This document shows, in pieces, positions 1-44,911 of a stretch of DNA of 44,911 bases. Below the pieces are notes generated by a model. That model ran no database searches, had not been told where the DNA came from, and worked only from the letters and a program-made list of their open reading frames with translations. The position numbers and the translations under genes are program-made. The first letter of the stretch is position 1. Every line of letters begins with the position of its first letter. The DNA is from an uncultured archaeon (GTDB lineage Archaea > Aenigmatarchaeota > Aenigmatarchaeia > CG10238-14 > SCSR01): NCBI GenBank assembly GCA_964444075.1, contig CAYUFF010000003.1, positions 1 through 44,911 on the forward strand, in the 5' to 3' direction.

Positions 1-16
1 AGCATGGGGTGGGCGG

Positions 17-244
17 GTGAGCTACATCCTGCTCTTCGACATCCCACGGAGCCAAAAATCGCTACAAGTGAAGGTGAACCGTACCCTCCACTTTCTCGGG
101 GCCAAAAAAATCCAGCATTCGGCGTGGGAATGCGAAGAACTGGAAGGGTTGAAAAAGCTCGCCAGGATGATCTTAGAGGAGGGTGGAAAGGTGATCTTAC
201 TGGAAAAGAAGGAAGTCGAGATTTCTCCAGCGCCGTCAACTTAA
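17..244 (+). CDS. Small Cas2/PaaX-like ferredoxin-fold protein (frame is open to the window edge, so it may start upstream)
   Basis: YILLFDIP...KVNRTL..LGAKKIQHSAW matches the Cas2-like pattern (hydrophobic strand-FDI, then G..xQxSxW). GTG start after a GGGTGG RBS-like motif. Confidence 0.6.
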   Translation: MSYILLFDIPRSQKSLQVKVNRTLHFLGAKKIQHSAWECEELEGLKKLARMILEEGGKVILLEKKEVEISPAPST

Positions 245-3200
245 GCTACAATCGCCGTTGGCGTAAACCCAGTATCCGCGACCCCTCTCCAAAAAGTTCG
301 TGGGTTCCCACTTTTTGGTTGAGGGGTTCCAGTAGAGCGCCAACCTACCGTTACGCGGCTCTAAGCTACAAGTTCCTAAGTGTGTAGAGATGTCGAACCC
401 TCCCCAGGTGGCGCCGATGAGGTTGTACCCTTTCTTCAGCGGTGGTATGTGTGTTATGTCTATCGTGCTACTGCCCTCAACCTTAATCCTACAAACTTTT
501 CCGTGGGGGTTGTGGTACCAGTATCCCCTTCCTCCCAGCAAACCCTTCCACGTGACTTTTTCCCACTTTTCTACGCTTCTGTTTAGGTAGTACAAAGTTT
601 CGTTCTCTATCCCGCAATCGTCGAACAGGATCGATTTTACTTTAACGTAGGGTATGGAGACCAAGTTCCAACCGGGGGTGAGGTTGAGCGTTATGTTCAT
701 TGAAGGTGTCGGAGGGAAGGTCAAGGGTAAGTAATCGGTGTTGTCTGTAGCGAGGTTATAGGGATTATCACAAAAGCCGTCTCGATCGCTATCGCTGCAA
801 GTTTCGGAGTAGCCAGTCCCGTCTGGCTTCGCCCAGAAGTTACCCCCTATTTCTCCGACCACCGGAGGATAGATCCTCGTTCCAAACTGTCGTGTTACAT
901 TCCAATGATTTTCGTAGGTTGTTCCGAAGTCAATGTTCTTCGAGTTGTTGAAGAGGTTGTTGTAGATCAGGTTGTTGCTCGCATAGTAGAGGTAGATCCC
1001 ACTCTTCAAGTTTCGAAACTTTGAGTTCCTTATAGTCGTGCTTTCAGTCCCTCCGGTCAGGATTAATCCATCGTTCCCACCCCCTTCCATATTCAAGTTG
1101 TCTATTAGAGAGTTGTCCGCGTTGCAGAGGATTATTTCCGAAACGTTGTTGTTCCAGTCTTTTATGGTCACCGAGTGGTTGTAGAAAACTATCGGTTTAT
1201 TGCTGGTACCGATAACATTTTCAAAAGCTGCCGAGCAGTAGGAAGGGAAAGAAGCTAGGTAGAGAACGTCATAGTAAGCGTTGTCGCTCGCGTTCACGTT
1301 CGTTAAGGTGTTGGAGTCGGAGTCGTAGAGGTAGATTCCATGGTTGTTGTTGGAGTAGGTGGTGATGTTACTCAAAGTGTTAGTGTGGGAGTTAGAAAGT
1401 CGGATCCCGTCCTCGTTGGAATAAGCGACGACATTCGTTAAAGTATTCGAGTTTGAATCGATGAGCCAAATTCCTTGAAGGGAATTGGAATAAGTAGTGA
1501 TGTTGGCCAAGGTACTGGAGGTAGACCTGCTGAAGAAAATCCCATAACCGTTGGAGTAGGTTACGATGTCGCTGAGGGTGTTGCTGCTAGAAGAGTCTAC
1601 GTAAACCCCGCTTCCCGAATTAGAATGCGTTACGACGTTAGAAAGCGTGTTATCGTTTGATGAAGAAATAATCGCCACTCCTATGCCATTAGAGTGAGCA
1701 AGGATGTTGGAAAGTATGTTGTTGTTCGACGAATCATCGATGTAAATTCCGCGAGAGTTGGAGTAGGCTGTGATGTTCGTTAGGGTGTTAGAGCTAGCGC
1801 CTCCCTTGAGGTAGATTCCTTTCTGGCCGTTTGAGTAAGTTGTTACGTTGAGGAGTGTATTGAAATGAGCTCCATTAATCGTGATACCACTCCAAGAGTT
1901 ATCATGCACCCTGCAGTTAGCGACAGTATTGTTGTTGGCACCAGTGTAAAAGTATATCCCATTCCCGCTGTGACTTACATCGCAATCAAGGATTCTGTTG
2001 TTGCTATTAGCCTGAAGGTAAATGCTCCATCCCCATAAAGAATTAGTTGCCCTGCAACCCTTTACCGTGTTGTTGTTCGCGTGAAAAAATATCCAGATGT
2101 TTATGCCGTTAGAATCTGCGCTGCAATTTATGATACGGTTGTGGGAAGAACTAATAAGGTAGATTCCTCCGAGGTTGTTTGAATAAGTTGTGATGTTTAT
2201 TAGGGTGTTAGAATCAGAACTTCCGAGAGCGATTCCATTGTTGCTGTTTGAATAAGTTGTGATGCTTATTAATACGTTGGAGTTGGAAGAGGAGAGCCAG
2301 ATTCCATCATCACCTGAATAAGCGGTTATATTTTCAAGGATGTTTCCGTTAGCATTGTAAAGGTAAATATTCGCTGAACTCCAGTCGCTTACCCTGCAGT
2401 TCTTTATGGTTACGTTCGTCGTTTGCTGGGAGGAGCGAGAGATATAGATTCCGTATTCCGCTGAATCGTCTCCGTCTATCAGATGATTCTCGCAGTCGAA
2501 AATCACGTTGTTTGCCTGAATGTCTATGCAGGGAGAGGTTGATGAATCCATTATGTCTGTCGTGAGTACGTACACCCCTTCTTCGTCCAAAGTTTCGCAA
2601 GACGAGACCGGCCTTTCCTCGGCGCTGACGCTCACGCTCGGTTCTGGGTAAGTATATTTCCTAACCCTTATCCAATCGACCCAATGCCCGCTGTCAGGGG
2701 AGCTGCAACCACCACCTTCGCAGTCTGAACAACCAGCTCCAGCGCCCAGCATTAAGTAACCGTTGCCGTTGGGGTTCCAAACGCTCGTCTGGAGTGTGGC
2801 ACGTTTCAGCCCATTGGTCGGGTTCAGGTCTTGGTACTCCACGACTATATGCGAGCCGTTGAGTTTCGCGGATATTATTCCCTCGTTCAAGTCGTACCTC
2901 TTATCCCATCCAGAACCCCAGTAAGACACTATACCTTCTCTGGAGCAGGAAGTCGTATCGCTGTCTATTCCGATTCCATTGTTACTGCTTGTGGTGCTGG
3001 CGTCGTCGAAGATTTCCACCACGATGCCCTGAGAAGTCGAACCGAAACCCTTCTCGCAGGCCCATCCCGCAGAGTTATCTTTACCGTCGATTACCAAGGC
3101 TATTCCGTCTCCGTCGTTGCAGGTTCCGCAGCGATAGTTGATGGAAAACTTGAACTCTACGGCATACTCGCTGTCGTAGTTTACGTTAAAATTTTTAGCC

Positions 3201-3808
3201 TTGATGTTGCAACCCTTCCACAGGCTCTGCCTGACCAGTTTTAAGTAACCACCCTCCGCTACGCATTCTACGGAAGCGTCTCCGTCCTTCCTAGAGACTT
3301 CCCATTTATCGGTGTCTAGACTCTCAAAGTCGTCGTACAACTCGAACACACCTTCTGCGTCACTCTGGCTTACGGCCCCAGGATTCCCATAGTATACATA
3401 AATCTTTTTCTCGGAACCCGCCGGGATTCGCGGAACTTTTACCCAGACTTTAGTGTCAGTGGAGTCGCAAGGCCCTTCCAACCAGTAGTTCAGTTGGGTC
3501 ACACCGTCGGAATCGGTAAACCTGATATCGTCGCAGTCATCCTGCATTTTTCCCTCATCGATCAGGGAGGCCGTGTCCAAAACTACCAACACTTGGTAAT
3601 CGGTCAAGGTACTCCGAGAGTTCTCGTGAATGGTTATCGCCCTGCGGTATTGCCACTCTGAACCCATCCAGGCCGCTTCTACGAGACTGCTCCACGAAAG
3701 GCTCAACGCTATCGCCGCCCATACCAAAACGGAAAAACCTTTCGACCTTCCGACCTTCGCCAACGTGCTGACCACCTCACGTAACGGAGGAAACCCGTAA
3801 TTTAACAA
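236..3808 (-). CDS. Large secreted/surface protein: signal peptide, DUF2341 domain, lectin-like region, NosD/CASH parallel beta-helix repeats, C-terminal GWNL repeat domain
   Basis: Hydrophobic leader ending VEA, then WQYRRAITI...DIRFTDSDG..LNYWLE..VWVKVP..IYVYYGN (DUF2341), many GIxLxxSxxNTLxNIT repeats, GGNFW..D..PL motif, and LTPGWNLVSIP/LKKGYNLIG repeats. The true start may be slightly downstream. Confidence 0.85.
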   Translation of the reverse strand: MLNYGFPPLREVVSTLAKVGRSKGFSVLVWAAIALSLSWSSLVEAAWMGSEWQYRRAITIHENSRSTLTDYQVLVVLDTASLIDEGKMQDDCDDIRFTDSDGVTQLNYWLEGPCDSTDTKVWVKVPRIPAGSEKKIYVYYGNPGAVSQSDAEGVFELYDDFESLDTDKWEVSRKDGDASVECVAEGGYLKLVRQSLWKGCNIKAKNFNVNYDSEYAVEFKFSINYRCGTCNDGDGIALVIDGKDNSAGWACEKGFGSTSQGIVVEIFDDASTTSSNNGIGIDSDTTSCSREGIVSYWGSGWDKRYDLNEGIISAKLNGSHIVVEYQDLNPTNGLKRATLQTSVWNPNGNGYLMLGAGAGCSDCEGGGCSSPDSGHWVDWIRVRKYTYPEPSVSVSAEERPVSSCETLDEEGVYVLTTDIMDSSTSPCIDIQANNVIFDCENHLIDGDDSAEYGIYISRSSQQTTNVTIKNCRVSDWSSANIYLYNANGNILENITAYSGDDGIWLSSSNSNVLISITTYSNSNNGIALGSSDSNTLINITTYSNNLGGIYLISSSHNRIINCSADSNGINIWIFFHANNNTVKGCRATNSLWGWSIYLQANSNNRILDCDVSHSGNGIYFYTGANNNTVANCRVHDNSWSGITINGAHFNTLLNVTTYSNGQKGIYLKGGASSNTLTNITAYSNSRGIYIDDSSNNNILSNILAHSNGIGVAIISSSNDNTLSNVVTHSNSGSGVYVDSSSSNTLSDIVTYSNGYGIFFSRSTSSTLANITTYSNSLQGIWLIDSNSNTLTNVVAYSNEDGIRLSNSHTNTLSNITTYSNNNHGIYLYDSDSNTLTNVNASDNAYYDVLYLASFPSYCSAAFENVIGTSNKPIVFYNHSVTIKDWNNNVSEIILCNADNSLIDNLNMEGGGNDGLILTGGTESTTIRNSKFRNLKSGIYLYYASNNLIYNNLFNNSKNIDFGTTYENHWNVTRQFGTRIYPPVVGEIGGNFWAKPDGTGYSETCSDSDRDGFCDNPYNLATDNTDYLPLTFPPTPSMNITLNLTPGWNLVSIPYVKVKSILFDDCGIENETLYYLNRSVEKWEKVTWKGLLGGRGYWYHNPHGKVCRIKVEGSSTIDITHIPPLKKGYNLIGATWGGFDISTHLGTCSLEPRNGRLALYWNPSTKKWEPTNFLERGRGYWVYANGDCSLS
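2176..2264. repeat. Exact 20-bp direct repeat (TGTTTGAATAAGTTGTGATG) at 69-bp spacing inside the beta-helix coding region
   Basis: Copies start at 2176 and 2245; 69 bp equals one 23-aa beta-helix rung. Confidence 0.8.
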
Positions 3809-3840
3809 TCGTGTGGCACCGATAAAAAACTTCAGGCTCC

Positions 3841-4749
3841 CTACCTTATCCCTATCCTGCTCACAAACTCCTCCAGAGTCTTAAGGATGCCTCCCCACCC
3901 TTTCCTCATCTCAAGCTGGTGTTTTATATACTCACTGTAGATAGCAGCAATGTTTGTCCCAGAAACCTCCTGATACATCCTCAAGTTGGGGTTCAGGCTC
4001 ATATCTATGATGAACTGGTTCTTCCCGTCGTCGATCAAATCTATCTCGCAGCACGGTGCTCCTAGGGCCTGGGAAACCCTCACCAACCTTTCGTTTATGT
4101 TTTTACCCAGCTTGACGAACTCCCTCCTTCCCTCGTTACTCCTCGCTTCCCCTTCGCGGGGATATTCTTTAAAAGCGTAAACCTCGCTACCCACCACCAG
4201 AGTTTTTATCACTTGACCCTTGACGAAATTTTGCAAGCAAAAGGGCTTAGCAAGACCTTCGAAAATATCCAAGAACTCGCTCGTGCTGGACTTGCTTTCG
4301 AGTATGGTAACCCCCCTTCCTCCGTGCTTCAGAAACTTTATCACAACTTTCTCGAATTCGGAAGCAAGCTTTTTGGCCGTCGAAGGCGAGATGGAAAAGT
4401 AGCTCTTGGGTTGCTTCACGTTGAACCTACAGAGCTCTTTAATTAACAGGCACCTGTTGCTGCAAGCTAAAATGGCTCTCGACGACGGCATCACGAGCGC
4501 ACCCTTCTCTTCGAGCGTGCTGGCTATTATGTAAGTGAAGGGGAAGTCCTCGACCCTCGGTCGTATAACGCAAACCTCGCAAGCTAGCGGAGTGTTCCTG
4601 TAAAGTATCTCAACGGTTCTTTCCGCGCTTACCGCTAGCTTTGAAATGTCTACGAGGAAGACGCTCCCGATCCTCTTTTCACACTCGTTGTAAACGTCCA
4701 CCGAATTCTGGTCTTCGTATCCTATGATGCAAACCTCCACCGGCTTCAC
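3841..4749 (-). CDS. RimK-like ATP-grasp domain protein (divergent)
   Basis: RimK-type layout: KFLKHGGRGV, LQNFV, ARSNEG, EIDL...NP. Confidence 0.75.
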   Translation of the reverse strand: MKPVEVCIIGYEDQNSVDVYNECEKRIGSVFLVDISKLAVSAERTVEILYRNTPLACEVCVIRPRVEDFPFTYIIASTLEEKGALVMPSSRAILACSNRCLLIKELCRFNVKQPKSYFSISPSTAKKLASEFEKVVIKFLKHGGRGVTILESKSSTSEFLDIFEGLAKPFCLQNFVKGQVIKTLVVGSEVYAFKEYPREGEARSNEGRREFVKLGKNINERLVRVSQALGAPCCEIDLIDDGKNQFIIDMSLNPNLRMYQEVSGTNIAAIYSEYIKHQLEMRKGWGGILKTLEEFVSRIGIR

Positions 4750-4811
4750 ATCAAAAGATTCGAGGCCAAACTTAAATTTTTTGGTAGGCGTCGGGAATTT
4801 TTAGTTAGACC

Positions 4812-6020
4812 ATGCCAAGGGAGTTCAAGCTGGGCTTCAGAATTTCCAGAGAGCTGGGAAAACTTCCGGCTTCGGTAAAGCTCCTGAGCATCGTGGTATT
4901 CGTGTACTACCTAGGGTGGGGGATTTCGTACCCTTTCCTTCCCATCTACTTCAGGCAAATCCTGGGTAGCTACTCCGCCGTAGGCTTCGTCGTCGGTCTC
5001 CCCTTCCTCCTCTCCGTCGCCTGGAGCATCCTAGTGGGGAGCTTGCTGGATAGGGTGTCGAGGAGGGGGCTGCTTTCTATCAGCCTGCTGCTTTACCTTC
5101 CGCTCAGCCCTTGGCTCCTGAAGTTGAGGAACCTGTTCGACTTCGTCGTCTTCAGGCTCTACCATTCCGTCGTAAGGTCTTGCCTCTGGACCTCGGTAAG
5201 GGCCTACTTGAGGGCACACTCTCCCAGAGGTAGGACGAGCGAAGCCTTCGGACTCTGCGACGCCTGCTATTCCCTCTCGCTCGTCGTCGGCCCTCTGCTG
5301 GGCGGCGCGCTCCTCGAAAGGGTCGGTTTCCTAGCGTTCCTCTCGATATCGCTGTTCGCGTTCCTAGCCTTTTTTCTTTCTCTCTTCCTGAAGGGAAAGA
5401 GGTCCAGGTGGAAAGTTTTCCGCTTGGGAAGCGTCGTAAAGGTTAAGGAACTGTTCGCTAAAGCTTTTCACGACATTAGAGAGCTCGAGAGTTGCAACAC
5501 CCTGCTCCCGCTAACCTTCTTCACTTATTTCTCGGCCTCATTCTTAGGGATGGTCCTCTCGCTCCTACTGAAGGAGCTCGGAACGAGCTTTTTCGTGATA
5601 GGGTTAATCTCTTCGGCGTTTTACTTGCCCGGCGTTTTCGAGATGTACTTCTCGGTCCTCGCCGATAAGGTCGGAAAGAGGCTCACGATGGTGAAGGGTT
5701 TCTCTTTCGTCACGCTCTTCTTCTTCCTGCTTTTCTTCTTCTCCTCAGGTCCCTTCGAAATCTTTCTCCTGAGCTTCTTCCTCTCGCTTTCTTTCTCGGC
5801 CGTCATCCCCTCCTTGGAAGGGAGGCTTACAGAAATCATGCCCAGACGAGAGGTCGGAGAAGCTACCGGGGTCTTCGAGGCTGCACGCTCTCTCGCCTAC
5901 GGCACGGGGCCATGGGTTGCTGGTATCGTGAGCGACGCTTTTGGGCTTAAGTACTCTTTCTTGCTGGGTGGGTTCGTATCGCTATTCATGCTTTTGCTCC
6001 TGCTTTCGAGAGAGGTTTAG
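4812..6020 (+). CDS. MFS transporter
   Basis: About 12 hydrophobic segments; motif A twice (GSLLDRVSRR, SVLADKVGKR); GPLLGG. Confidence 0.92.
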   Translation: MPREFKLGFRISRELGKLPASVKLLSIVVFVYYLGWGISYPFLPIYFRQILGSYSAVGFVVGLPFLLSVAWSILVGSLLDRVSRRGLLSISLLLYLPLSPWLLKLRNLFDFVVFRLYHSVVRSCLWTSVRAYLRAHSPRGRTSEAFGLCDACYSLSLVVGPLLGGALLERVGFLAFLSISLFAFLAFFLSLFLKGKRSRWKVFRLGSVVKVKELFAKAFHDIRELESCNTLLPLTFFTYFSASFLGMVLSLLLKELGTSFFVIGLISSAFYLPGVFEMYFSVLADKVGKRLTMVKGFSFVTLFFFLLFFFSSGPFEIFLLSFFLSLSFSAVIPSLEGRLTEIMPRREVGEATGVFEAARSLAYGTGPWVAGIVSDAFGLKYSFLLGGFVSLFMLLLLLSREV

Positions 6021-7950
6021 CCCTCCTAACCTTCTTTATTTTAACCCCGACGATTTTGTAGTTCGGCGTGAACGTTTCCTCGTCGAACTGCAACGGAAAA
6101 AGTTTGTTGGGCAGCGCTTTGGAGAAGAGATGCATTCCCACAACCCCTTTTGGAATTCTCTTGTCGGTCTTAACCCTTGCCCTTATCTTAGAGACGGGAG
6201 AGATTATCTCGACTACGTCACCATCCATTACTCTCAGAACCTTCGCGTCCCTCTCGTTAAGGTAGCAGCCGTCGAAGCTCAACTTCCTCAGCCTTTCGGA
6301 TTTTTCGGTCATTTCTCCGGTCAAAAACTGGTAGGGAGACCTGAAGGTCGTGAAGACGAACGGATACTCCTTGCTAACCATCTCCTCCACACCCTCGAAT
6401 TCCTCCGGAACGAACCTCTTGAACTTTATCTCCTTATCGGCCCATCCGTCGTTCCCTCTGTAAACGAACTCCGGGTCGACATCCCTGTAGTCGGGGATTA
6501 TTTCCACTATTTCCCTGAAAATCTCTAGCTCGCACGAGTAGCCGAAGTACCTTCCCTTCCCGAAAAGATTGCTCAAGGCCTTGAAGATTTTCCACTCGGG
6601 CCTTCCGATTGGTCTCAGCACCGGATTAACGAGCCTTACCCTCCTTTCACAGTTAGTAATCGTTCCCCTCCTTTCCAGCAGAATCGGAGTCGGCAGTATA
6701 ACGTCAGCGAACTTGGAGGTGAGGTTGAAGTAGCTTTCCATCTGGATGAGGAAGATTTTCCTCAGGTTTTTGTGAACCCGAGTGAGGTCTGGTAGCGATT
6801 GTGCCGGATTGAAGCTAGAGAGGAAAGCTGCCTTCACAGGAGAAATTAAGAAGGCTTCGAGGATGTTCCTACCCTTGGTTAGCGGAACCTTCCTTCCCCA
6901 GAGCTTCTTAAGCTTCTCTACGTTAACCATCGCTCCCAGAGGCAATGCTTCAGGGCTGCCACCCATGTCGCCAGCTCCCTGCACGTTGACCTGACCTCTC
7001 CAAGAAAGCAGCTTCCCGCCCTTGAGGAGCACCAGGTTGAGCAACGAGTGCACGTTCTCTATCGCGTTCACGTGCTGCGTTAATCCCATCCCGTGAGTAG
7101 CGGCGAAGGCTTCGCTCTCGGCTATGGATTCGGCGATCCTCAAGAATTCCCTTTTCCTCAGCCTGCACAGCTTACAGACAACCTCAGGCTCGTACTTCTC
7201 AACGATTCTTTTAAGAATGCCGAAACCCTCTATTCTTTCGGCAGTTTTATCGTAGCTTTTCGTAGAGATCAGGTAGTTCATCATTCCGTTGAGGAGGGCT
7301 GTTTCCGTGCCTGGGTAGATTGTTACAGCAACGTCGGCCCGCTGAGAAGTTATGCTCACGATCGCTTGGACGGAGAGTATCTTGAGACCCTTTTTCTTCA
7401 TCTCCATAACCCTTTGGAAGAACGCAGGGTAGTTGCTCGCTGGATTTGAACCGATGATTAAGAGGCAATCCCTGTCGAAAATATCGTCGAGCCTCCACGG
7501 CGCTGCACCTATGCCTAACACATTTCTCATACCCTCGACCGTAGCTTTATGGCACAGCCTCGTGCAGCAGGAATCGACGTTGTTGGTGAAAAAAACTATC
7601 CTCGCGAACTTTTGCATCACGTAGTTGTCCTCGTTGGTAACCTTTCCCGAGGGAACGAAGATCACTTCTTCGGGAGAAAGATTCTTGGTTTTTTTGTAGA
7701 TGAACTCGAGAGCCTTTTCCCAAGTTACGGGCTTCAGCTTAGAGTTCTTGCTTTTCCTTACTAACGGCTGGGTTATCCTACCTTCCCTCGTTACTTCGTG
7801 AAGGGTCAGCCCTTTTATGCAAGGCTTTCCCCTGCTAATCTCATCGTCCTTACAAGGCAGTACTTTAACAAGAACGTTGTCTTCTACGACGAACCTTAGC
7901 TTGCAACCGCAACCGCAATACGGGCAAACGCTCACGATTTCCTCTTCCAT
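5986..7950 (-). CDS. Formate dehydrogenase alpha-subunit-like (FdhF/FdhA family) Mo/W-bisPGD oxidoreductase
   Basis: CPYCGCGC...KPCIKG 4Fe-4S motif, NNVDSCCTRLCH active-site segment (Cys, not Sec), GLTQH, RGQVNVQG, GTITNCERR, C-terminal molybdopterin dinucleotide-binding domain. Confidence 0.88.
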   Translation of the reverse strand: MEEEIVSVCPYCGCGCKLRFVVEDNVLVKVLPCKDDEISRGKPCIKGLTLHEVTREGRITQPLVRKSKNSKLKPVTWEKALEFIYKKTKNLSPEEVIFVPSGKVTNEDNYVMQKFARIVFFTNNVDSCCTRLCHKATVEGMRNVLGIGAAPWRLDDIFDRDCLLIIGSNPASNYPAFFQRVMEMKKKGLKILSVQAIVSITSQRADVAVTIYPGTETALLNGMMNYLISTKSYDKTAERIEGFGILKRIVEKYEPEVVCKLCRLRKREFLRIAESIAESEAFAATHGMGLTQHVNAIENVHSLLNLVLLKGGKLLSWRGQVNVQGAGDMGGSPEALPLGAMVNVEKLKKLWGRKVPLTKGRNILEAFLISPVKAAFLSSFNPAQSLPDLTRVHKNLRKIFLIQMESYFNLTSKFADVILPTPILLERRGTITNCERRVRLVNPVLRPIGRPEWKIFKALSNLFGKGRYFGYSCELEIFREIVEIIPDYRDVDPEFVYRGNDGWADKEIKFKRFVPEEFEGVEEMVSKEYPFVFTTFRSPYQFLTGEMTEKSERLRKLSFDGCYLNERDAKVLRVMDGDVVEIISPVSKIRARVKTDKRIPKGVVGMHLFSKALPNKLFPLQFDEETFTPNYKIVGVKIKKVRRAKPLSKAGAKA

Positions 7951-8000
7951 GCTTTAATTTAACTTTTCTTTCCGTCGATAAAACTCTTTTCGCGAATTTC

Positions 8001-8189
8001 TCACTTGGGAAGCACTCCCACCCTTTCTAACAAGAACCAGACTGCAAGAATAAGTAATATAACAGCAGCGATGAAAACACCTACCTCTATTCCTTTACAT
8101 GCGTTGGAAAGGTAGCAGGAGAGGAGCTTGTAACCTAGATATATGCTTAAAACATCTCTCACAAGACCCCTCACGCCCATAACATTCAA
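8001..8189 (-). CDS. Small two-TM membrane protein, hypothetical
   Basis: Two hydrophobic segments; fills the gap between same-strand genes. Confidence 0.6.
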   Translation of the reverse strand: MNVMGVRGLVRDVLSIYLGYKLLSCYLSNACKGIEVGVFIAAVILLILAVWFLLERVGVLPK

Positions 8190-8210
8190 GTCTTCTTTAC
8201 TTAAAACCAG

Positions 8211-8227
8211 TAAAAAATAAAAAATTA
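8211..8227 (-). terminator. T-rich archaeal terminator-like tract downstream of the pilin gene
   Basis: Minus strand reads TAATTTTTTATTTTTTA about 40 bp after the pilin stop. Confidence 0.4.
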
Positions 8228-8267
8228 AGAACTCCTACATCCAGCACAAGTGGGATGTTATGATGAT

Positions 8268-8663
8268 TTATCCTGCACACATGACTTCTGCGGTTGCGTG
8301 TGCGCCCGTTGTAGAAATCCTTATCCTGTACATACCTGGCTCGGGATCTGCTCTAGTGCAGGTTATGGTTACTTCTTGTCCAGGAGCAATTCCTGCATTA
8401 GGAGCACAGTTTACGGCACCTGTATCTGCAGCCGGCTTAGAAAGCACAGTAAAAGTTAACGTATCGCTAGTCTTAGTTCCGTCGTTTCTAACCCAAATTC
8501 TTATAGCACCGCCTGTCTCACAATCCTGATCAGTAATGGTAAGAATTACCGCTGTCTTTCCTCTGAGCCAACCACTCATGAAACTCCAAGCCGCCATTCC
8601 TAGACCGATCGTAAGTACTACCATCAGCATTACCGCGATTATCGTGGAGATTCCCTTTCGCAT
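8268..8663 (-). CDS. Archaeal type IV pilin / archaellin-like protein with class III signal peptide
   Basis: MRKG|ISTIIAVMLMVVLTIGLG prepilin cleavage motif; IWVRNDG; AGGTGGA RBS upstream. Confidence 0.88.
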   Translation of the reverse strand: MRKGISTIIAVMLMVVLTIGLGMAAWSFMSGWLRGKTAVILTITDQDCETGGAIRIWVRNDGTKTSDTLTFTVLSKPAADTGAVNCAPNAGIAPGQEVTITCTRADPEPGMYRIRISTTGAHATAEVMCAG

Positions 8664-8764
8664 GTCATTCCACCTTATATAAAAAATTATTAAGCACCCT
8701 TAAAAAGATTACTCAGCTTTTTGGGTTCGCTTCGTTCCTTTGGAACTCGGTGGGTACCGGAGGA

Positions 8765-9214
8765 TTACACGTCTAACACCACCGTGGCCTCCCACAAACC
8801 ATCCTTCTCCTTAACCTCCATCTTATGGTAAGTCGCCGCCTTCACGTGAACCTTGAATTCGTGCTTTTCCGGGTTTATTTCTTCCCCGTAGCACGTAGCT
8901 TTCAACTCCCACTTCCCTCCCTCATTCTTAACGTTTACCGCAAAATCGGAAAACACGAGGCCCTCGCTATCCACGTACAAGAGAAGCTCGTTCAGCCAGT
9001 TGAACATGAGGGATTCGAGGTCGTCGCCGTCGACTTCTACATCGATAACTCTATCCCTCCCTACCTTCGAGATGTCGGTCATGGTTTCGAACATCGCCAA
9101 CGCAGCATTCTTGAACAACTCTCCCAAGCTTTTTCCCCTGGCGACGAAAGCGACGTCGGCGGGCGTTATGTCGAGGAACTGGTACCCCTTTTCCATAACC
9201 TTAAGTTTTTCCAC
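8765..9214 (-). CDS. Archease (RtcB tRNA-ligase cofactor)
   Basis: ITPADV, ELFKNAALAMF, WLNELL, VKAATYH, terminal VLDV. Confidence 0.95.
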   Translation of the reverse strand: MEKLKVMEKGYQFLDITPADVAFVARGKSLGELFKNAALAMFETMTDISKVGRDRVIDVEVDGDDLESLMFNWLNELLLYVDSEGLVFSDFAVNVKNEGGKWELKATCYGEEINPEKHEFKVHVKAATYHKMEVKEKDGLWEATVVLDV

Positions 9215-9246
9215 AAGCTTTTTTAAGTTATTCCGAGCCCGCGGGC

Positions 9247-9936
9247 TTACACACCGCGCAACAACCTCTCCGCAAGGAAAGCCGGCAACCCCTTTTCTAG
9301 GATTTCATCGCAAACTTTTTCGACGTCGTAGCTAACCCTTACTATTCTCGCGTCCATTCTTCCTGTATCTACGATTGCGAAACTCGCTCTGGCGTCACCG
9401 TCCCTAGGCTGCCCGACGCTACCGCAGTTGACTATCAATTTCCCCTCTCTCTTCACCACGAAAGGAACGTGAGTGTGACCCATCACCACTATCTCATACG
9501 TCTTCACGCGTTCTATGAATTTTTCGTCGATATCGCCTTCGAAAACGTAACCCCACACGTTATCCCAAGGTGAGCCGTGAACCATGAGTATTCTTTTTCC
9601 GTCGACAACCCTTTCAATCCTTTCTGGTAAAGACGAGAGGAAGGTTTTTTCCTCGTCTCCAAGCTGCGAGCAACTCCATCGCAACGCTTGAGCTGCGAAT
9701 GGGTTGAAGCTTGAGTAATCGTCCCTCAAGCATCCGTCCTCGTGGTTACCCCTCAAGCACTCTATGCCCCTTTCCTGGAGGAATCGCACGCATTCCTTAG
9801 GCCGAGGGCCATAGCCTATTATGTCGCCCAAACAAAAGACATTCTTCCTGCCGATTCCGAGTTCCTCAATCTTTTCGAAAACCCTTTCAAGAGCTTCGAG
9901 ATTAGAATGAATGTCAGAAATTACCGCCAGGAGCAT
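9247..9936 (-). CDS. Calcineurin-like metallophosphoesterase
   Basis: SDIHSN, LGDIIGYGP, GNHE, HGSP, GHTH, NCGSVGQPRDG. Confidence 0.93.
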   Translation of the reverse strand: MLLAVISDIHSNLEALERVFEKIEELGIGRKNVFCLGDIIGYGPRPKECVRFLQERGIECLRGNHEDGCLRDDYSSFNPFAAQALRWSCSQLGDEEKTFLSSLPERIERVVDGKRILMVHGSPWDNVWGYVFEGDIDEKFIERVKTYEIVVMGHTHVPFVVKREGKLIVNCGSVGQPRDGDARASFAIVDTGRMDARIVRVSYDVEKVCDEILEKGLPAFLAERLLRGV

Positions 9937-9939
9937 CCT

Positions 9940-10206
9940 TCATTTACCTTCTTCTTTGATCAACTTTTCGACTTCATCCTCCTTCGGAATTCCCTTCGCA
10001 ATTATCTTGAGCTCCCCTTCCTTTTCCATCAAAGCTACGGGAACTGCGAGAATCTTGTTCTTCATCACGAAATCCCTTCCCTCTGGGGTGAAGGCGTCTA
10101 TCACCTCAAGCTCGAAGTTCAACCTTTCTTTAAGTCTTTCCCAAACTTTTTTTGCCTCAGGCGAAAACGGGCAATCTCTAGCGATTACCAGGAAAATCTT
10201 CACCAT
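9940..10206 (-). CDS. Thioredoxin/glutaredoxin-fold protein with a CxxS motif
   Basis: CPFS after the first strand; ILAVP cis-Pro loop; GIP near the C-terminus. Confidence 0.8.
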   Translation of the reverse strand: MVKIFLVIARDCPFSPEAKKVWERLKERLNFELEVIDAFTPEGRDFVMKNKILAVPVALMEKEGELKIIAKGIPKEDEVEKLIKEEGK

Positions 10207-10270
10207 ACTTTAAATTATCGCTTCGCTCAAAAAATAAAAAATTTTTAAGCAGGTTGGACAAATAGTTAGC

Positions 10271-10609
10271 ATGAACCCGAGGAAGAAGCCCGACTTCAAA
10301 AGGTGGCTTTCTCAAGCTTACGTAAGGTTGAAGGAAAGCTGGAGGAGGCCGAGAGCTAGGCAATCGAAGGTAAGGAGGAAGAAAAAGGGCAAGCCGAAAG
10401 CCCCAAAAATAGGTTACGGAGCCCCTAGGGAGCTGAGGTTCTTGCATCCATCCGGCTATAGGGAAGTCCTCGTCAGGAACGTGAAGGAGTTGGAAAGGGT
10501 TGACCCGAAGGAAGAGGCTGTAAGGATAGCCGCGACCGTGGGAAGGAAGAAAAGGGGTGAGATCCTGAAGAGAGCGGAAGAGCTGGGTTTGAAAGTGCTT
10601 AATCCTTAG
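10271..10609 (+). CDS. rpl32e: 50S ribosomal protein L32e
   Basis: KKPDFKR..SWRRPR..SKVR..PKIGYG..HPSG..LKVLN. Confidence 0.97.
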   Translation: MNPRKKPDFKRWLSQAYVRLKESWRRPRARQSKVRRKKKGKPKAPKIGYGAPRELRFLHPSGYREVLVRNVKELERVDPKEEAVRIAATVGRKKRGEILKRAEELGLKVLNP

Positions 10610-10665
10610 CGGTTTTTCTTACGAATCTTTTTTAACATCTTACCATCAAGAGATTTTCGAGAGAC

Positions 10666-10851
10666 GTGTCTTACGAGTATGAGAAATTTGTGATAGGAGA
10701 ATACGATGAAGATTTCGTTAGGTATTGCGAAGACTTTTGTCCAAACCATATAGGGGTAGGAAAATATCCTGAGCGATGGATAGTAAGGGTAGATAAACTC
10801 GTAAAATCCGTCGGGAAAAATGGAAGAACTACCGGAAAGGGAGATAATTAA
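10666..10851 (+). CDS. Hypothetical protein (possible gene fragment)
   Basis: ORF in a lower-GC islet; overlaps the next ORF out of frame. Confidence 0.35.
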   Translation: MSYEYEKFVIGEYDEDFVRYCEDFCPNHIGVGKYPERWIVRVDKLVKSVGKNGRTTGKGDN

Positions 10852-11143
10852 GCAAACCATTAAAAAGTTGTCCCTAGTCGTCCTCGATGAGGTCCTTCAC
10901 GCAGAAGTTCCGGAATATTCTTCGGACCATCCTATGACACTCGAAATTTTCGATACTGAAAATACTCTTAAGTACAAGTCTGAAATACAAAGTCTTCTTT
11001 CCGAGTTTAGCAAAAGGTACGACCTTGAAATAAGCGACAATAAAGTTCGTAGCTTTAGAGGAAAAAATTCTCAAGTGGGATTGGCTGGATTATGTTGGGA
11101 ATTGCTAGTGCTGGGTTTAGAAGAAGGAAGGGATTTAAAATAG
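10820..11143 (+). CDS. Hypothetical protein (possible gene fragment)
   Basis: ORF with protein-like composition; no recognisable motif. Confidence 0.45.
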   Translation: MEELPEREIIKQTIKKLSLVVLDEVLHAEVPEYSSDHPMTLEIFDTENTLKYKSEIQSLLSEFSKRYDLEISDNKVRSFRGKNSQVGLAGLCWELLVLGLEEGRDLK

Positions 11144-11240
11144 TAAGGGACAGGAAAGAAATAGAGCTTTTGGAGAAAATAATTGAGAATGTAGTTGTGG
11201 AGGTTTGAAAAACAGCTAAACTTCGCAGAATCGGCAACGT

Positions 11241-13088
11241 CTAAAAGTTCACCCTCCTGCTGAGGAACTTGGGATAGGGAAGCTCCTCGCTCGGAAAGCC
11301 TTCCGCTTCCTCCTTCACCCTTCTCACGAGCTCCCTCAACCTCATCTCCTCCACCTTCCCCTCCTTCCTAACCCTCACCGGAATCGTCTCACCCTTTCTT
11401 TCGAGCTCCTTTTCGCCGACGACGAGAACATAGGGAACCCATTCCTGCTCAGCATCCCTAATCTTCTTACCGACGGTCTCGTTCCTATCGTCCAAGTCAA
11501 CCCTTATTCCTTCTTTCTCCAGCGATGCTAGGATTTGCTTGGCAAACTCTAGGAACTTTTCACTCACTGGAATTATCCTGACTTGAGTCGGAGAGAGCCA
11601 CAGAGGCAAGGTAGGGTTCTTTTCCCTCAAGGCTGTGTCGAAGAGCGTGTAAACCCATCTTTCAATCGTTCCCAAGACCGCGGTATGCAGGATTATCGGA
11701 TGCTTTTCCTTCCCATCCTTGTCGGCGTACCTTATTCCAAATCTCTCCGAATTTCCCACGTCGATCTGCACGGTAGCGATTTCCCTTGGTCTCTTCATCT
11801 TGTCGATGATGTGGTACTCTATGTTCAAGACCCAGTAGAAATTTTTCCCTGGGGGATAAACGCAAACCAGAACAGGTTTTTTCTCCACCCGCAAAAGCTC
11901 TGAAAAGAATTCCTCGTTTTTCTCCAAGAACTCTTTGGAAGTCAGGTTGTAGAGCGAGACGTACTCCCTTCCCAGCTTCCTTATTTCCTCGTAGACGAGC
12001 TCATGCAACTTCAGGAAGTACCCCTTCGCTTCCTCAATGTCTTTGCAAAAAACGTGAAAATCTGGCATGAGCATCTTCCTCAGCCTGAAGCAGAGCAGCA
12101 GCTCGCCCGATTGCTCGTACCTGTAGCTGTCTGCTATCTCGAAAGCCCCGAATGGCAAGTGCCTGTAGCTTATCTGCCAATCCTTTATCGCGGCAAACTG
12201 TTGGAAGCATGCCGCGTACCTTAAAATTATATCCTTTCCGTCGCTCTCGAACCTGTACATCCTCTCCCCGAACAGCTTGGCATGCTCTGCGATGGCCTTT
12301 TCATCAAGCCTGAACATGTTCGTCCCCCTTATCTCGTAAACAGGGATTCCCAACGACCTAACCAGCTCGGAAACGTAGGATGAGATCAGTTTGATTATCA
12401 GGCACGCTTTCGGACCGTAGCGCATGTGTCCGAGGTCAGACATGCTCTCCCATTCGAAACCGAACTTCTTCACGTGCTTTATGTACTCGGGTTCCTCATG
12501 AGATTCCGTCGCGCCCTTCTTCAAAGCCTCGCGCTCCACGAGGATTCTGAGCTCTTCCGGTAGTTCTTCGAGCTTCACGTCCTCGATGGGAAGCAGCTTT
12601 CCATCCTGAGTGAGGAGGTAAAACTCTCTCTTCCCCTCCTCTTCCTCCTTTTTCGCAACCTCTTCACCCTTTCCTTTTTCGTAACTCCTGAAACTTTCGG
12701 CAAGGGGATGAGGCTTCAGGGAAAGAGCGAACCTTTTGTTCCAACCGAAGGGAGCGAGGTGCACGCTCATCCCTAGCTCCTCGGCATAGGCTTTCATGAA
12801 GTTGAGTATTTCGAGTGCGTCGAACGGTTTCGCTAGGTTATTGCTCAAGTGCGAAAAGGGATAGAGCAAGAGTTCCCTCACCTTAAGCTTTTCCATGAAG
12901 GATTTTGTCTCGTCGATTGCCTTTTTGGCTAGAGTTTTATCATCGCCGCTCTCCACAGAAACGAAGGCAACGAGAGCGTCTTTCAACCTTTTTTTCTTCT
13001 CTTCCTCGCTCACCTCTACCGCTAGCTTGCATTCCTTCTTCACGACCTCGTACTCGACCTCATCCACGTGGAGTCGAAGGACCTTCAC
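11241..13088 (-). CDS. thrS: Threonine--tRNA ligase, archaeal type with N-terminal editing domain
   Basis: YPFSHLS editing domain, LRYAACF, SYRYEQSGEL..RLR..MPDFH, ILHTAVLGTIER, anticodon-binding domain. Confidence 0.97.
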   Translation of the reverse strand: MKVLRLHVDEVEYEVVKKECKLAVEVSEEEKKKRLKDALVAFVSVESGDDKTLAKKAIDETKSFMEKLKVRELLLYPFSHLSNNLAKPFDALEILNFMKAYAEELGMSVHLAPFGWNKRFALSLKPHPLAESFRSYEKGKGEEVAKKEEEEGKREFYLLTQDGKLLPIEDVKLEELPEELRILVEREALKKGATESHEEPEYIKHVKKFGFEWESMSDLGHMRYGPKACLIIKLISSYVSELVRSLGIPVYEIRGTNMFRLDEKAIAEHAKLFGERMYRFESDGKDIILRYAACFQQFAAIKDWQISYRHLPFGAFEIADSYRYEQSGELLLCFRLRKMLMPDFHVFCKDIEEAKGYFLKLHELVYEEIRKLGREYVSLYNLTSKEFLEKNEEFFSELLRVEKKPVLVCVYPPGKNFYWVLNIEYHIIDKMKRPREIATVQIDVGNSERFGIRYADKDGKEKHPIILHTAVLGTIERWVYTLFDTALREKNPTLPLWLSPTQVRIIPVSEKFLEFAKQILASLEKEGIRVDLDDRNETVGKKIRDAEQEWVPYVLVVGEKELERKGETIPVRVRKEGKVEEMRLRELVRRVKEEAEGFPSEELPYPKFLSRRVNF

Positions 13089-13582
13089 CCTTCCTCACCC
13101 TTTTCTTCTTTACTTTCACCCTCCTTTCCTTTCCTCTGTTCCTCGACCTTAAACTTTATTATCTCCACGGCCTCTCTAGGGTTTTCGATACCCTTCAACG
13201 AAAACTCCTCACCGCCCTTCACCCTTATCCTGACGTCTCCGTATCCCAAGAAACCCATCAACCTGTCCTGCTCGACGACGACTTCGACTATATCGCGGTA
13301 AGGAATTTTCACCTCCCTCTTTCCCTTTCTCACGCTTTCCACGAGGTCGACGGAAGACTTTGTCAGCACGTAAGTCCTTTTCCTCCTTTCCCTCTCGGGA
13401 AAAACGAGAAAAAACAAAAAACCTCCGAGCAGCACCAAGAAGATTGTCAGCGAAATAATATTTGCTGATAACGACGGGAAGGTTGCGAGGGCGAAGACGA
13501 GAAAAACTCCTGCCAAGAAGTAGTCGAGGATGAAGTAGAACCTGCTAGGCTTGTATTCCAACACCCATTCCTCGCCTTCCAT
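13085..13582 (-). CDS. Membrane protein with bacterial-type PH (bPH_2-like) domain
   Basis: Two N-terminal TM segments; YVLT...IPYRDIVEVVVEQ..GFLGYGDVRI...GIENP. Confidence 0.78.
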   Translation of the reverse strand: MEGEEWVLEYKPSRFYFILDYFLAGVFLVFALATFPSLSANIISLTIFLVLLGGFLFFLVFPERERRKRTYVLTKSSVDLVESVRKGKREVKIPYRDIVEVVVEQDRLMGFLGYGDVRIRVKGGEEFSLKGIENPREAVEIIKFKVEEQRKGKEGESKEEKGEEG

Positions 13583-13624
13583 ACTTCTAAGTATCCGAAG
13601 ATAAAGATAAAAAGTTTTTGCGAC

Positions 13625-14227
13625 TTACCTCGCACCCTCAGCTTCCTTCTCTATCCTCTCCTTCTCCCTGATGGCTTCCGATTTGCTTGCATCGTTCCTG
13701 TAAGCCCCTATTATCTCCTCCGCGAGGGCCTCTGCCATAGTCAGCCTTTTGCCGAAGGACTTTCTGTATGCGGCCTGGACCATCATCCTTAATGCAAGGT
13801 CGACCCTTCTCTGCGGGCTCGTGACCACGGCCCTCCTTACTATTATACCCCCTAGCTGGTAGGCAGCGATCTCTTCCCTTATCGCCGCGTTTTCTATAGC
13901 TCTGACCAACACTTCTATCGGGTTTTTTCCTGTCCTCTTCTCTATGATTTCGAACGCTTCCTTAACCACTTTGTACTGGGTCAGTGTTTTTCCGCCGCAC
14001 CTCGCGGAGCTTATGAAGTGTTTCCTCCCCTTGTGCCCGGGTCCTTTGAGCTTGTTGATCAGCCTCTCGACGATGTGCATCTTGGATTTGTAGAATTGCT
14101 GCTGGGTAAACCTTCCGCAAGTCCTAGGTAAGAGCCTCGGCTCTAGGTTTATGTACCTCGCCAGTCCTGGGTCCTTCACCTCTATACCTTCACACGACCA
14201 TTTACCAAAAAGTTTGAAGCTTGCCAT
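13625..14227 (-). CDS. rps7: 30S ribosomal protein S7
   Basis: KLFGKW, IVERLINK, NPIEVLVRAIENAA, SPQRRVDLALR. Confidence 0.97.
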   Translation of the reverse strand: MASFKLFGKWSCEGIEVKDPGLARYINLEPRLLPRTCGRFTQQQFYKSKMHIVERLINKLKGPGHKGRKHFISSARCGGKTLTQYKVVKEAFEIIEKRTGKNPIEVLVRAIENAAIREEIAAYQLGGIIVRRAVVTSPQRRVDLALRMMVQAAYRKSFGKRLTMAEALAEEIIGAYRNDASKSEAIREKERIEKEAEGAR

Positions 14228-14240
14228 GGTCTCGAAACCT

Positions 14241-14663
14241 TCAGCGAGAAGGCTTCTGCTTCTTTCCCTTTAGGATTTCGCTGAGCGCAACGCCGTTGAC
14301 GGCAATCACCCTGTACTTTATACCCCACATGGTTCCCTTAGGCCCTCCCTGGCTACCTCCTATCTTTTCCAGCAACACCTCGTCGTGCTCGTCGATGTGG
14401 TCTATCGCTCCCGTCCCAGGGACGTGCGCCGTGACCTGAACGTTGTTCTTTATTAACTGGACTCTAACAGCCTTGATCAGCCCGGAGGATGGTTGCTTCT
14501 GCTCCACTCCTTTCTTGTAAAGGACTATCCCTCTTGCTTGTGGAGCGCCCTCGAAGGGTTCTTTCTTCCAGAGCTGCAACTTCCTCCACTTGTAATCCTC
14601 CTTCGACCACCTAAACTTTTTCCTCCTCTGCCTCAACTTCCTCGCCGCAAACTCTCCCGGCAT
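14241..14663 (-). CDS. rps12: 30S ribosomal protein S12
   Basis: [20 protein letters not shown]...VRVQL, IDEHDEV; canonical operon position. Confidence 0.96.
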
Positions 14664-14669
14664 GAACCA

Positions 14670-15083
14670 TCACCTTATTACCACATCCTTGACGTTGAAG
14701 TTCCTCTGGAATATTTTCTTGAGAAGGTTTAAATTCCTTTTCTCCCTGCCTATCACCATCGGCTTGTGTATCTTGCTAACCCAGATTTCCAGCACGTTGT
14801 CGTCGGTTAAATTAACCTTCAACGCCTGCGGGACCAGATTCTTCGCGAAAACTGTCACGTCCGGAGCGTACCGTACCAGCTTTATACTCTTTCCTAGGAT
14901 CCTCTCTACGTACTTCAGGTTCCGCCCCTCACCGCCCGAGATGAATCCCTCTTCCATACCGTCCACTATCGCGTAGACCGTGTTCGTCTGTTCGTCAACG
15001 ACGCAATCCTTGACAGACGCCCCGGTAAAGTTCTCTATAGCCGTTATCAGCCTTATTACCTCTTGGTCAAACTTTATCGTCAT
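14670..15083 (-). CDS. nusA: Archaeal NusA (KH domains)
   Basis: ATG at 15083 overlaps the rpl30e stop; FTGASVKDC and two GxxG-type KH loops; canonical position. Confidence 0.9.
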   Translation of the reverse strand: MTIKFDQEVIRLITAIENFTGASVKDCVVDEQTNTVYAIVDGMEEGFISGGEGRNLKYVERILGKSIKLVRYAPDVTVFAKNLVPQALKVNLTDDNVLEIWVSKIHKPMVIGREKRNLNLLKKIFQRNFNVKDVVIR

Positions 15084-15352
15084 TCCTTTATCACCAGGAC
15101 GGAAACTGGAAACGGCTTTCCGCAAACGACGCCAAGCTCTCTGCTCGAGCCGCTGAAAACTTTCACCTTGAGGTTGAAAACCTTTGCGCTGTGCTCGACC
15201 TGCCTCTTCACTTCCTCCGGTGCGTTCTCTGCCATCACTATAAGCTTTGGTCTCTTCGTCTTTATAAATCTGATGGATTTTCTGTAGCCGAAGATCACCT
15301 TGTCTTTCTTGATCGCGTCCAGCAGGGTGTCTTTGAGCTCCACGCTACCCAC
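15080..15352 (-). CDS. rpl30e: 50S ribosomal protein L30e
   Basis: VIFG..KLIVMAENAP..SRELGVVCGKPFPVS. Confidence 0.96.
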   Translation of the reverse strand: MGSVELKDTLLDAIKKDKVIFGYRKSIRFIKTKRPKLIVMAENAPEEVKRQVEHSAKVFNLKVKVFSGSSRELGVVCGKPFPVSVLVIKE

Positions 15353-17564
15353 CCTCCTCCTCTCCCTCGAACCTCGCCACGAGGTCGAACATTCCGGTAC
15401 CGGCCGGGACTACGTGACCCACCATCACGTTTTCGAAAATTCCCTTGAATTCTTCCGCTTCGTTCTTCACGGCGGCCCTTATCAAATGCTTAATCGTCTC
15501 CTCGAAGGCAGCCCTGGCGAGGACGGAAGTCTTGCTGCCCGCAACCCCGTACCTTCCTATGGGCATTATCCTCCCGGAGAAGGTCATTATATCGGCGACG
15601 AGCTCCACGTGTCTCCTGTCCACGTCCAGCCCCTGCTGGTTGAGCGTGTTCATGATTTCTTCGGCTATCAAGTTTCTCGCAGCCTCTATTCCGAGGACTT
15701 CGGCGACTTCGTGAATGTTGTTGGTAACCGTTTTCCTGGCGTCGACTTCTTCCATCCTCAAAATTTCCCTCAGGTTTGAACCCACCGTCATTATCACCCA
15801 CCTGTTCCCTTCCTGCTTAATCATTGCGTTCTTTATTCCTTTGATTGGAGAAATGGGAACGTTGAGAACCCTTTCCTTTATCCTTTCAAGCTCCTTCACG
15901 TCAACCTCTTTCTTCGGCGTGACGACTACCCCGTTCTTCTTGCTCCTCACCCTCACCTCTTTGATTTCTTTCTTTATCGCCGAAACTGCTTTTTCCACGT
16001 CGCTCTCGTTGGGAATCTCCACTTCTATGCTTCCCTTCTCCAAGTTCAAGGTAACCCTACTCGCTACGTCGGATAAAGACCTCTCGATAATCTTTTCCGC
16101 AAACTCTCTGGCTGCCTTCTCTGTGTTGTAACCGCTTTTCAGGTAAATTTTCATCTGCGGAGTTTCGGGGGTTTTCTTCGCATCGACTATCTCTATCAGC
16201 CTCGGAAGGCCGTAAGTAACTTTGGTCACCGCGGCACCCGCCACATGATAAGTTCGCATCGTGTTGTGGACTATTATTCCGTCGAAAGTGGCGAATGTAT
16301 GAGCTTCCTCGACGGAGATGTCGTAGATGTGTTCCCGCGACGGAGGAACTTCCTCTATCTCAACTATATCGTCCCAAACCACGTATGAGGTTGCTGTCAC
16401 AAAACCTCGCGATCCTTTCCAGAGAGCTCGGAAATCCTCAAAGGATATGCGAAGCTCATAACTCTTTCCGCTGACAGACTTGCGGGAGAATATTCCTAAC
16501 CTCGCCAAGAGGAGTTTCACTCCGTCTATGAACCCTTCCGATTGAGAAGAGAGTTTAATGGTTTTGTTTTTCGCGTCGAGCTTTCCTTTGCCGTCAAAAA
16601 TCGCTCTCAAGAAACCGGAAACGAAGCTTTCTTTCGCGCTAAAGACAAAGTTCGGTATTTTTCTTTCCTCTGGCTTGGCTCCAAAGCTTTTCGTCAAGAA
16701 ACCAGAGAGAGGATGGGAAGTGATAAGCAAAAAAATATTTTCCTCCATACGCTTCTCGTAATCCAACGAGAACCTTTCGAGGAAACCTTCGATTCTCTCG
16801 GCGAAATCCTCATTAGGGCAGGAGATGCGAATTATTCCACGGTCAACGTCAACGAAACCTCCGGAAGCGAAAGCCCCTAAGAAAAAGCCGAATAGCTCAT
16901 CCAACTCAACCTCACTTCCGAGAGCTCGCAATCGCAGGGTTTCCAAACAGTTGTGCGGCAGAAACTTTACGATAGGTACTTTCATCCCAACCCTAAGCTC
17001 GGAACCCTTTACGTTCACGAATCCTTCTCCTCCGTTGTTTTTGATCACGAACGCGTGACTCTTGCTGGCCAGGACCTTCCTCCCGCTTTTCGTGACCACC
17101 CTCAACAGATTTTCAGAAGTCTTCAGCCTCACGCAACCAGTTATCCTTTTCCAGCGAAGTCTCTCTTTTTCGTCCAAAGCCAGAGCATAGAGTTTCACTC
17201 CTTCTGGCAAGGTCAAGGCATCAACTCCACCGGAAGAAGTATAACCGTAAACTTCCATCAACCTGTCGACGAAAACCCCTACCGGAACTTTAAACACTCT
17301 ATCCCCTTCCCTAACCAGTATCCTCTCCTCGTAATCCAAGCACATTTGCGTAGCTGGTTCGGAGATGGATTGAGCGGCTATCAGGCCTATGGCCTCCCCA
17401 GGCTCCCAGCTGCTTTTCAAGTAAGCTTTCTTCACCTCCTCCTCCAACCTCTTGGCTTGTTCTTTATTCAACTTTCTTCTCCTCACAACCTCTTCGATTT
17501 TTTCTTTCAGGACTTTTGGGAGCTCTACCTCATCCGAAGAGCTGGGTTGCGATCCTTTCGACAT
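15345..17564 (-). CDS. rpoA2: RNA polymerase subunit A'' (Rpo1C), intein-containing
   Basis: PGEAIGLIAAQSISEPATQM|intein|TMRTYH..GLPRLIEIVDA, LGIEAAR, SVLARAAFE; 379 aa after splicing. Confidence 0.96.
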   Translation of the reverse strand: MSKGSQPSSSDEVELPKVLKEKIEEVVRRRKLNKEQAKRLEEEVKKAYLKSSWEPGEAIGLIAAQSISEPATQMCLDYEERILVREGDRVFKVPVGVFVDRLMEVYGYTSSGGVDALTLPEGVKLYALALDEKERLRWKRITGCVRLKTSENLLRVVTKSGRKVLASKSHAFVIKNNGGEGFVNVKGSELRVGMKVPIVKFLPHNCLETLRLRALGSEVELDELFGFFLGAFASGGFVDVDRGIIRISCPNEDFAERIEGFLERFSLDYEKRMEENIFLLITSHPLSGFLTKSFGAKPEERKIPNFVFSAKESFVSGFLRAIFDGKGKLDAKNKTIKLSSQSEGFIDGVKLLLARLGIFSRKSVSGKSYELRISFEDFRALWKGSRGFVTATSYVVWDDIVEIEEVPPSREHIYDISVEEAHTFATFDGIIVHNTMRTYHVAGAAVTKVTYGLPRLIEIVDAKKTPETPQMKIYLKSGYNTEKAAREFAEKIIERSLSDVASRVTLNLEKGSIEVEIPNESDVEKAVSAIKKEIKEVRVRSKKNGVVVTPKKEVDVKELERIKERVLNVPISPIKGIKNAMIKQEGNRWVIMTVGSNLREILRMEEVDARKTVTNNIHEVAEVLGIEAARNLIAEEIMNTLNQQGLDVDRRHVELVADIMTFSGRIMPIGRYGVAGSKTSVLARAAFEETIKHLIRAAVKNEAEEFKGIFENVMVGHVVPAGTGMFDLVARFEGEEEGG
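16263..17342 (-). mobile_element. Intein (360 aa) with degenerate LAGLIDADG homing endonuclease
   Basis: Begins CLDYEE and ends IYDISV..GIIVHN before Thr+1; SKSHAF block B; LAGLIDADG-like FFLGAFASGG and FLRAIFDGKG. Confidence 0.95.
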
Positions 17565-20500
17565 CTATACCACCCTCCACCCTTTCGATCTTTGAAGGAT
17601 CTAGTCCATCGCAACCAGCAGTAAACTGGATTATCTTTCCAGCGCTATCCCTCACCGTTCCGTCGTACTCTACCTTCAAATCTTGCAGAGCACCGACCAA
17701 CCTCCTCTCCATGTAGCCGGAATGTCTGGTTTTCAACGATTTGTCCATCAGGGATTCCCTGCTGTTCATCGCGTCGAAGAAGAATTCGAACGCGTTGAGA
17801 CCATCCTTAAACCCTCTCTTCACGAATCCCTTGCTCTCGATGGAGAGGTCTCCCACTTTGAAGTGTGGGAACGTCCTTCCGTAGTAACCTCTTTCTATCC
17901 TCTCCCCCATTATCGCCTCTTGACCTACGCACGCCGCAGTCTGTATTATGTTGACTATATCTCCTCTCGCACCGCTTCTCACCATCACCAGCGTGTCGTT
18001 TTCCTTCAAATGCTTGGTCAGCACCTCGTCTATCTCGCTCAACACCCTGTTCAACCTCCTCTTTATCATCGTCTCCAGAGTTTCTCTTGGGGTCCTTCCG
18101 ACCAGAACCTTCAGCTCACCCGCCTCAAACTTCCTGATGAGCTTGTCCACGTCTCTCTTCGCCGACTCAACGATCTCCTCTATCTCCCTCTTAGCCTTCG
18201 GTGGTAAGTCTTGGTCGGTGGGGCTTATAGAGAACCCTCTCATCATGAGGTATTCCAGAGCGAGCTTGGCTACCTTGAACAAAAACTCCTTCACGAACTC
18301 TTGCCCGTAGATAAGCTCCATCTTATCGATCATCTTGCCGCTCTCCGACGCGACGGCAACCTTATCCACGTAACCCTCGACCAACTTCCCATCCTTTATC
18401 ACAACTTTATCGCCGAGCTTCGTCTTAAATTCTACGCTGAAACCCTCTGGCAGGAAGAGGCTGAAAATTTCCCTACCGCTCATGGAGGACTTCTCAGGGA
18501 TTCTAACGTTCCTGTCTACGGCCCTGATTAGCTGAACGAACTCCCTCCTCGGTATTTTTTCCTCGTACTTCGTCAGCAGGTAGAGTCCGGTGACAAAGTC
18601 TTGTTTTATTCCTATGATCGGCCCCGAAAACCTTGGGCTCCTTATGTGCCTCGGGACCATCATCAACTCCACGGCCTCGGCCCTCGCCTCCTCGGTCTGG
18701 GGAATGTGGAGGTTCATCTCGTCTCCGTCAAAATCGGCGTTGTAGGGCGGACAGGTTGCGAGGTGCAGCCTCAAGGTTTTGAAGGGCATCACCCTGATCC
18801 TGTGGGCCATCACGCTCATCCTGTGCAGACTCGGCTGTCGGTTGAACAGCGCCACGTCTCCGTTGAGCAAATGCCTCTCGACGACCCATCCGTAGGCTAT
18901 TTCCCTCGCCACCTCTTCCTTGTTGGCTTCCGTGATCCTTTTCCTCCTGCCGTCAGGCCTAACTACGTAGTTAGCTCCTGGCCACGTATCAGGCCCGTTC
19001 AAAATCATCCTCCTCAACCTTTCCACGTTCCTCTCAGTCACCATCTCCGGTATCGTCAGCTCTCTCGCTATTTCTTCGGGGACGCCGACCTCGTCGATGT
19101 CTATCATGGAGTCGGGGCTCACCACCGACCTCGCCGAGAAGTTTACCCTCTTCCCAGCCAAGTTCCCCCTGAACCTCCCTTCCTTAGTCTTCAGCCTTTG
19201 GGAGAGTGTCTTGAGCGGCCTCCCAGACCTGTGTCTAGCAGGAGGAACTCCGCTGAGCTCGTTGTCGAAGTAAGTCGCGACGTGGTACTGCAGGAGCTCC
19301 CAAAGGTCTTGGATGATGAAATCCGGTGCTCCCAACTCAAGGTTCTCCCTTAACCTCTCGTTTATCCTTACGACGTCGACGAGCTTGTGGGTCAAGTCGT
19401 CTTCGCTCCTCTCGCCGGTCTCGAGCGTGATGCTGGGCCTCACGCTCACTGGCGGTACCGGGAGGAGGGTGATCACCAGCCACTCTGGTCTAAAGCCCTT
19501 GTAGCCAAGCAGCTCGAGGTCCTTCCCGTCCACCCTCTCCAACCTTTCCCTAACCTCTACCGGGGTCAATGGCGCGCTACCTTCGACGATCGTGTATGGC
19601 TTTATCAACTTTATCTTCTTTTGCTGCGCGCCGCAGTGTGGACACTTTTGTTTCACAACCTTCAAAACTTCCTTCAGCCTAAGCCTTTTCGCCTCTTTCA
19701 ACGTCTTTTCTGGTAAGAGAAGCCTTCCACATTTCCTGCAGAAAACTTTCAGCAAGTCTGTGATGAACTTGGAATAATGAACGTGGATAACGGGCTTTAC
19801 GAGTTCTATATAACCGAAATGCCCTTGACATTCTCCTATCCTACCACCGCAGGTTCTGCACCTTATCCCAGGGTCTATCACACCGAGCCTTGGGTCCATC
19901 AACCCTCCTTCGAGAGGATACCCCTCCTGGTCGTAGAGTTCCGTTCTTTTAATCTTCGCGGTGCTCATCTTCTTGACCATCTCTGGGCTGAGTATGCTGA
20001 ACTCTATCCTCTCGATGCCGCTACCGTCTTCCTTGATAACGACCTTGGGATAGATCATCATCGACATCAACTCTTGGAGGAGTAGCTTGAAGGCGTATGC
20101 CATTTCCACGTAGACTATCTTGCTCTCCCCGCAAACCTGGCAGTATTTCCTTCCCCTCACCCTATCCTCTATAGCTATCAGGCCGCATTGAGTACAGAAA
20201 GGAATCATAGCCTTGTCGGAATCGAACCTTTCCTTGAGGGCAAGCACGGAACCGTGAGCTATCAGGCAATCCTTCTCCATCTCACCAAACCTAAGACCAC
20301 CCTCTTTACTCCTTCCCTCGGTGGGCTGCTTCGTTAGCAGAGTTACTGGCCCTCTCGACCTTGCGTGAATCTTGTTTGAAACCAGATGGTCAAGCTTTTG
20401 GTAGTAGCAGCAGCCTATGAAGATTTTGACCTTGAACCTCTCTCCAGTCTTTCCGTTGTACATCGTTTCCACTCCGCTGTACTCGAAGCCCAACTCTTCG

Positions 20501-21819
20501 AGCCATTTCCTCAAATCTTCCTCGGAAGTCGGGCTGAACGCTGGGGACTTGATTATCTCTCCTTTTAGGGCACCGACCTTTCCTGCCAACAACTCCAAAA
20601 GCGTTCCGACGGTTTGCCTAGAGGGTATACCATGGGGGTTGAAAATCAGGTCTGGAACTATTCCGCTTTCCGTGAAAGGCATATCTTCCTGTGGAACTAT
20701 CAAGCCGATCACGCCCTTCTGTCCGTGACGAGTCGCGAACTTATCGCCTATCTCCGGGATTTTCAAGTCCCTTACCTTGACCTTCACGAGCTTCGTTCCG
20801 TTCAGCGTCTCGGTGATGTAAACCTTGTCGGCGATTCCCCTATCCCTGTGCCTAAGCCTCACGGAAGTTTCCCTGATGTTCTCGATGCCGGCGATGAACC
20901 TGTCCATCGTTCCTAGAAACCTCAGCGGGGAAGTCCTCCCTATCACCACCCCCCCAGACTCTATCTCCGTTTCTGGGTTCACTATCCCGTCCTCTGGTAG
21001 GTGTTTGTAAGCATCCTCGCCGGCATAGCCCCTGACTCCTGGTTGCGGTATCCCTATGATATCTTCCTGCCCACCCATGTACCTCTTCTCCTCGGCCTCG
21101 TAAGTCCTGAACATGTAACTCCAGAAAAGTCCTCGCTGAATAGAGCTCGCGTTCACAACTATAGCATCTTCCATGTTGTAACCATCGTAGCAAGCGACGG
21201 CGACGACGACGTTACAACCGCCAGCGTGCTTGTCAAAGGGAATGGCATCGTAGGTGTAAGTTTGGACGAGCGGAACTTGGGGATAGATTAGAATGTTGGA
21301 CTTGGTATCCACCCTGTTCGGGTGGCTCAGCAGGAACATTCCTATGGCTTGCCCTATCATCTTCGCTCCGAAGTTAATCCTATCGCCCCTGTTGAACTCC
21401 GGATAAGGTATGAGGGAGCCAGAAAAACCGAATATTAGCGAAGGGTCTAACTCCAGGTGGGTGTGCTCGGGAGTGAGTTCATCCGGAGTTAAAGCGATGT
21501 AAGCGTTCTCTTCCTCTTCGGCGTCGAGGTACTCTATGATGCCCATCTTTATCAAATCGCTGAACTTCAGCTCACCCTTCTTCAGCTTTTCGATATGTTC
21601 TTGAGTGAGCTTCGGCTTTCCGTCCTCGACGACTATCAGGGGCCTCCTGACCCTACCTCCGTCCGTAGAGATTGAGACGGCATCCAAACGCTCATGATAA
21701 GCAACGTTTATCAGGTTGGAAACCTCCCCTCTCCTCCTCGCCTCCCTAATCTTCCTCACAAGCTCTTTTGGTCTATCGGTCCTTCCTACGTACATCCCGT
21801 CGAGGAAGACATCAGCCAC
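17530..21819 (-). CDS. rpoB1-rpoA1: Fused RNA polymerase subunits B' (Rpo2C) and A' (Rpo1N)
   Basis: N-terminal part has GDKFATRHGQKG, GGLRFGEME and a Zn ribbon; after the EDGSG linker come IEFSILSPE, CRTC..GHFG, GKRVNFSAR, the catalytic NADFDGD and SGYMERR. Confidence 0.95.
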   Translation of the reverse strand: MADVFLDGMYVGRTDRPKELVRKIREARRRGEVSNLINVAYHERLDAVSISTDGGRVRRPLIVVEDGKPKLTQEHIEKLKKGELKFSDLIKMGIIEYLDAEEEENAYIALTPDELTPEHTHLELDPSLIFGFSGSLIPYPEFNRGDRINFGAKMIGQAIGMFLLSHPNRVDTKSNILIYPQVPLVQTYTYDAIPFDKHAGGCNVVVAVACYDGYNMEDAIVVNASSIQRGLFWSYMFRTYEAEEKRYMGGQEDIIGIPQPGVRGYAGEDAYKHLPEDGIVNPETEIESGGVVIGRTSPLRFLGTMDRFIAGIENIRETSVRLRHRDRGIADKVYITETLNGTKLVKVKVRDLKIPEIGDKFATRHGQKGVIGLIVPQEDMPFTESGIVPDLIFNPHGIPSRQTVGTLLELLAGKVGALKGEIIKSPAFSPTSEEDLRKWLEELGFEYSGVETMYNGKTGERFKVKIFIGCCYYQKLDHLVSNKIHARSRGPVTLLTKQPTEGRSKEGGLRFGEMEKDCLIAHGSVLALKERFDSDKAMIPFCTQCGLIAIEDRVRGRKYCQVCGESKIVYVEMAYAFKLLLQELMSMMIYPKVVIKEDGSGIERIEFSILSPEMVKKMSTAKIKRTELYDQEGYPLEGGLMDPRLGVIDPGIRCRTCGGRIGECQGHFGYIELVKPVIHVHYSKFITDLLKVFCRKCGRLLLPEKTLKEAKRLRLKEVLKVVKQKCPHCGAQQKKIKLIKPYTIVEGSAPLTPVEVRERLERVDGKDLELLGYKGFRPEWLVITLLPVPPVSVRPSITLETGERSEDDLTHKLVDVVRINERLRENLELGAPDFIIQDLWELLQYHVATYFDNELSGVPPARHRSGRPLKTLSQRLKTKEGRFRGNLAGKRVNFSARSVVSPDSMIDIDEVGVPEEIARELTIPEMVTERNVERLRRMILNGPDTWPGANYVVRPDGRRKRITEANKEEVAREIAYGWVVERHLLNGDVALFNRQPSLHRMSVMAHRIRVMPFKTLRLHLATCPPYNADFDGDEMNLHIPQTEEARAEAVELMMVPRHIRSPRFSGPIIGIKQDFVTGLYLLTKYEEKIPRREFVQLIRAVDRNVRIPEKSSMSGREIFSLFLPEGFSVEFKTKLGDKVVIKDGKLVEGYVDKVAVASESGKMIDKMELIYGQEFVKEFLFKVAKLALEYLMMRGFSISPTDQDLPPKAKREIEEIVESAKRDVDKLIRKFEAGELKVLVGRTPRETLETMIKRRLNRVLSEIDEVLTKHLKENDTLVMVRSGARGDIVNIIQTAACVGQEAIMGERIERGYYGRTFPHFKVGDLSIESKGFVKRGFKDGLNAFEFFFDAMNSRESLMDKSLKTRHSGYMERRLVGALQDLKVEYDGTVRDSAGKIIQFTAGCDGLDPSKIERVEGGIDVERIATQLFG

Positions 21820-23314
21820 TCATCTCACCCTCTACTATCTTCATCAGCGGCTTCAAATCCTTTTCGTCCACTTCCTGGGTAACCTGAGACATCAAGCCAA
21901 GGTATTTTCTCAACCCTATCGTGGCTCCTTCTGGCGTTTCGGAACAGCAAAGCCTCCCGAAATGTGTGGGGTGTAACTCTCTCGCCTCGAAGTGCTCCTG
22001 CGTGGAGGTCAACGGAGAGTAGATGAGCCTCATGTGGGAGATCGTCTTAACGTAGCTGCTCCTCTCCAAGCGCTGCGAAACTCCCGTCCTACCTCCTGCC
22101 CAGCTTCCTATTGCTAAGGCAGAAACGAGTTGATTTGTAAGCACGTTCGCCTCGACGACCGCTTGCAACGGTGGTAGCTTTCCCCTCCTCGTGAGCTTCC
22201 TGTAATTGTAGTTTATCCTCGGTACCAACCCGTACCTTCCCAGCAAAATCGCCCTCAGCTGAATCTCCAACAAATCTCCGGCCAACCTCAACCTTTTGTT
22301 CATGTAGTGGTCGAGGTCGTCCTCATCTATCTCTCCTACGTGCAACCTCAACAGCTTTTCTACAGCCTTCGCCAAGAATGTCGCCTTCTTCATCCTATCC
22401 TTCGGTTGCTGACCGAGGTGTGGTAGGAGATACTTGTCGATCAACCTCGTGGCCCTTTCTATCCTCTTCTCCTTTGGCAGAGCCTTGAGGTATTCCCTCG
22501 CGATGGCGTCGAGAGCTTCCTTCACGTTGGTCGCATCGCACTCTACGAGGTTGACGTAGAATTCGTCCTGAATCCTAGGGTCGAGGGAAATGGCCGTCAT
22601 CACGTCCTTATCGCTCTCGAGGCCCAGGGCTTTCAGCACCGTTGCCACCGGAACCCTCAGCACGTTGGCGAAGGAAACCGTTATGATTCCGTTTTTCTTC
22701 CTTTCGAGCAGGTGCTTCTGCAGGTAGCCGTCCCTTTCGGAGTGTATTCTCGCGATTTCTGTGACGTTCCCTCCGTTCACCCTCCTCACCAAAACCCTGT
22801 TCGGAACGATCTCTTCCACCATCACCAGTATCCTTTCGGTCCCGTTGATTATGAAGTACCCACCAGGGTCGTCTGGGTCCTCACCGGCGTTTATTAGCTC
22901 GTTCCTGTCCATCTTGGATAGCGGGCAAATCTTAGATTTCACCATCACCGGAAGTTCCCCGAAGTTCACCCACTGAGGGTCACCCTCAATCCCGTTGATT
23001 ATGGGCGTGACCTCGATCCACATAGGAGCTGAATAAGTTAAATTCCTTACCCTCGCCTCGTAAGGCAGGATGGGCCTTTCGGAGCCGTCAACCTCCATAA
23101 CCCAAGGACCCCAGTCTTCCTTACCTACCCTGAATTCCCCGAGCTTTAGCTTCAGCTCCCCAACTTCCGGAACGCTCGGCTCTATGGTTCCTATGCTCTT
23201 GAATATCCTCGGTATCTTTTTTTCGACGAACTCGTTGTAAGAGTCTATCTGGTGCTTTACCAGACTGTTTTCTTTCAGGTAGGCGTTGAGCAAAACTGCA
23301 AAATTTTCGTTCAC
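21812..23314 (-). CDS. rpoB2: RNA polymerase subunit B'' (Rpo2N)
   Basis: [49 protein letters not shown]. Confidence 0.97.
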
Positions 23315-23550
23315 CCTTTCACCACAACCCTATAATACACGTTCTCCCCGGCCGTAGGACTCTTCCTGATTATCTTCACGACGTCCCCCGGCTTTGCTCC
23401 CAACAACTTCGCGACCGGGTCTGACGCGAGCATCCTCGGGAGTTGTTTTAGCGTGGCGCGGTATTCTTTCAAAACTTCTTTCCTCTCTTCCTCGCTGAGT
23501 AAGACGTGCTTCGGGACTAACTCGTGTTCCAAGATGTTAAACTCCTTCAA
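23311..23550 (-). CDS. rpoH: RNA polymerase subunit H (Rpo5)
   Basis: [33 protein letters not shown]. Confidence 0.97.
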
Positions 23551-23585
23551 AAACCCACCCTTGAAACTATTACCTTTCCGTCAAA

Positions 23586-23600
23586 CAATATAAAGTTTAC
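23586..23600 (-). promoter_or_regulatory. Putative BRE/TATA promoter of the rpo operon
   Basis: Minus strand GTAAACTTTATATTG about 40 bp upstream of rpoH. Confidence 0.5.
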
Positions 23601-23697
23601 GCTTTTAAATCTTTAATGCTTCTCTTCGCGGCGAACGGCCCCCAGAGCGCTACGCTTACGTAACGCATTTAAACTTTGACGCACAAAAAGTTATCCT

Positions 23698-24222
23698 ATG
23701 GGAGAGGGACCGGGATTCATTCTGGATTGTGTTCGTTACGGAAACACTCCCATGTTTGATTTGATGAGGGACGATACGCTCGAGCGCTACTATCACGTGA
23801 AATGTAAGGAATGCGGTAACACTTTGGTTACCGAGCTTACAGGTAGGGAGGTTTCCAAAGGTGGGAAAATCCTTTATTGCGAGAGGGACGGTAAACCCAC
23901 GTACCATGAAATCGAAAAACCGGTCTTGTGGCACCGCAACCCCTACGAGGGGACGATAAAGGTTTACAGGGGTAGTGAAATGGTAGAGGAATTTAACAAC
24001 CTCAAGGAATTGCTCGACTGGCTTGGAGGGATAGATGAGCCCATATTCGTCCTCAACGGTCTCCCCGAAATACTGGGAGAAGGTAGGCGAGAGGTTCTAG
24101 CGTTCCGAAACGCGGAAGAATACAGACGGTGGCACGTCGCGAACAAAGAAAGGTTTTTGAGGAAAGAGGAAGAGTTAGAGAAAAGGTACGGACGTTGGTT
24201 CATCCTCGACGACTCCGTTTAA
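23698..24222 (+). CDS. Hypothetical protein with possible Zn ribbon
   Basis: CKECG...YCERDGKPTYH; composition resembles other genes in the window. Confidence 0.65.
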   Translation: MGEGPGFILDCVRYGNTPMFDLMRDDTLERYYHVKCKECGNTLVTELTGREVSKGGKILYCERDGKPTYHEIEKPVLWHRNPYEGTIKVYRGSEMVEEFNNLKELLDWLGGIDEPIFVLNGLPEILGEGRREVLAFRNAEEYRRWHVANKERFLRKEEELEKRYGRWFILDDSV

Positions 24223-24234
24223 GGGAAGAATTGT

Positions 24235-25962
24235 TCACTTCTTCCTTTTCTGAAGGTCGTAGAGGTACCTTATCCTGTCGATCGTGTCCGCTTCGTCCGG
24301 AGACTTGTCCGGCCTCAAGGCTATGAACCGCGGAAACCTCAAGGCGAACCCAGAGGGATAGTTGGGGGATTTTTGGATCTCTTGATAGTCTACTGAAACG
24401 ACAACCTTAGGCCTGATCCTCACCTCGGTTCCCTTCTCGAACTCGATCAAGGGTTTTAGCATCTGGGTTAGTTCCTCGAAGGTAACGTCCTCGGGCCTTG
24501 TTTTCTTTTCCTTTATCCCCGTTCCCATCATCCCGCATTCCAGAAACTTTCCAGTATCCGGGTCCCTGCATCCGAGGATGAACGAGCTCAGCCAGCCTGC
24601 CCTTTTACCTGTACCCCACGTAGCACCTATGATCACGAGGTCCAAGGTTTCTAGGGTAGGCTTGATTTTGTACATATGCCCCACATGCCTGCCAAAAACG
24701 TAGGGAGAGTTGAGGTTCTTCATCATTATTCCCTCCTGCCCGAGACTCAACGAGTATTGATAAAACTCTTCCGCTTTTTTAACGTCGTCGGTTACGAGTT
24801 GCTCTGCTAAGCAGAAGCTCCCGGGAACCTCGTTGACGATCGACTTCAGGATTTCCCACCTTTCTTTCAAAGGTTTGTCGAAGAGCATCTCCCCGTTGAG
24901 ATAAACGATGTCGAAAAGGTTCATCTGGATGGGAATTTTCCTCATCATTTCTTCGATGTTGTACTTTCTGTGGATTCGCTCCGACAACCTTTGGAAAGGC
25001 AGCGGCTTCCTCGTAACTGGGTCTATAGCCCATACCTCGCCCTCGACGATGCACTCCTCGGCCCTCAAGTTTTGCCTGCAAAGTTCCACCAAGTCTGGAA
25101 ACTGCTCAGTGACGTTCTCTAGCCTCCTAGTAAACACCCACACCCTATCTCCCTTCTTGTGGACCTGGCTCCTCATTCCGTCGTACTTGATTTGGATTGC
25201 ACACTTCCCGAATTCCTTGATGACCTGCTCTATGGACTCTGCCTTTTCAGCGAGCATGACTTGGATGGGCCTACCGAGCTCTACCTTAACGTTTTTCAAA
25301 CCTTCGGCACCTTCTTTCTTCGCAACCTCGGCGATTTCTCCGAAGTCGCCGCGGAGGTTCCAAGCGTAATCGACGAGCTCCGTCAACCTTTCTCTCTCAG
25401 ATTTGCTAACTCCGTCCTTTACCAAGAACGCGTCTACTATCGCATCCCTCAGTATACCTTCGGCGACGCCAACCCTAAGCTCCCCGAGGACCGTCCTTAC
25501 CAAGTACCTGGCCTCTTTGGGTTCTGCAGATGCTAATAACTCCGCAATAAGATTCAGCTTCCTTTCCTGCGAACCCTCGCCGGTTTCCAAGGGAATTTTC
25601 TTGAGGTTATCGAAGACGAACTCGACAGTGAGCTGTTTCCTGAACAGGGTCATTTGCTTCCTTTTCTTGAGGAGTTTTTCCGCCGTCAACCCGAGGTCCC
25701 CAGTTTCAGCGAAGACCCTTTCGACTTCTTTCGTAGAAACTCCGGCGACCTTCGCTATAACCCTTATCATCAGCTGCGTCGCCACTCCGAGTTCGAGCAT
25801 CGTGTACTTCGGATAAACGAGGCCCTCGGAGAGCAACACGACCTTCCTCAACAACTCCTCCGGAACTTTTTTCAGGAACGATGCAAGGATGGCGGTTTTT
25901 CCTAGCTTGGAGGGTTCTCTCTCTAGTCTTTCGTAAAGCTCCGCGATTTCCCTGTACAGCAA
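24235..25962 (-). CDS. lig: ATP-dependent DNA ligase
   Basis: KYDG adenylation motif, VEGE, LFDI, EGIMMK, TLDLVIIG, LRFPRF. Confidence 0.97.
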   Translation of the reverse strand: MLYREIAELYERLEREPSKLGKTAILASFLKKVPEELLRKVVLLSEGLVYPKYTMLELGVATQLMIRVIAKVAGVSTKEVERVFAETGDLGLTAEKLLKKRKQMTLFRKQLTVEFVFDNLKKIPLETGEGSQERKLNLIAELLASAEPKEARYLVRTVLGELRVGVAEGILRDAIVDAFLVKDGVSKSERERLTELVDYAWNLRGDFGEIAEVAKKEGAEGLKNVKVELGRPIQVMLAEKAESIEQVIKEFGKCAIQIKYDGMRSQVHKKGDRVWVFTRRLENVTEQFPDLVELCRQNLRAEECIVEGEVWAIDPVTRKPLPFQRLSERIHRKYNIEEMMRKIPIQMNLFDIVYLNGEMLFDKPLKERWEILKSIVNEVPGSFCLAEQLVTDDVKKAEEFYQYSLSLGQEGIMMKNLNSPYVFGRHVGHMYKIKPTLETLDLVIIGATWGTGKRAGWLSSFILGCRDPDTGKFLECGMMGTGIKEKKTRPEDVTFEELTQMLKPLIEFEKGTEVRIRPKVVVSVDYQEIQKSPNYPSGFALRFPRFIALRPDKSPDEADTIDRIRYLYDLQKRKK

Positions 25963-26007
25963 CCTTTCACCGATAGGAATTTGAATTTTACTCTAAAATT
26001 TTTTCGC

Positions 26008-27087
26008 ATGAAGTTTTTCGGAGAGAGGGGAGCAGTGAGCGAACTCGGGAATCTGGAAAAAGTTCTGATCCCCCATCCGAGGAGCAGTTGGGTAGAAGAA
26101 ATAAGGTTAATCCGTTTCGCGAAGTGGGGAACGAGGAGCGAGAAAGTCCTGAAAAGGAAGGAGAAAAATTTCGGAGTGCTCTACCCTTTGATAGAGGATT
26201 TCACCGAGCTTCTAAAGGAAGAAGGTGTGAAGTACAAGCTATTATGGTTCTATCCCTCGCTGTCCGAGATGGGCGAAAAAGAACTTCTCTACGACGAAGA
26301 AGACGTTACCGCCCTTTCTTGCAACGGGGGGCCGTTTTCAGTTTTTTTGAGGGATTTGGGAATATTTTCCTCGAAGGATTATTTCGCGACGAAGTTCGAA
26401 GGGTGGAGAAAGGAAGTATACGGTAACCTTGCTAAGGAACTTTCGAAACTCGTGGGAAAGGAAATAGGGAAAGAAAAAATTAAAGAAGGTGCGCCAGAAG
26501 GCGGTGGTGTGGTTTCGGACGGGAACGTTACCATAATTTCGGTGATTTACGAGGATGAATTCCTGAAAGTCGTGAAAGAGTTGGAGGAAGAATTCGGCAA
26601 CAAACTGATAGCCGCACCGTCGATGAACATGCACGTAGACGCCGTACTGAACTTTCCAGAAAGGGGAACAGTCGTTTACTCTCACTCTTCGGTAAAGTAC
26701 GTGAAGAAGAACGTGTCACAGACAGAAAGGGTTAACCTTTCCCTGAGCGTCCCCAAAGTTATCTCTGAGTTTTTGGAAAAGGAGTTGGGGTATAGGAGGG
26801 TAGTGGTAGACGACGATGAAGTAACGCCAGTGGATAGTAATTTTCTCGTGCTGAAAAGCGGGAAGGTAATGACACTCGACAGGAAAGGGAGGTTTTCGAA
26901 AAGGTTGGAGAGAGAAGGTATAGACGTGCTGAACCTCTACGACGAGAAGCTAGAAAAAGTTTACAGATGGCTTCTCGCAAGGGAAGGAGGTATGAGATGC
27001 CTTTGCCTTCCTGTGAAGAGAAGGTATGTTAAAACGAAGGAGGATTATCCGGAGGAAAGTTGTATGCGGAAGAAGTTTACACTCTGA
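26008..27087 (+). CDS. Amidinotransferase/arginine deiminase (pentein) superfamily protein
   Basis: VSELGNLEKVLI, FLRD, EGG, MHVD, GGMRC catalytic motifs; start uncertain (25981/26008). Confidence 0.8.
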   Translation: MKFFGERGAVSELGNLEKVLIPHPRSSWVEEIRLIRFAKWGTRSEKVLKRKEKNFGVLYPLIEDFTELLKEEGVKYKLLWFYPSLSEMGEKELLYDEEDVTALSCNGGPFSVFLRDLGIFSSKDYFATKFEGWRKEVYGNLAKELSKLVGKEIGKEKIKEGAPEGGGVVSDGNVTIISVIYEDEFLKVVKELEEEFGNKLIAAPSMNMHVDAVLNFPERGTVVYSHSSVKYVKKNVSQTERVNLSLSVPKVISEFLEKELGYRRVVVDDDEVTPVDSNFLVLKSGKVMTLDRKGRFSKRLEREGIDVLNLYDEKLEKVYRWLLAREGGMRCLCLPVKRRYVKTKEDYPEESCMRKKFTL

Positions 27088-27432
27088 GTTTATACTTTTT
27101 CTCTAAAATTTTCGATATTTCCCTTATCACAAATCTTGCTTTCTTCAGAGCGTCTCCGGCGATTTCTTTGGTATATTCCTTAAAAGGATCCTAGATGTAT
27201 CCTTTTCCAACGAAAGGGTAACGCGGTTTTACCCAATGTCTTTCCAAATCTCTAATTTTTCTTTTTGGAAAACTTTCTCGAACCACTTGGCAATTCTGTG
27301 CTTTTCGATAAAAGCGTTCTCTACCGCTAACAACGCCTTCGCTGCTTTTTCCGCAGCTTGCTGAGCATGATAGGCAGCGTCGGCATATTGGTTTGCTCTT
27401 AATAAGATTTGTGAGGAGCGTAAGTCTTCCCC
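27077..27432 (-). pseudogene. HEPN domain pseudogene (5'-truncated, frameshift, internal TAG)
   Basis: GEDLRSSQILLRANQYADAAYHAQQAAEKAAKALL..KH, then after a frameshift RDLERHWVKPRYPFVGKGYI*DPFKEYTKEIAGDALKKARFV. Confidence 0.8.
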
Positions 27433-27439
27433 GCTCTTC

Positions 27440-27762
27440 TCATCTCTTGGTGACGATTGGGTATCTTGTTCTTGGAAACTCCAATTCGAATTCCCTTACC
27501 ATCTCCACGATCTTCTTCAAGCTTTCCAATTCTTCTTTTCTTACAGCCACTACTAGTAAAGGTGGGACTTCATGTGTCCTCAACACACGAAACCCCTTTG
27601 CATACAGTAAAACTTTAATAATTTTTTCAACAGCCTGTTGACAATGGAAGATTACTCTCCCATACTTCTTCTCTCTCATTAAAATTTCAGCAACCTCAAG
27701 GTCGCTAAAGCTTCTATCATAAAAGCTCTTGCAAACCTTAAACTTTTACTCTTACGCACCAT
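27440..27762 (-). pseudogene. HEPN domain pseudogene (frameshift near 27710, 3'-truncated)
   Basis: MVRKSKSLRFARAFMIEA / SDLEVAEILMREKKYGRVIFHCQQAVEKIIKVLL..RTHEV..RTRYP, then stops early. Confidence 0.8.
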
Positions 27763-27880
27763 GGCTTTCTCCTCACTTCTATACGCTTCTTAACGTTCTC
27801 CATTAGAGGAAGATGTTTTCAAAACCATAAAGAATTACTCCGTGCAATAACGCGTGGAAAACGAGTTTCGGAAATTGGCG
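27738..27880 (-). pseudogene. Possible C-terminal remnant of a minimal nucleotidyltransferase (MNT)
   Basis: LVFHALLHGVILYG resembles the MNT C-terminal 'aL.eG.vLy' segment and lies directly upstream of the HEPN start. Confidence 0.4.
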
Positions 27881-28287
27881 GAAGGATTCGCGTTAGGCGT
27901 CTAACACAACCTGCTGAGAGGTTGAAGAAATAGCTAGTTAAATAACCCATGTCAGCTATCAGCACGATAATGACGATGAGGCTAGGATACTCGCCTACTT
28001 TGTGAGATTTAGGTAAAATTTTTTACACACACCCTTAGCTACCGCTCTCTCAGCGAAGACGAAATAAAACGCGCCCATCCCTTTAACCCTTTACAATCCA
28101 AACAACGTAGAAATCAAGAACATAGCGATAACCGCTGAAATAAACAACAAGTACACGGGAAAGTAGAAACTTACATCAACGAAACCAAGAATCGACCAAA
28201 CCTTTCAACTTTAAGAAATTCTCGATAAGGCTCCCAGAAGGAACTCTAGAAAATGAGGTTGCATTTCGGAAGAATAAACTTGCTAAA

Positions 28288-28500
28288 TTATTCCCAAATG
28301 GTCAGGTGACACTTCCCGCAGTAATACCTCTTCTTCCCGTCCTTCTCCTTATGGACGGCCATGAAAGTGTCTCCACACCTCTTACACCTAACTCCGACTA
28401 CCTCAACCCTACCGTCTTCGGTAACCTTGTAGAACTTGCTTATCCTAACCGGCTTGTGCTTCACCACTCTTTTCACCCTCAGCTTCCTTACCCTTTTCAA
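28288..28500 (-). CDS. rps27ae: 30S ribosomal protein S27ae (likely start GTG near 28467)
   Basis: FYKV..CKRCG..FMAVH..RYYCGKCHLT; GAGGGTGA RBS just before the GTG at 28467. Confidence 0.93.
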   Translation of the reverse strand: MKRVRKLRVKRVVKHKPVRISKFYKVTEDGRVEVVGVRCKRCGDTFMAVHKEKDGKKRYYCGKCHLTIWE

Positions 28501-28765
28501 CAGCCTCGGCTTTTTCAGTAACCTTTTCCTCGACCTTGGGCTTTTCCTCCAGTATCTTAGCCTTGACGCTGGAAATTTGCGTCCCTTTGGAAGTCGCGAT
28601 CCTATCGATAACGACTTGCGAAACGTCTACATTAAAAATTTCGGCAAGCTTTTTCCTCACTTCTTCGCAACTCGGAGTTGGAGCATTGGGATGAGCTACC
28701 TCAGCTCTAATTTCCTTCCTCTTCAGCAATGGATTCTCCTTTTCTTCGAGAATCTTGACCTCCAT
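28445..28765 (-). CDS. rps24e: 30S ribosomal protein S24e
   Basis: EEKENPLLKRKEI..H..PTPS. Confidence 0.92.
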   Translation of the reverse strand: MEVKILEEKENPLLKRKEIRAEVAHPNAPTPSCEEVRKKLAEIFNVDVSQVVIDRIATSKGTQISSVKAKILEEKPKVEEKVTEKAEAVEKGKEAEGEKSGEAQAG

Positions 28766-28769
28766 CCGA

Positions 28770-28961
28770 TCACCCTACGTAGAGAGCATACTTACCCTTT
28801 TCCTCGATTCCCAAAAACTTAGCGAGCTCGCTATCCTCCGGCGATAAAACTACTACCAACCCCTTCCAGCTCGTCGACAAGTTAGTCGATTTGCAATAAG
28901 GGCAGATTTTTTCCGTGGTGAACCTCTTGCAGTTCCTGCAGACGTAAGTCCTCTTCACCAT
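28770..28961 (-). CDS. spt4: Transcription elongation factor Spt4 (RpoE'')
   Basis: CRNC..CPYC..SWKGLVVV..SELAK..GKYAL. Confidence 0.95.
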   Translation of the reverse strand: MVKRTYVCRNCKRFTTEKICPYCKSTNLSTSWKGLVVVLSPEDSELAKFLGIEEKGKYALYVG

Positions 28962-28994
28962 AACTAAAAATCTGAAAGCTTGAGGTTAAAAATC

Positions 28995-29819
28995 TTACCC
29001 TACTTTTTTTGCTTTTTGCCAAATGACCTCGAACAGCGGCTGGAAAACCCTTTCCGCGGCATGCTCGCTCCTTGACCAAATAGCTAGGTGCTGACTTGGA
29101 TCTACCTTGTGGTCAGTGAGGGAAAGCAACAACTGCTTTCTGTCGACGGTACAGAACCCTCCTGCGATCGGAAGCTCTTTCTCGTTAACCGACCTTATCT
29201 CAGCGACGCCGCTCAAAGCTTTTATAGCATCGCTACAACCTTCGTTGATAACACTAGCTATCCTTATGTTAACGCCCCTGTCTTTGAGGGTTTTCAGCAG
29301 AGTAAAGTGATGCTCCGCGAGGTCCCTCAGCCCGTGAGGATCCGTAAGTATGCTTATCTCTCGCTCAGCTCCCTTGAACATGTTCGACATCTGTTGGTTC
29401 ACGGTAAACTTTCCTTTGAGTGCTCCCGTAAGCTCCTCAGGTTCGACGAGCTTCAAACCTTTTTCGTAAAGCTTTTCCAGCTCCTCGATTATCGGAGATT
29501 CTAAAATCTCATCTATCCTGCTCATCGCCTCCCTCATCTTCTCCTCAATCTTTTTCTTAGCTCTCTCCAGCGCTTCTCTGGGAGAAAGGGCGACAAACCT
29601 CAGTGGCCTCGCGGTTTGGATTACTATGAATCCCTTTTCCGCGAGGCTTTCCAGCGTGTCGTAGGTCCTGCTCCTCGGAACTCTAGTAAGCTGAGACAGC
29701 TCACCGGCCGTAGAAACACCCCTAGCCAAAAGGGCTACCCAAAGCTTTCTCTCGTAAAGGTTCAATCCTATGGTCTTGAGAGCGTCCATCACCTTTCTCG
29801 GAAACTCCATCCACACCAC
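28995..29819 (-). CDS. TrmB-family (TrmBL2-like) regulator/chromatin protein
   Basis: GLNLYERKLWVALL..AGELS..VPRSRTYDTLESLAEKGF wHTH, coiled coil, PLD-like C-terminal domain. Confidence 0.9.
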   Translation of the reverse strand: MVWMEFPRKVMDALKTIGLNLYERKLWVALLARGVSTAGELSQLTRVPRSRTYDTLESLAEKGFIVIQTARPLRFVALSPREALERAKKKIEEKMREAMSRIDEILESPIIEELEKLYEKGLKLVEPEELTGALKGKFTVNQQMSNMFKGAEREISILTDPHGLRDLAEHHFTLLKTLKDRGVNIRIASVINEGCSDAIKALSGVAEIRSVNEKELPIAGGFCTVDRKQLLLSLTDHKVDPSQHLAIWSRSEHAAERVFQPLFEVIWQKAKKVG

Positions 29820-29873
29820 CTTTTACCACTTCACGCTAATAATTTTTAAAGGAGTGATAACTTTAAGAATTTT

Positions 29874-30737
29874 ATGGTCGTGCCGAAGTTCGGAACCGCG
29901 GTATGGTACGGAGATGGTAACCTAGCGAAGATTTTCGAGCAGAGGAAGAAGCTCGGCTTCGACTACGCGGAAGTTTCGCTGGAATATCCCTTCTACCCTT
30001 CGCGAAAACTCTACCTAACTCTCAACAAGCTGAGGAAGGAATTCTCGATGCAGCTAGCTTTCCACCTTCCGATAAGCGAGCTCAACGTAGCACATCCTGC
30101 TGACGAAGTTTCGGATTTTTCTCTTGGTTTGGCAGAAAGGTTTATCGGTTGGTGCGGCGACTTAGAACCTTTGTACGTGAACCTCCACCTTCACGCCACG
30201 AGCTCTTCCGTCAAGCTGGAAGACATCAGAAAACTCTGCCTGAAAAAAGCCGAAAAAATCGTGAGGAGGCTTGCAAAACTCTCCAAGGAAAATAACTTGA
30301 CCGTCACGTGGGAAAACGGGACCTACGGCTTGGGTAACAGGCTTTCGGACTGGAAGTACCTTAAGGAGAAATGTGGAAAAAGGCTTAGGGTTTGCCTTGA
30401 TGTTGGCCATATAAGCTTGATTAGCCTGAGAAAAGGTCTTTCTACGGAAGCTACGGAGAAGGAAATCGTCAAGTGGATGAAAGCGTTGCGCGATAACATC
30501 GTCGCCCTACACTTTCACAACGTCAGGAAGCTGAAGGCTAGCGTCAGGGACCATCTCTCTGCGTTTAGCGGTGAGCTTAACTCGGAACGGATTTTAGAAG
30601 TTGCCAAAGAAAGGTTGAGGTTAAGGGCTGTTCTTGTAGAGACCTTCTACTACTTGAAGGACGGAAAAAGCAAGAGGATTACTCGCGAGGAGCTCAAGAA
30701 AAATTTGAAATTCGTTAAGGAGGTGTGGAAAGGATGA
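29874..30737 (+). CDS. Sugar phosphate isomerase/epimerase / AP endonuclease family 2 TIM barrel
   Basis: FHLP, NLH, WEN, CLDVGH, LHFHN, RDHL, LVE metal ligands. Confidence 0.85.
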   Translation: MVVPKFGTAVWYGDGNLAKIFEQRKKLGFDYAEVSLEYPFYPSRKLYLTLNKLRKEFSMQLAFHLPISELNVAHPADEVSDFSLGLAERFIGWCGDLEPLYVNLHLHATSSSVKLEDIRKLCLKKAEKIVRRLAKLSKENNLTVTWENGTYGLGNRLSDWKYLKEKCGKRLRVCLDVGHISLISLRKGLSTEATEKEIVKWMKALRDNIVALHFHNVRKLKASVRDHLSAFSGELNSERILEVAKERLRLRAVLVETFYYLKDGKSKRITREELKKNLKFVKEVWKG

Positions 30738-32017
30738 AGCTCGCCTTTCTTGGAGCGATGGGAACCGTCGGTTGCTCGGCGGTATTCGTTAGCGGGGGTA
30801 GCGGAAGCCTTTTGTTGGATTACGGGACCAGGCCTAGAGAGATTCCGCCGAAATTTCCTCTCGAAGTACCTTCGAAGCCTGAAGCAATCTTGCTTTCCCA
30901 CTGCCATCTCGATCACTCTGGAGCGCTACCGCTTTTCTACACTTCCACCAGCGATAACCTGCCTAAAACTTACGGAATCGGCGTTACCAAACCGTTGACC
31001 AAGCTCCTTTTGCTGGATGCGATAAAGGTTACTAGAGAGGAGGGTGTTGAGCTTCCATTCCAAGAGAAGGACATAGAGCTCCTGACGAAGCATTACGAGA
31101 GCTTACCTTACGGAAAAAGATTCGAGGTTGGCGGATTTGAAATCGAATTCTTGAACGCAGGCCACATCCCAGGCTCAGCGATGTGCCTGATTAGCTACGA
31201 GGGAAAAAACGTTCTTTATACCGGAGATTTCAACACGAGGAAAACAAGGCTTGTGGAGGAATGCAAGGTAAAGGAAATCGTGAAGAGATGTAGCGTCGAT
31301 GTGTTGATAACTGAGTCGACCTACAGCGATAGGGACCACCCGCCTAGGAGAAAGCAAGAAAAGGAGCTGGTGAGGATAATCGAGGAAACTCTCGCTAACG
31401 ATGGCATCGCCTTGGTAGCGGGTTTTGCCGTAGGAAGGATAGCTGAAATTTTGCTTGTCCTCGATGCCCACGGAATCGATTATCCGCTTTTCATCGATGG
31501 AATGGCAAAGAAAGCCATGACCATCGTCAACCGCTATCCTCAGTTTTTGAAGGAAGAAGATTCCTTGGACAGAGCTCTGGAGAAAGTTACCTACGTGAAC
31601 GGGCAAAGGATGAGGAAAAGGATAGTGAAGGAACCCTGCGTGATTTTAACGACTAGCGGAATGCTTCAAGGTGGTCCTGTGGTTTACTACTTGCAAAAGC
31701 TTCACAAGCAAGAAAAGAACAGTTTAATTCTAACGGGCTGGCAACTCGACGGGACCCCTGGAAAAATCCTGTTGGAAACTGGTAGGTATATCAACGAGAA
31801 GTTAGGACTGGATTTCGAGGTGAAGATGCTGGTAAGGAGATTAGATTTCAGCGCTCACGCGGGCAGAAAAGAGCTTTTCGAATTCGTAGAAAAACTCTCA
31901 CCGCAAAAGGTTTTTTGCGTTCACGGAGACCATACGCAAGAGTTTGCGGAAGAGTTGAAGGAAAGGGGCTACGATGCGATCGCTCCCCTAGGAAGCGAGA
32001 GGTGCTTCGACGTTTAA
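30734..32017 (+). CDS. MBL-fold beta-CASP ribonuclease (no KH domains)
   Basis: SHCHLDH, AGHIPGS, YTGD, ESTY, TSGML, FSAHA, VHGD; ATGA overlap with the upstream gene. Confidence 0.92.
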   Translation: MKLAFLGAMGTVGCSAVFVSGGSGSLLLDYGTRPREIPPKFPLEVPSKPEAILLSHCHLDHSGALPLFYTSTSDNLPKTYGIGVTKPLTKLLLLDAIKVTREEGVELPFQEKDIELLTKHYESLPYGKRFEVGGFEIEFLNAGHIPGSAMCLISYEGKNVLYTGDFNTRKTRLVEECKVKEIVKRCSVDVLITESTYSDRDHPPRRKQEKELVRIIEETLANDGIALVAGFAVGRIAEILLVLDAHGIDYPLFIDGMAKKAMTIVNRYPQFLKEEDSLDRALEKVTYVNGQRMRKRIVKEPCVILTTSGMLQGGPVVYYLQKLHKQEKNSLILTGWQLDGTPGKILLETGRYINEKLGLDFEVKMLVRRLDFSAHAGRKELFEFVEKLSPQKVFCVHGDHTQEFAEELKERGYDAIAPLGSERCFDV

Positions 32018-32104
32018 GCTTGATGGACCCATGAAAAACTTGTAAGTTTTGAGCGCTTTCCGCTCCTCATAGCAACGTGTTTAGTGGTTTTAGGTTATGT
32101 AAAC

Positions 32105-33391
32105 TTACCAACGTAGTAACCATTTCCACAATGGAACAAACTTTATCTTCCTTCCTTTAACGCTTTTCTCCCCCTCGTAATCCCAAGTTACGCACAACAA
32201 ATTCCTACATTTCAACCTTTCGGAAGCTTCCATCAAACCTTTAATTTCCCTTTCCATCGTCCCGAAATCGGAAACGTCGTAGCAAACCTGAATGAGCTGC
32301 TCAACTCTTTTACCCTCTACAACGACGAAGTCAACCTCATAGTTATCGGAGTAGTAATAAATCGTCTTACCTCTTCTCTTGAGTTCTACGAAAACGAGGT
32401 TTTCCATCAGTTTGCCTTTATCCCTTATTCCGTTGACGTACAAAATTCCGTTGTCGACTAAATACACCTTTGGAAGTGTTTGCTCCGATTTCCTCAAGGA
32501 ATAAGAAAACTTGTGGGCAGAAAAGACGAAGAAAACGTCCTTCAACGCTTCGAGATATTCGTAGAGAGTTGTCTTGCCAACCTTAATTCCCTGAGATTTC
32601 AGAAAGTTGTGAAACTTGTGGACAGAGAAGAGCTTGGTTGCAGAATCCATCAGAGAGGCTATGAGCAACCTGAGCGCTTTAACATTCTTAACCTTATACC
32701 TTTCCATCACGTCTCTGTAAATCGTCGTTTCTACAATTTCCGTGATTATTTTTTCCCTTTCCTCCGGATAGAGAATCGTCTCGGGATAACCACCAAAATT
32801 TAGATATTCTTTCAACTCTCTCATTATCATCGCTTTTTCTTTCGAAGATAGGTATCTCTTTGGTTCCATGTCTTTAGCTCGTAGAAATTCTGCGAAAGAA
32901 AATGGAAGAACAGCGTAGGTTAGAGACCTTCCCCTTAATTGAGTCGCTATTTCCCTCGATAAAAACTTTGAACTTGAACCTGAGACAAAAACATTGATAC
33001 CCTCTTCGAGCAAAGTTCTTACCCAAGTTTCCCAACCTTCGATGTTTTGAATTTCGTCAAGGAAAAACCACACTTTTTTCTCCTTATTCTCAGGGTAAAT
33101 TTCGAAATAAGTTTCCTTGACGAGGTCCAAATCTCCTAGAGACAGACTCTTCAGGACGGTTAGCTCAAAATTCAGGTACAAGATTTGGGTTATATCATAT
33201 TTCTCCAAAAGTCTTTTCATTATTTGGAACATCGAATAAGTTTTCCCCGCCCTTCTAGGTCCTATTATCGCCACAGCCCTTTTTATGGGAATTTCAGAAG
33301 GTATTTGCAAATCCCTTTCCACAAGCCAAGGAATACCTTTTTCGTGAAAATCTCTTATTACAGTTGCTATTCTTTCTTTGGTTATCATCAA
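32105..33391 (-). CDS. AAA_14 ATPase with DUF4143 C-terminal nuclease-like domain
   Basis: GPRRAGKT, FLDEIQ, SGSSS, LRGR, GGYPE, KVYLVDNG, MENLV, EVDFV..LIQV. Confidence 0.92.
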   Translation of the reverse strand: MMITKERIATVIRDFHEKGIPWLVERDLQIPSEIPIKRAVAIIGPRRAGKTYSMFQIMKRLLEKYDITQILYLNFELTVLKSLSLGDLDLVKETYFEIYPENKEKKVWFFLDEIQNIEGWETWVRTLLEEGINVFVSGSSSKFLSREIATQLRGRSLTYAVLPFSFAEFLRAKDMEPKRYLSSKEKAMIMRELKEYLNFGGYPETILYPEEREKIITEIVETTIYRDVMERYKVKNVKALRLLIASLMDSATKLFSVHKFHNFLKSQGIKVGKTTLYEYLEALKDVFFVFSAHKFSYSLRKSEQTLPKVYLVDNGILYVNGIRDKGKLMENLVFVELKRRGKTIYYYSDNYEVDFVVVEGKRVEQLIQVCYDVSDFGTMEREIKGLMEASERLKCRNLLCVTWDYEGEKSVKGRKIKFVPLWKWLLRW

Positions 33392-33665
33392 GTACTATAT
33401 AGAGGGAAATTTTTAAAAAAAGTTTCCCTGTCTACTGTCTACTACTACCAAGGCATTATCCAACCTTGAGAACCTTGCTAAGCAATCAAAATTTCACAGA
33501 AGCTGTCGAATGAGGATGTCACGTAGCAATTCATAACAATTCACACCTCTAGTTACCATTTTTTTACTCTCATGGTTGAGCGATTATCCTATCGAGTTTG
33601 CATTTGAGTTGTGAGTTTTGGGTTTTGAGAAAACCTTTTTATTTTTCTTTTTCAAAATAAACCTC

Positions 33666-34787
33666 ATGGGAAGGAAGACGAGAAAAACTAAAAAGAAAGA
33701 CTTGGACCTGGATATCAAAGGGGAAAACGTCTCTAAACATGTTCTCAAGGTTCACGACACGGACGAAGAGCTCAGGAAAGTAATAGCCGAAAGCAAACCA
33801 AAGATAAAGGTCGTTGGCACTGGAGGAGCTGGATGCAACACGATAACGAGGCTGATGGAAGTCGGAATCGAGGGCGTGGAAACGATAGCAGTTAATACAG
33901 ATGCCCTCGACTTGCTCCATTCGAAAGCTCACAAGAAAGTGTTGATAGGAAGAAGTTTGACTCACGGACTAGGTGCTGGAGCAAACCCAAAGAAAGGTTA
34001 TGAAGCCGCGCAGGAAAGCAAGGAGAAGTTGAAGGAAGTGCTGAGGGATGCGGATATGGTGTTCTTGACTTGTGGCTTGGGAGGAGGAACGGGCACGGGA
34101 AGCATGCCTGTAATTGCAGAGATGGCTAAGAGGGAAGGTGCTTTGGTAGTAGGAGTTGTCACGCTTCCATTTTCCATGGAAGGAAGGGAAAGGATGAAGA
34201 ACGCCAGGGAAGGCGTAGAGAAGCTTGAAAAGCTCGTCGATACGTTGATAGTGATTCCCAACGACAAGCTGCTGGAGCTAGCTCCTGATGCAACGCTCCA
34301 GCAAGCGTTCAGGATGTGTGACGAAATTTTGATTAGCGCCGTCAAGGGAATAGCGGAGCTCGTTACCAAGCCTGGGTTGATAAACAGAGACTACGCAGAC
34401 GTGAGAGCTGTCATGGAAAACGGCGGGCTCGCGATGATAGGCGTCGGTGAGAGCGACACGGATAATAGGGCTATAGATTCCGTGAGGAAAGCCATCAACA
34501 ACCCACTGCTCAGCGTTGATATAAAGGATGCTAAAGGAGCTCTCATCCACATAGTGAGCGGTCCTAACATCAAGATAACAGAAGCTCAGCAAATCGTCGA
34601 GAGTATTTCATCCCAACTTTCCCCAGAAGCGAAAATACTATGGGGAGCCTCGATAGACGAAAGCCTCGGGGATAAGATAAGGACCATCCTCGTAGTAACG
34701 GGGATAAACTCTCCGCAAATACTCGGGAAAGGGAGCGAGGGAGCGAGGGAGATGGAAAAGCTTTTAAATATAAGAGTCGTAGAATAG
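33666..34787 (+). CDS. ftsZ: Cell division protein FtsZ
   Basis: VGTGGAGCN, NTD, GAGANP, GGGTGTG, INRDYAD T7 loop. Confidence 0.97.
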   Translation: MGRKTRKTKKKDLDLDIKGENVSKHVLKVHDTDEELRKVIAESKPKIKVVGTGGAGCNTITRLMEVGIEGVETIAVNTDALDLLHSKAHKKVLIGRSLTHGLGAGANPKKGYEAAQESKEKLKEVLRDADMVFLTCGLGGGTGTGSMPVIAEMAKREGALVVGVVTLPFSMEGRERMKNAREGVEKLEKLVDTLIVIPNDKLLELAPDATLQQAFRMCDEILISAVKGIAELVTKPGLINRDYADVRAVMENGGLAMIGVGESDTDNRAIDSVRKAINNPLLSVDIKDAKGALIHIVSGPNIKITEAQQIVESISSQLSPEAKILWGASIDESLGDKIRTILVVTGINSPQILGKGSEGAREMEKLLNIRVVE

Positions 34788-34793
34788 TGATTA

Positions 34794-34973
34794 ATGAGGC
34801 TCGTCGAGAGACTAGCGGAGAAGCTGGGTTGCTACAGGAGGGTGTTGACGGCGTGCAGGAAGCCCGATAGGGAGGAGTTCGTTGGCTACTTGAAAGAGTG
34901 CTTGGTCGGGACGTTGATAATAGGTTTAATAGGCTTCCTCTTTTATCTAATCTTCGCGGTGGTGAGCCTATGA
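34794..34973 (+). CDS. secE: Protein translocase subunit SecE/Sec61-gamma (59 aa, absent from the ORF track)
   Basis: Manual translation MRLVERLAEKLGCYRRVLTACRKPDREEF...GTLIIGLIGFLFYLIF; canonical ftsZ-secE-spt5 position. Confidence 0.92.
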   Translation: MRLVERLAEKLGCYRRVLTACRKPDREEFVGYLKECLVGTLIIGLIGFLFYLIFAVVSL

Positions 34974-35413
34974 TTTACACGGTAAAGACGGTCGTCGGGA
35001 GGGAGGACGCGGTCCTGGACGCGATAGCTACGAGAGCCCAAACGCAGGGACTTAACATAAAGGCCTTAATCCACCCAGAAGAGATCAAGGGATACATCTT
35101 CGTGGAAGGGGAGCTCGACGACATCCTCAAGGCGATGGGCGGTGTTCCACACGTGAGGGGGGTAATCAAAAAACCGATCGAGATAAAGGAGATTGAAAGG
35201 TTCTTGAAGCCGAAAGTCGAGGAAATCGAGCTGGGTGTAGGCGACGTCGTGGAGGTTATCGGAGGTCCTTTCAAGGGTGAAAGGGGAAGGATTACTAAGT
35301 ACGACAAGGTTAAGGGTGAGGTGACGCTGGAACTGTTGGAGGTTTCCGTGCCTATTCCGGTTACGGTTTCTGCCGAGTTCGTGAAGCTCGTGGAGAGGAA
35401 GGGGAAGGAGTAA
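34970..35413 (+). CDS. spt5: Transcription elongation factor Spt5/NusG
   Basis: MIYTVKTVVGRE..KGYIFVE NGN domain and GDVVEVIGGPFKG KOW domain; ATGA overlap with secE. Confidence 0.96.
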   Translation: MIYTVKTVVGREDAVLDAIATRAQTQGLNIKALIHPEEIKGYIFVEGELDDILKAMGGVPHVRGVIKKPIEIKEIERFLKPKVEEIELGVGDVVEVIGGPFKGERGRITKYDKVKGEVTLELLEVSVPIPVTVSAEFVKLVERKGKE

Positions 35414-35425
35414 CGGCGTGGGACC

Positions 35426-35713
35426 ATGGCGAAGGTTTCGGAACTCATCAAGAAGGAGCTCAAGGTTGAAAAGGTAAAGCTCGATGAAAGCGAGAAGGCG
35501 AAGGGAAAGGAAAGCGTAGGCGACCTGAAGATGGAGCAGGTCGTCAAGATAGCCAGAGAAAAGATGGGTGACATGATGGTCGGCAGCCTGAAAGCCGCTG
35601 TGAAGACGGTCTTGGGAAGTATGGTGAGCATGCCCGTTACCGTGGAAGGGAAGAAGCCGAAGGAAATTTTGAGGGAGGTAGAGGATGGTAAGTGGGACGA
35701 GGTGATAAAATAG
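35426..35713 (+). CDS. rpl11: 50S ribosomal protein L11, C-terminal RNA-binding domain only
   Basis: SELIKKEL..VGDLKMEQVVKIA..LKAAVKTVLGS..SMPVTVEGK.P; canonical position. Confidence 0.9.
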   Translation: MAKVSELIKKELKVEKVKLDESEKAKGKESVGDLKMEQVVKIAREKMGDMMVGSLKAAVKTVLGSMVSMPVTVEGKKPKEILREVEDGKWDEVIK

Positions 35714-35767
35714 TTTTAAAGCATCGCCGCTAATCTTTATAAGTTCGAAGGTTCGAGGGGTGACGAC

Positions 35768-36394
35768 GTGTTCGAAAAGGAGGAGCTGAAGGAAGCCATA
35801 AAGAAAGTGAGGGAAAGTTCCAAGAAGAGAAACTTTGTACAGAGCGTCGAGCTCATCGTCAACCTCAAGGACCTCGACCTGAAAAAGCCGGAGAACAGGA
35901 TGAACGAGGTCGTTTTTTTACCCAAGGGAAGGGGGAAGGAAGCTAAGGTAGTCTTGTTCAGCGACAGCATCAAGGAAGCGGAGTGCGAGATTCTCAGTAG
36001 CAAAGAAATAGAGCTCCTCGCGAAGAACAAGAGGGAGGCGAAAAAGCTCGCTAACAAGACCGACTTTTTCCTGGCGGAGCCTGTTTTGATGCCGGTAGTG
36101 GGTAGGTACCTCGGAATAGTCTTGGGTCCTCGCGGTAAGATGCCGAAGGTAGTGAGCGGGGACGTCAACGCGATGGTAAGAAGCCTGAAGAACTCGGTGA
36201 GGATAAAGGTGAAAGATAACCCTACAGTGCAGTGTATGATCGGGACGGAGGGTATGGGGGATGAAGAGTTGGCAGAAAATGCTCTCGCTGTGTTAAAATT
36301 TTTGGAGGAGAAGCTCCCCAAGGGAAGGAAAAACGTAAGGAACGTGCTCGTAAAGTTTACGATGTCTAAACCTGTAAAGGTAGGTAAGGGTTGA
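35768..36394 (+). CDS. rpl1: 50S ribosomal protein L1
   Basis: KKRNFVQSVELIVNLK, LGPRGKMP, KFTM. Confidence 0.96.
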   Translation: MFEKEELKEAIKKVRESSKKRNFVQSVELIVNLKDLDLKKPENRMNEVVFLPKGRGKEAKVVLFSDSIKEAECEILSSKEIELLAKNKREAKKLANKTDFFLAEPVLMPVVGRYLGIVLGPRGKMPKVVSGDVNAMVRSLKNSVRIKVKDNPTVQCMIGTEGMGDEELAENALAVLKFLEEKLPKGRKNVRNVLVKFTMSKPVKVGKG

Positions 36395-36398
36395 GAGG

Positions 36399-37157
36399 GT
36401 GGTCAAAGAGGAGAAGGTGAGGGAGGTCGAAAGGGTACTGGACCTAATAAACTCCCACAGGACCATCGGGATAATAGACCTTCACAGGATGCCAACAAGG
36501 GAACTGAAGGAGATAAAGAGGAAGCTTAAGGATAAGACCGTCGTCACCGTCACCAAGAAAACGCTCTTCAAGATAGCGATTGAAAGGTCCGGTAAGAAGA
36601 ACCTGGAAAAGCTCATCGACTACTTTCCGGCATACATGGGCCTCGTTTTCAGCAACCTCGATGCCTTCAAGACGTTCAAGCTTGTTAAAGAAATGAAATC
36701 CGCCACCTTCGCCAGGGAGGGCGACGTCGCCGAGAAAGATATAGAGGTCAAGGCTGGTCCGACAAACTTGAGTCCTGGACCTGTAATCGGAGAGCTTAAC
36801 AAGGTCGGCCTTCCCGTAGGAATAGAAGGAGGAAGGATAGTCGTCAAGAAAGATACCGTCTTGGTGAAAGCCGGGGAAACGATCTCGAAGGAAGTGGCGA
36901 GCGTGCTGCAAAAGCTCGGAATTCCAGCGAAGGAAATAGGGCTTAAGGTGCAAGCGTTGTACGAGGATGGTGAGGTTTATCCGAAAGACATTCTCGAGCT
37001 CGTCGGAGAGCCTATGGTCGAGGAAATGAGGAAGGCGATAAACAGGGCGATAAATCTCTCCATAGCCATCGAATACCCAACGAAAGAAACTGTAGGCTTT
37101 TTATTTGCGAAGGCTTATAATATTGCTAAGTTTATAAAAGAAAGGGTCGGTGGTTAG
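36399..37157 (+). CDS. rpl10: 50S ribosomal protein L10 (P0), C-terminally short
   Basis: KKTLF, AGPTNLSPGP insertion domain, LQKLGI, AINLSIAIEYPTKET. Confidence 0.93.
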   Translation: MVKEEKVREVERVLDLINSHRTIGIIDLHRMPTRELKEIKRKLKDKTVVTVTKKTLFKIAIERSGKKNLEKLIDYFPAYMGLVFSNLDAFKTFKLVKEMKSATFAREGDVAEKDIEVKAGPTNLSPGPVIGELNKVGLPVGIEGGRIVVKKDTVLVKAGETISKEVASVLQKLGIPAKEIGLKVQALYEDGEVYPKDILELVGEPMVEEMRKAINRAINLSIAIEYPTKETVGFLFAKAYNIAKFIKERVGG

Positions 37158-37158
37158 G

Positions 37159-37458
37159 ATGCAGGAAATATATTCTGCCTTGCTTTTGCACGCGGCGAAG
37201 AAGCCGATAACGGAGGAGAACATAAAGAAGGTCTTGGAAACCGTGGGTGCTGAGATAGACGAGGGTAGGATAAAAGCTCTTGTCGCGAGCCTTGAGGGTC
37301 AGGATATAGAGGAGTTGATCAAGCAGGCTAGCTCAGCGATGGTTGCCACCGCTCCTGCCGAAAAGAAGGAGGAAGAAAAAGAGGAGAAGAAAGAAGAGGA
37401 GGAAGAGAAGAAAGCAGAAGAAGCGGCCACCGCTGGTTTGTCAGCGCTCTTCGGCTAA
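37159..37458 (+). CDS. rpl12: 50S ribosomal protein L12 (aP1)
   Basis: IYSALLLH..IKALVASLEG, acidic hinge, GLSALFG. Confidence 0.97.
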   Translation: MQEIYSALLLHAAKKPITEENIKKVLETVGAEIDEGRIKALVASLEGQDIEELIKQASSAMVATAPAEKKEEEKEEKKEEEEEKKAEEAATAGLSALFG

Positions 37459-37462
37459 AACC

Positions 37463-38011
37463 ATGGAAAGGCTTCTGAGGCTTGCTAAAAAGATAGAGGA
37501 TGTCGAACTGAGGAAAAAAGTAGAGGATTTTCTGAAAAACCTCGAGCTCACGCACCCCGAGTTCAAGAAGTATCCCAAGACTCCTCTAGAGGAAGCTAAG
37601 TCTCCCTTTACCGTTGTCAACGTCGGCACGGTCGAGAGAAAAGTCCTCGAACACACAGTAGCGCTTACCGAGGCTTGCATAAAAGTTTCGGAGATCCTGG
37701 AAAGGAACTTTGGCGTGAAGCTCAAAAGGGATTACTTGATAGCTGCGGCTATTCTTCACGATTTGATGAAGTGCTTCGAATGGACTCTTGCCTGCCAACC
37801 AACGGGAATTTTGCTCGACCACACGATGCTGGCTGTCGCCGAACTTTACAAGAGGGGTTTTCCCGAGGAGGTAATCCACATAGTGGCGAGTCATTACGGA
37901 GAGAGTGGAAGCACGCCTCCGAGGACGCTCGAAGCCTTCCTACTCCATTATCTCGATACCACGCTTTCCCTCATGGAATTCTACATAGCACTTTTCAAGG
38001 GGAAGCAATAA
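37463..38011 (+). CDS. HD-domain phosphohydrolase
   Basis: EHT, ILHDLMK, LDH, HIVASH, PRTLEAFLLHYLD; ATG at 37463. Confidence 0.88.
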   Translation: MERLLRLAKKIEDVELRKKVEDFLKNLELTHPEFKKYPKTPLEEAKSPFTVVNVGTVERKVLEHTVALTEACIKVSEILERNFGVKLKRDYLIAAAILHDLMKCFEWTLACQPTGILLDHTMLAVAELYKRGFPEEVIHIVASHYGESGSTPPRTLEAFLLHYLDTTLSLMEFYIALFKGKQ

Positions 38012-38064
38012 GTTTGGCTTTGGGTGAACTAAAAAATTATTTTCTTTGGGCTCAATGAAAAATT

Positions 38065-40443
38065 ATGGACGGAAAAGAAATGGTAATGGAATTCCTCAGG
38101 AAGGATCCCGAAAGGTTCTGGAAGGTTAGGCTTTTCGACGAACTCGGGTTTGAAAGGAAGAAGTGCACGAAGTGTGGAAAGTACTTCTGGACACTCACCG
38201 AGCAAGAGGTTTGCAACGATTCGAGTTGCAGGGATTACGAGTTCATAGGAGACCCTCCGGCAAAAAGGAAGTTGGGTTACTTCGAAGTCTGGGAAAGGGT
38301 TAGCAAGTTCTTCGTGGAAAGGGGTCATGCTGTGTTGAAAAGGTTCCCCGTGGTTTGCAGGTGGTTTCCGCTCTACTTTACGATTGCAGGAATCGTCGAT
38401 TTTTACAGGATGAGCAACGGAAGCCTAGACTTCGAGTTTCCCGCTAACCCGAGCGTCGTAAATCAAGTTTGCTTGAGGTTCAACGACATTCCCAACGTTG
38501 GGATAAACTCGAAATCCTACACCTGCTTCGGCATGATAAACCAGCAAAGCCTCTACGACGGGAAGGAAGGTTATTGGAAGGATGAGTGCATTGAGCTGGA
38601 TTTCGAACTTCTTACCAAAGTGTTGAAAATTCCTCCCGAGGAGATAGTTTTCATAGAGGATGCCTGGTTCGGAGCTAATGCTTTCGGAGCGTGCTTGGAA
38701 TACCACGTCAGAGGTTTGGAGTTGGGTAATGCCGTGTTCACTCAGTTCGTAGGGACTCCGGAAAGCTTCAGGGAGATGGATAAGAAGGTCATCGACATGG
38801 GAGCGGGCTGGGAAAGGTTAACGTGGATTACCCAAGGAACCCCTACCAGTTATGAGTGCGCTTTCGGTCCTGTGGTAGAGAAGCTTAAGAAGGCTTGCGG
38901 AGTGGAATACGACGAGGAGCTTTTCCTGAGGTACGCGAAACTCTCTGGGAAGCTCAACGTCGATGAGGTCGACGATATTTTTAGCGTGAAGAGAAAAATC
39001 GCGGAAAAGTTAGGAGTTGATGTTGAAACTTTAGAAAAGAACATCGAACCCCTGCAGGCGATTTTTTCGATTGCCGACCACGCTAGGGCTTTGCTCTTCG
39101 CGTTGAGCGACGGCGGGATAATCAGCAACGTCGGCGGTGGTTATAACTTAAGGGTGATCTTGAGGAGGGCTCTAAGCTTCATCGACAAGTACTCTTGGGG
39201 CGTGAAGCTTGAGGACGTCATCGCCTGGCACGCGGAATATTTAAGAAAGATGTTTCCAGAGCTCGAAGAAAACCTTGAGCACGTCGTGAGGATGGTTGAA
39301 GTCGAGGAGGAAAGGTACAGAAAGAGCAAGGAGAAGGGTAAAAGGCTTGTCGAAAAGTTCGTGAAGGAAAACAGGGTTCCTAGCGAGGAAGAGCTGATGA
39401 AGCTCTACGATTCGGAGGGAATAACTCCGGAGCAACTGGTCGAAGCTGGTCTTAAAATAGAGATACCTCCCAAATTCTACGCTAGGATTACAGAGCTGCA
39501 CATGAGGGAGAAGGAAAAGAGGGATAAGCTCGAGTTCGACGTCAGCAACGTAGCTCCGACTGAAATTCTGTTCTACGAAGCTCCAGAAATATTTGATTTC
39601 GAAGCGAAGGTTGTGAAAGTTTTTCCCGAGGGTTGGGTTGTCTTGGATAAGACAGCGTTCTACCCAGAGTCGGGAGGACAGGCTTGCGATAAGGGAATGA
39701 TAGGAGGTCGTGAAGTCCTGGACGTTCAGAAAGTCGGTGGCGTAATACTGCACAAGGTCGATGGAGAGCTCAAGGAGGGAGGGGTTGTCGAGTGTCACGT
39801 TGACAGAGAAAGGAGGGAAAGGCTGAAAAAGCACCACACAGCCACTCACATCCTAAACGCTGCTTCGAGGATGGTGTTGGGTAAGCACGTTTTTCAGCAT
39901 TCCGCTTTCAAGGAAGAAGGGAAAGCGAGGCTGGACATAACTCACTACCAGGCTTTGAGCGAGGAAGAAGTTGAGAGGATAGAGAAGCTTGCCAACGAAA
40001 TCGTGGCCAAAGGTTACGAGATAGTGGTGGAGGTTATGCCAAGGGGCGAGGCCGAGCAAAAGTACGGGTTCAACGTATACCAAGGAGGTCCCATCGCTGA
40101 GAAGACGCTGCGGATAGTTTCTATCGACGACATCGACCACGAAGCATGTTGCGGTACTCATTGCAGGAACACGAGAGAAGTAGGGATCATCCACATCCTC
40201 CGAACAAAGAGGATTGCTGACGGAGTCGTCAGGATAGAGTTTTGCGCTGGCGACGTCGCGAGGGAAATGTTGGAGCGAAGCAAGAAAATCGTCGAGAGCG
40301 TTTGCTCCGAGCTCGGAGTTTCGTCGGAGCAGCTTCCAGAAAAGGTGGAGGAAATCTTCGAGAAGTGGAAGAGCTTGAGGAAGGAAGTAAAGAAGTTGAG
40401 GAAGGTAGCGATGGTTGGGAGGAGAGGGAATGAAAGACGTTAA
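38065..40443 (+). CDS. alaS: Alanine--tRNA ligase lacking the C-Ala domain
   Basis: N-terminal CxxC Zn site, CLRFND, GLELGNAVF, IDMGAGWER, ADH; editing domain HHTATH..ACCGTH. Confidence 0.96.
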   Translation: MDGKEMVMEFLRKDPERFWKVRLFDELGFERKKCTKCGKYFWTLTEQEVCNDSSCRDYEFIGDPPAKRKLGYFEVWERVSKFFVERGHAVLKRFPVVCRWFPLYFTIAGIVDFYRMSNGSLDFEFPANPSVVNQVCLRFNDIPNVGINSKSYTCFGMINQQSLYDGKEGYWKDECIELDFELLTKVLKIPPEEIVFIEDAWFGANAFGACLEYHVRGLELGNAVFTQFVGTPESFREMDKKVIDMGAGWERLTWITQGTPTSYECAFGPVVEKLKKACGVEYDEELFLRYAKLSGKLNVDEVDDIFSVKRKIAEKLGVDVETLEKNIEPLQAIFSIADHARALLFALSDGGIISNVGGGYNLRVILRRALSFIDKYSWGVKLEDVIAWHAEYLRKMFPELEENLEHVVRMVEVEEERYRKSKEKGKRLVEKFVKENRVPSEEELMKLYDSEGITPEQLVEAGLKIEIPPKFYARITELHMREKEKRDKLEFDVSNVAPTEILFYEAPEIFDFEAKVVKVFPEGWVVLDKTAFYPESGGQACDKGMIGGREVLDVQKVGGVILHKVDGELKEGGVVECHVDRERRERLKKHHTATHILNAASRMVLGKHVFQHSAFKEEGKARLDITHYQALSEEEVERIEKLANEIVAKGYEIVVEVMPRGEAEQKYGFNVYQGGPIAEKTLRIVSIDDIDHEACCGTHCRNTREVGIIHILRTKRIADGVVRIEFCAGDVAREMLERSKKIVESVCSELGVSSEQLPEKVEEIFEKWKSLRKEVKKLRKVAMVGRRGNERR

Positions 40444-41164
40444 GCTCCGTGCCTCGTTAGAAAAATATTACATCACGCTCGACAGAGCGAACCGATACTC
40501 GTTCTTTGGGAAGAGGAAAGGAGAAATAGAAAGGTTGCTGGAAGAGTTTTCCGAGTTTTTCGGCGAGAAAATACTCGACGTCTGTTGCGGGGGTGGTGCT
40601 TTAGGAATGCTGGTTCACGAGAAGGTGAAAAGGTACGTTGGCGTCGATGCCAACGGGGAGATGATAAGGAACGCCCGGGATGTTGCAAGGAAGCTTGGTG
40701 CGAAGAATTGTTCGTTCTTCCTATGCGATGTGAGAAAATTTGCTATGAGGGAAAAGTTCGATACCATTGCTTGCCTAGGAAACTCGCTTTGTCACCTAGA
40801 CGTCTTCGATTGGATTGAAGTCGTTAAGAACGTCAACGAGGTCTCTGAGAAGAACGCACACTTCATAATCGAGTACAGGGATGTGGTTAACTTGCTGTTC
40901 GAAAAGAAGTGGAAAGACGTCACGGTCTTCGAGGAAAACGGAAAACTCTGGGTCGACGTATCGAAGGAGATGGATACCAAGTCTGGAAAAATATGGAAGT
41001 TCGCGTTCTCTCCCCAAGAGCAAAGAAGCTGGATGGAGTTTTTCCATGCAGTATGGTCTCCGTTCATCCTTAGGAGTGTCATGCGACTCTTGGGCTGGAG
41101 GTTGGTTGGAGAAAAGAAAGTAGAAGAGTGGGACGGTTACGTTGAGGTTTATGAGAAGTTGTAG
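40430..41164 (+). CDS. Class I SAM-dependent methyltransferase
   Basis: ILDVCCGGG, GVD, DVR, FDTIACLGNSLCH. Confidence 0.9.
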   Translation: MKDVKLRASLEKYYITLDRANRYSFFGKRKGEIERLLEEFSEFFGEKILDVCCGGGALGMLVHEKVKRYVGVDANGEMIRNARDVARKLGAKNCSFFLCDVRKFAMREKFDTIACLGNSLCHLDVFDWIEVVKNVNEVSEKNAHFIIEYRDVVNLLFEKKWKDVTVFEENGKLWVDVSKEMDTKSGKIWKFAFSPQEQRSWMEFFHAVWSPFILRSVMRLLGWRLVGEKKVEEWDGYVEVYEKL

Positions 41165-41331
41165 CGTTTTCGAACAACTCATGCTCTTCTTTCTCACCAC
41201 CGACCTTAACCATCTCAACCTTTATTCTCGTAGGTTTTGGTTTAACCTTTTTAGCAACGTCTTTGTAAGCACGAGTAAGTTTGAGCCGGAAGCAGCGAGC
41301 ATGCTAACCTTCGCCTTCACCATTCCTCTGG

Positions 41332-42381
41332 CTATCGCTTCGATAAAGATTCCCGTTTTTCTTCCAGCCTGGCCCTTTCTCTTCTCACTATCTCGATAGT
41401 TTTCCTATAATCAAACTTTTTCTCCGACCATAGAAGGTAAGGGAAGTAAGAAACGAGGCCAAAAACGGCTCCGGTGAGAGGTAGAGAAATGTATTCTGGG
41501 AGTGCGGTCCTCAAGCAATGGAAAAAGTACGCTCCGTCGTGGAGGCTCCCCAAAAGGATCGAAGAAGCGACCCCGAACAAGAAACTTTTGACTTTCTCGT
41601 AGTTCAGGAAGGTCTTTCTTATTCTCCTGGCGAGCATGGAGAAGGGGGCTTGATGAGCAGCCGCGCCGCCCACGAGGAGCGGTAGTAGGGAGGGAGACGG
41701 TTCCGAAGGAGAAACGACAGTCTCCCCGCCTACTGCAAAGATGGGTAGCTGAGGGAGGGGGTAAACGCTGACGCTCTTGACTTGCACCCCAGAAAGGTAC
41801 GCCGCGAGCGCATGGCCGAACTCGTGGAGACACACGAGGGGTAGAAGGTACGGCGTCGCACACCCCGCCCAAAAATAGAGAAGTTCTTTCAGTTTTCCCT
41901 TCGGTCTGGAGGCTGGACCGGAGCCAGACCTTTCCTTTATTTCGTAGCCTCGGAGGAACAGTTCCTTCAACCACTCCTTCAAGGGTGGGTGTTCTTCGAT
42001 GGCTTTCTCTACTATCTCTTTGTCCTTACCCTTCAATTCGAGGATAACTCTATCCTTCTCTACCGAAATCTTCCTAACTTTTCTCAGCACCGTCGCCAGA
42101 GCCTTTCTTCTTTCTTTCTCAAACCTTCGCAAAAACCTCTGCGGGTCTGAACAAATCCCGTGGACCCTATACTCCGTCGAAATCTCTTCCAAGAGGAACA
42201 ACGCGTCGTAGTTTTCACGAAGGGAATACTTCTCCACTGCACTTATAACCCTTTCGTCGTTAACGAACGTTCTCAAACGTTCGCGTAAATCGCCGTAGGT
42301 TATTTTTTTACTCTTGTACTTCTCGTACGCTTCAATCAATTCTTCCACTCCCACATCGTTTTCCCCCGCCATCCTTATCAC
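41332..42381 (-). CDS. M50-like intramembrane zinc metalloprotease with N-terminal soluble domain
   Basis: CLHEFGHALAA in a hydrophobic segment, GGET hairpin, LHDG candidate third Zn ligand. Confidence 0.72.
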   Translation of the reverse strand: MIRMAGENDVGVEELIEAYEKYKSKKITYGDLRERLRTFVNDERVISAVEKYSLRENYDALFLLEEISTEYRVHGICSDPQRFLRRFEKERRKALATVLRKVRKISVEKDRVILELKGKDKEIVEKAIEEHPPLKEWLKELFLRGYEIKERSGSGPASRPKGKLKELLYFWAGCATPYLLPLVCLHEFGHALAAYLSGVQVKSVSVYPLPQLPIFAVGGETVVSPSEPSPSLLPLLVGGAAAHQAPFSMLARRIRKTFLNYEKVKSFLFGVASSILLGSLHDGAYFFHCLRTALPEYISLPLTGAVFGLVSYFPYLLWSEKKFDYRKTIEIVRRERARLEEKRESLSKR

Positions 42382-42700
42382 GTCGGAACCCGTATCCTAA
42401 GTACAGGCTTCGACCTTTTTCCTATAGGGTAATCTCTGTTAAGATTTTTTAAACTTGTCTGAGGTCCTAAAGCTCTGAGGTTATACCGCATGCGGGCTGG
42501 CCAGAAGCGGGAGGTGTAAAAACACTATGGGGAACTGGTAGAACACGAATATGAGTGAAATACCTTTCCAAAAGCGGTGCGCGGGCTATAAAGGCGTAGA
42601 GCTTTGGATTTCTCCATGGATGGGGGCTTGTAACTAGAGGAGTAACGTTGCTAAGTCTAAAACTAAGAAAACTCTACGAAGCATGGAGTAACCTCTCAGG

Positions 42701-43039
42701 TTAGAACAACTTTAGTTTTTTCCAGACGCGGTAAGCGATGTAACCGGAACATCCCGCGAGGAGATAAGAAAGCGTGACGGCGGCAAGTCCTGCATAGCTC
42801 GTTTGACCGGAAATTTCTCCGCATTCGCTCGTGAGCGCTTCGTAGAGTAGCGTCGTGCCCAAAAGTGCCGCGACGAGGGAAGTGAGTCCCGGCGAAAGTC
42901 CGGCTAGAATTTTTAGGGCCACTCTTCTCCTTCCCTCTGGGATCCTCGGAAGGTTTTCCCTTTCATGCTTTCCGTAGCCTGATGTATAAAGATTGTGAAA
43001 ACATTCTCCGTCGATGGGGTTAAAAAGCTTTTTCATCAC
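42701..43039 (-). CDS. Small two-TM membrane protein, hypothetical
   Basis: Two hydrophobic helices and a basic C-terminus; start uncertain. Confidence 0.55.
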   Translation of the reverse strand: MMKKLFNPIDGECFHNLYTSGYGKHERENLPRIPEGRRRVALKILAGLSPGLTSLVAALLGTTLLYEALTSECGEISGQTSYAGLAAVTLSYLLAGCSGYIAYRVWKKLKLF

Positions 43040-43354
43040 AAAACGTTGAGCCCTTCGAACACTTATTTCTTTCGGCTTAGCTGGTTTGGCCAGCTCGGGT
43101 TTGGAATGCTAAGTCTCTCAAAAACCTCTTCGAAAAGGTAAAGTTCAGGTTTCGCCTACTTTCCAACGACCGAGGAGGGTTAACCTCAAATAACTCTCCG
43201 AAAAAAATCACGGAAAACGTGGTCAACCAAGGAATTCCTAACATCAGAGTCGGTAAAGTAGAGAAGAAGAGTTTACCCGGTCGTAGGAGAGGCGGGAGAA
43301 GTTCCTCACGGCCTAGGCGGCTCATGAGTTCGTTGCCAGCGCTTACTTCGAGCT

Positions 43355-44602
43355 TCACTCGTTCGATTCGAAGAATTTTAGAGCAACCATACAATAAACC
43401 TTGATGATGTTCACGAAACTCTCGAGAGATACAAACTCGTCGGCGGCGTGTGCATTCCCTCCGTCTGGCCCAAAATTGATGGCTGGTATACCCCCAACTA
43501 CAAACATCCACATATCACTCCAAGCTCCAGAAATTCCTAGTTCTGGTTCCCTCCCAAAGACTTTTTTAATACACTCCCGTGAGACTTGGACTATCCTTTC
43601 ATTCTCGTCAACCCAGACTGCAGGAACATACATTATACTCCTTAGCTTGTATTCTATACCCAAAGCTTCCAATCTCTTCCTCATCCTTTCCTCTATCACC
43701 CCTTTCTTCACGCCCGGGAGTATTCTCAAATCTCCGTAAGCTCTACAGGATGGGGGAACCACGTTTATACCGCTCCCCCCTTCTATCACGGTAGGAAAAG
43801 TAAAAACATTCCTCCTCCCAGCGAATAGTGCAACTTTGGGTTGGGGAAGGTCTTTCTCGAATCCTTGGAGAGCCTGGATTACTCTTTGCATTTCCAAGAT
43901 AGTATTCCTACCCTTGATTCCCATCTCCCACTCCCTGAGGCCAGTGTGACAAGATTCACCGTAAACTTCGACGAAAAAGCGGTACCCACCTCGATTTCCT
44001 ATACAGATCTTCTTAGTCCCAGGCTCGCCGACAATGGCAGCATCGCCTCCTAGCCCCTGTTCCAGCAGGTATTTGGTCCCAAAAGGTGAGGAGGCAAAAG
44101 TTTCTTCGTCGACAACGAACTGAAGCTGAACCCTCCCACCTAGCAAATCCTCATATTTCAGCAATATTTCACTCATGGCAACAAATGCTGCCAAACTAGC
44201 CTTCATATCATAGGAACCAAGACCGTACAACTTCTCCTCCTTAATGAACCCAGAATAAGGGTTGAAAGAATAATCGCTACTGGGCAGCACCGTGTCCATG
44301 TGTCCGTTGGATACTAACGTACCCTTCCCATCCCCAAATTCCGCCACAACGTTAGGCCTTAAACTAGAGACCCCTACAAACCTTGGTGAGAGCCCGATTT
44401 CTTCTAGCTTCTTGTAGATAAGTTCTGCCACCTCCAGCTCCACGGGTGTGTAGGGGGAAGTCTTCAAGAGGTCTTTAGCAAACGGGTTCGCCGAGGGTGT
44501 CTGGACGAGTTTTTGTAAGAAAGTTATGTAAGAGTTTTTTACTTTATCCACTTCCTCTGCGAGCCTGGAGTAGATATCATTCCGCTTTCCTGAGATGAAC
44601 AA
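43355..44602 (-). CDS. M20 family (ArgE/DapE-like) metallopeptidase
   Basis: NGHMDTV, GSYDMK, VDEE, GEP, NVVP, AHAADE. Confidence 0.92.
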   Translation of the reverse strand: MFISGKRNDIYSRLAEEVDKVKNSYITFLQKLVQTPSANPFAKDLLKTSPYTPVELEVAELIYKKLEEIGLSPRFVGVSSLRPNVVAEFGDGKGTLVSNGHMDTVLPSSDYSFNPYSGFIKEEKLYGLGSYDMKASLAAFVAMSEILLKYEDLLGGRVQLQFVVDEETFASSPFGTKYLLEQGLGGDAAIVGEPGTKKICIGNRGGYRFFVEVYGESCHTGLREWEMGIKGRNTILEMQRVIQALQGFEKDLPQPKVALFAGRRNVFTFPTVIEGGSGINVVPPSCRAYGDLRILPGVKKGVIEERMRKRLEALGIEYKLRSIMYVPAVWVDENERIVQVSRECIKKVFGREPELGISGAWSDMWMFVVGGIPAINFGPDGGNAHAADEFVSLESFVNIIKVYCMVALKFFESNE

Positions 44603-44701
44603 TAATGAATCTATTAAGGTTTATTAAGTTTAATATAGTTTCAGACAACACTGTTAACGAAAAAATCAAAGCGTTGTTAGGAACGCCCGAAGATTCGCTA
44701 A

Positions 44702-44738
44702 ATGTTTTTTATGTTAAAACGTCTAACATAAAAAACAT
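44702..44738. repeat. Perfect 15-bp inverted repeat with 7-nt spacer
   Basis: ATGTTTTTTATGTTA-aaacgtc-TAACATAAAAAACAT. Confidence 0.9.
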
Positions 44739-44798
44739 CTTCATCATTCAGCAGGTCGAGAAGAGACGGAATTTTAAAGGGTTACTGGTGGGAACTTT

Positions 44799-44814
44799 TG
44801 TTAGACGTCTAACA
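44799..44814. repeat. Perfect 16-bp palindrome TGTTAGACGTCTAACA
   Basis: Read directly from the sequence. Confidence 0.9.
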
Positions 44815-44845
44815 TCAGAGTTAGTAAAGTTGCGGAGTATTTTGC

Positions 44846-44911
44846 GTTAACCTAAAGTTAACGATTTTTGGTTAACGAAAAGTTAACGAAAAATTTAAAA
44901 TGGTTAACGAA
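44846..44911. repeat. Cluster of GTTAAC(GA) repeats running off the window end
   Basis: GTTAAC at 44846, 44857, 44871, 44882 and 44903, plus one at 44653. Confidence 0.85.

What the first reader, a model, noticed from the sequence alone, without database searches (positions are those of the whole stretch)
17530..21819. RNA polymerase B'-A' fusion: both large subunits split, inner halves joined
Seen: one 1429-aa ORF in which the RpoB C-terminus (..IYPKVVIK) runs through EDGSG (GSG at 20017-20025) directly into the RpoA' start (IERIEFSILSPE). There is no stop and no Met at the junction, which argues for an evolved fusion over a stop-loss error. Known: archaeal RNAPs usually have B (or B''+B') and A'+A'' (or A); beta-beta' fusions occur in Helicobacter and Wolbachia, where these termini lie close in the structure. 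Inference: the B''|B'A'|A'' layout puts both double-psi-barrel catalytic halves in one chain, an unusual architecture and a possible lineage marker.
Basis: partly seen in the sequence, partly recalled or inferred. Interest (0 to 1): 0.85.

Follow-up and report, generated by a model that had tools for sequence, protein, structure and literature searches.

The report
Natural fused RNA polymerase B'-A' subunit
In this tiny hydrothermal-vent archaeon the back half of RNA polymerase subunit B and the front half of subunit A are made as one protein; this real fusion recurs across its phylum and mirrors the fusion known in Helicobacter.

Summary
On the minus strand, 17530-21819 is one 1429-aa frame with no stop. 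Residues 4-597 are a complete RpoB' and residues 601-1426 a complete RpoA', joined by four residues, DGSG. It sits in a canonical operon: rpoH, rpoB'', rpoB'A', rpoA'' (with an intein), rpl30e, nusA, rps12, rps7. It is the genome's only copy.

It is not an assembly error. A contig from a different sample and study bridges the junction with no differences. In the same order, 18 of 39 relatives with a match have the same open frame. In a phylum sample (Aenigmatarchaeota by database names), 53 of 287 genomes with a match do.

In split relatives the B' stop and the A' ATG overlap or lie 9 nt or less apart. The state has flipped at least 9-10 times among 40 genomes, so it is a poor lineage marker.

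The junction matches, without gaps, the engineered P. furiosus clamp fusion solved as PDB 3QQC. The two termini are therefore neighbours in the clamp.

It works like the Helicobacter/Wolbachia beta-beta' fusion but is not a member of those families. Ten literature searches found no explicit report. I rate it a new variant of a known kind, of moderate interest.

The parts
23323..23541 (-). rpoH (Rpb5 C-terminal domain), first gene of the RNAP operon
   Evidence: PF01191 match of 117.9 bits, above the cut-off, in an 89-aa open frame
21812..23314 (-). rpoB'' (Rpo2N), separate 500-aa gene. Its end overlaps the GTG start of the fused gene by 8 nt
   Evidence: Pfam Rpb2 domains 1, 2 and 3. NCBIfam PRK09606 'subunit B''' scores 531 bits against a cut-off of 355. 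Coordinates
17530..21819 (-). fused rpoB'-rpoA' gene, 1429 aa, the only copy in the genome
20029..21819 (-). B' moiety (aa 1-597): Rpb2 domains 4-7, including the C-terminal clamp Zn ribbon C542/C545/C560/C563
   Evidence: TIGR03670 covers aa 4-597 above its cut-off. The cysteines are invariant or nearly invariant in 19 fused proteins (A1 positions plus 439)
20017..20028 (-). junction: D598-G599-S600-G601. G599 stands where relatives have the B' stop and S600 where they have the A' Met
   Evidence: Bridged with no differences by contig record 13 of run X2 (19987-20340) and record 1 of X1
17533..20016 (-). A' moiety (aa 602-1429): Rpb1 domains 1-5, clamp Zn sites, catalytic NADFDGD at aa 1026-1032 (18724-18744)
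   Evidence: NF006336 and TIGR02390 above their cut-offs. Pfam. The motif is read
15345..17564 (-). rpoA'' (Rpo1C), separate gene of 739 aa that carries an intein. Its start overlaps the end of the fused gene by 35 nt
   Evidence: Pfam Rpb1 domain 5, Intein_splicing and LAGLIDADG_3. TIGR02389, intein_Nterm and intein_Cterm
16263..17342 (-). LAGLIDADG intein inside rpoA'' (aa 75-434: starts with Cys75, ends ...VHN, followed by Thr435)
   Evidence: TIGR01445 covers aa 75-173 and TIGR01443 aa 412-435. Sequence. Relatives without the intein align aa 1-76 directly to aa 435 onward
13625..15352 (-). downstream operon genes: rpl30e 15080-15352, KH-domain nusA-like 14670-15125, rps12 14241-14663, rps7 13625-14227
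   Evidence: NCBIfam PRK01018 L30e. Pfam KH_2, Ribosom_S12_S23 and Ribosomal_S7

Best explanation
This is a genuine gene fusion. The archaeon belongs to a DPANN lineage whose database relatives are named Candidatus Aenigmatarchaeota. It makes RpoB' and RpoA' as one 1429-aa polypeptide, which assembles with separate B'' and A'' into an otherwise ordinary archaeal RNA polymerase. Inferred origin: in the ancestral operon the B' stop codon and the A' start codon overlap or lie within a few bases. A stop-to-sense change, or a 1-2 nt indel, then joins the frames. Inferred tolerance: the C-terminal Zn-ribbon strand of B and the first strand of A' lie side by side in the clamp, so the natural termini plus about two residues suffice as a linker. 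The covalent tether fixes a 1:1 ratio and pre-assembles the B-A' clamp interface, as in Helicobacter beta-beta'. Because the state has switched many times in both closely and distantly related genomes, I infer it is nearly neutral. I read it as a mutational toggle that drifts in small-genome symbionts, not as a one-off adaptive invention. The confidence of 0.9 is for 'real, functional fusion'; within that, the near-neutral reading has about 0.6.
For: Shown:
- One open frame holds full-length B' and A' halves.
- It is the only copy in a genome that is 93% complete.
- The catalytic and Zn motifs are intact and conserved in 19 fused proteins.
- The junction is reproduced with no differences and no gaps by a contig of a second sample and study (X2 record 13, 19987-20340).
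- 18 of 39 relatives of the order with a match have an uninterrupted 1426-1502-aa frame.
- 53 of 287 genomes with a match in a 301-genome phylum sample have one too (counted by hand from the table).
- At least 100 of the 120 protein clusters (90% identity) listed carry both Rpb2 and Rpb1 domains.
- An ESM Atlas cluster of 204 members has a 1429-aa representative.
- Split relatives have the stop and the ATG overlapping or 9 nt or less apart. Three have in-frame stops (L009, L021, L022).
- Four fused genes keep the A' Met codon (L004, L007, L008, L015). One example is GAT AAA ATG in L007 against GAT TAA ATG in L021.
- The tree of 45 rows, with junction columns removed, needs 10 fused/split changes, 9 of them forced by well-supported branches. 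The AU test rejects one clade of split genomes.
- The best PDB hit is 3qqc_A (E 1.5e-130), aligned without a gap through the junction. That chain is an engineered fusion of P. furiosus B 1053-1115, A' 3-318 and A'' 334-371 with short linkers. It is soluble, binds Spt4/5 and was solved at 3.3 A (PMC3094117, passages read).
- The AlphaFold model puts a strand (aa 589-595), a 6-residue loop and another strand (aa 602-609) at the joint, with pLDDT about 70. Its top Foldseek hit is 3qqc_A.
Against: - There is no RNA or protein evidence. No RNA run holds the locus, so translation as one chain and absence of later cleavage are inferred only.
- The AlphaFold model is poor overall (mean pLDDT 54.8).
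- Near-neutrality is an inference from lability. One family keeps the fusion in 15 of 17 genomes (f5), which could equally reflect selection.
- The direction of the changes (fusion or fission) is not resolved, and the tree is the quick one. The careful search did not finish.
- The RNAP tree was used as the species tree.
- The groups for the AU test were named after the tree had been seen.
Confidence: 0.9

Rival explanations
1. The fusion is adaptive. Tethering B' to A' improves assembly, stoichiometry or clamp stability (for example at high temperature or in a chaperone-poor reduced genome), and selection maintains it where it occurs.
For: The fusion has persisted through deep divergence. G000 and G014 are 75% identical and share the same linker length. 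Whole clades are fused, such as L018-L020, L010-L012 and L015-L017. Family f5 has 15 of 17 genomes fused. The window comes from hydrothermal-vent metagenomes.
Against: About half of the closest relatives do without it. The state changed at least 9-10 times among 40 genomes. Linkers differ in sequence between clades and show no common motif. No trait correlated with the fusion was tested.
Confidence: 0.25
2. There is one ORF but two proteins. The chain is cut after translation, or A' is also initiated internally, so the mature enzyme has ordinary separate B' and A'.
For: Four fused relatives keep an in-frame ATG at the old A' start (L004, L007, L008, L015). The codons before it are purine-rich, as they are in split relatives.
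Against: In this window there is no in-frame ATG, GTG or TTG from V593 to M614. Starting at M614 would delete the conserved first strand IERIEFSILSPE. No protease site or intein-like element lies at the joint. The 4-residue linker is modelled as a tight turn.
Confidence: 0.08
3. It is an assembly or sequencing artefact, or a MAG chimera, that removed a stop codon or shifted the frame.
For: The genome is a 76-contig metagenome bin. Only contigs, not raw reads, could be laid.
Against: The identical junction appears in a contig from a different sample and study. Eighteen species-level relatives and dozens of independent protein clusters from several databases have the same open junction. The sister genome has synonymous and non-synonymous differences around a junction of the same length.
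Confidence: 0.02

Closest known systems
Bacterial beta-beta' (rpoB-rpoC) fusion of Helicobacter/Campylobacterota and Wolbachia (NCBIfam PRK09603, PRK14844)
   Same: The topology is the same: the C-terminus of the second-largest subunit is joined to the N-terminus of the largest, so both double-psi barrels lie in one chain. The second ESM Atlas neighbour is a Campylobacterota cluster with Rpb2_6, Rpb2_7 and Rpb1_1 (score 0.89). A review table lists 'Helicobacteria beta::beta'' (PMC2919709, passage read).
   Different: This one is of archaeal type, and both partners are themselves split. Only B' and A' are joined (1429 aa, against model lengths of 2839-2890). It scores 371 and 340 bits against cut-offs of 5372 and 4632, so it is not a member. 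Here the state is labile within an order. I did not test how stable it is in the bacterial groups.
Engineered P. furiosus RNAP clamp fusion (PDB 3QQC chain A; Martinez-Rucobo et al. 2011, PMC3094117)
   Same: It has the same B-C-terminus-to-A'-N-terminus joint with a very short linker. The alignment is ungapped across it, at E 1.5e-130. The engineered protein folds and binds Spt4/5.
   Different: It is an artificial 436-residue fragment that also appends an A'' piece. The natural protein carries the complete B' and A'.
Full-length B-A' fusions (about 1910-1935 aa) in other Aenigmatarchaeota
   Same: The junction is the same, and the proteins align with the window protein through it. They carry all the Rpb2 and Rpb1 domains. 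Three were verified as single frames: L042, L043 and L044.
   Different: B is unsplit there, so three of the four pieces are in one chain. They sit in other families (f18, f16).
Rpb2::Rpb1 fusion Orf6 of yeast killer plasmid pGKL2, and single-chain two-barrel phage RNAPs
   Same: Both barrels are in one polypeptide. Reviews note that such fusions recur in evolution (PMC2919709; PMC7281927; passages read).
   Different: Those are strongly reduced and divergent enzymes of mobile elements. This is the full-size, sole cellular RNAP of an archaeon.

Membership tests
Archaeal RNAP subunit B' (TIGR03670 rpoB_arch) | Score above the curated equivalog cut-off over the whole profile | tested here: met
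   875.7 bits against 811; aa 4-597 on profile positions 1-597 of 599
Archaeal RNAP subunit A' (TIGR02390 / NF006336) | Score above the curated equivalog cut-off over the whole profile | tested here: met
   1145.9 against 1042.55 and 1165.2 against 819; aa 601-1426
Archaeal RNAP subunit A' | Catalytic Mg-binding NADFDGD motif and clamp Zn-binding Cys/His | tested here: met
   NADFDGD at aa 1026-1032. C654/C657/C664/H667 and C694/C697/C726/C729 are invariant in 19 fused proteins. The motif names are recalled; their presence is read from the calls.
Archaeal rpoH-B-A operon | Gene order rpoH, rpoB, rpoA', rpoA'', rpl30e, nusA, rps12, rps7 | tested here: met
   The canonical order itself is recalled knowledge.
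Bacterial beta/beta' fusion proteins (PRK09603 Helicobacter type, PRK14844 Wolbachia type) | Score above the curated equivalog cut-off | tested here: not met
   371.2 against 5372 and 340.3 against 4632. It is an analogue, not a member.
Tethered large-subunit RNAPs (functional class) | C-terminus of the second-largest subunit joined in frame to the N-terminus of the largest, with no domain lost | tested here: met
   ungapped alignment to 3qqc_A
Tethered large-subunit RNAPs (functional class) | The fused polypeptide is made and is active in the enzyme | not testable with these tools
   No RNA holder is listed and there are no proteomics data. It is inferred from being the sole copy and from conservation.

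The most novel reading that the evidence does not exclude
Aenigmatarchaeota hold a natural series of RNA-polymerase gene architectures that is still in flux. At least five layouts were seen: B''|B'|A'|A'', B''|B'A'|A'', B|A'|A'', BA'|A'' and B|A. The B'/A' joint has fused or split ten or so times within one order. These would be the first natural tethered large-subunit RNAPs of the archaeal/eukaryotic type. Together with a 2214-aa archaeal-type single chain that carries B, A' and A'' (P0184), they would show that the whole two-barrel catalytic core of a cellular-type RNAP can work as one polypeptide. I found no paper describing this.
Probability: 0.45. Interest if true: 0.7.

Novelty: new variant of a known kind. 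Interest (0 to 1): 0.55.

Why it matters
Splits and fusions of the large RNAP subunits are used as rare genomic characters in deep archaeal phylogeny. One paper calls such events rare (PMC5484517, passage read). Here one such character flips repeatedly within an order, which warns against using it that way.

The proteins also offer ready-made, naturally optimised tethered archaeal RNAPs. They could be used to study assembly, clamp movement and Spt4/5 or TFE binding, and to simplify recombinant expression.

Annotation pipelines currently name these proteins only "subunit A'" or "subunit B". That hides the architecture and can make B' appear missing in marker-gene or completeness analyses.

Tried and rejected
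**Plus-strand reading.** Translating 17530-21819 on the plus strand gives a frame full of stops. The gene is on the minus strand.

**Assembly error.** Rejected.

**Recoded stop.** The junction stops in relatives are TAA, TAG and TGA alike. Nothing points to another genetic code.

**Expression.** No RNA holder was listed for the locus. This blank says nothing either way.

**Run X3.** X3 holds only 6% of the sampled words. Its record 20 ends 11 nt beyond the GSG codons, so I do not count it as bridging. The many X3 'joints' come from other organisms' conserved RNAP pieces at 85% likeness, and I ignored them.

**AlphaFold.** The model of aa 440-900 from a 19-row alignment is of low quality (mean pLDDT 54.8). 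I use only the local secondary structure and the pLDDT at the joint. The Foldseek match to 3qqc_A has TM 0.49/0.59 and rmsd 9.2, which is weak support only.

**Careful tree.** The bootstrap search did not finish in 288 s. All counts come from the quick tree (LG+G4, SH-aLRT).

**Rows in the tree.** None of the 40 genomes with data was dropped. G026 had no match (81% complete) and could not be included. L021, L039 and L040 are partial rows.

**Loss of rpoH or rpoK.** I asked whether the fusion goes with loss of these genes. Both are present.

**Literature.** All ten searches found no explicit report of an archaeal B-A' fusion. From five papers I read only the passages that 'find' returned, and none of those passages describes such a fusion:
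- PMC5484517 notes only A'/A'' events.
- PMC6355029.
- PMC11237513, 'Fusion/fission protein family identification in Archaea', has 0 occurrences of 'RNA polymerase' in its main text.
- bioRxiv 10.64898/2026.05.13.725050.
- PMC8407392.

[quoted passage not shown] The phenomenon may therefore be known to those authors. Supplements are closed. The supplementary figures of PMC5484517 (S29) and the tables of PMC11237513 could bear on the novelty claim, as could papers in subscription journals.

Full report
**1. Observation**

The window has one open frame on the minus strand from 21819 to 17530. It is 1429 aa, starts with GTG and has no internal stop. The plus-strand reading of the same coordinates is full of stops.

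Pfam finds Rpb2 domains 4-7 at aa 4-594, followed directly by Rpb1 domains 1-5 at aa 602-1426. NCBIfam equivalog models pass their curated cut-offs on both halves. They cover essentially the whole profiles: B' positions 1-597 of 599, and A' positions 4-866 of 867.

The joint reads ...IYPKVVIKE-DGSG-IERIEFS....

**2. Surroundings**

The gene sits in a canonical archaeal RNAP and ribosomal-protein operon, all on the minus strand:
- rpoH, 23323-23541.
- rpoB'', 21812-23314, overlapping the fused gene's start by 8 nt.
- The fused rpoB'A'.
- rpoA'', 15345-17564, which carries a 360-aa LAGLIDADG intein at aa 75-434.
- rpl30e, a KH-domain nusA-like gene, rps12 and rps7.

The genome is 928 kb in 76 contigs and 93% complete. 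It has no second B' or A'. rpoK is present elsewhere.

Database names of the closest proteins say Candidatus Aenigmatarchaeota. The holders of the DNA are hydrothermal-vent metagenomes.

**3. Is it real?**

A contig of run X2, from a different sample and study, covers 19987-20340 with no differences and no gaps, so it bridges the joint. The likely source run X1 covers the whole 2 kb identically. No indel was listed. Only contigs could be laid, not raw reads.

Conservation carries more weight:
- Of 40 relatives in the family or order, 39 had a match. Eighteen of them have one uninterrupted 1426-1502-aa frame over the whole query, and 21 have two genes.
- The sister genome G014 (75% identity) has a linker of the same length, EDGTG, with several nucleotide differences around it.
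- In a 301-genome sample of the phylum, 287 had a match to aa 500-700. By my hand count of the table, 53 of them (including this one) are open across the joint.
- A further 37 have a single full-length match interrupted by in-frame stop(s). The remaining 197 have separate or partial matches.
- In the window's order 40 of 97 matched genomes are fused. In the rest of the class 13 of 190 are.
- The 5.8-billion-protein search listed 120 clusters. Almost all are 1417-1461-aa or 1910-1924-aa proteins with both Rpb2 and Rpb1 domains, from NCBI, JGI, ENA and Logan. They are annotated merely as 'subunit A'' or 'subunit B'.
- The ESM Atlas has a 204-member cluster with a 1429-aa representative.

**4. 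How the fusion arises**

At the DNA level, split relatives end B' with ...K-E-E/D-stop and start A' with M-x-V-D-K-I-E-F. The stop and the ATG overlap (for example GAA TGA TG) or lie 9 nt or less apart.

Three relatives have the stop in frame: L009 with TAA ATG, L021 with TAA ATG, and L022 with TAG ATA ATG. Four fused genes still hold the ATG at the old start (L004, L007, L008, L015). L007 reads GAT AAA ATG where L021 reads GAT TAA ATG.

One substitution or a 1-2 nt indel is therefore enough to fuse or to split the genes. In this window no in-frame ATG, GTG or TTG lies between V593 and M614, so A' cannot be started separately without losing its conserved first strand.

**5. Lability**

I built a maximum-likelihood tree of B'+A' with 45 rows and 1423 columns. 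The junction columns were removed, and four full-length B-A' proteins served as outgroup. The method was IQ-TREE quick with LG+G4.

The tree needs 10 fused/split changes among 40 genomes, 9 of them forced by branches with SH-aLRT of 95 or more. The shuffled mean is about 15.

The best tree that holds the 21 split genomes together is 699 log-likelihood units worse (p-AU 1e-6). The group was defined after the tree had been seen.

The linkers differ between fused clades: EDGSG/EDGTG, EEERT, GEEMR, DNT, EEEQL, EDKMS, EEMPK, RGETL-like, EGK, EEMNS-like and KNLGR-like. This fits several independent events and does not depend on the tree.

The direction of the changes is not resolved. The outgroups and the earliest ingroup branches are fused, while retained Met codons speak for fusions. 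The careful bootstrap tree did not finish.

**6. Why it is tolerated**

The best PDB match of aa 440-900 is 3qqc_A (E 1.5e-130). It aligns through the joint without a gap: 'vikedgsgieriefsilsp' against 'LNLSEGGKVIGSIEFGILSP'.

That chain is the recombinant P. furiosus clamp of Martinez-Rucobo et al. They fused B 1053-1115, A' 3-318 and A'' 334-371 with short Gly/Ala/Ser linkers. The protein was soluble, bound Spt4/5 and was solved at 3.3 A (PMC3094117, sections 5 and 14, passages read).

Structural biologists thus built the same joint by design, because these termini are neighbours in the clamp.

An AlphaFold model of the segment is poor overall (mean pLDDT 54.8). Locally it shows strand, 6-residue loop, strand at the joint with pLDDT about 70. 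Its top Foldseek hit is 3qqc_A.

The clamp Zn ligands and the catalytic NADFDGD are intact, and the Zn ligands are conserved in all 19 fused proteins.

**7. Mechanism, with odds**

Shown: one gene, full-length halves, sole copy, conserved, and a junction compatible with a solved engineered structure.

Inferred: the polypeptide stays in one piece and serves as B'+A' in the enzyme. The tether enforces 1:1 stoichiometry and pre-forms the clamp interface, as in the bacterial beta-beta' fusions.

I put 0.9 on 'real, functional fusion'. Within that, I put about 0.6 on 'nearly neutral toggle fixed by drift' and about 0.25 on 'maintained by selection'. Cleavage or internal initiation gets about 0.08, and artefact about 0.02.

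**8. Comparison with what is known**

It works like the Helicobacter/Campylobacterota and Wolbachia beta-beta' fusions. The topology is the same, and the second ESM Atlas neighbour is such a cluster. It fails their family cut-offs by a wide margin and is of archaeal type, so it is an analogue, not a member.

It differs in joining only the inner halves of two split subunits. It also differs in being one of several coexisting layouts in its phylum:
- B''B'A' in one chain of 1922-1934 aa (L042-L044).
- Unsplit B, then an in-frame stop, then an unsplit A of 1188 aa (L041).
- B''|B'A'|A'' in another order (L045).
- B''|B'-stop-A'|A'' (L046).

All four were read.

**9. Novelty**

Ten full-text searches and the passages read from ten papers gave no explicit description of an archaeal B-A' fusion. 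Da Cunha et al. call RNAP split and fusion events rare and list only A'/A'' cases. A 2024 survey of archaeal fusion/fission families does not mention RNA polymerase in its main text.

Koonin et al. [quoted passage not shown] Such cases may therefore have been noticed.

Supplements and subscription journals could not be checked. The proteins themselves have long been in public databases. I rate it a new variant of a known kind, with interest 0.55. It is real, clean and instructive, and it cautions against using RNAP gene architecture as a rare genomic character. Mechanistically it is what the bacterial precedent and the engineered clamp would predict.

Noticed in passing
window 16263-17342 (-), inside rpoA'' 15345-17564: A 360-aa LAGLIDADG intein (Cys75 ... 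His-Asn434, then Thr435) interrupts RpoA'' in the conserved ...SEPATQM | T(M)RTYH... stretch. From memory, I take this stretch to be the trigger-loop region. Inteins at the same place also occur in relatives G014 (L002), G037 (L038) and G051 (L044), but not in most others.
   Followed up: partly
protein P0184 (2214 aa, one Logan contig of 18.7 kb, unnamed): This is a single polypeptide with Rpb2 domains 1-7 followed by Rpb1 domains 1-5 through the end of A''. Its best NCBIfam matches are archaeal B, A' and A'', all below their cut-offs. It is 31% identical to the window protein and keeps DFDGDE. It is a complete single-chain B-A'-A'' polymerase of archaeal type, from an unknown host or virus.
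   Followed up: partly
L042 (G092), L043 (G142), L044 (G051): These have full-length B''B'A' fusions of 1922-1934 aa with a separate A''. In the phylum sample, 9 genomes have such open frames of 1827 aa or more without a stop. They belong to families f18 and f16.
   Followed up: partly
L041 (G257:C18): An unsplit B (1102 aa) is followed by an in-frame TAG stop and then an unsplit A (A'+A'' in one 1188-aa frame). The A'/A'' split is therefore also undone in some members of the phylum.
   Followed up: partly
junctions of split relatives L024, L028-L030, L036, L038 and others: The last B' codons (Lys-Glu-Glu/Asp, for example AAG GAG GAA) form a purine-rich GGAG-like stretch 5-10 nt before the A' ATG. 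The conserved acidic tail of B' may double as the ribosome-binding site for A'. This was not tested.
   Followed up: no
phylum sample: Thirty-seven of 287 genomes have B' and A' in the same frame, separated only by one or two stop codons. TAA, TAG and TGA all occur. These are one substitution away from a fusion. Whether any read-through occurs is unknown.
   Followed up: no
L021 (G021:C15) and L022 (G003:C21): The B' reading frame is broken near aa 459-470 in these two relatives. This is a frame change inside Rpb2 domain 6. It could be a MAG error or a further split.
   Followed up: no
L045 (G129:C1) 6912-6916: In this fused B'A' genome of another order, A'' starts in the same frame directly after the A' stop. 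One more substitution would give a B'A'A'' chain.
   Followed up: no
window 236-3808 (-): A 1190-aa protein carries DUF2341, NosD and right-handed beta-helix repeats. It is probably a large surface protein of the kind common in small symbiotic archaea.
   Followed up: no

Follow-up and report, generated by a model that had tools for sequence, protein, structure and literature searches.

The ribosomal protein uL11 is universally conserved and consists of two domains, of which the N-terminal domain (N-domain) forms half of the thiopeptide pocket. To our knowledge, the N-domain is part of every structural account of the docking of elongation, release and stringent factors. The C-terminal domain (CTD) binds rRNA and the N-domain contacts translation factors, and both domains fold independently (PMC9122527). 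At the base of the ribosomal stalk, L11 contacts helix 43 (H43) and L10 binds H42 (PMC1635324), and thiopeptides sit in the cleft between the uL11 N-domain and H43/H44, stacking on prolines of the N-domain (PMC5960728). The GTPase centre is known to work without the N-domain at a slower rate, as in the E. coli rplK knockout and the yeast rpl12a/b double deletion (PMC7782861, PMC9122527): E. coli grows without uL11 (PMC7782861), and the yeast double deletion is viable, with slow growth and reduced factor-dependent activity (PMC9122527). In these laboratory mutants, however, the whole of uL11 is gone and the growth is poor, whereas in the case described below the N-domain alone is gone, and the RNA-binding half is conserved and fixed in natural lineages. 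Reductive evolution of the ribosome has likewise been described for tiny-genome bacteria (Nikolaeva et al. 2020, PMC7782861), but that survey deals with bacteria and required both domains before a two-domain protein such as uL11 was scored as present; in the passages considered, uL11 appears only in the knockout list and under the counting rule, with no mention of a loss at the domain level.

The closest described proteins are the archaeal L11P (P. furiosus, 4v6u chain BH; M. jannaschii, 5col and 5d8h), with which the protein analysed here shares the C-terminal two thirds, namely its linker helix, RNA-binding domain of three helices and C-terminal helix, together with the spt5-L11-L1-P0-P1 gene cluster. 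It differs from L11P in that residues 1 to about 70 (Ribosomal_L11_N, with the GPPxGP-type loop) are absent and that the loop after the linker helix is longer by five residues. The nearest functional analogues are the engineered C-terminal fragments of bacterial L11 (1hc8, the CTD chains of 1mms, and 1y39), likewise isolated CTDs, of about 70-76 residues, bound to H43/H44 RNA in the 58-nt GTPase-centre fragment. Such isolated fragments bind GTPase-centre RNA with full affinity. Unlike these laboratory truncations of bacterial proteins, the form in question is a natural gene kept across genera, and carries the archaeal linker and C-terminal helices. No description of a uL11 without N-domain was found in the open-access full-text literature, to which the search was confined.

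The window, i.e. the whole stretch of 44,911 nucleotides under analysis, belongs to a metagenome-assembled genome (G000) of 928,422 bases in 76 contigs with a completeness of 93%. All the genomes compared are metagenome assemblies, and the family and genus codes used below (f1, g5 and so on) are the tool's own. A close homologue of 96 aa (P0009) is deposited at NCBI under the label 'hypothetical protein [Candidatus Aenigmarchaeota archaeon]', and the lineage was therefore taken as a DPANN archaeon. The features of the locus are listed in the table.

Features of the spt5-uL11-uL1-P0-P1 region, in positions of the window
Feature	Coordinates	Strand	Length	Match or remark
ftsZ	33618..34787	+		gene upstream of secE
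secE	34794..34973	+		gene between ftsZ and spt5
spt5 (NusG homologue)	34970..35413	+	147 aa	Spt5-NGN 59.5 bits, KOW 33.4 bits
spt5-uL11 spacer	35414..35425	+	12 nt	relatives encode the N-terminal domain of ~70 residues at this place
uL11, reduced to linker helix and C-terminal RNA-binding domain	35426..35713	+	95 aa	stop within the coordinates; PF00298 only
extended charged loop of uL11	35462..35518	+	residues ~13-31	KVEKVKLDESEKAKGKESV; by alignment, 5 residues longer than in Pyrococcus L11
uL1	35768..36394	+	208 aa	PF00687 158.3 bits
uL10/P0	36399..37157	+	252 aa	stalk base protein binding next to uL11; Ribosomal_L10 64.4 bits, RL10P_insert 68.3 bits
P1 stalk protein	37150..37458	+	102 aa	Ribosomal_60s 55.9 bits; acidic tail ends LSALFG

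The uL11 gene directly follows the stop codon of spt5 (TAA at 35411-35413), and in relatives with full-length uL11 the gene including the N-domain also lies directly 3' of spt5. The two genes of the window share the same frame; the in-frame codons after the spt5 stop, CGG CGT GGG ACC, include no start, nor was any in-frame start present upstream of the ATG at 35426. The claim of the sequence-only reading that this position leaves no room for an N-domain was thus borne out. The product begins with MAKVSELIKKEL, and its sole Pfam match is PF00298, the RNA-binding domain of L11 (52.8 bits; cut-off 21.4), which spans residues 3-73 of the ORF and positions 4-69 of the 69 of the profile; no match to the N-terminal domain PF03946 was detected within the ORF. 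Upon alignment with solved structures, the ORF corresponded to residues 73-158 of L11P in 4v6u (chain BH, 164 aa) and to residues 74-159 of 5col_A, indicating that it starts in the interdomain linker, as had been proposed. The gene is a single copy, providing the only PF00298 match above the cut-off in the genome, and is located within the conserved archaeal cluster. Sequence, fold, synteny and copy number identify the protein as an orthologue of uL11; of the features that define the family it lacks the N-terminal domain, and it is best classed as a new, naturally truncated variant of uL11.

An AlphaFold2 model of the 95-aa protein was built from an alignment of 27 rows and gave a mean pLDDT of 82.7, the lowest blocks (64-69) being at the loop of residues 11-30. 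The top Foldseek match of this predicted model was 5d8h_C, the M. jannaschii L11 in the crystal of the P-stalk base with rRNA and thiostrepton (TM 0.86, rmsd 2.6 A, 95 columns, 45% identity), and the model was also superposed on complexes of RNA with the isolated L11 CTD, 1hc8_B (TM 0.78 to the target) and 1mms_B (0.85). The predicted CTD fold is thus in agreement with the solved L11-rRNA complexes, and the protein retains each of the 11 invariant columns of alignment A2. The insertion of five residues relative to 4v6u_BH falls between ELK and VGDL. The charged segment noticed by the sequence-only reading corresponds to this longer loop and has no link with the domain loss: the longer charged loop was also found in full-length uL11 of relatives, so that it represents a trait of the lineage and not a correlate of N-domain loss, and the idea of a compensation for the absent domain was ruled out.

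Whether the N-domain is encoded elsewhere in the genome was examined by profile searches. The whole of G000 contained no PF03946 match above the cut-off, the best score being 8.9 bits (E 1.6) inside a 650-aa frame, whereas the same search gave a match in all 14 control genomes; nor was a full-length rpl11 present elsewhere in G000. A lineage-specific profile was made from 24 N-domains of relatives (alignment A1), degenerate forms included. This profile detected uL11 in 26 of 26 relatives at 30-134 bits, again including the degenerate forms and with two genomes outside the training set (G010 and G025) among the 26, and gave E 1.4e-35 for the positive control G002. No N-domain was detected with it among 16,501 six-frame frames of G000 (best E 0.67, 10 bits), nor in nine further genomes with short uL11 (G004, G005, G014, G019, G056, G055, G059, G058 and G084), where the best match was at E 0.047 and 13.7 bits in a 200-aa frame. 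The absence of the N-domain thus refers to ten genomes searched with the lineage profile, and not to one closed genome; near-closed assemblies are included, i.e. G056 with 3 contigs, G055 with 5, G059 with 7 and G004 with 8.

These results bear on the possibility, raised also in the sequence-only reading, of a split gene, in which the N-domain would be made as a separate small protein from another locus and join the ribosome in trans. The independent folding of the two domains (PMC9122527) would allow such an arrangement, and the 93% complete assembly would leave some room for the missing gene. Nevertheless, PF03946 was above the cut-off in none of 16 genomes of the family (15 with short frames plus G057), and the lineage profile was negative in G000 and in the nine others, the assemblies of 3-8 contigs among them, making a split gene very improbable. 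An error of the assembly, or a recent pseudogene created by a deletion or chimeric join in this genome alone, is hardly credible. A collapsed assembly is conceivable from the position of uL11 in frame with spt5 at a distance of 12 nt, but two DNA runs from hydrothermal-vent metagenomes cover this place: a 170-nt contig of run X2, which comes from another sample and another study, extends over 35383-35552, across both the spt5 stop and the start of uL11, and is free of differences, and a 5636-nt contig of run X1, possibly the source sample, spans 34700-36500 with one difference (C>T at 35430). No RNA run was listed as containing the locus. Since the contig from the second study bridges the junction without difference, a misassembly at 35414-35426, which the sequence-only reading had named as a danger, is excluded. 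The identical architecture was found at locus L157 of another metagenome assembly, and the short gene is present in 14 other genomes, of four other genera, in all of which the CTD is intact and passes the Pfam cut-off. Only in G000 does uL11 lie in the spt5 frame; the genes of G014 and G019 overlap but are read in different frames, and a conserved Spt5-uL11 read-through fusion was accordingly ruled out.

The length of uL11 was surveyed among 70 genomes (27 genera) of the family. PF00298 matched in 69 of the 70, and in 15 the match was in a short stop-to-stop frame (14 of 99-125 aa, and one of 151 aa in G055). The short frames are distributed over five genera: G000 itself, ten genomes of genus g5, G005 (g6), G014 (g15), and G019 and G084 (g20). 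One further g5 genome, G057 (73% complete), gave no uL11 match whatever. PF03946 was above the cut-off in 0 of these 16 genomes versus 53 of the remaining 54; the only trace was a 14-bit hit in an unrelated 184-aa frame of G014, and the exception among the 54, G009, carries a degenerate N-domain of 18 bits in a full-length frame. The gene order ftsZ-secE-spt5-uL11CTD-uL1-P0 is conserved in G000, G005, G014 and G019, while in G004 the short gene is located 3' of spt5 and uL1 lies elsewhere. Since the CTD is above the Pfam cut-off in all 15 short-frame genomes, the RNA-binding half of uL11 is held under constraint across genera. The CTDs of g5 are the most divergent, with PF00298 scores of 27-43 bits, as compared with 47-74 in the remaining archaeal uL11s of the family.

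Five database clusters (P0003, P0006, P0007, P0009 and P0015) also represent the short form: the proteins are 95-100 aa in length, match PF00298 only, share 62-67% identity with the window protein, and all start M-x-T-V/I-S/A/T-E-L, two to three residues ahead of the conserved LIKKEL. P0049, P0061, P0070, P0089 and P0102 were rejected as CTD-only genes, being fragments which start inside the N-domain. After the window protein itself, the closest database homologue is P0002, a full-length protein of 165 aa with 73% identity, and this is closer than the short form of the sister genome G014 (62% over the same region), which hints at a recent loss. Among uL1 relatives in metagenomes, L157, which is the organism itself, is followed by a nearest relative of 63% identity, and many of the loci are without an adjacent uL11.

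Some additional observations were made on uL11 in the survey. Full-length frames with N-domains lacking the GGKAxPGP-type motif were noted at L024 (G009), L042 (G031), L037 (G034), L044 (G025) and L034 (G038); these N-domains fall short of the Pfam threshold or only just reach it, and resemble intermediate stages from an intact to an absent domain. Contig C37 of G012 (L004/L014) carries a bacterial-type L11 with a KGSGEPNK loop and 95-97 bits for both Pfam domains; as G012 has its own archaeal uL11 on C10, the bacterial-type copy is probably a contamination. In the same order, G026 (f3, 81% complete) and G030 (f7, 88%) gave neither a C- nor an N-domain match of uL11, for which a complete loss or an assembly gap is possible.

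The short form is not a peculiarity of one genome, as it recurs across the phylum. In the survey of 371 genomes of the phylum, PF00298 was detected in 341 and PF03946 in 301, and the deficit of N- against C-domains was concentrated in four families: f1, the family of the window (CTD 68/69, N-domain 53/69), f2 (3/3 and 0/3), f22 (3/6 and 0/6), and f40 (G354-G370; 17/17 and 0/17). The f2 genes are full-length frames with degenerate N-domains. All the frames checked in f40 (G358, 86 aa; G356, 85 aa; G369, 109 aa) and in f22 (G210, 93 aa; G214, 114 aa) were CTD-only; this check covered the five genomes named. Differing tallies of the two domains were also noted for a few scattered single genomes. 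The short gene of f40 no longer adjoins spt5 or uL1. Some lineages of Aenigmarchaeota thus have an intact N-domain, some a degenerate one, and others none.

The number of losses was estimated on trees which rest on one or two genes and quick searches. On the phylum tree of aEF-2 (45 rows, LG+G4, quick search, no mixture model), f40 was recovered with a support of 100, and f22, also with 100, as the sister (100) of the N-domain-bearing G187 of f21; f40 and f22 fall within a deep clade that is split from the family of the window with a support of 100. The short state required six changes on this tree, five of which are forced by well-supported branches. Within the family, four changes were needed on each of the trees. 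For aEF-2 under the PMSF model (46 rows), a single clade of all 12 short-uL11 rows was rejected (delta lnL 71.7, p-AU 0.00065). The well-supported branches forced all four changes on the RpoA1 tree, three on the tree of aEF-2 plus RpoA1 (1557 columns, LG+G4), and one on the tree of Spt5, uL1 and uL11, which is of low resolution. With aEF-2 plus RpoA1 the single clade of 12 was rejected marginally (p-AU 0.041), and a single clade of the five non-g5 rows was not rejected (p 0.41). The tests of a single origin inside the family thus disagree, and repeated loss is therefore claimed mainly from the phylum-level aEF-2 tree. Altogether, the N-domain was lost independently at least three times in the phylum (f1, f22 and f40) and probably five or six times; in the family of the window there were at least two losses (g5 and the rest), the number being uncertain.

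The rRNA target of uL11 was then inspected. The 23S gene of G000, on contig C8 at about 22840-29171 (- strand; locus L045, 3140-3872), contains several introns with LAGLIDADG-type ORFs (at locus L045, all on the minus strand: 3-713, 706-1455, 2979-3857 and 4820-5188), and one of the introns interrupts the GTPase-associated centre in its H44 loop. The 5' exon extends through GGCUUAGAAGCAGCCAUCCUCUAAGGAGUGCGUAA, and past the intron the gene resumes with CGCGAAACAGCUCACCUGCCGAGG. When the junctions were co-folded, helices of 12 bp and of 3 bp (GCG/CGC) formed, the first followed by a bulge of 3 nt (UAA) and the second by one of 6 nt (GAAACA), so that in this folding model the junction is a bulge-helix-bulge-like substrate. 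Cuts at symmetrical places within the bulges restore GCGUAACAGC, the archaeal Rfam consensus of the H44 loop, and the H43 loop of G000, GGCUUAGAAGCAGCC, equals the archaeal Rfam consensus as it stands. The mature H43/H44 loops of this organism would thus be canonical upon splicing of the bulge-helix-bulge type, as judged from the gene sequence. An intron is present at the same H44 site in G013, which has a full-length uL11. Two apparent anomalies were traced to the H44-loop intron and discarded: an aberrant H44 loop, GCGAAACAGC, given by a pattern search, and a 178-nt insertion seeming to replace H43 in cmscan. The partners of uL11, namely the H43/H44 site, P0, P1 and aEF-2, are all present in G000.

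Genomes with full-length uL11 and assembled rRNA carried GGCU(U/C)AGAAGCAGCC in H43 without exception (14/14), and GUGCGUAA(C/U)AGC in H44 in 12 of the 14, the element of G013 being interrupted by its intron; the exceptions for H44 are G064 and G022, with AUGCGUAACAGC. The sequence in G002 is GUGUGUAAUAAC. All six genomes of genus g5 examined had one of two paired changes of H43 and H44 (L092-L097 versus L098-L111): G055, G060 and G054 combine AGAAUCAGCC in H43 with GUUCGUAACAGA in H44, and G056 and G004 combine AGAAGUAGCC with GUGUGUAACAAC, while G057 has AGAAGUAGCC in H43 and its H44 was seen as far as GUGUGUAACAAC. The altered positions correspond to what we take to be, in E. coli numbering, the base triples 1071/(1091-1100) and 1072/(1092-1099) that join H43 to H44. 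Each triple is altered at all three positions while the loop adenines (1067 and 1095) are retained, and the changes look like compensated swaps. This comparison represents one lineage of short-uL11 relatives and is thus an observation, not a correlation; assembled rRNA was lacking for g6, g15 and g20.

Taken together, the genome-wide absence of the N-domain and the recurrence in relatives support a natural CTD-only uL11, as the sequence-only reading had proposed. We estimate at roughly 0.85 the probability that the gene encodes a real, conserved uL11 from which the factor-contacting N-terminal domain was cleanly deleted, with a new start codon in the interdomain linker, within a phylum-wide relaxation. 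The linker helix, a three-helix domain for RNA binding and the archaeal C-terminal helix make up the remaining 95 residues. Such a protein should bind and stabilize the H43/H44 fold beside P0 and keep the base of the stalk intact, and the recruitment of factors would rest on the P0/P1 stalk. This stalk, together with the sarcin-ricin loop and the tips of H43/H44, left bare, would then have to position and switch aEF-2, aEF-1A and the other GTPases, and the kinetic or switching contribution of the N-domain would be forgone, a cost that slow-growing, host-dependent cells may tolerate. The incorporation of the CTD-only uL11 into ribosomes, its RNA binding and the way the GTPase centre copes with it are predicted here from the gene and its relatives. 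The loss would be one case of a relaxed constraint on the N-domain extending over the small-genome Aenigmarchaeota.

Two other explanations accept the deletion but differ in what followed from it or favoured it. An unrelated protein, an extended part of a neighbouring one such as the insertion domain of P0, or a host factor may have assumed the role of the N-domain, with remodelling of the GTPase centre. The uL11 N-domain and the extension domain of uL10 both contact translation factors (PMC9122527), the insertion domain of P0 is retained, and the rRNA and CTD of g5 both evolve unusually fast, all of which would fit a replacement. We regard it as unlikely, as P0 has a length of about 250 aa whether or not a relative possesses the N-domain, and aEF-2 is devoid of convergent change. 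The scan of the aEF-2 alignment gave one weak column with states common to at least three of the four short-uL11 lineages, and two conservative columns of I-to-L/V; a convergent change was thus rejected and there is no sign of co-adaptation in aEF-2. No candidate for the replacing protein was identified, although this is a weak test, covering P0 and aEF-2. Alternatively, the loss may have been adaptive: removal of the N-domain takes away half of the pocket for thiopeptides of the thiostrepton and micrococcin class, formed by the N-domain, with its prolines, and H43/H44 (PMC5960728), and the repeated losses could have been selected as resistance instead of arising by neutral erosion. The recurrent, clean and convergent deletions at the same position of the linker suit selection as well as relaxation. 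Against this, those N-domains that are degenerate and yet retained (G009, f2 and genus g34) look like a relaxed constraint, A1067 and A1095 are retained in the rRNA, and neither thiopeptide producers nor exposure are documented here; selection for resistance is accordingly given a low probability, and relaxed constraint with a clean deletion is retained as the preferred explanation.

A wider reading can be offered tentatively, and we hold it to be rather less likely than not to apply in full: the uL11 N-domain would be dispensable in nature, having been lost at least five times in one archaeal phylum; elongation, termination and recycling would run with a bare H43/H44 cleft; the GTPase centre would be insensitive to thiopeptides and work in a different manner, possibly under selection, with a compensated rewiring of base triples in at least one genus. 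A CTD-only uL11 that is natural and conserved and has evolved repeatedly provides a ready-made experiment on what the N-domain is needed for, and defines a smaller natural GTPase centre useful for work on minimal ribosomes. Ribosomes with this protein should lack half of the thiopeptide pocket, and an intrinsic insensitivity is predicted. With intact, degenerate and absent N-domains in one phylum, the succession of steps by which the ribosome was reduced also becomes open to testing. In practical terms, the label of P0009 as a hypothetical protein indicates that automatic annotation misses the short form. Ribosomal_L11_N serves as a single-copy marker in completeness estimators, and lineages with short uL11 would therefore be systematically under-scored.

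Several minor features of the window and its relatives were also noted. The P0/uL10 protein of the window ends without an acidic tail of the P1 type, and P0 of the relatives is about 246-281 aa in length. Archaeal P0 has been described to carry a C-terminal extension of about 80-100 residues (PMC1635324), and the stalk here, P0 being short, may bind fewer P1 dimers. The aEF-2 of G000 is located within a 1212-aa open frame (C12:15535-19170, + strand); the match to other aEF-2 proteins breaks off past residue 46 or so and continues from 510, which is what an intein of about 460 aa in the G domain would produce, and similarly long aEF-2 frames exist in G031, G038, G042 and G056. An intein-like insertion was also observed in FtsZ upstream of secE at L030 (G005), L035 (G014) and L038 (G019), where the insert ends with VHN immediately ahead of the resuming TGTGS or TGSGS; FtsZ is uninterrupted in the window and in G004. 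The match to RNA polymerase subunit A' (17551-20016, - strand of the window) is within a 1429-aa open frame, and A' frames of 1429-1502 aa were found in about a dozen relatives, suggesting an in-frame fusion or adjacency with an upstream polymerase subunit gene.
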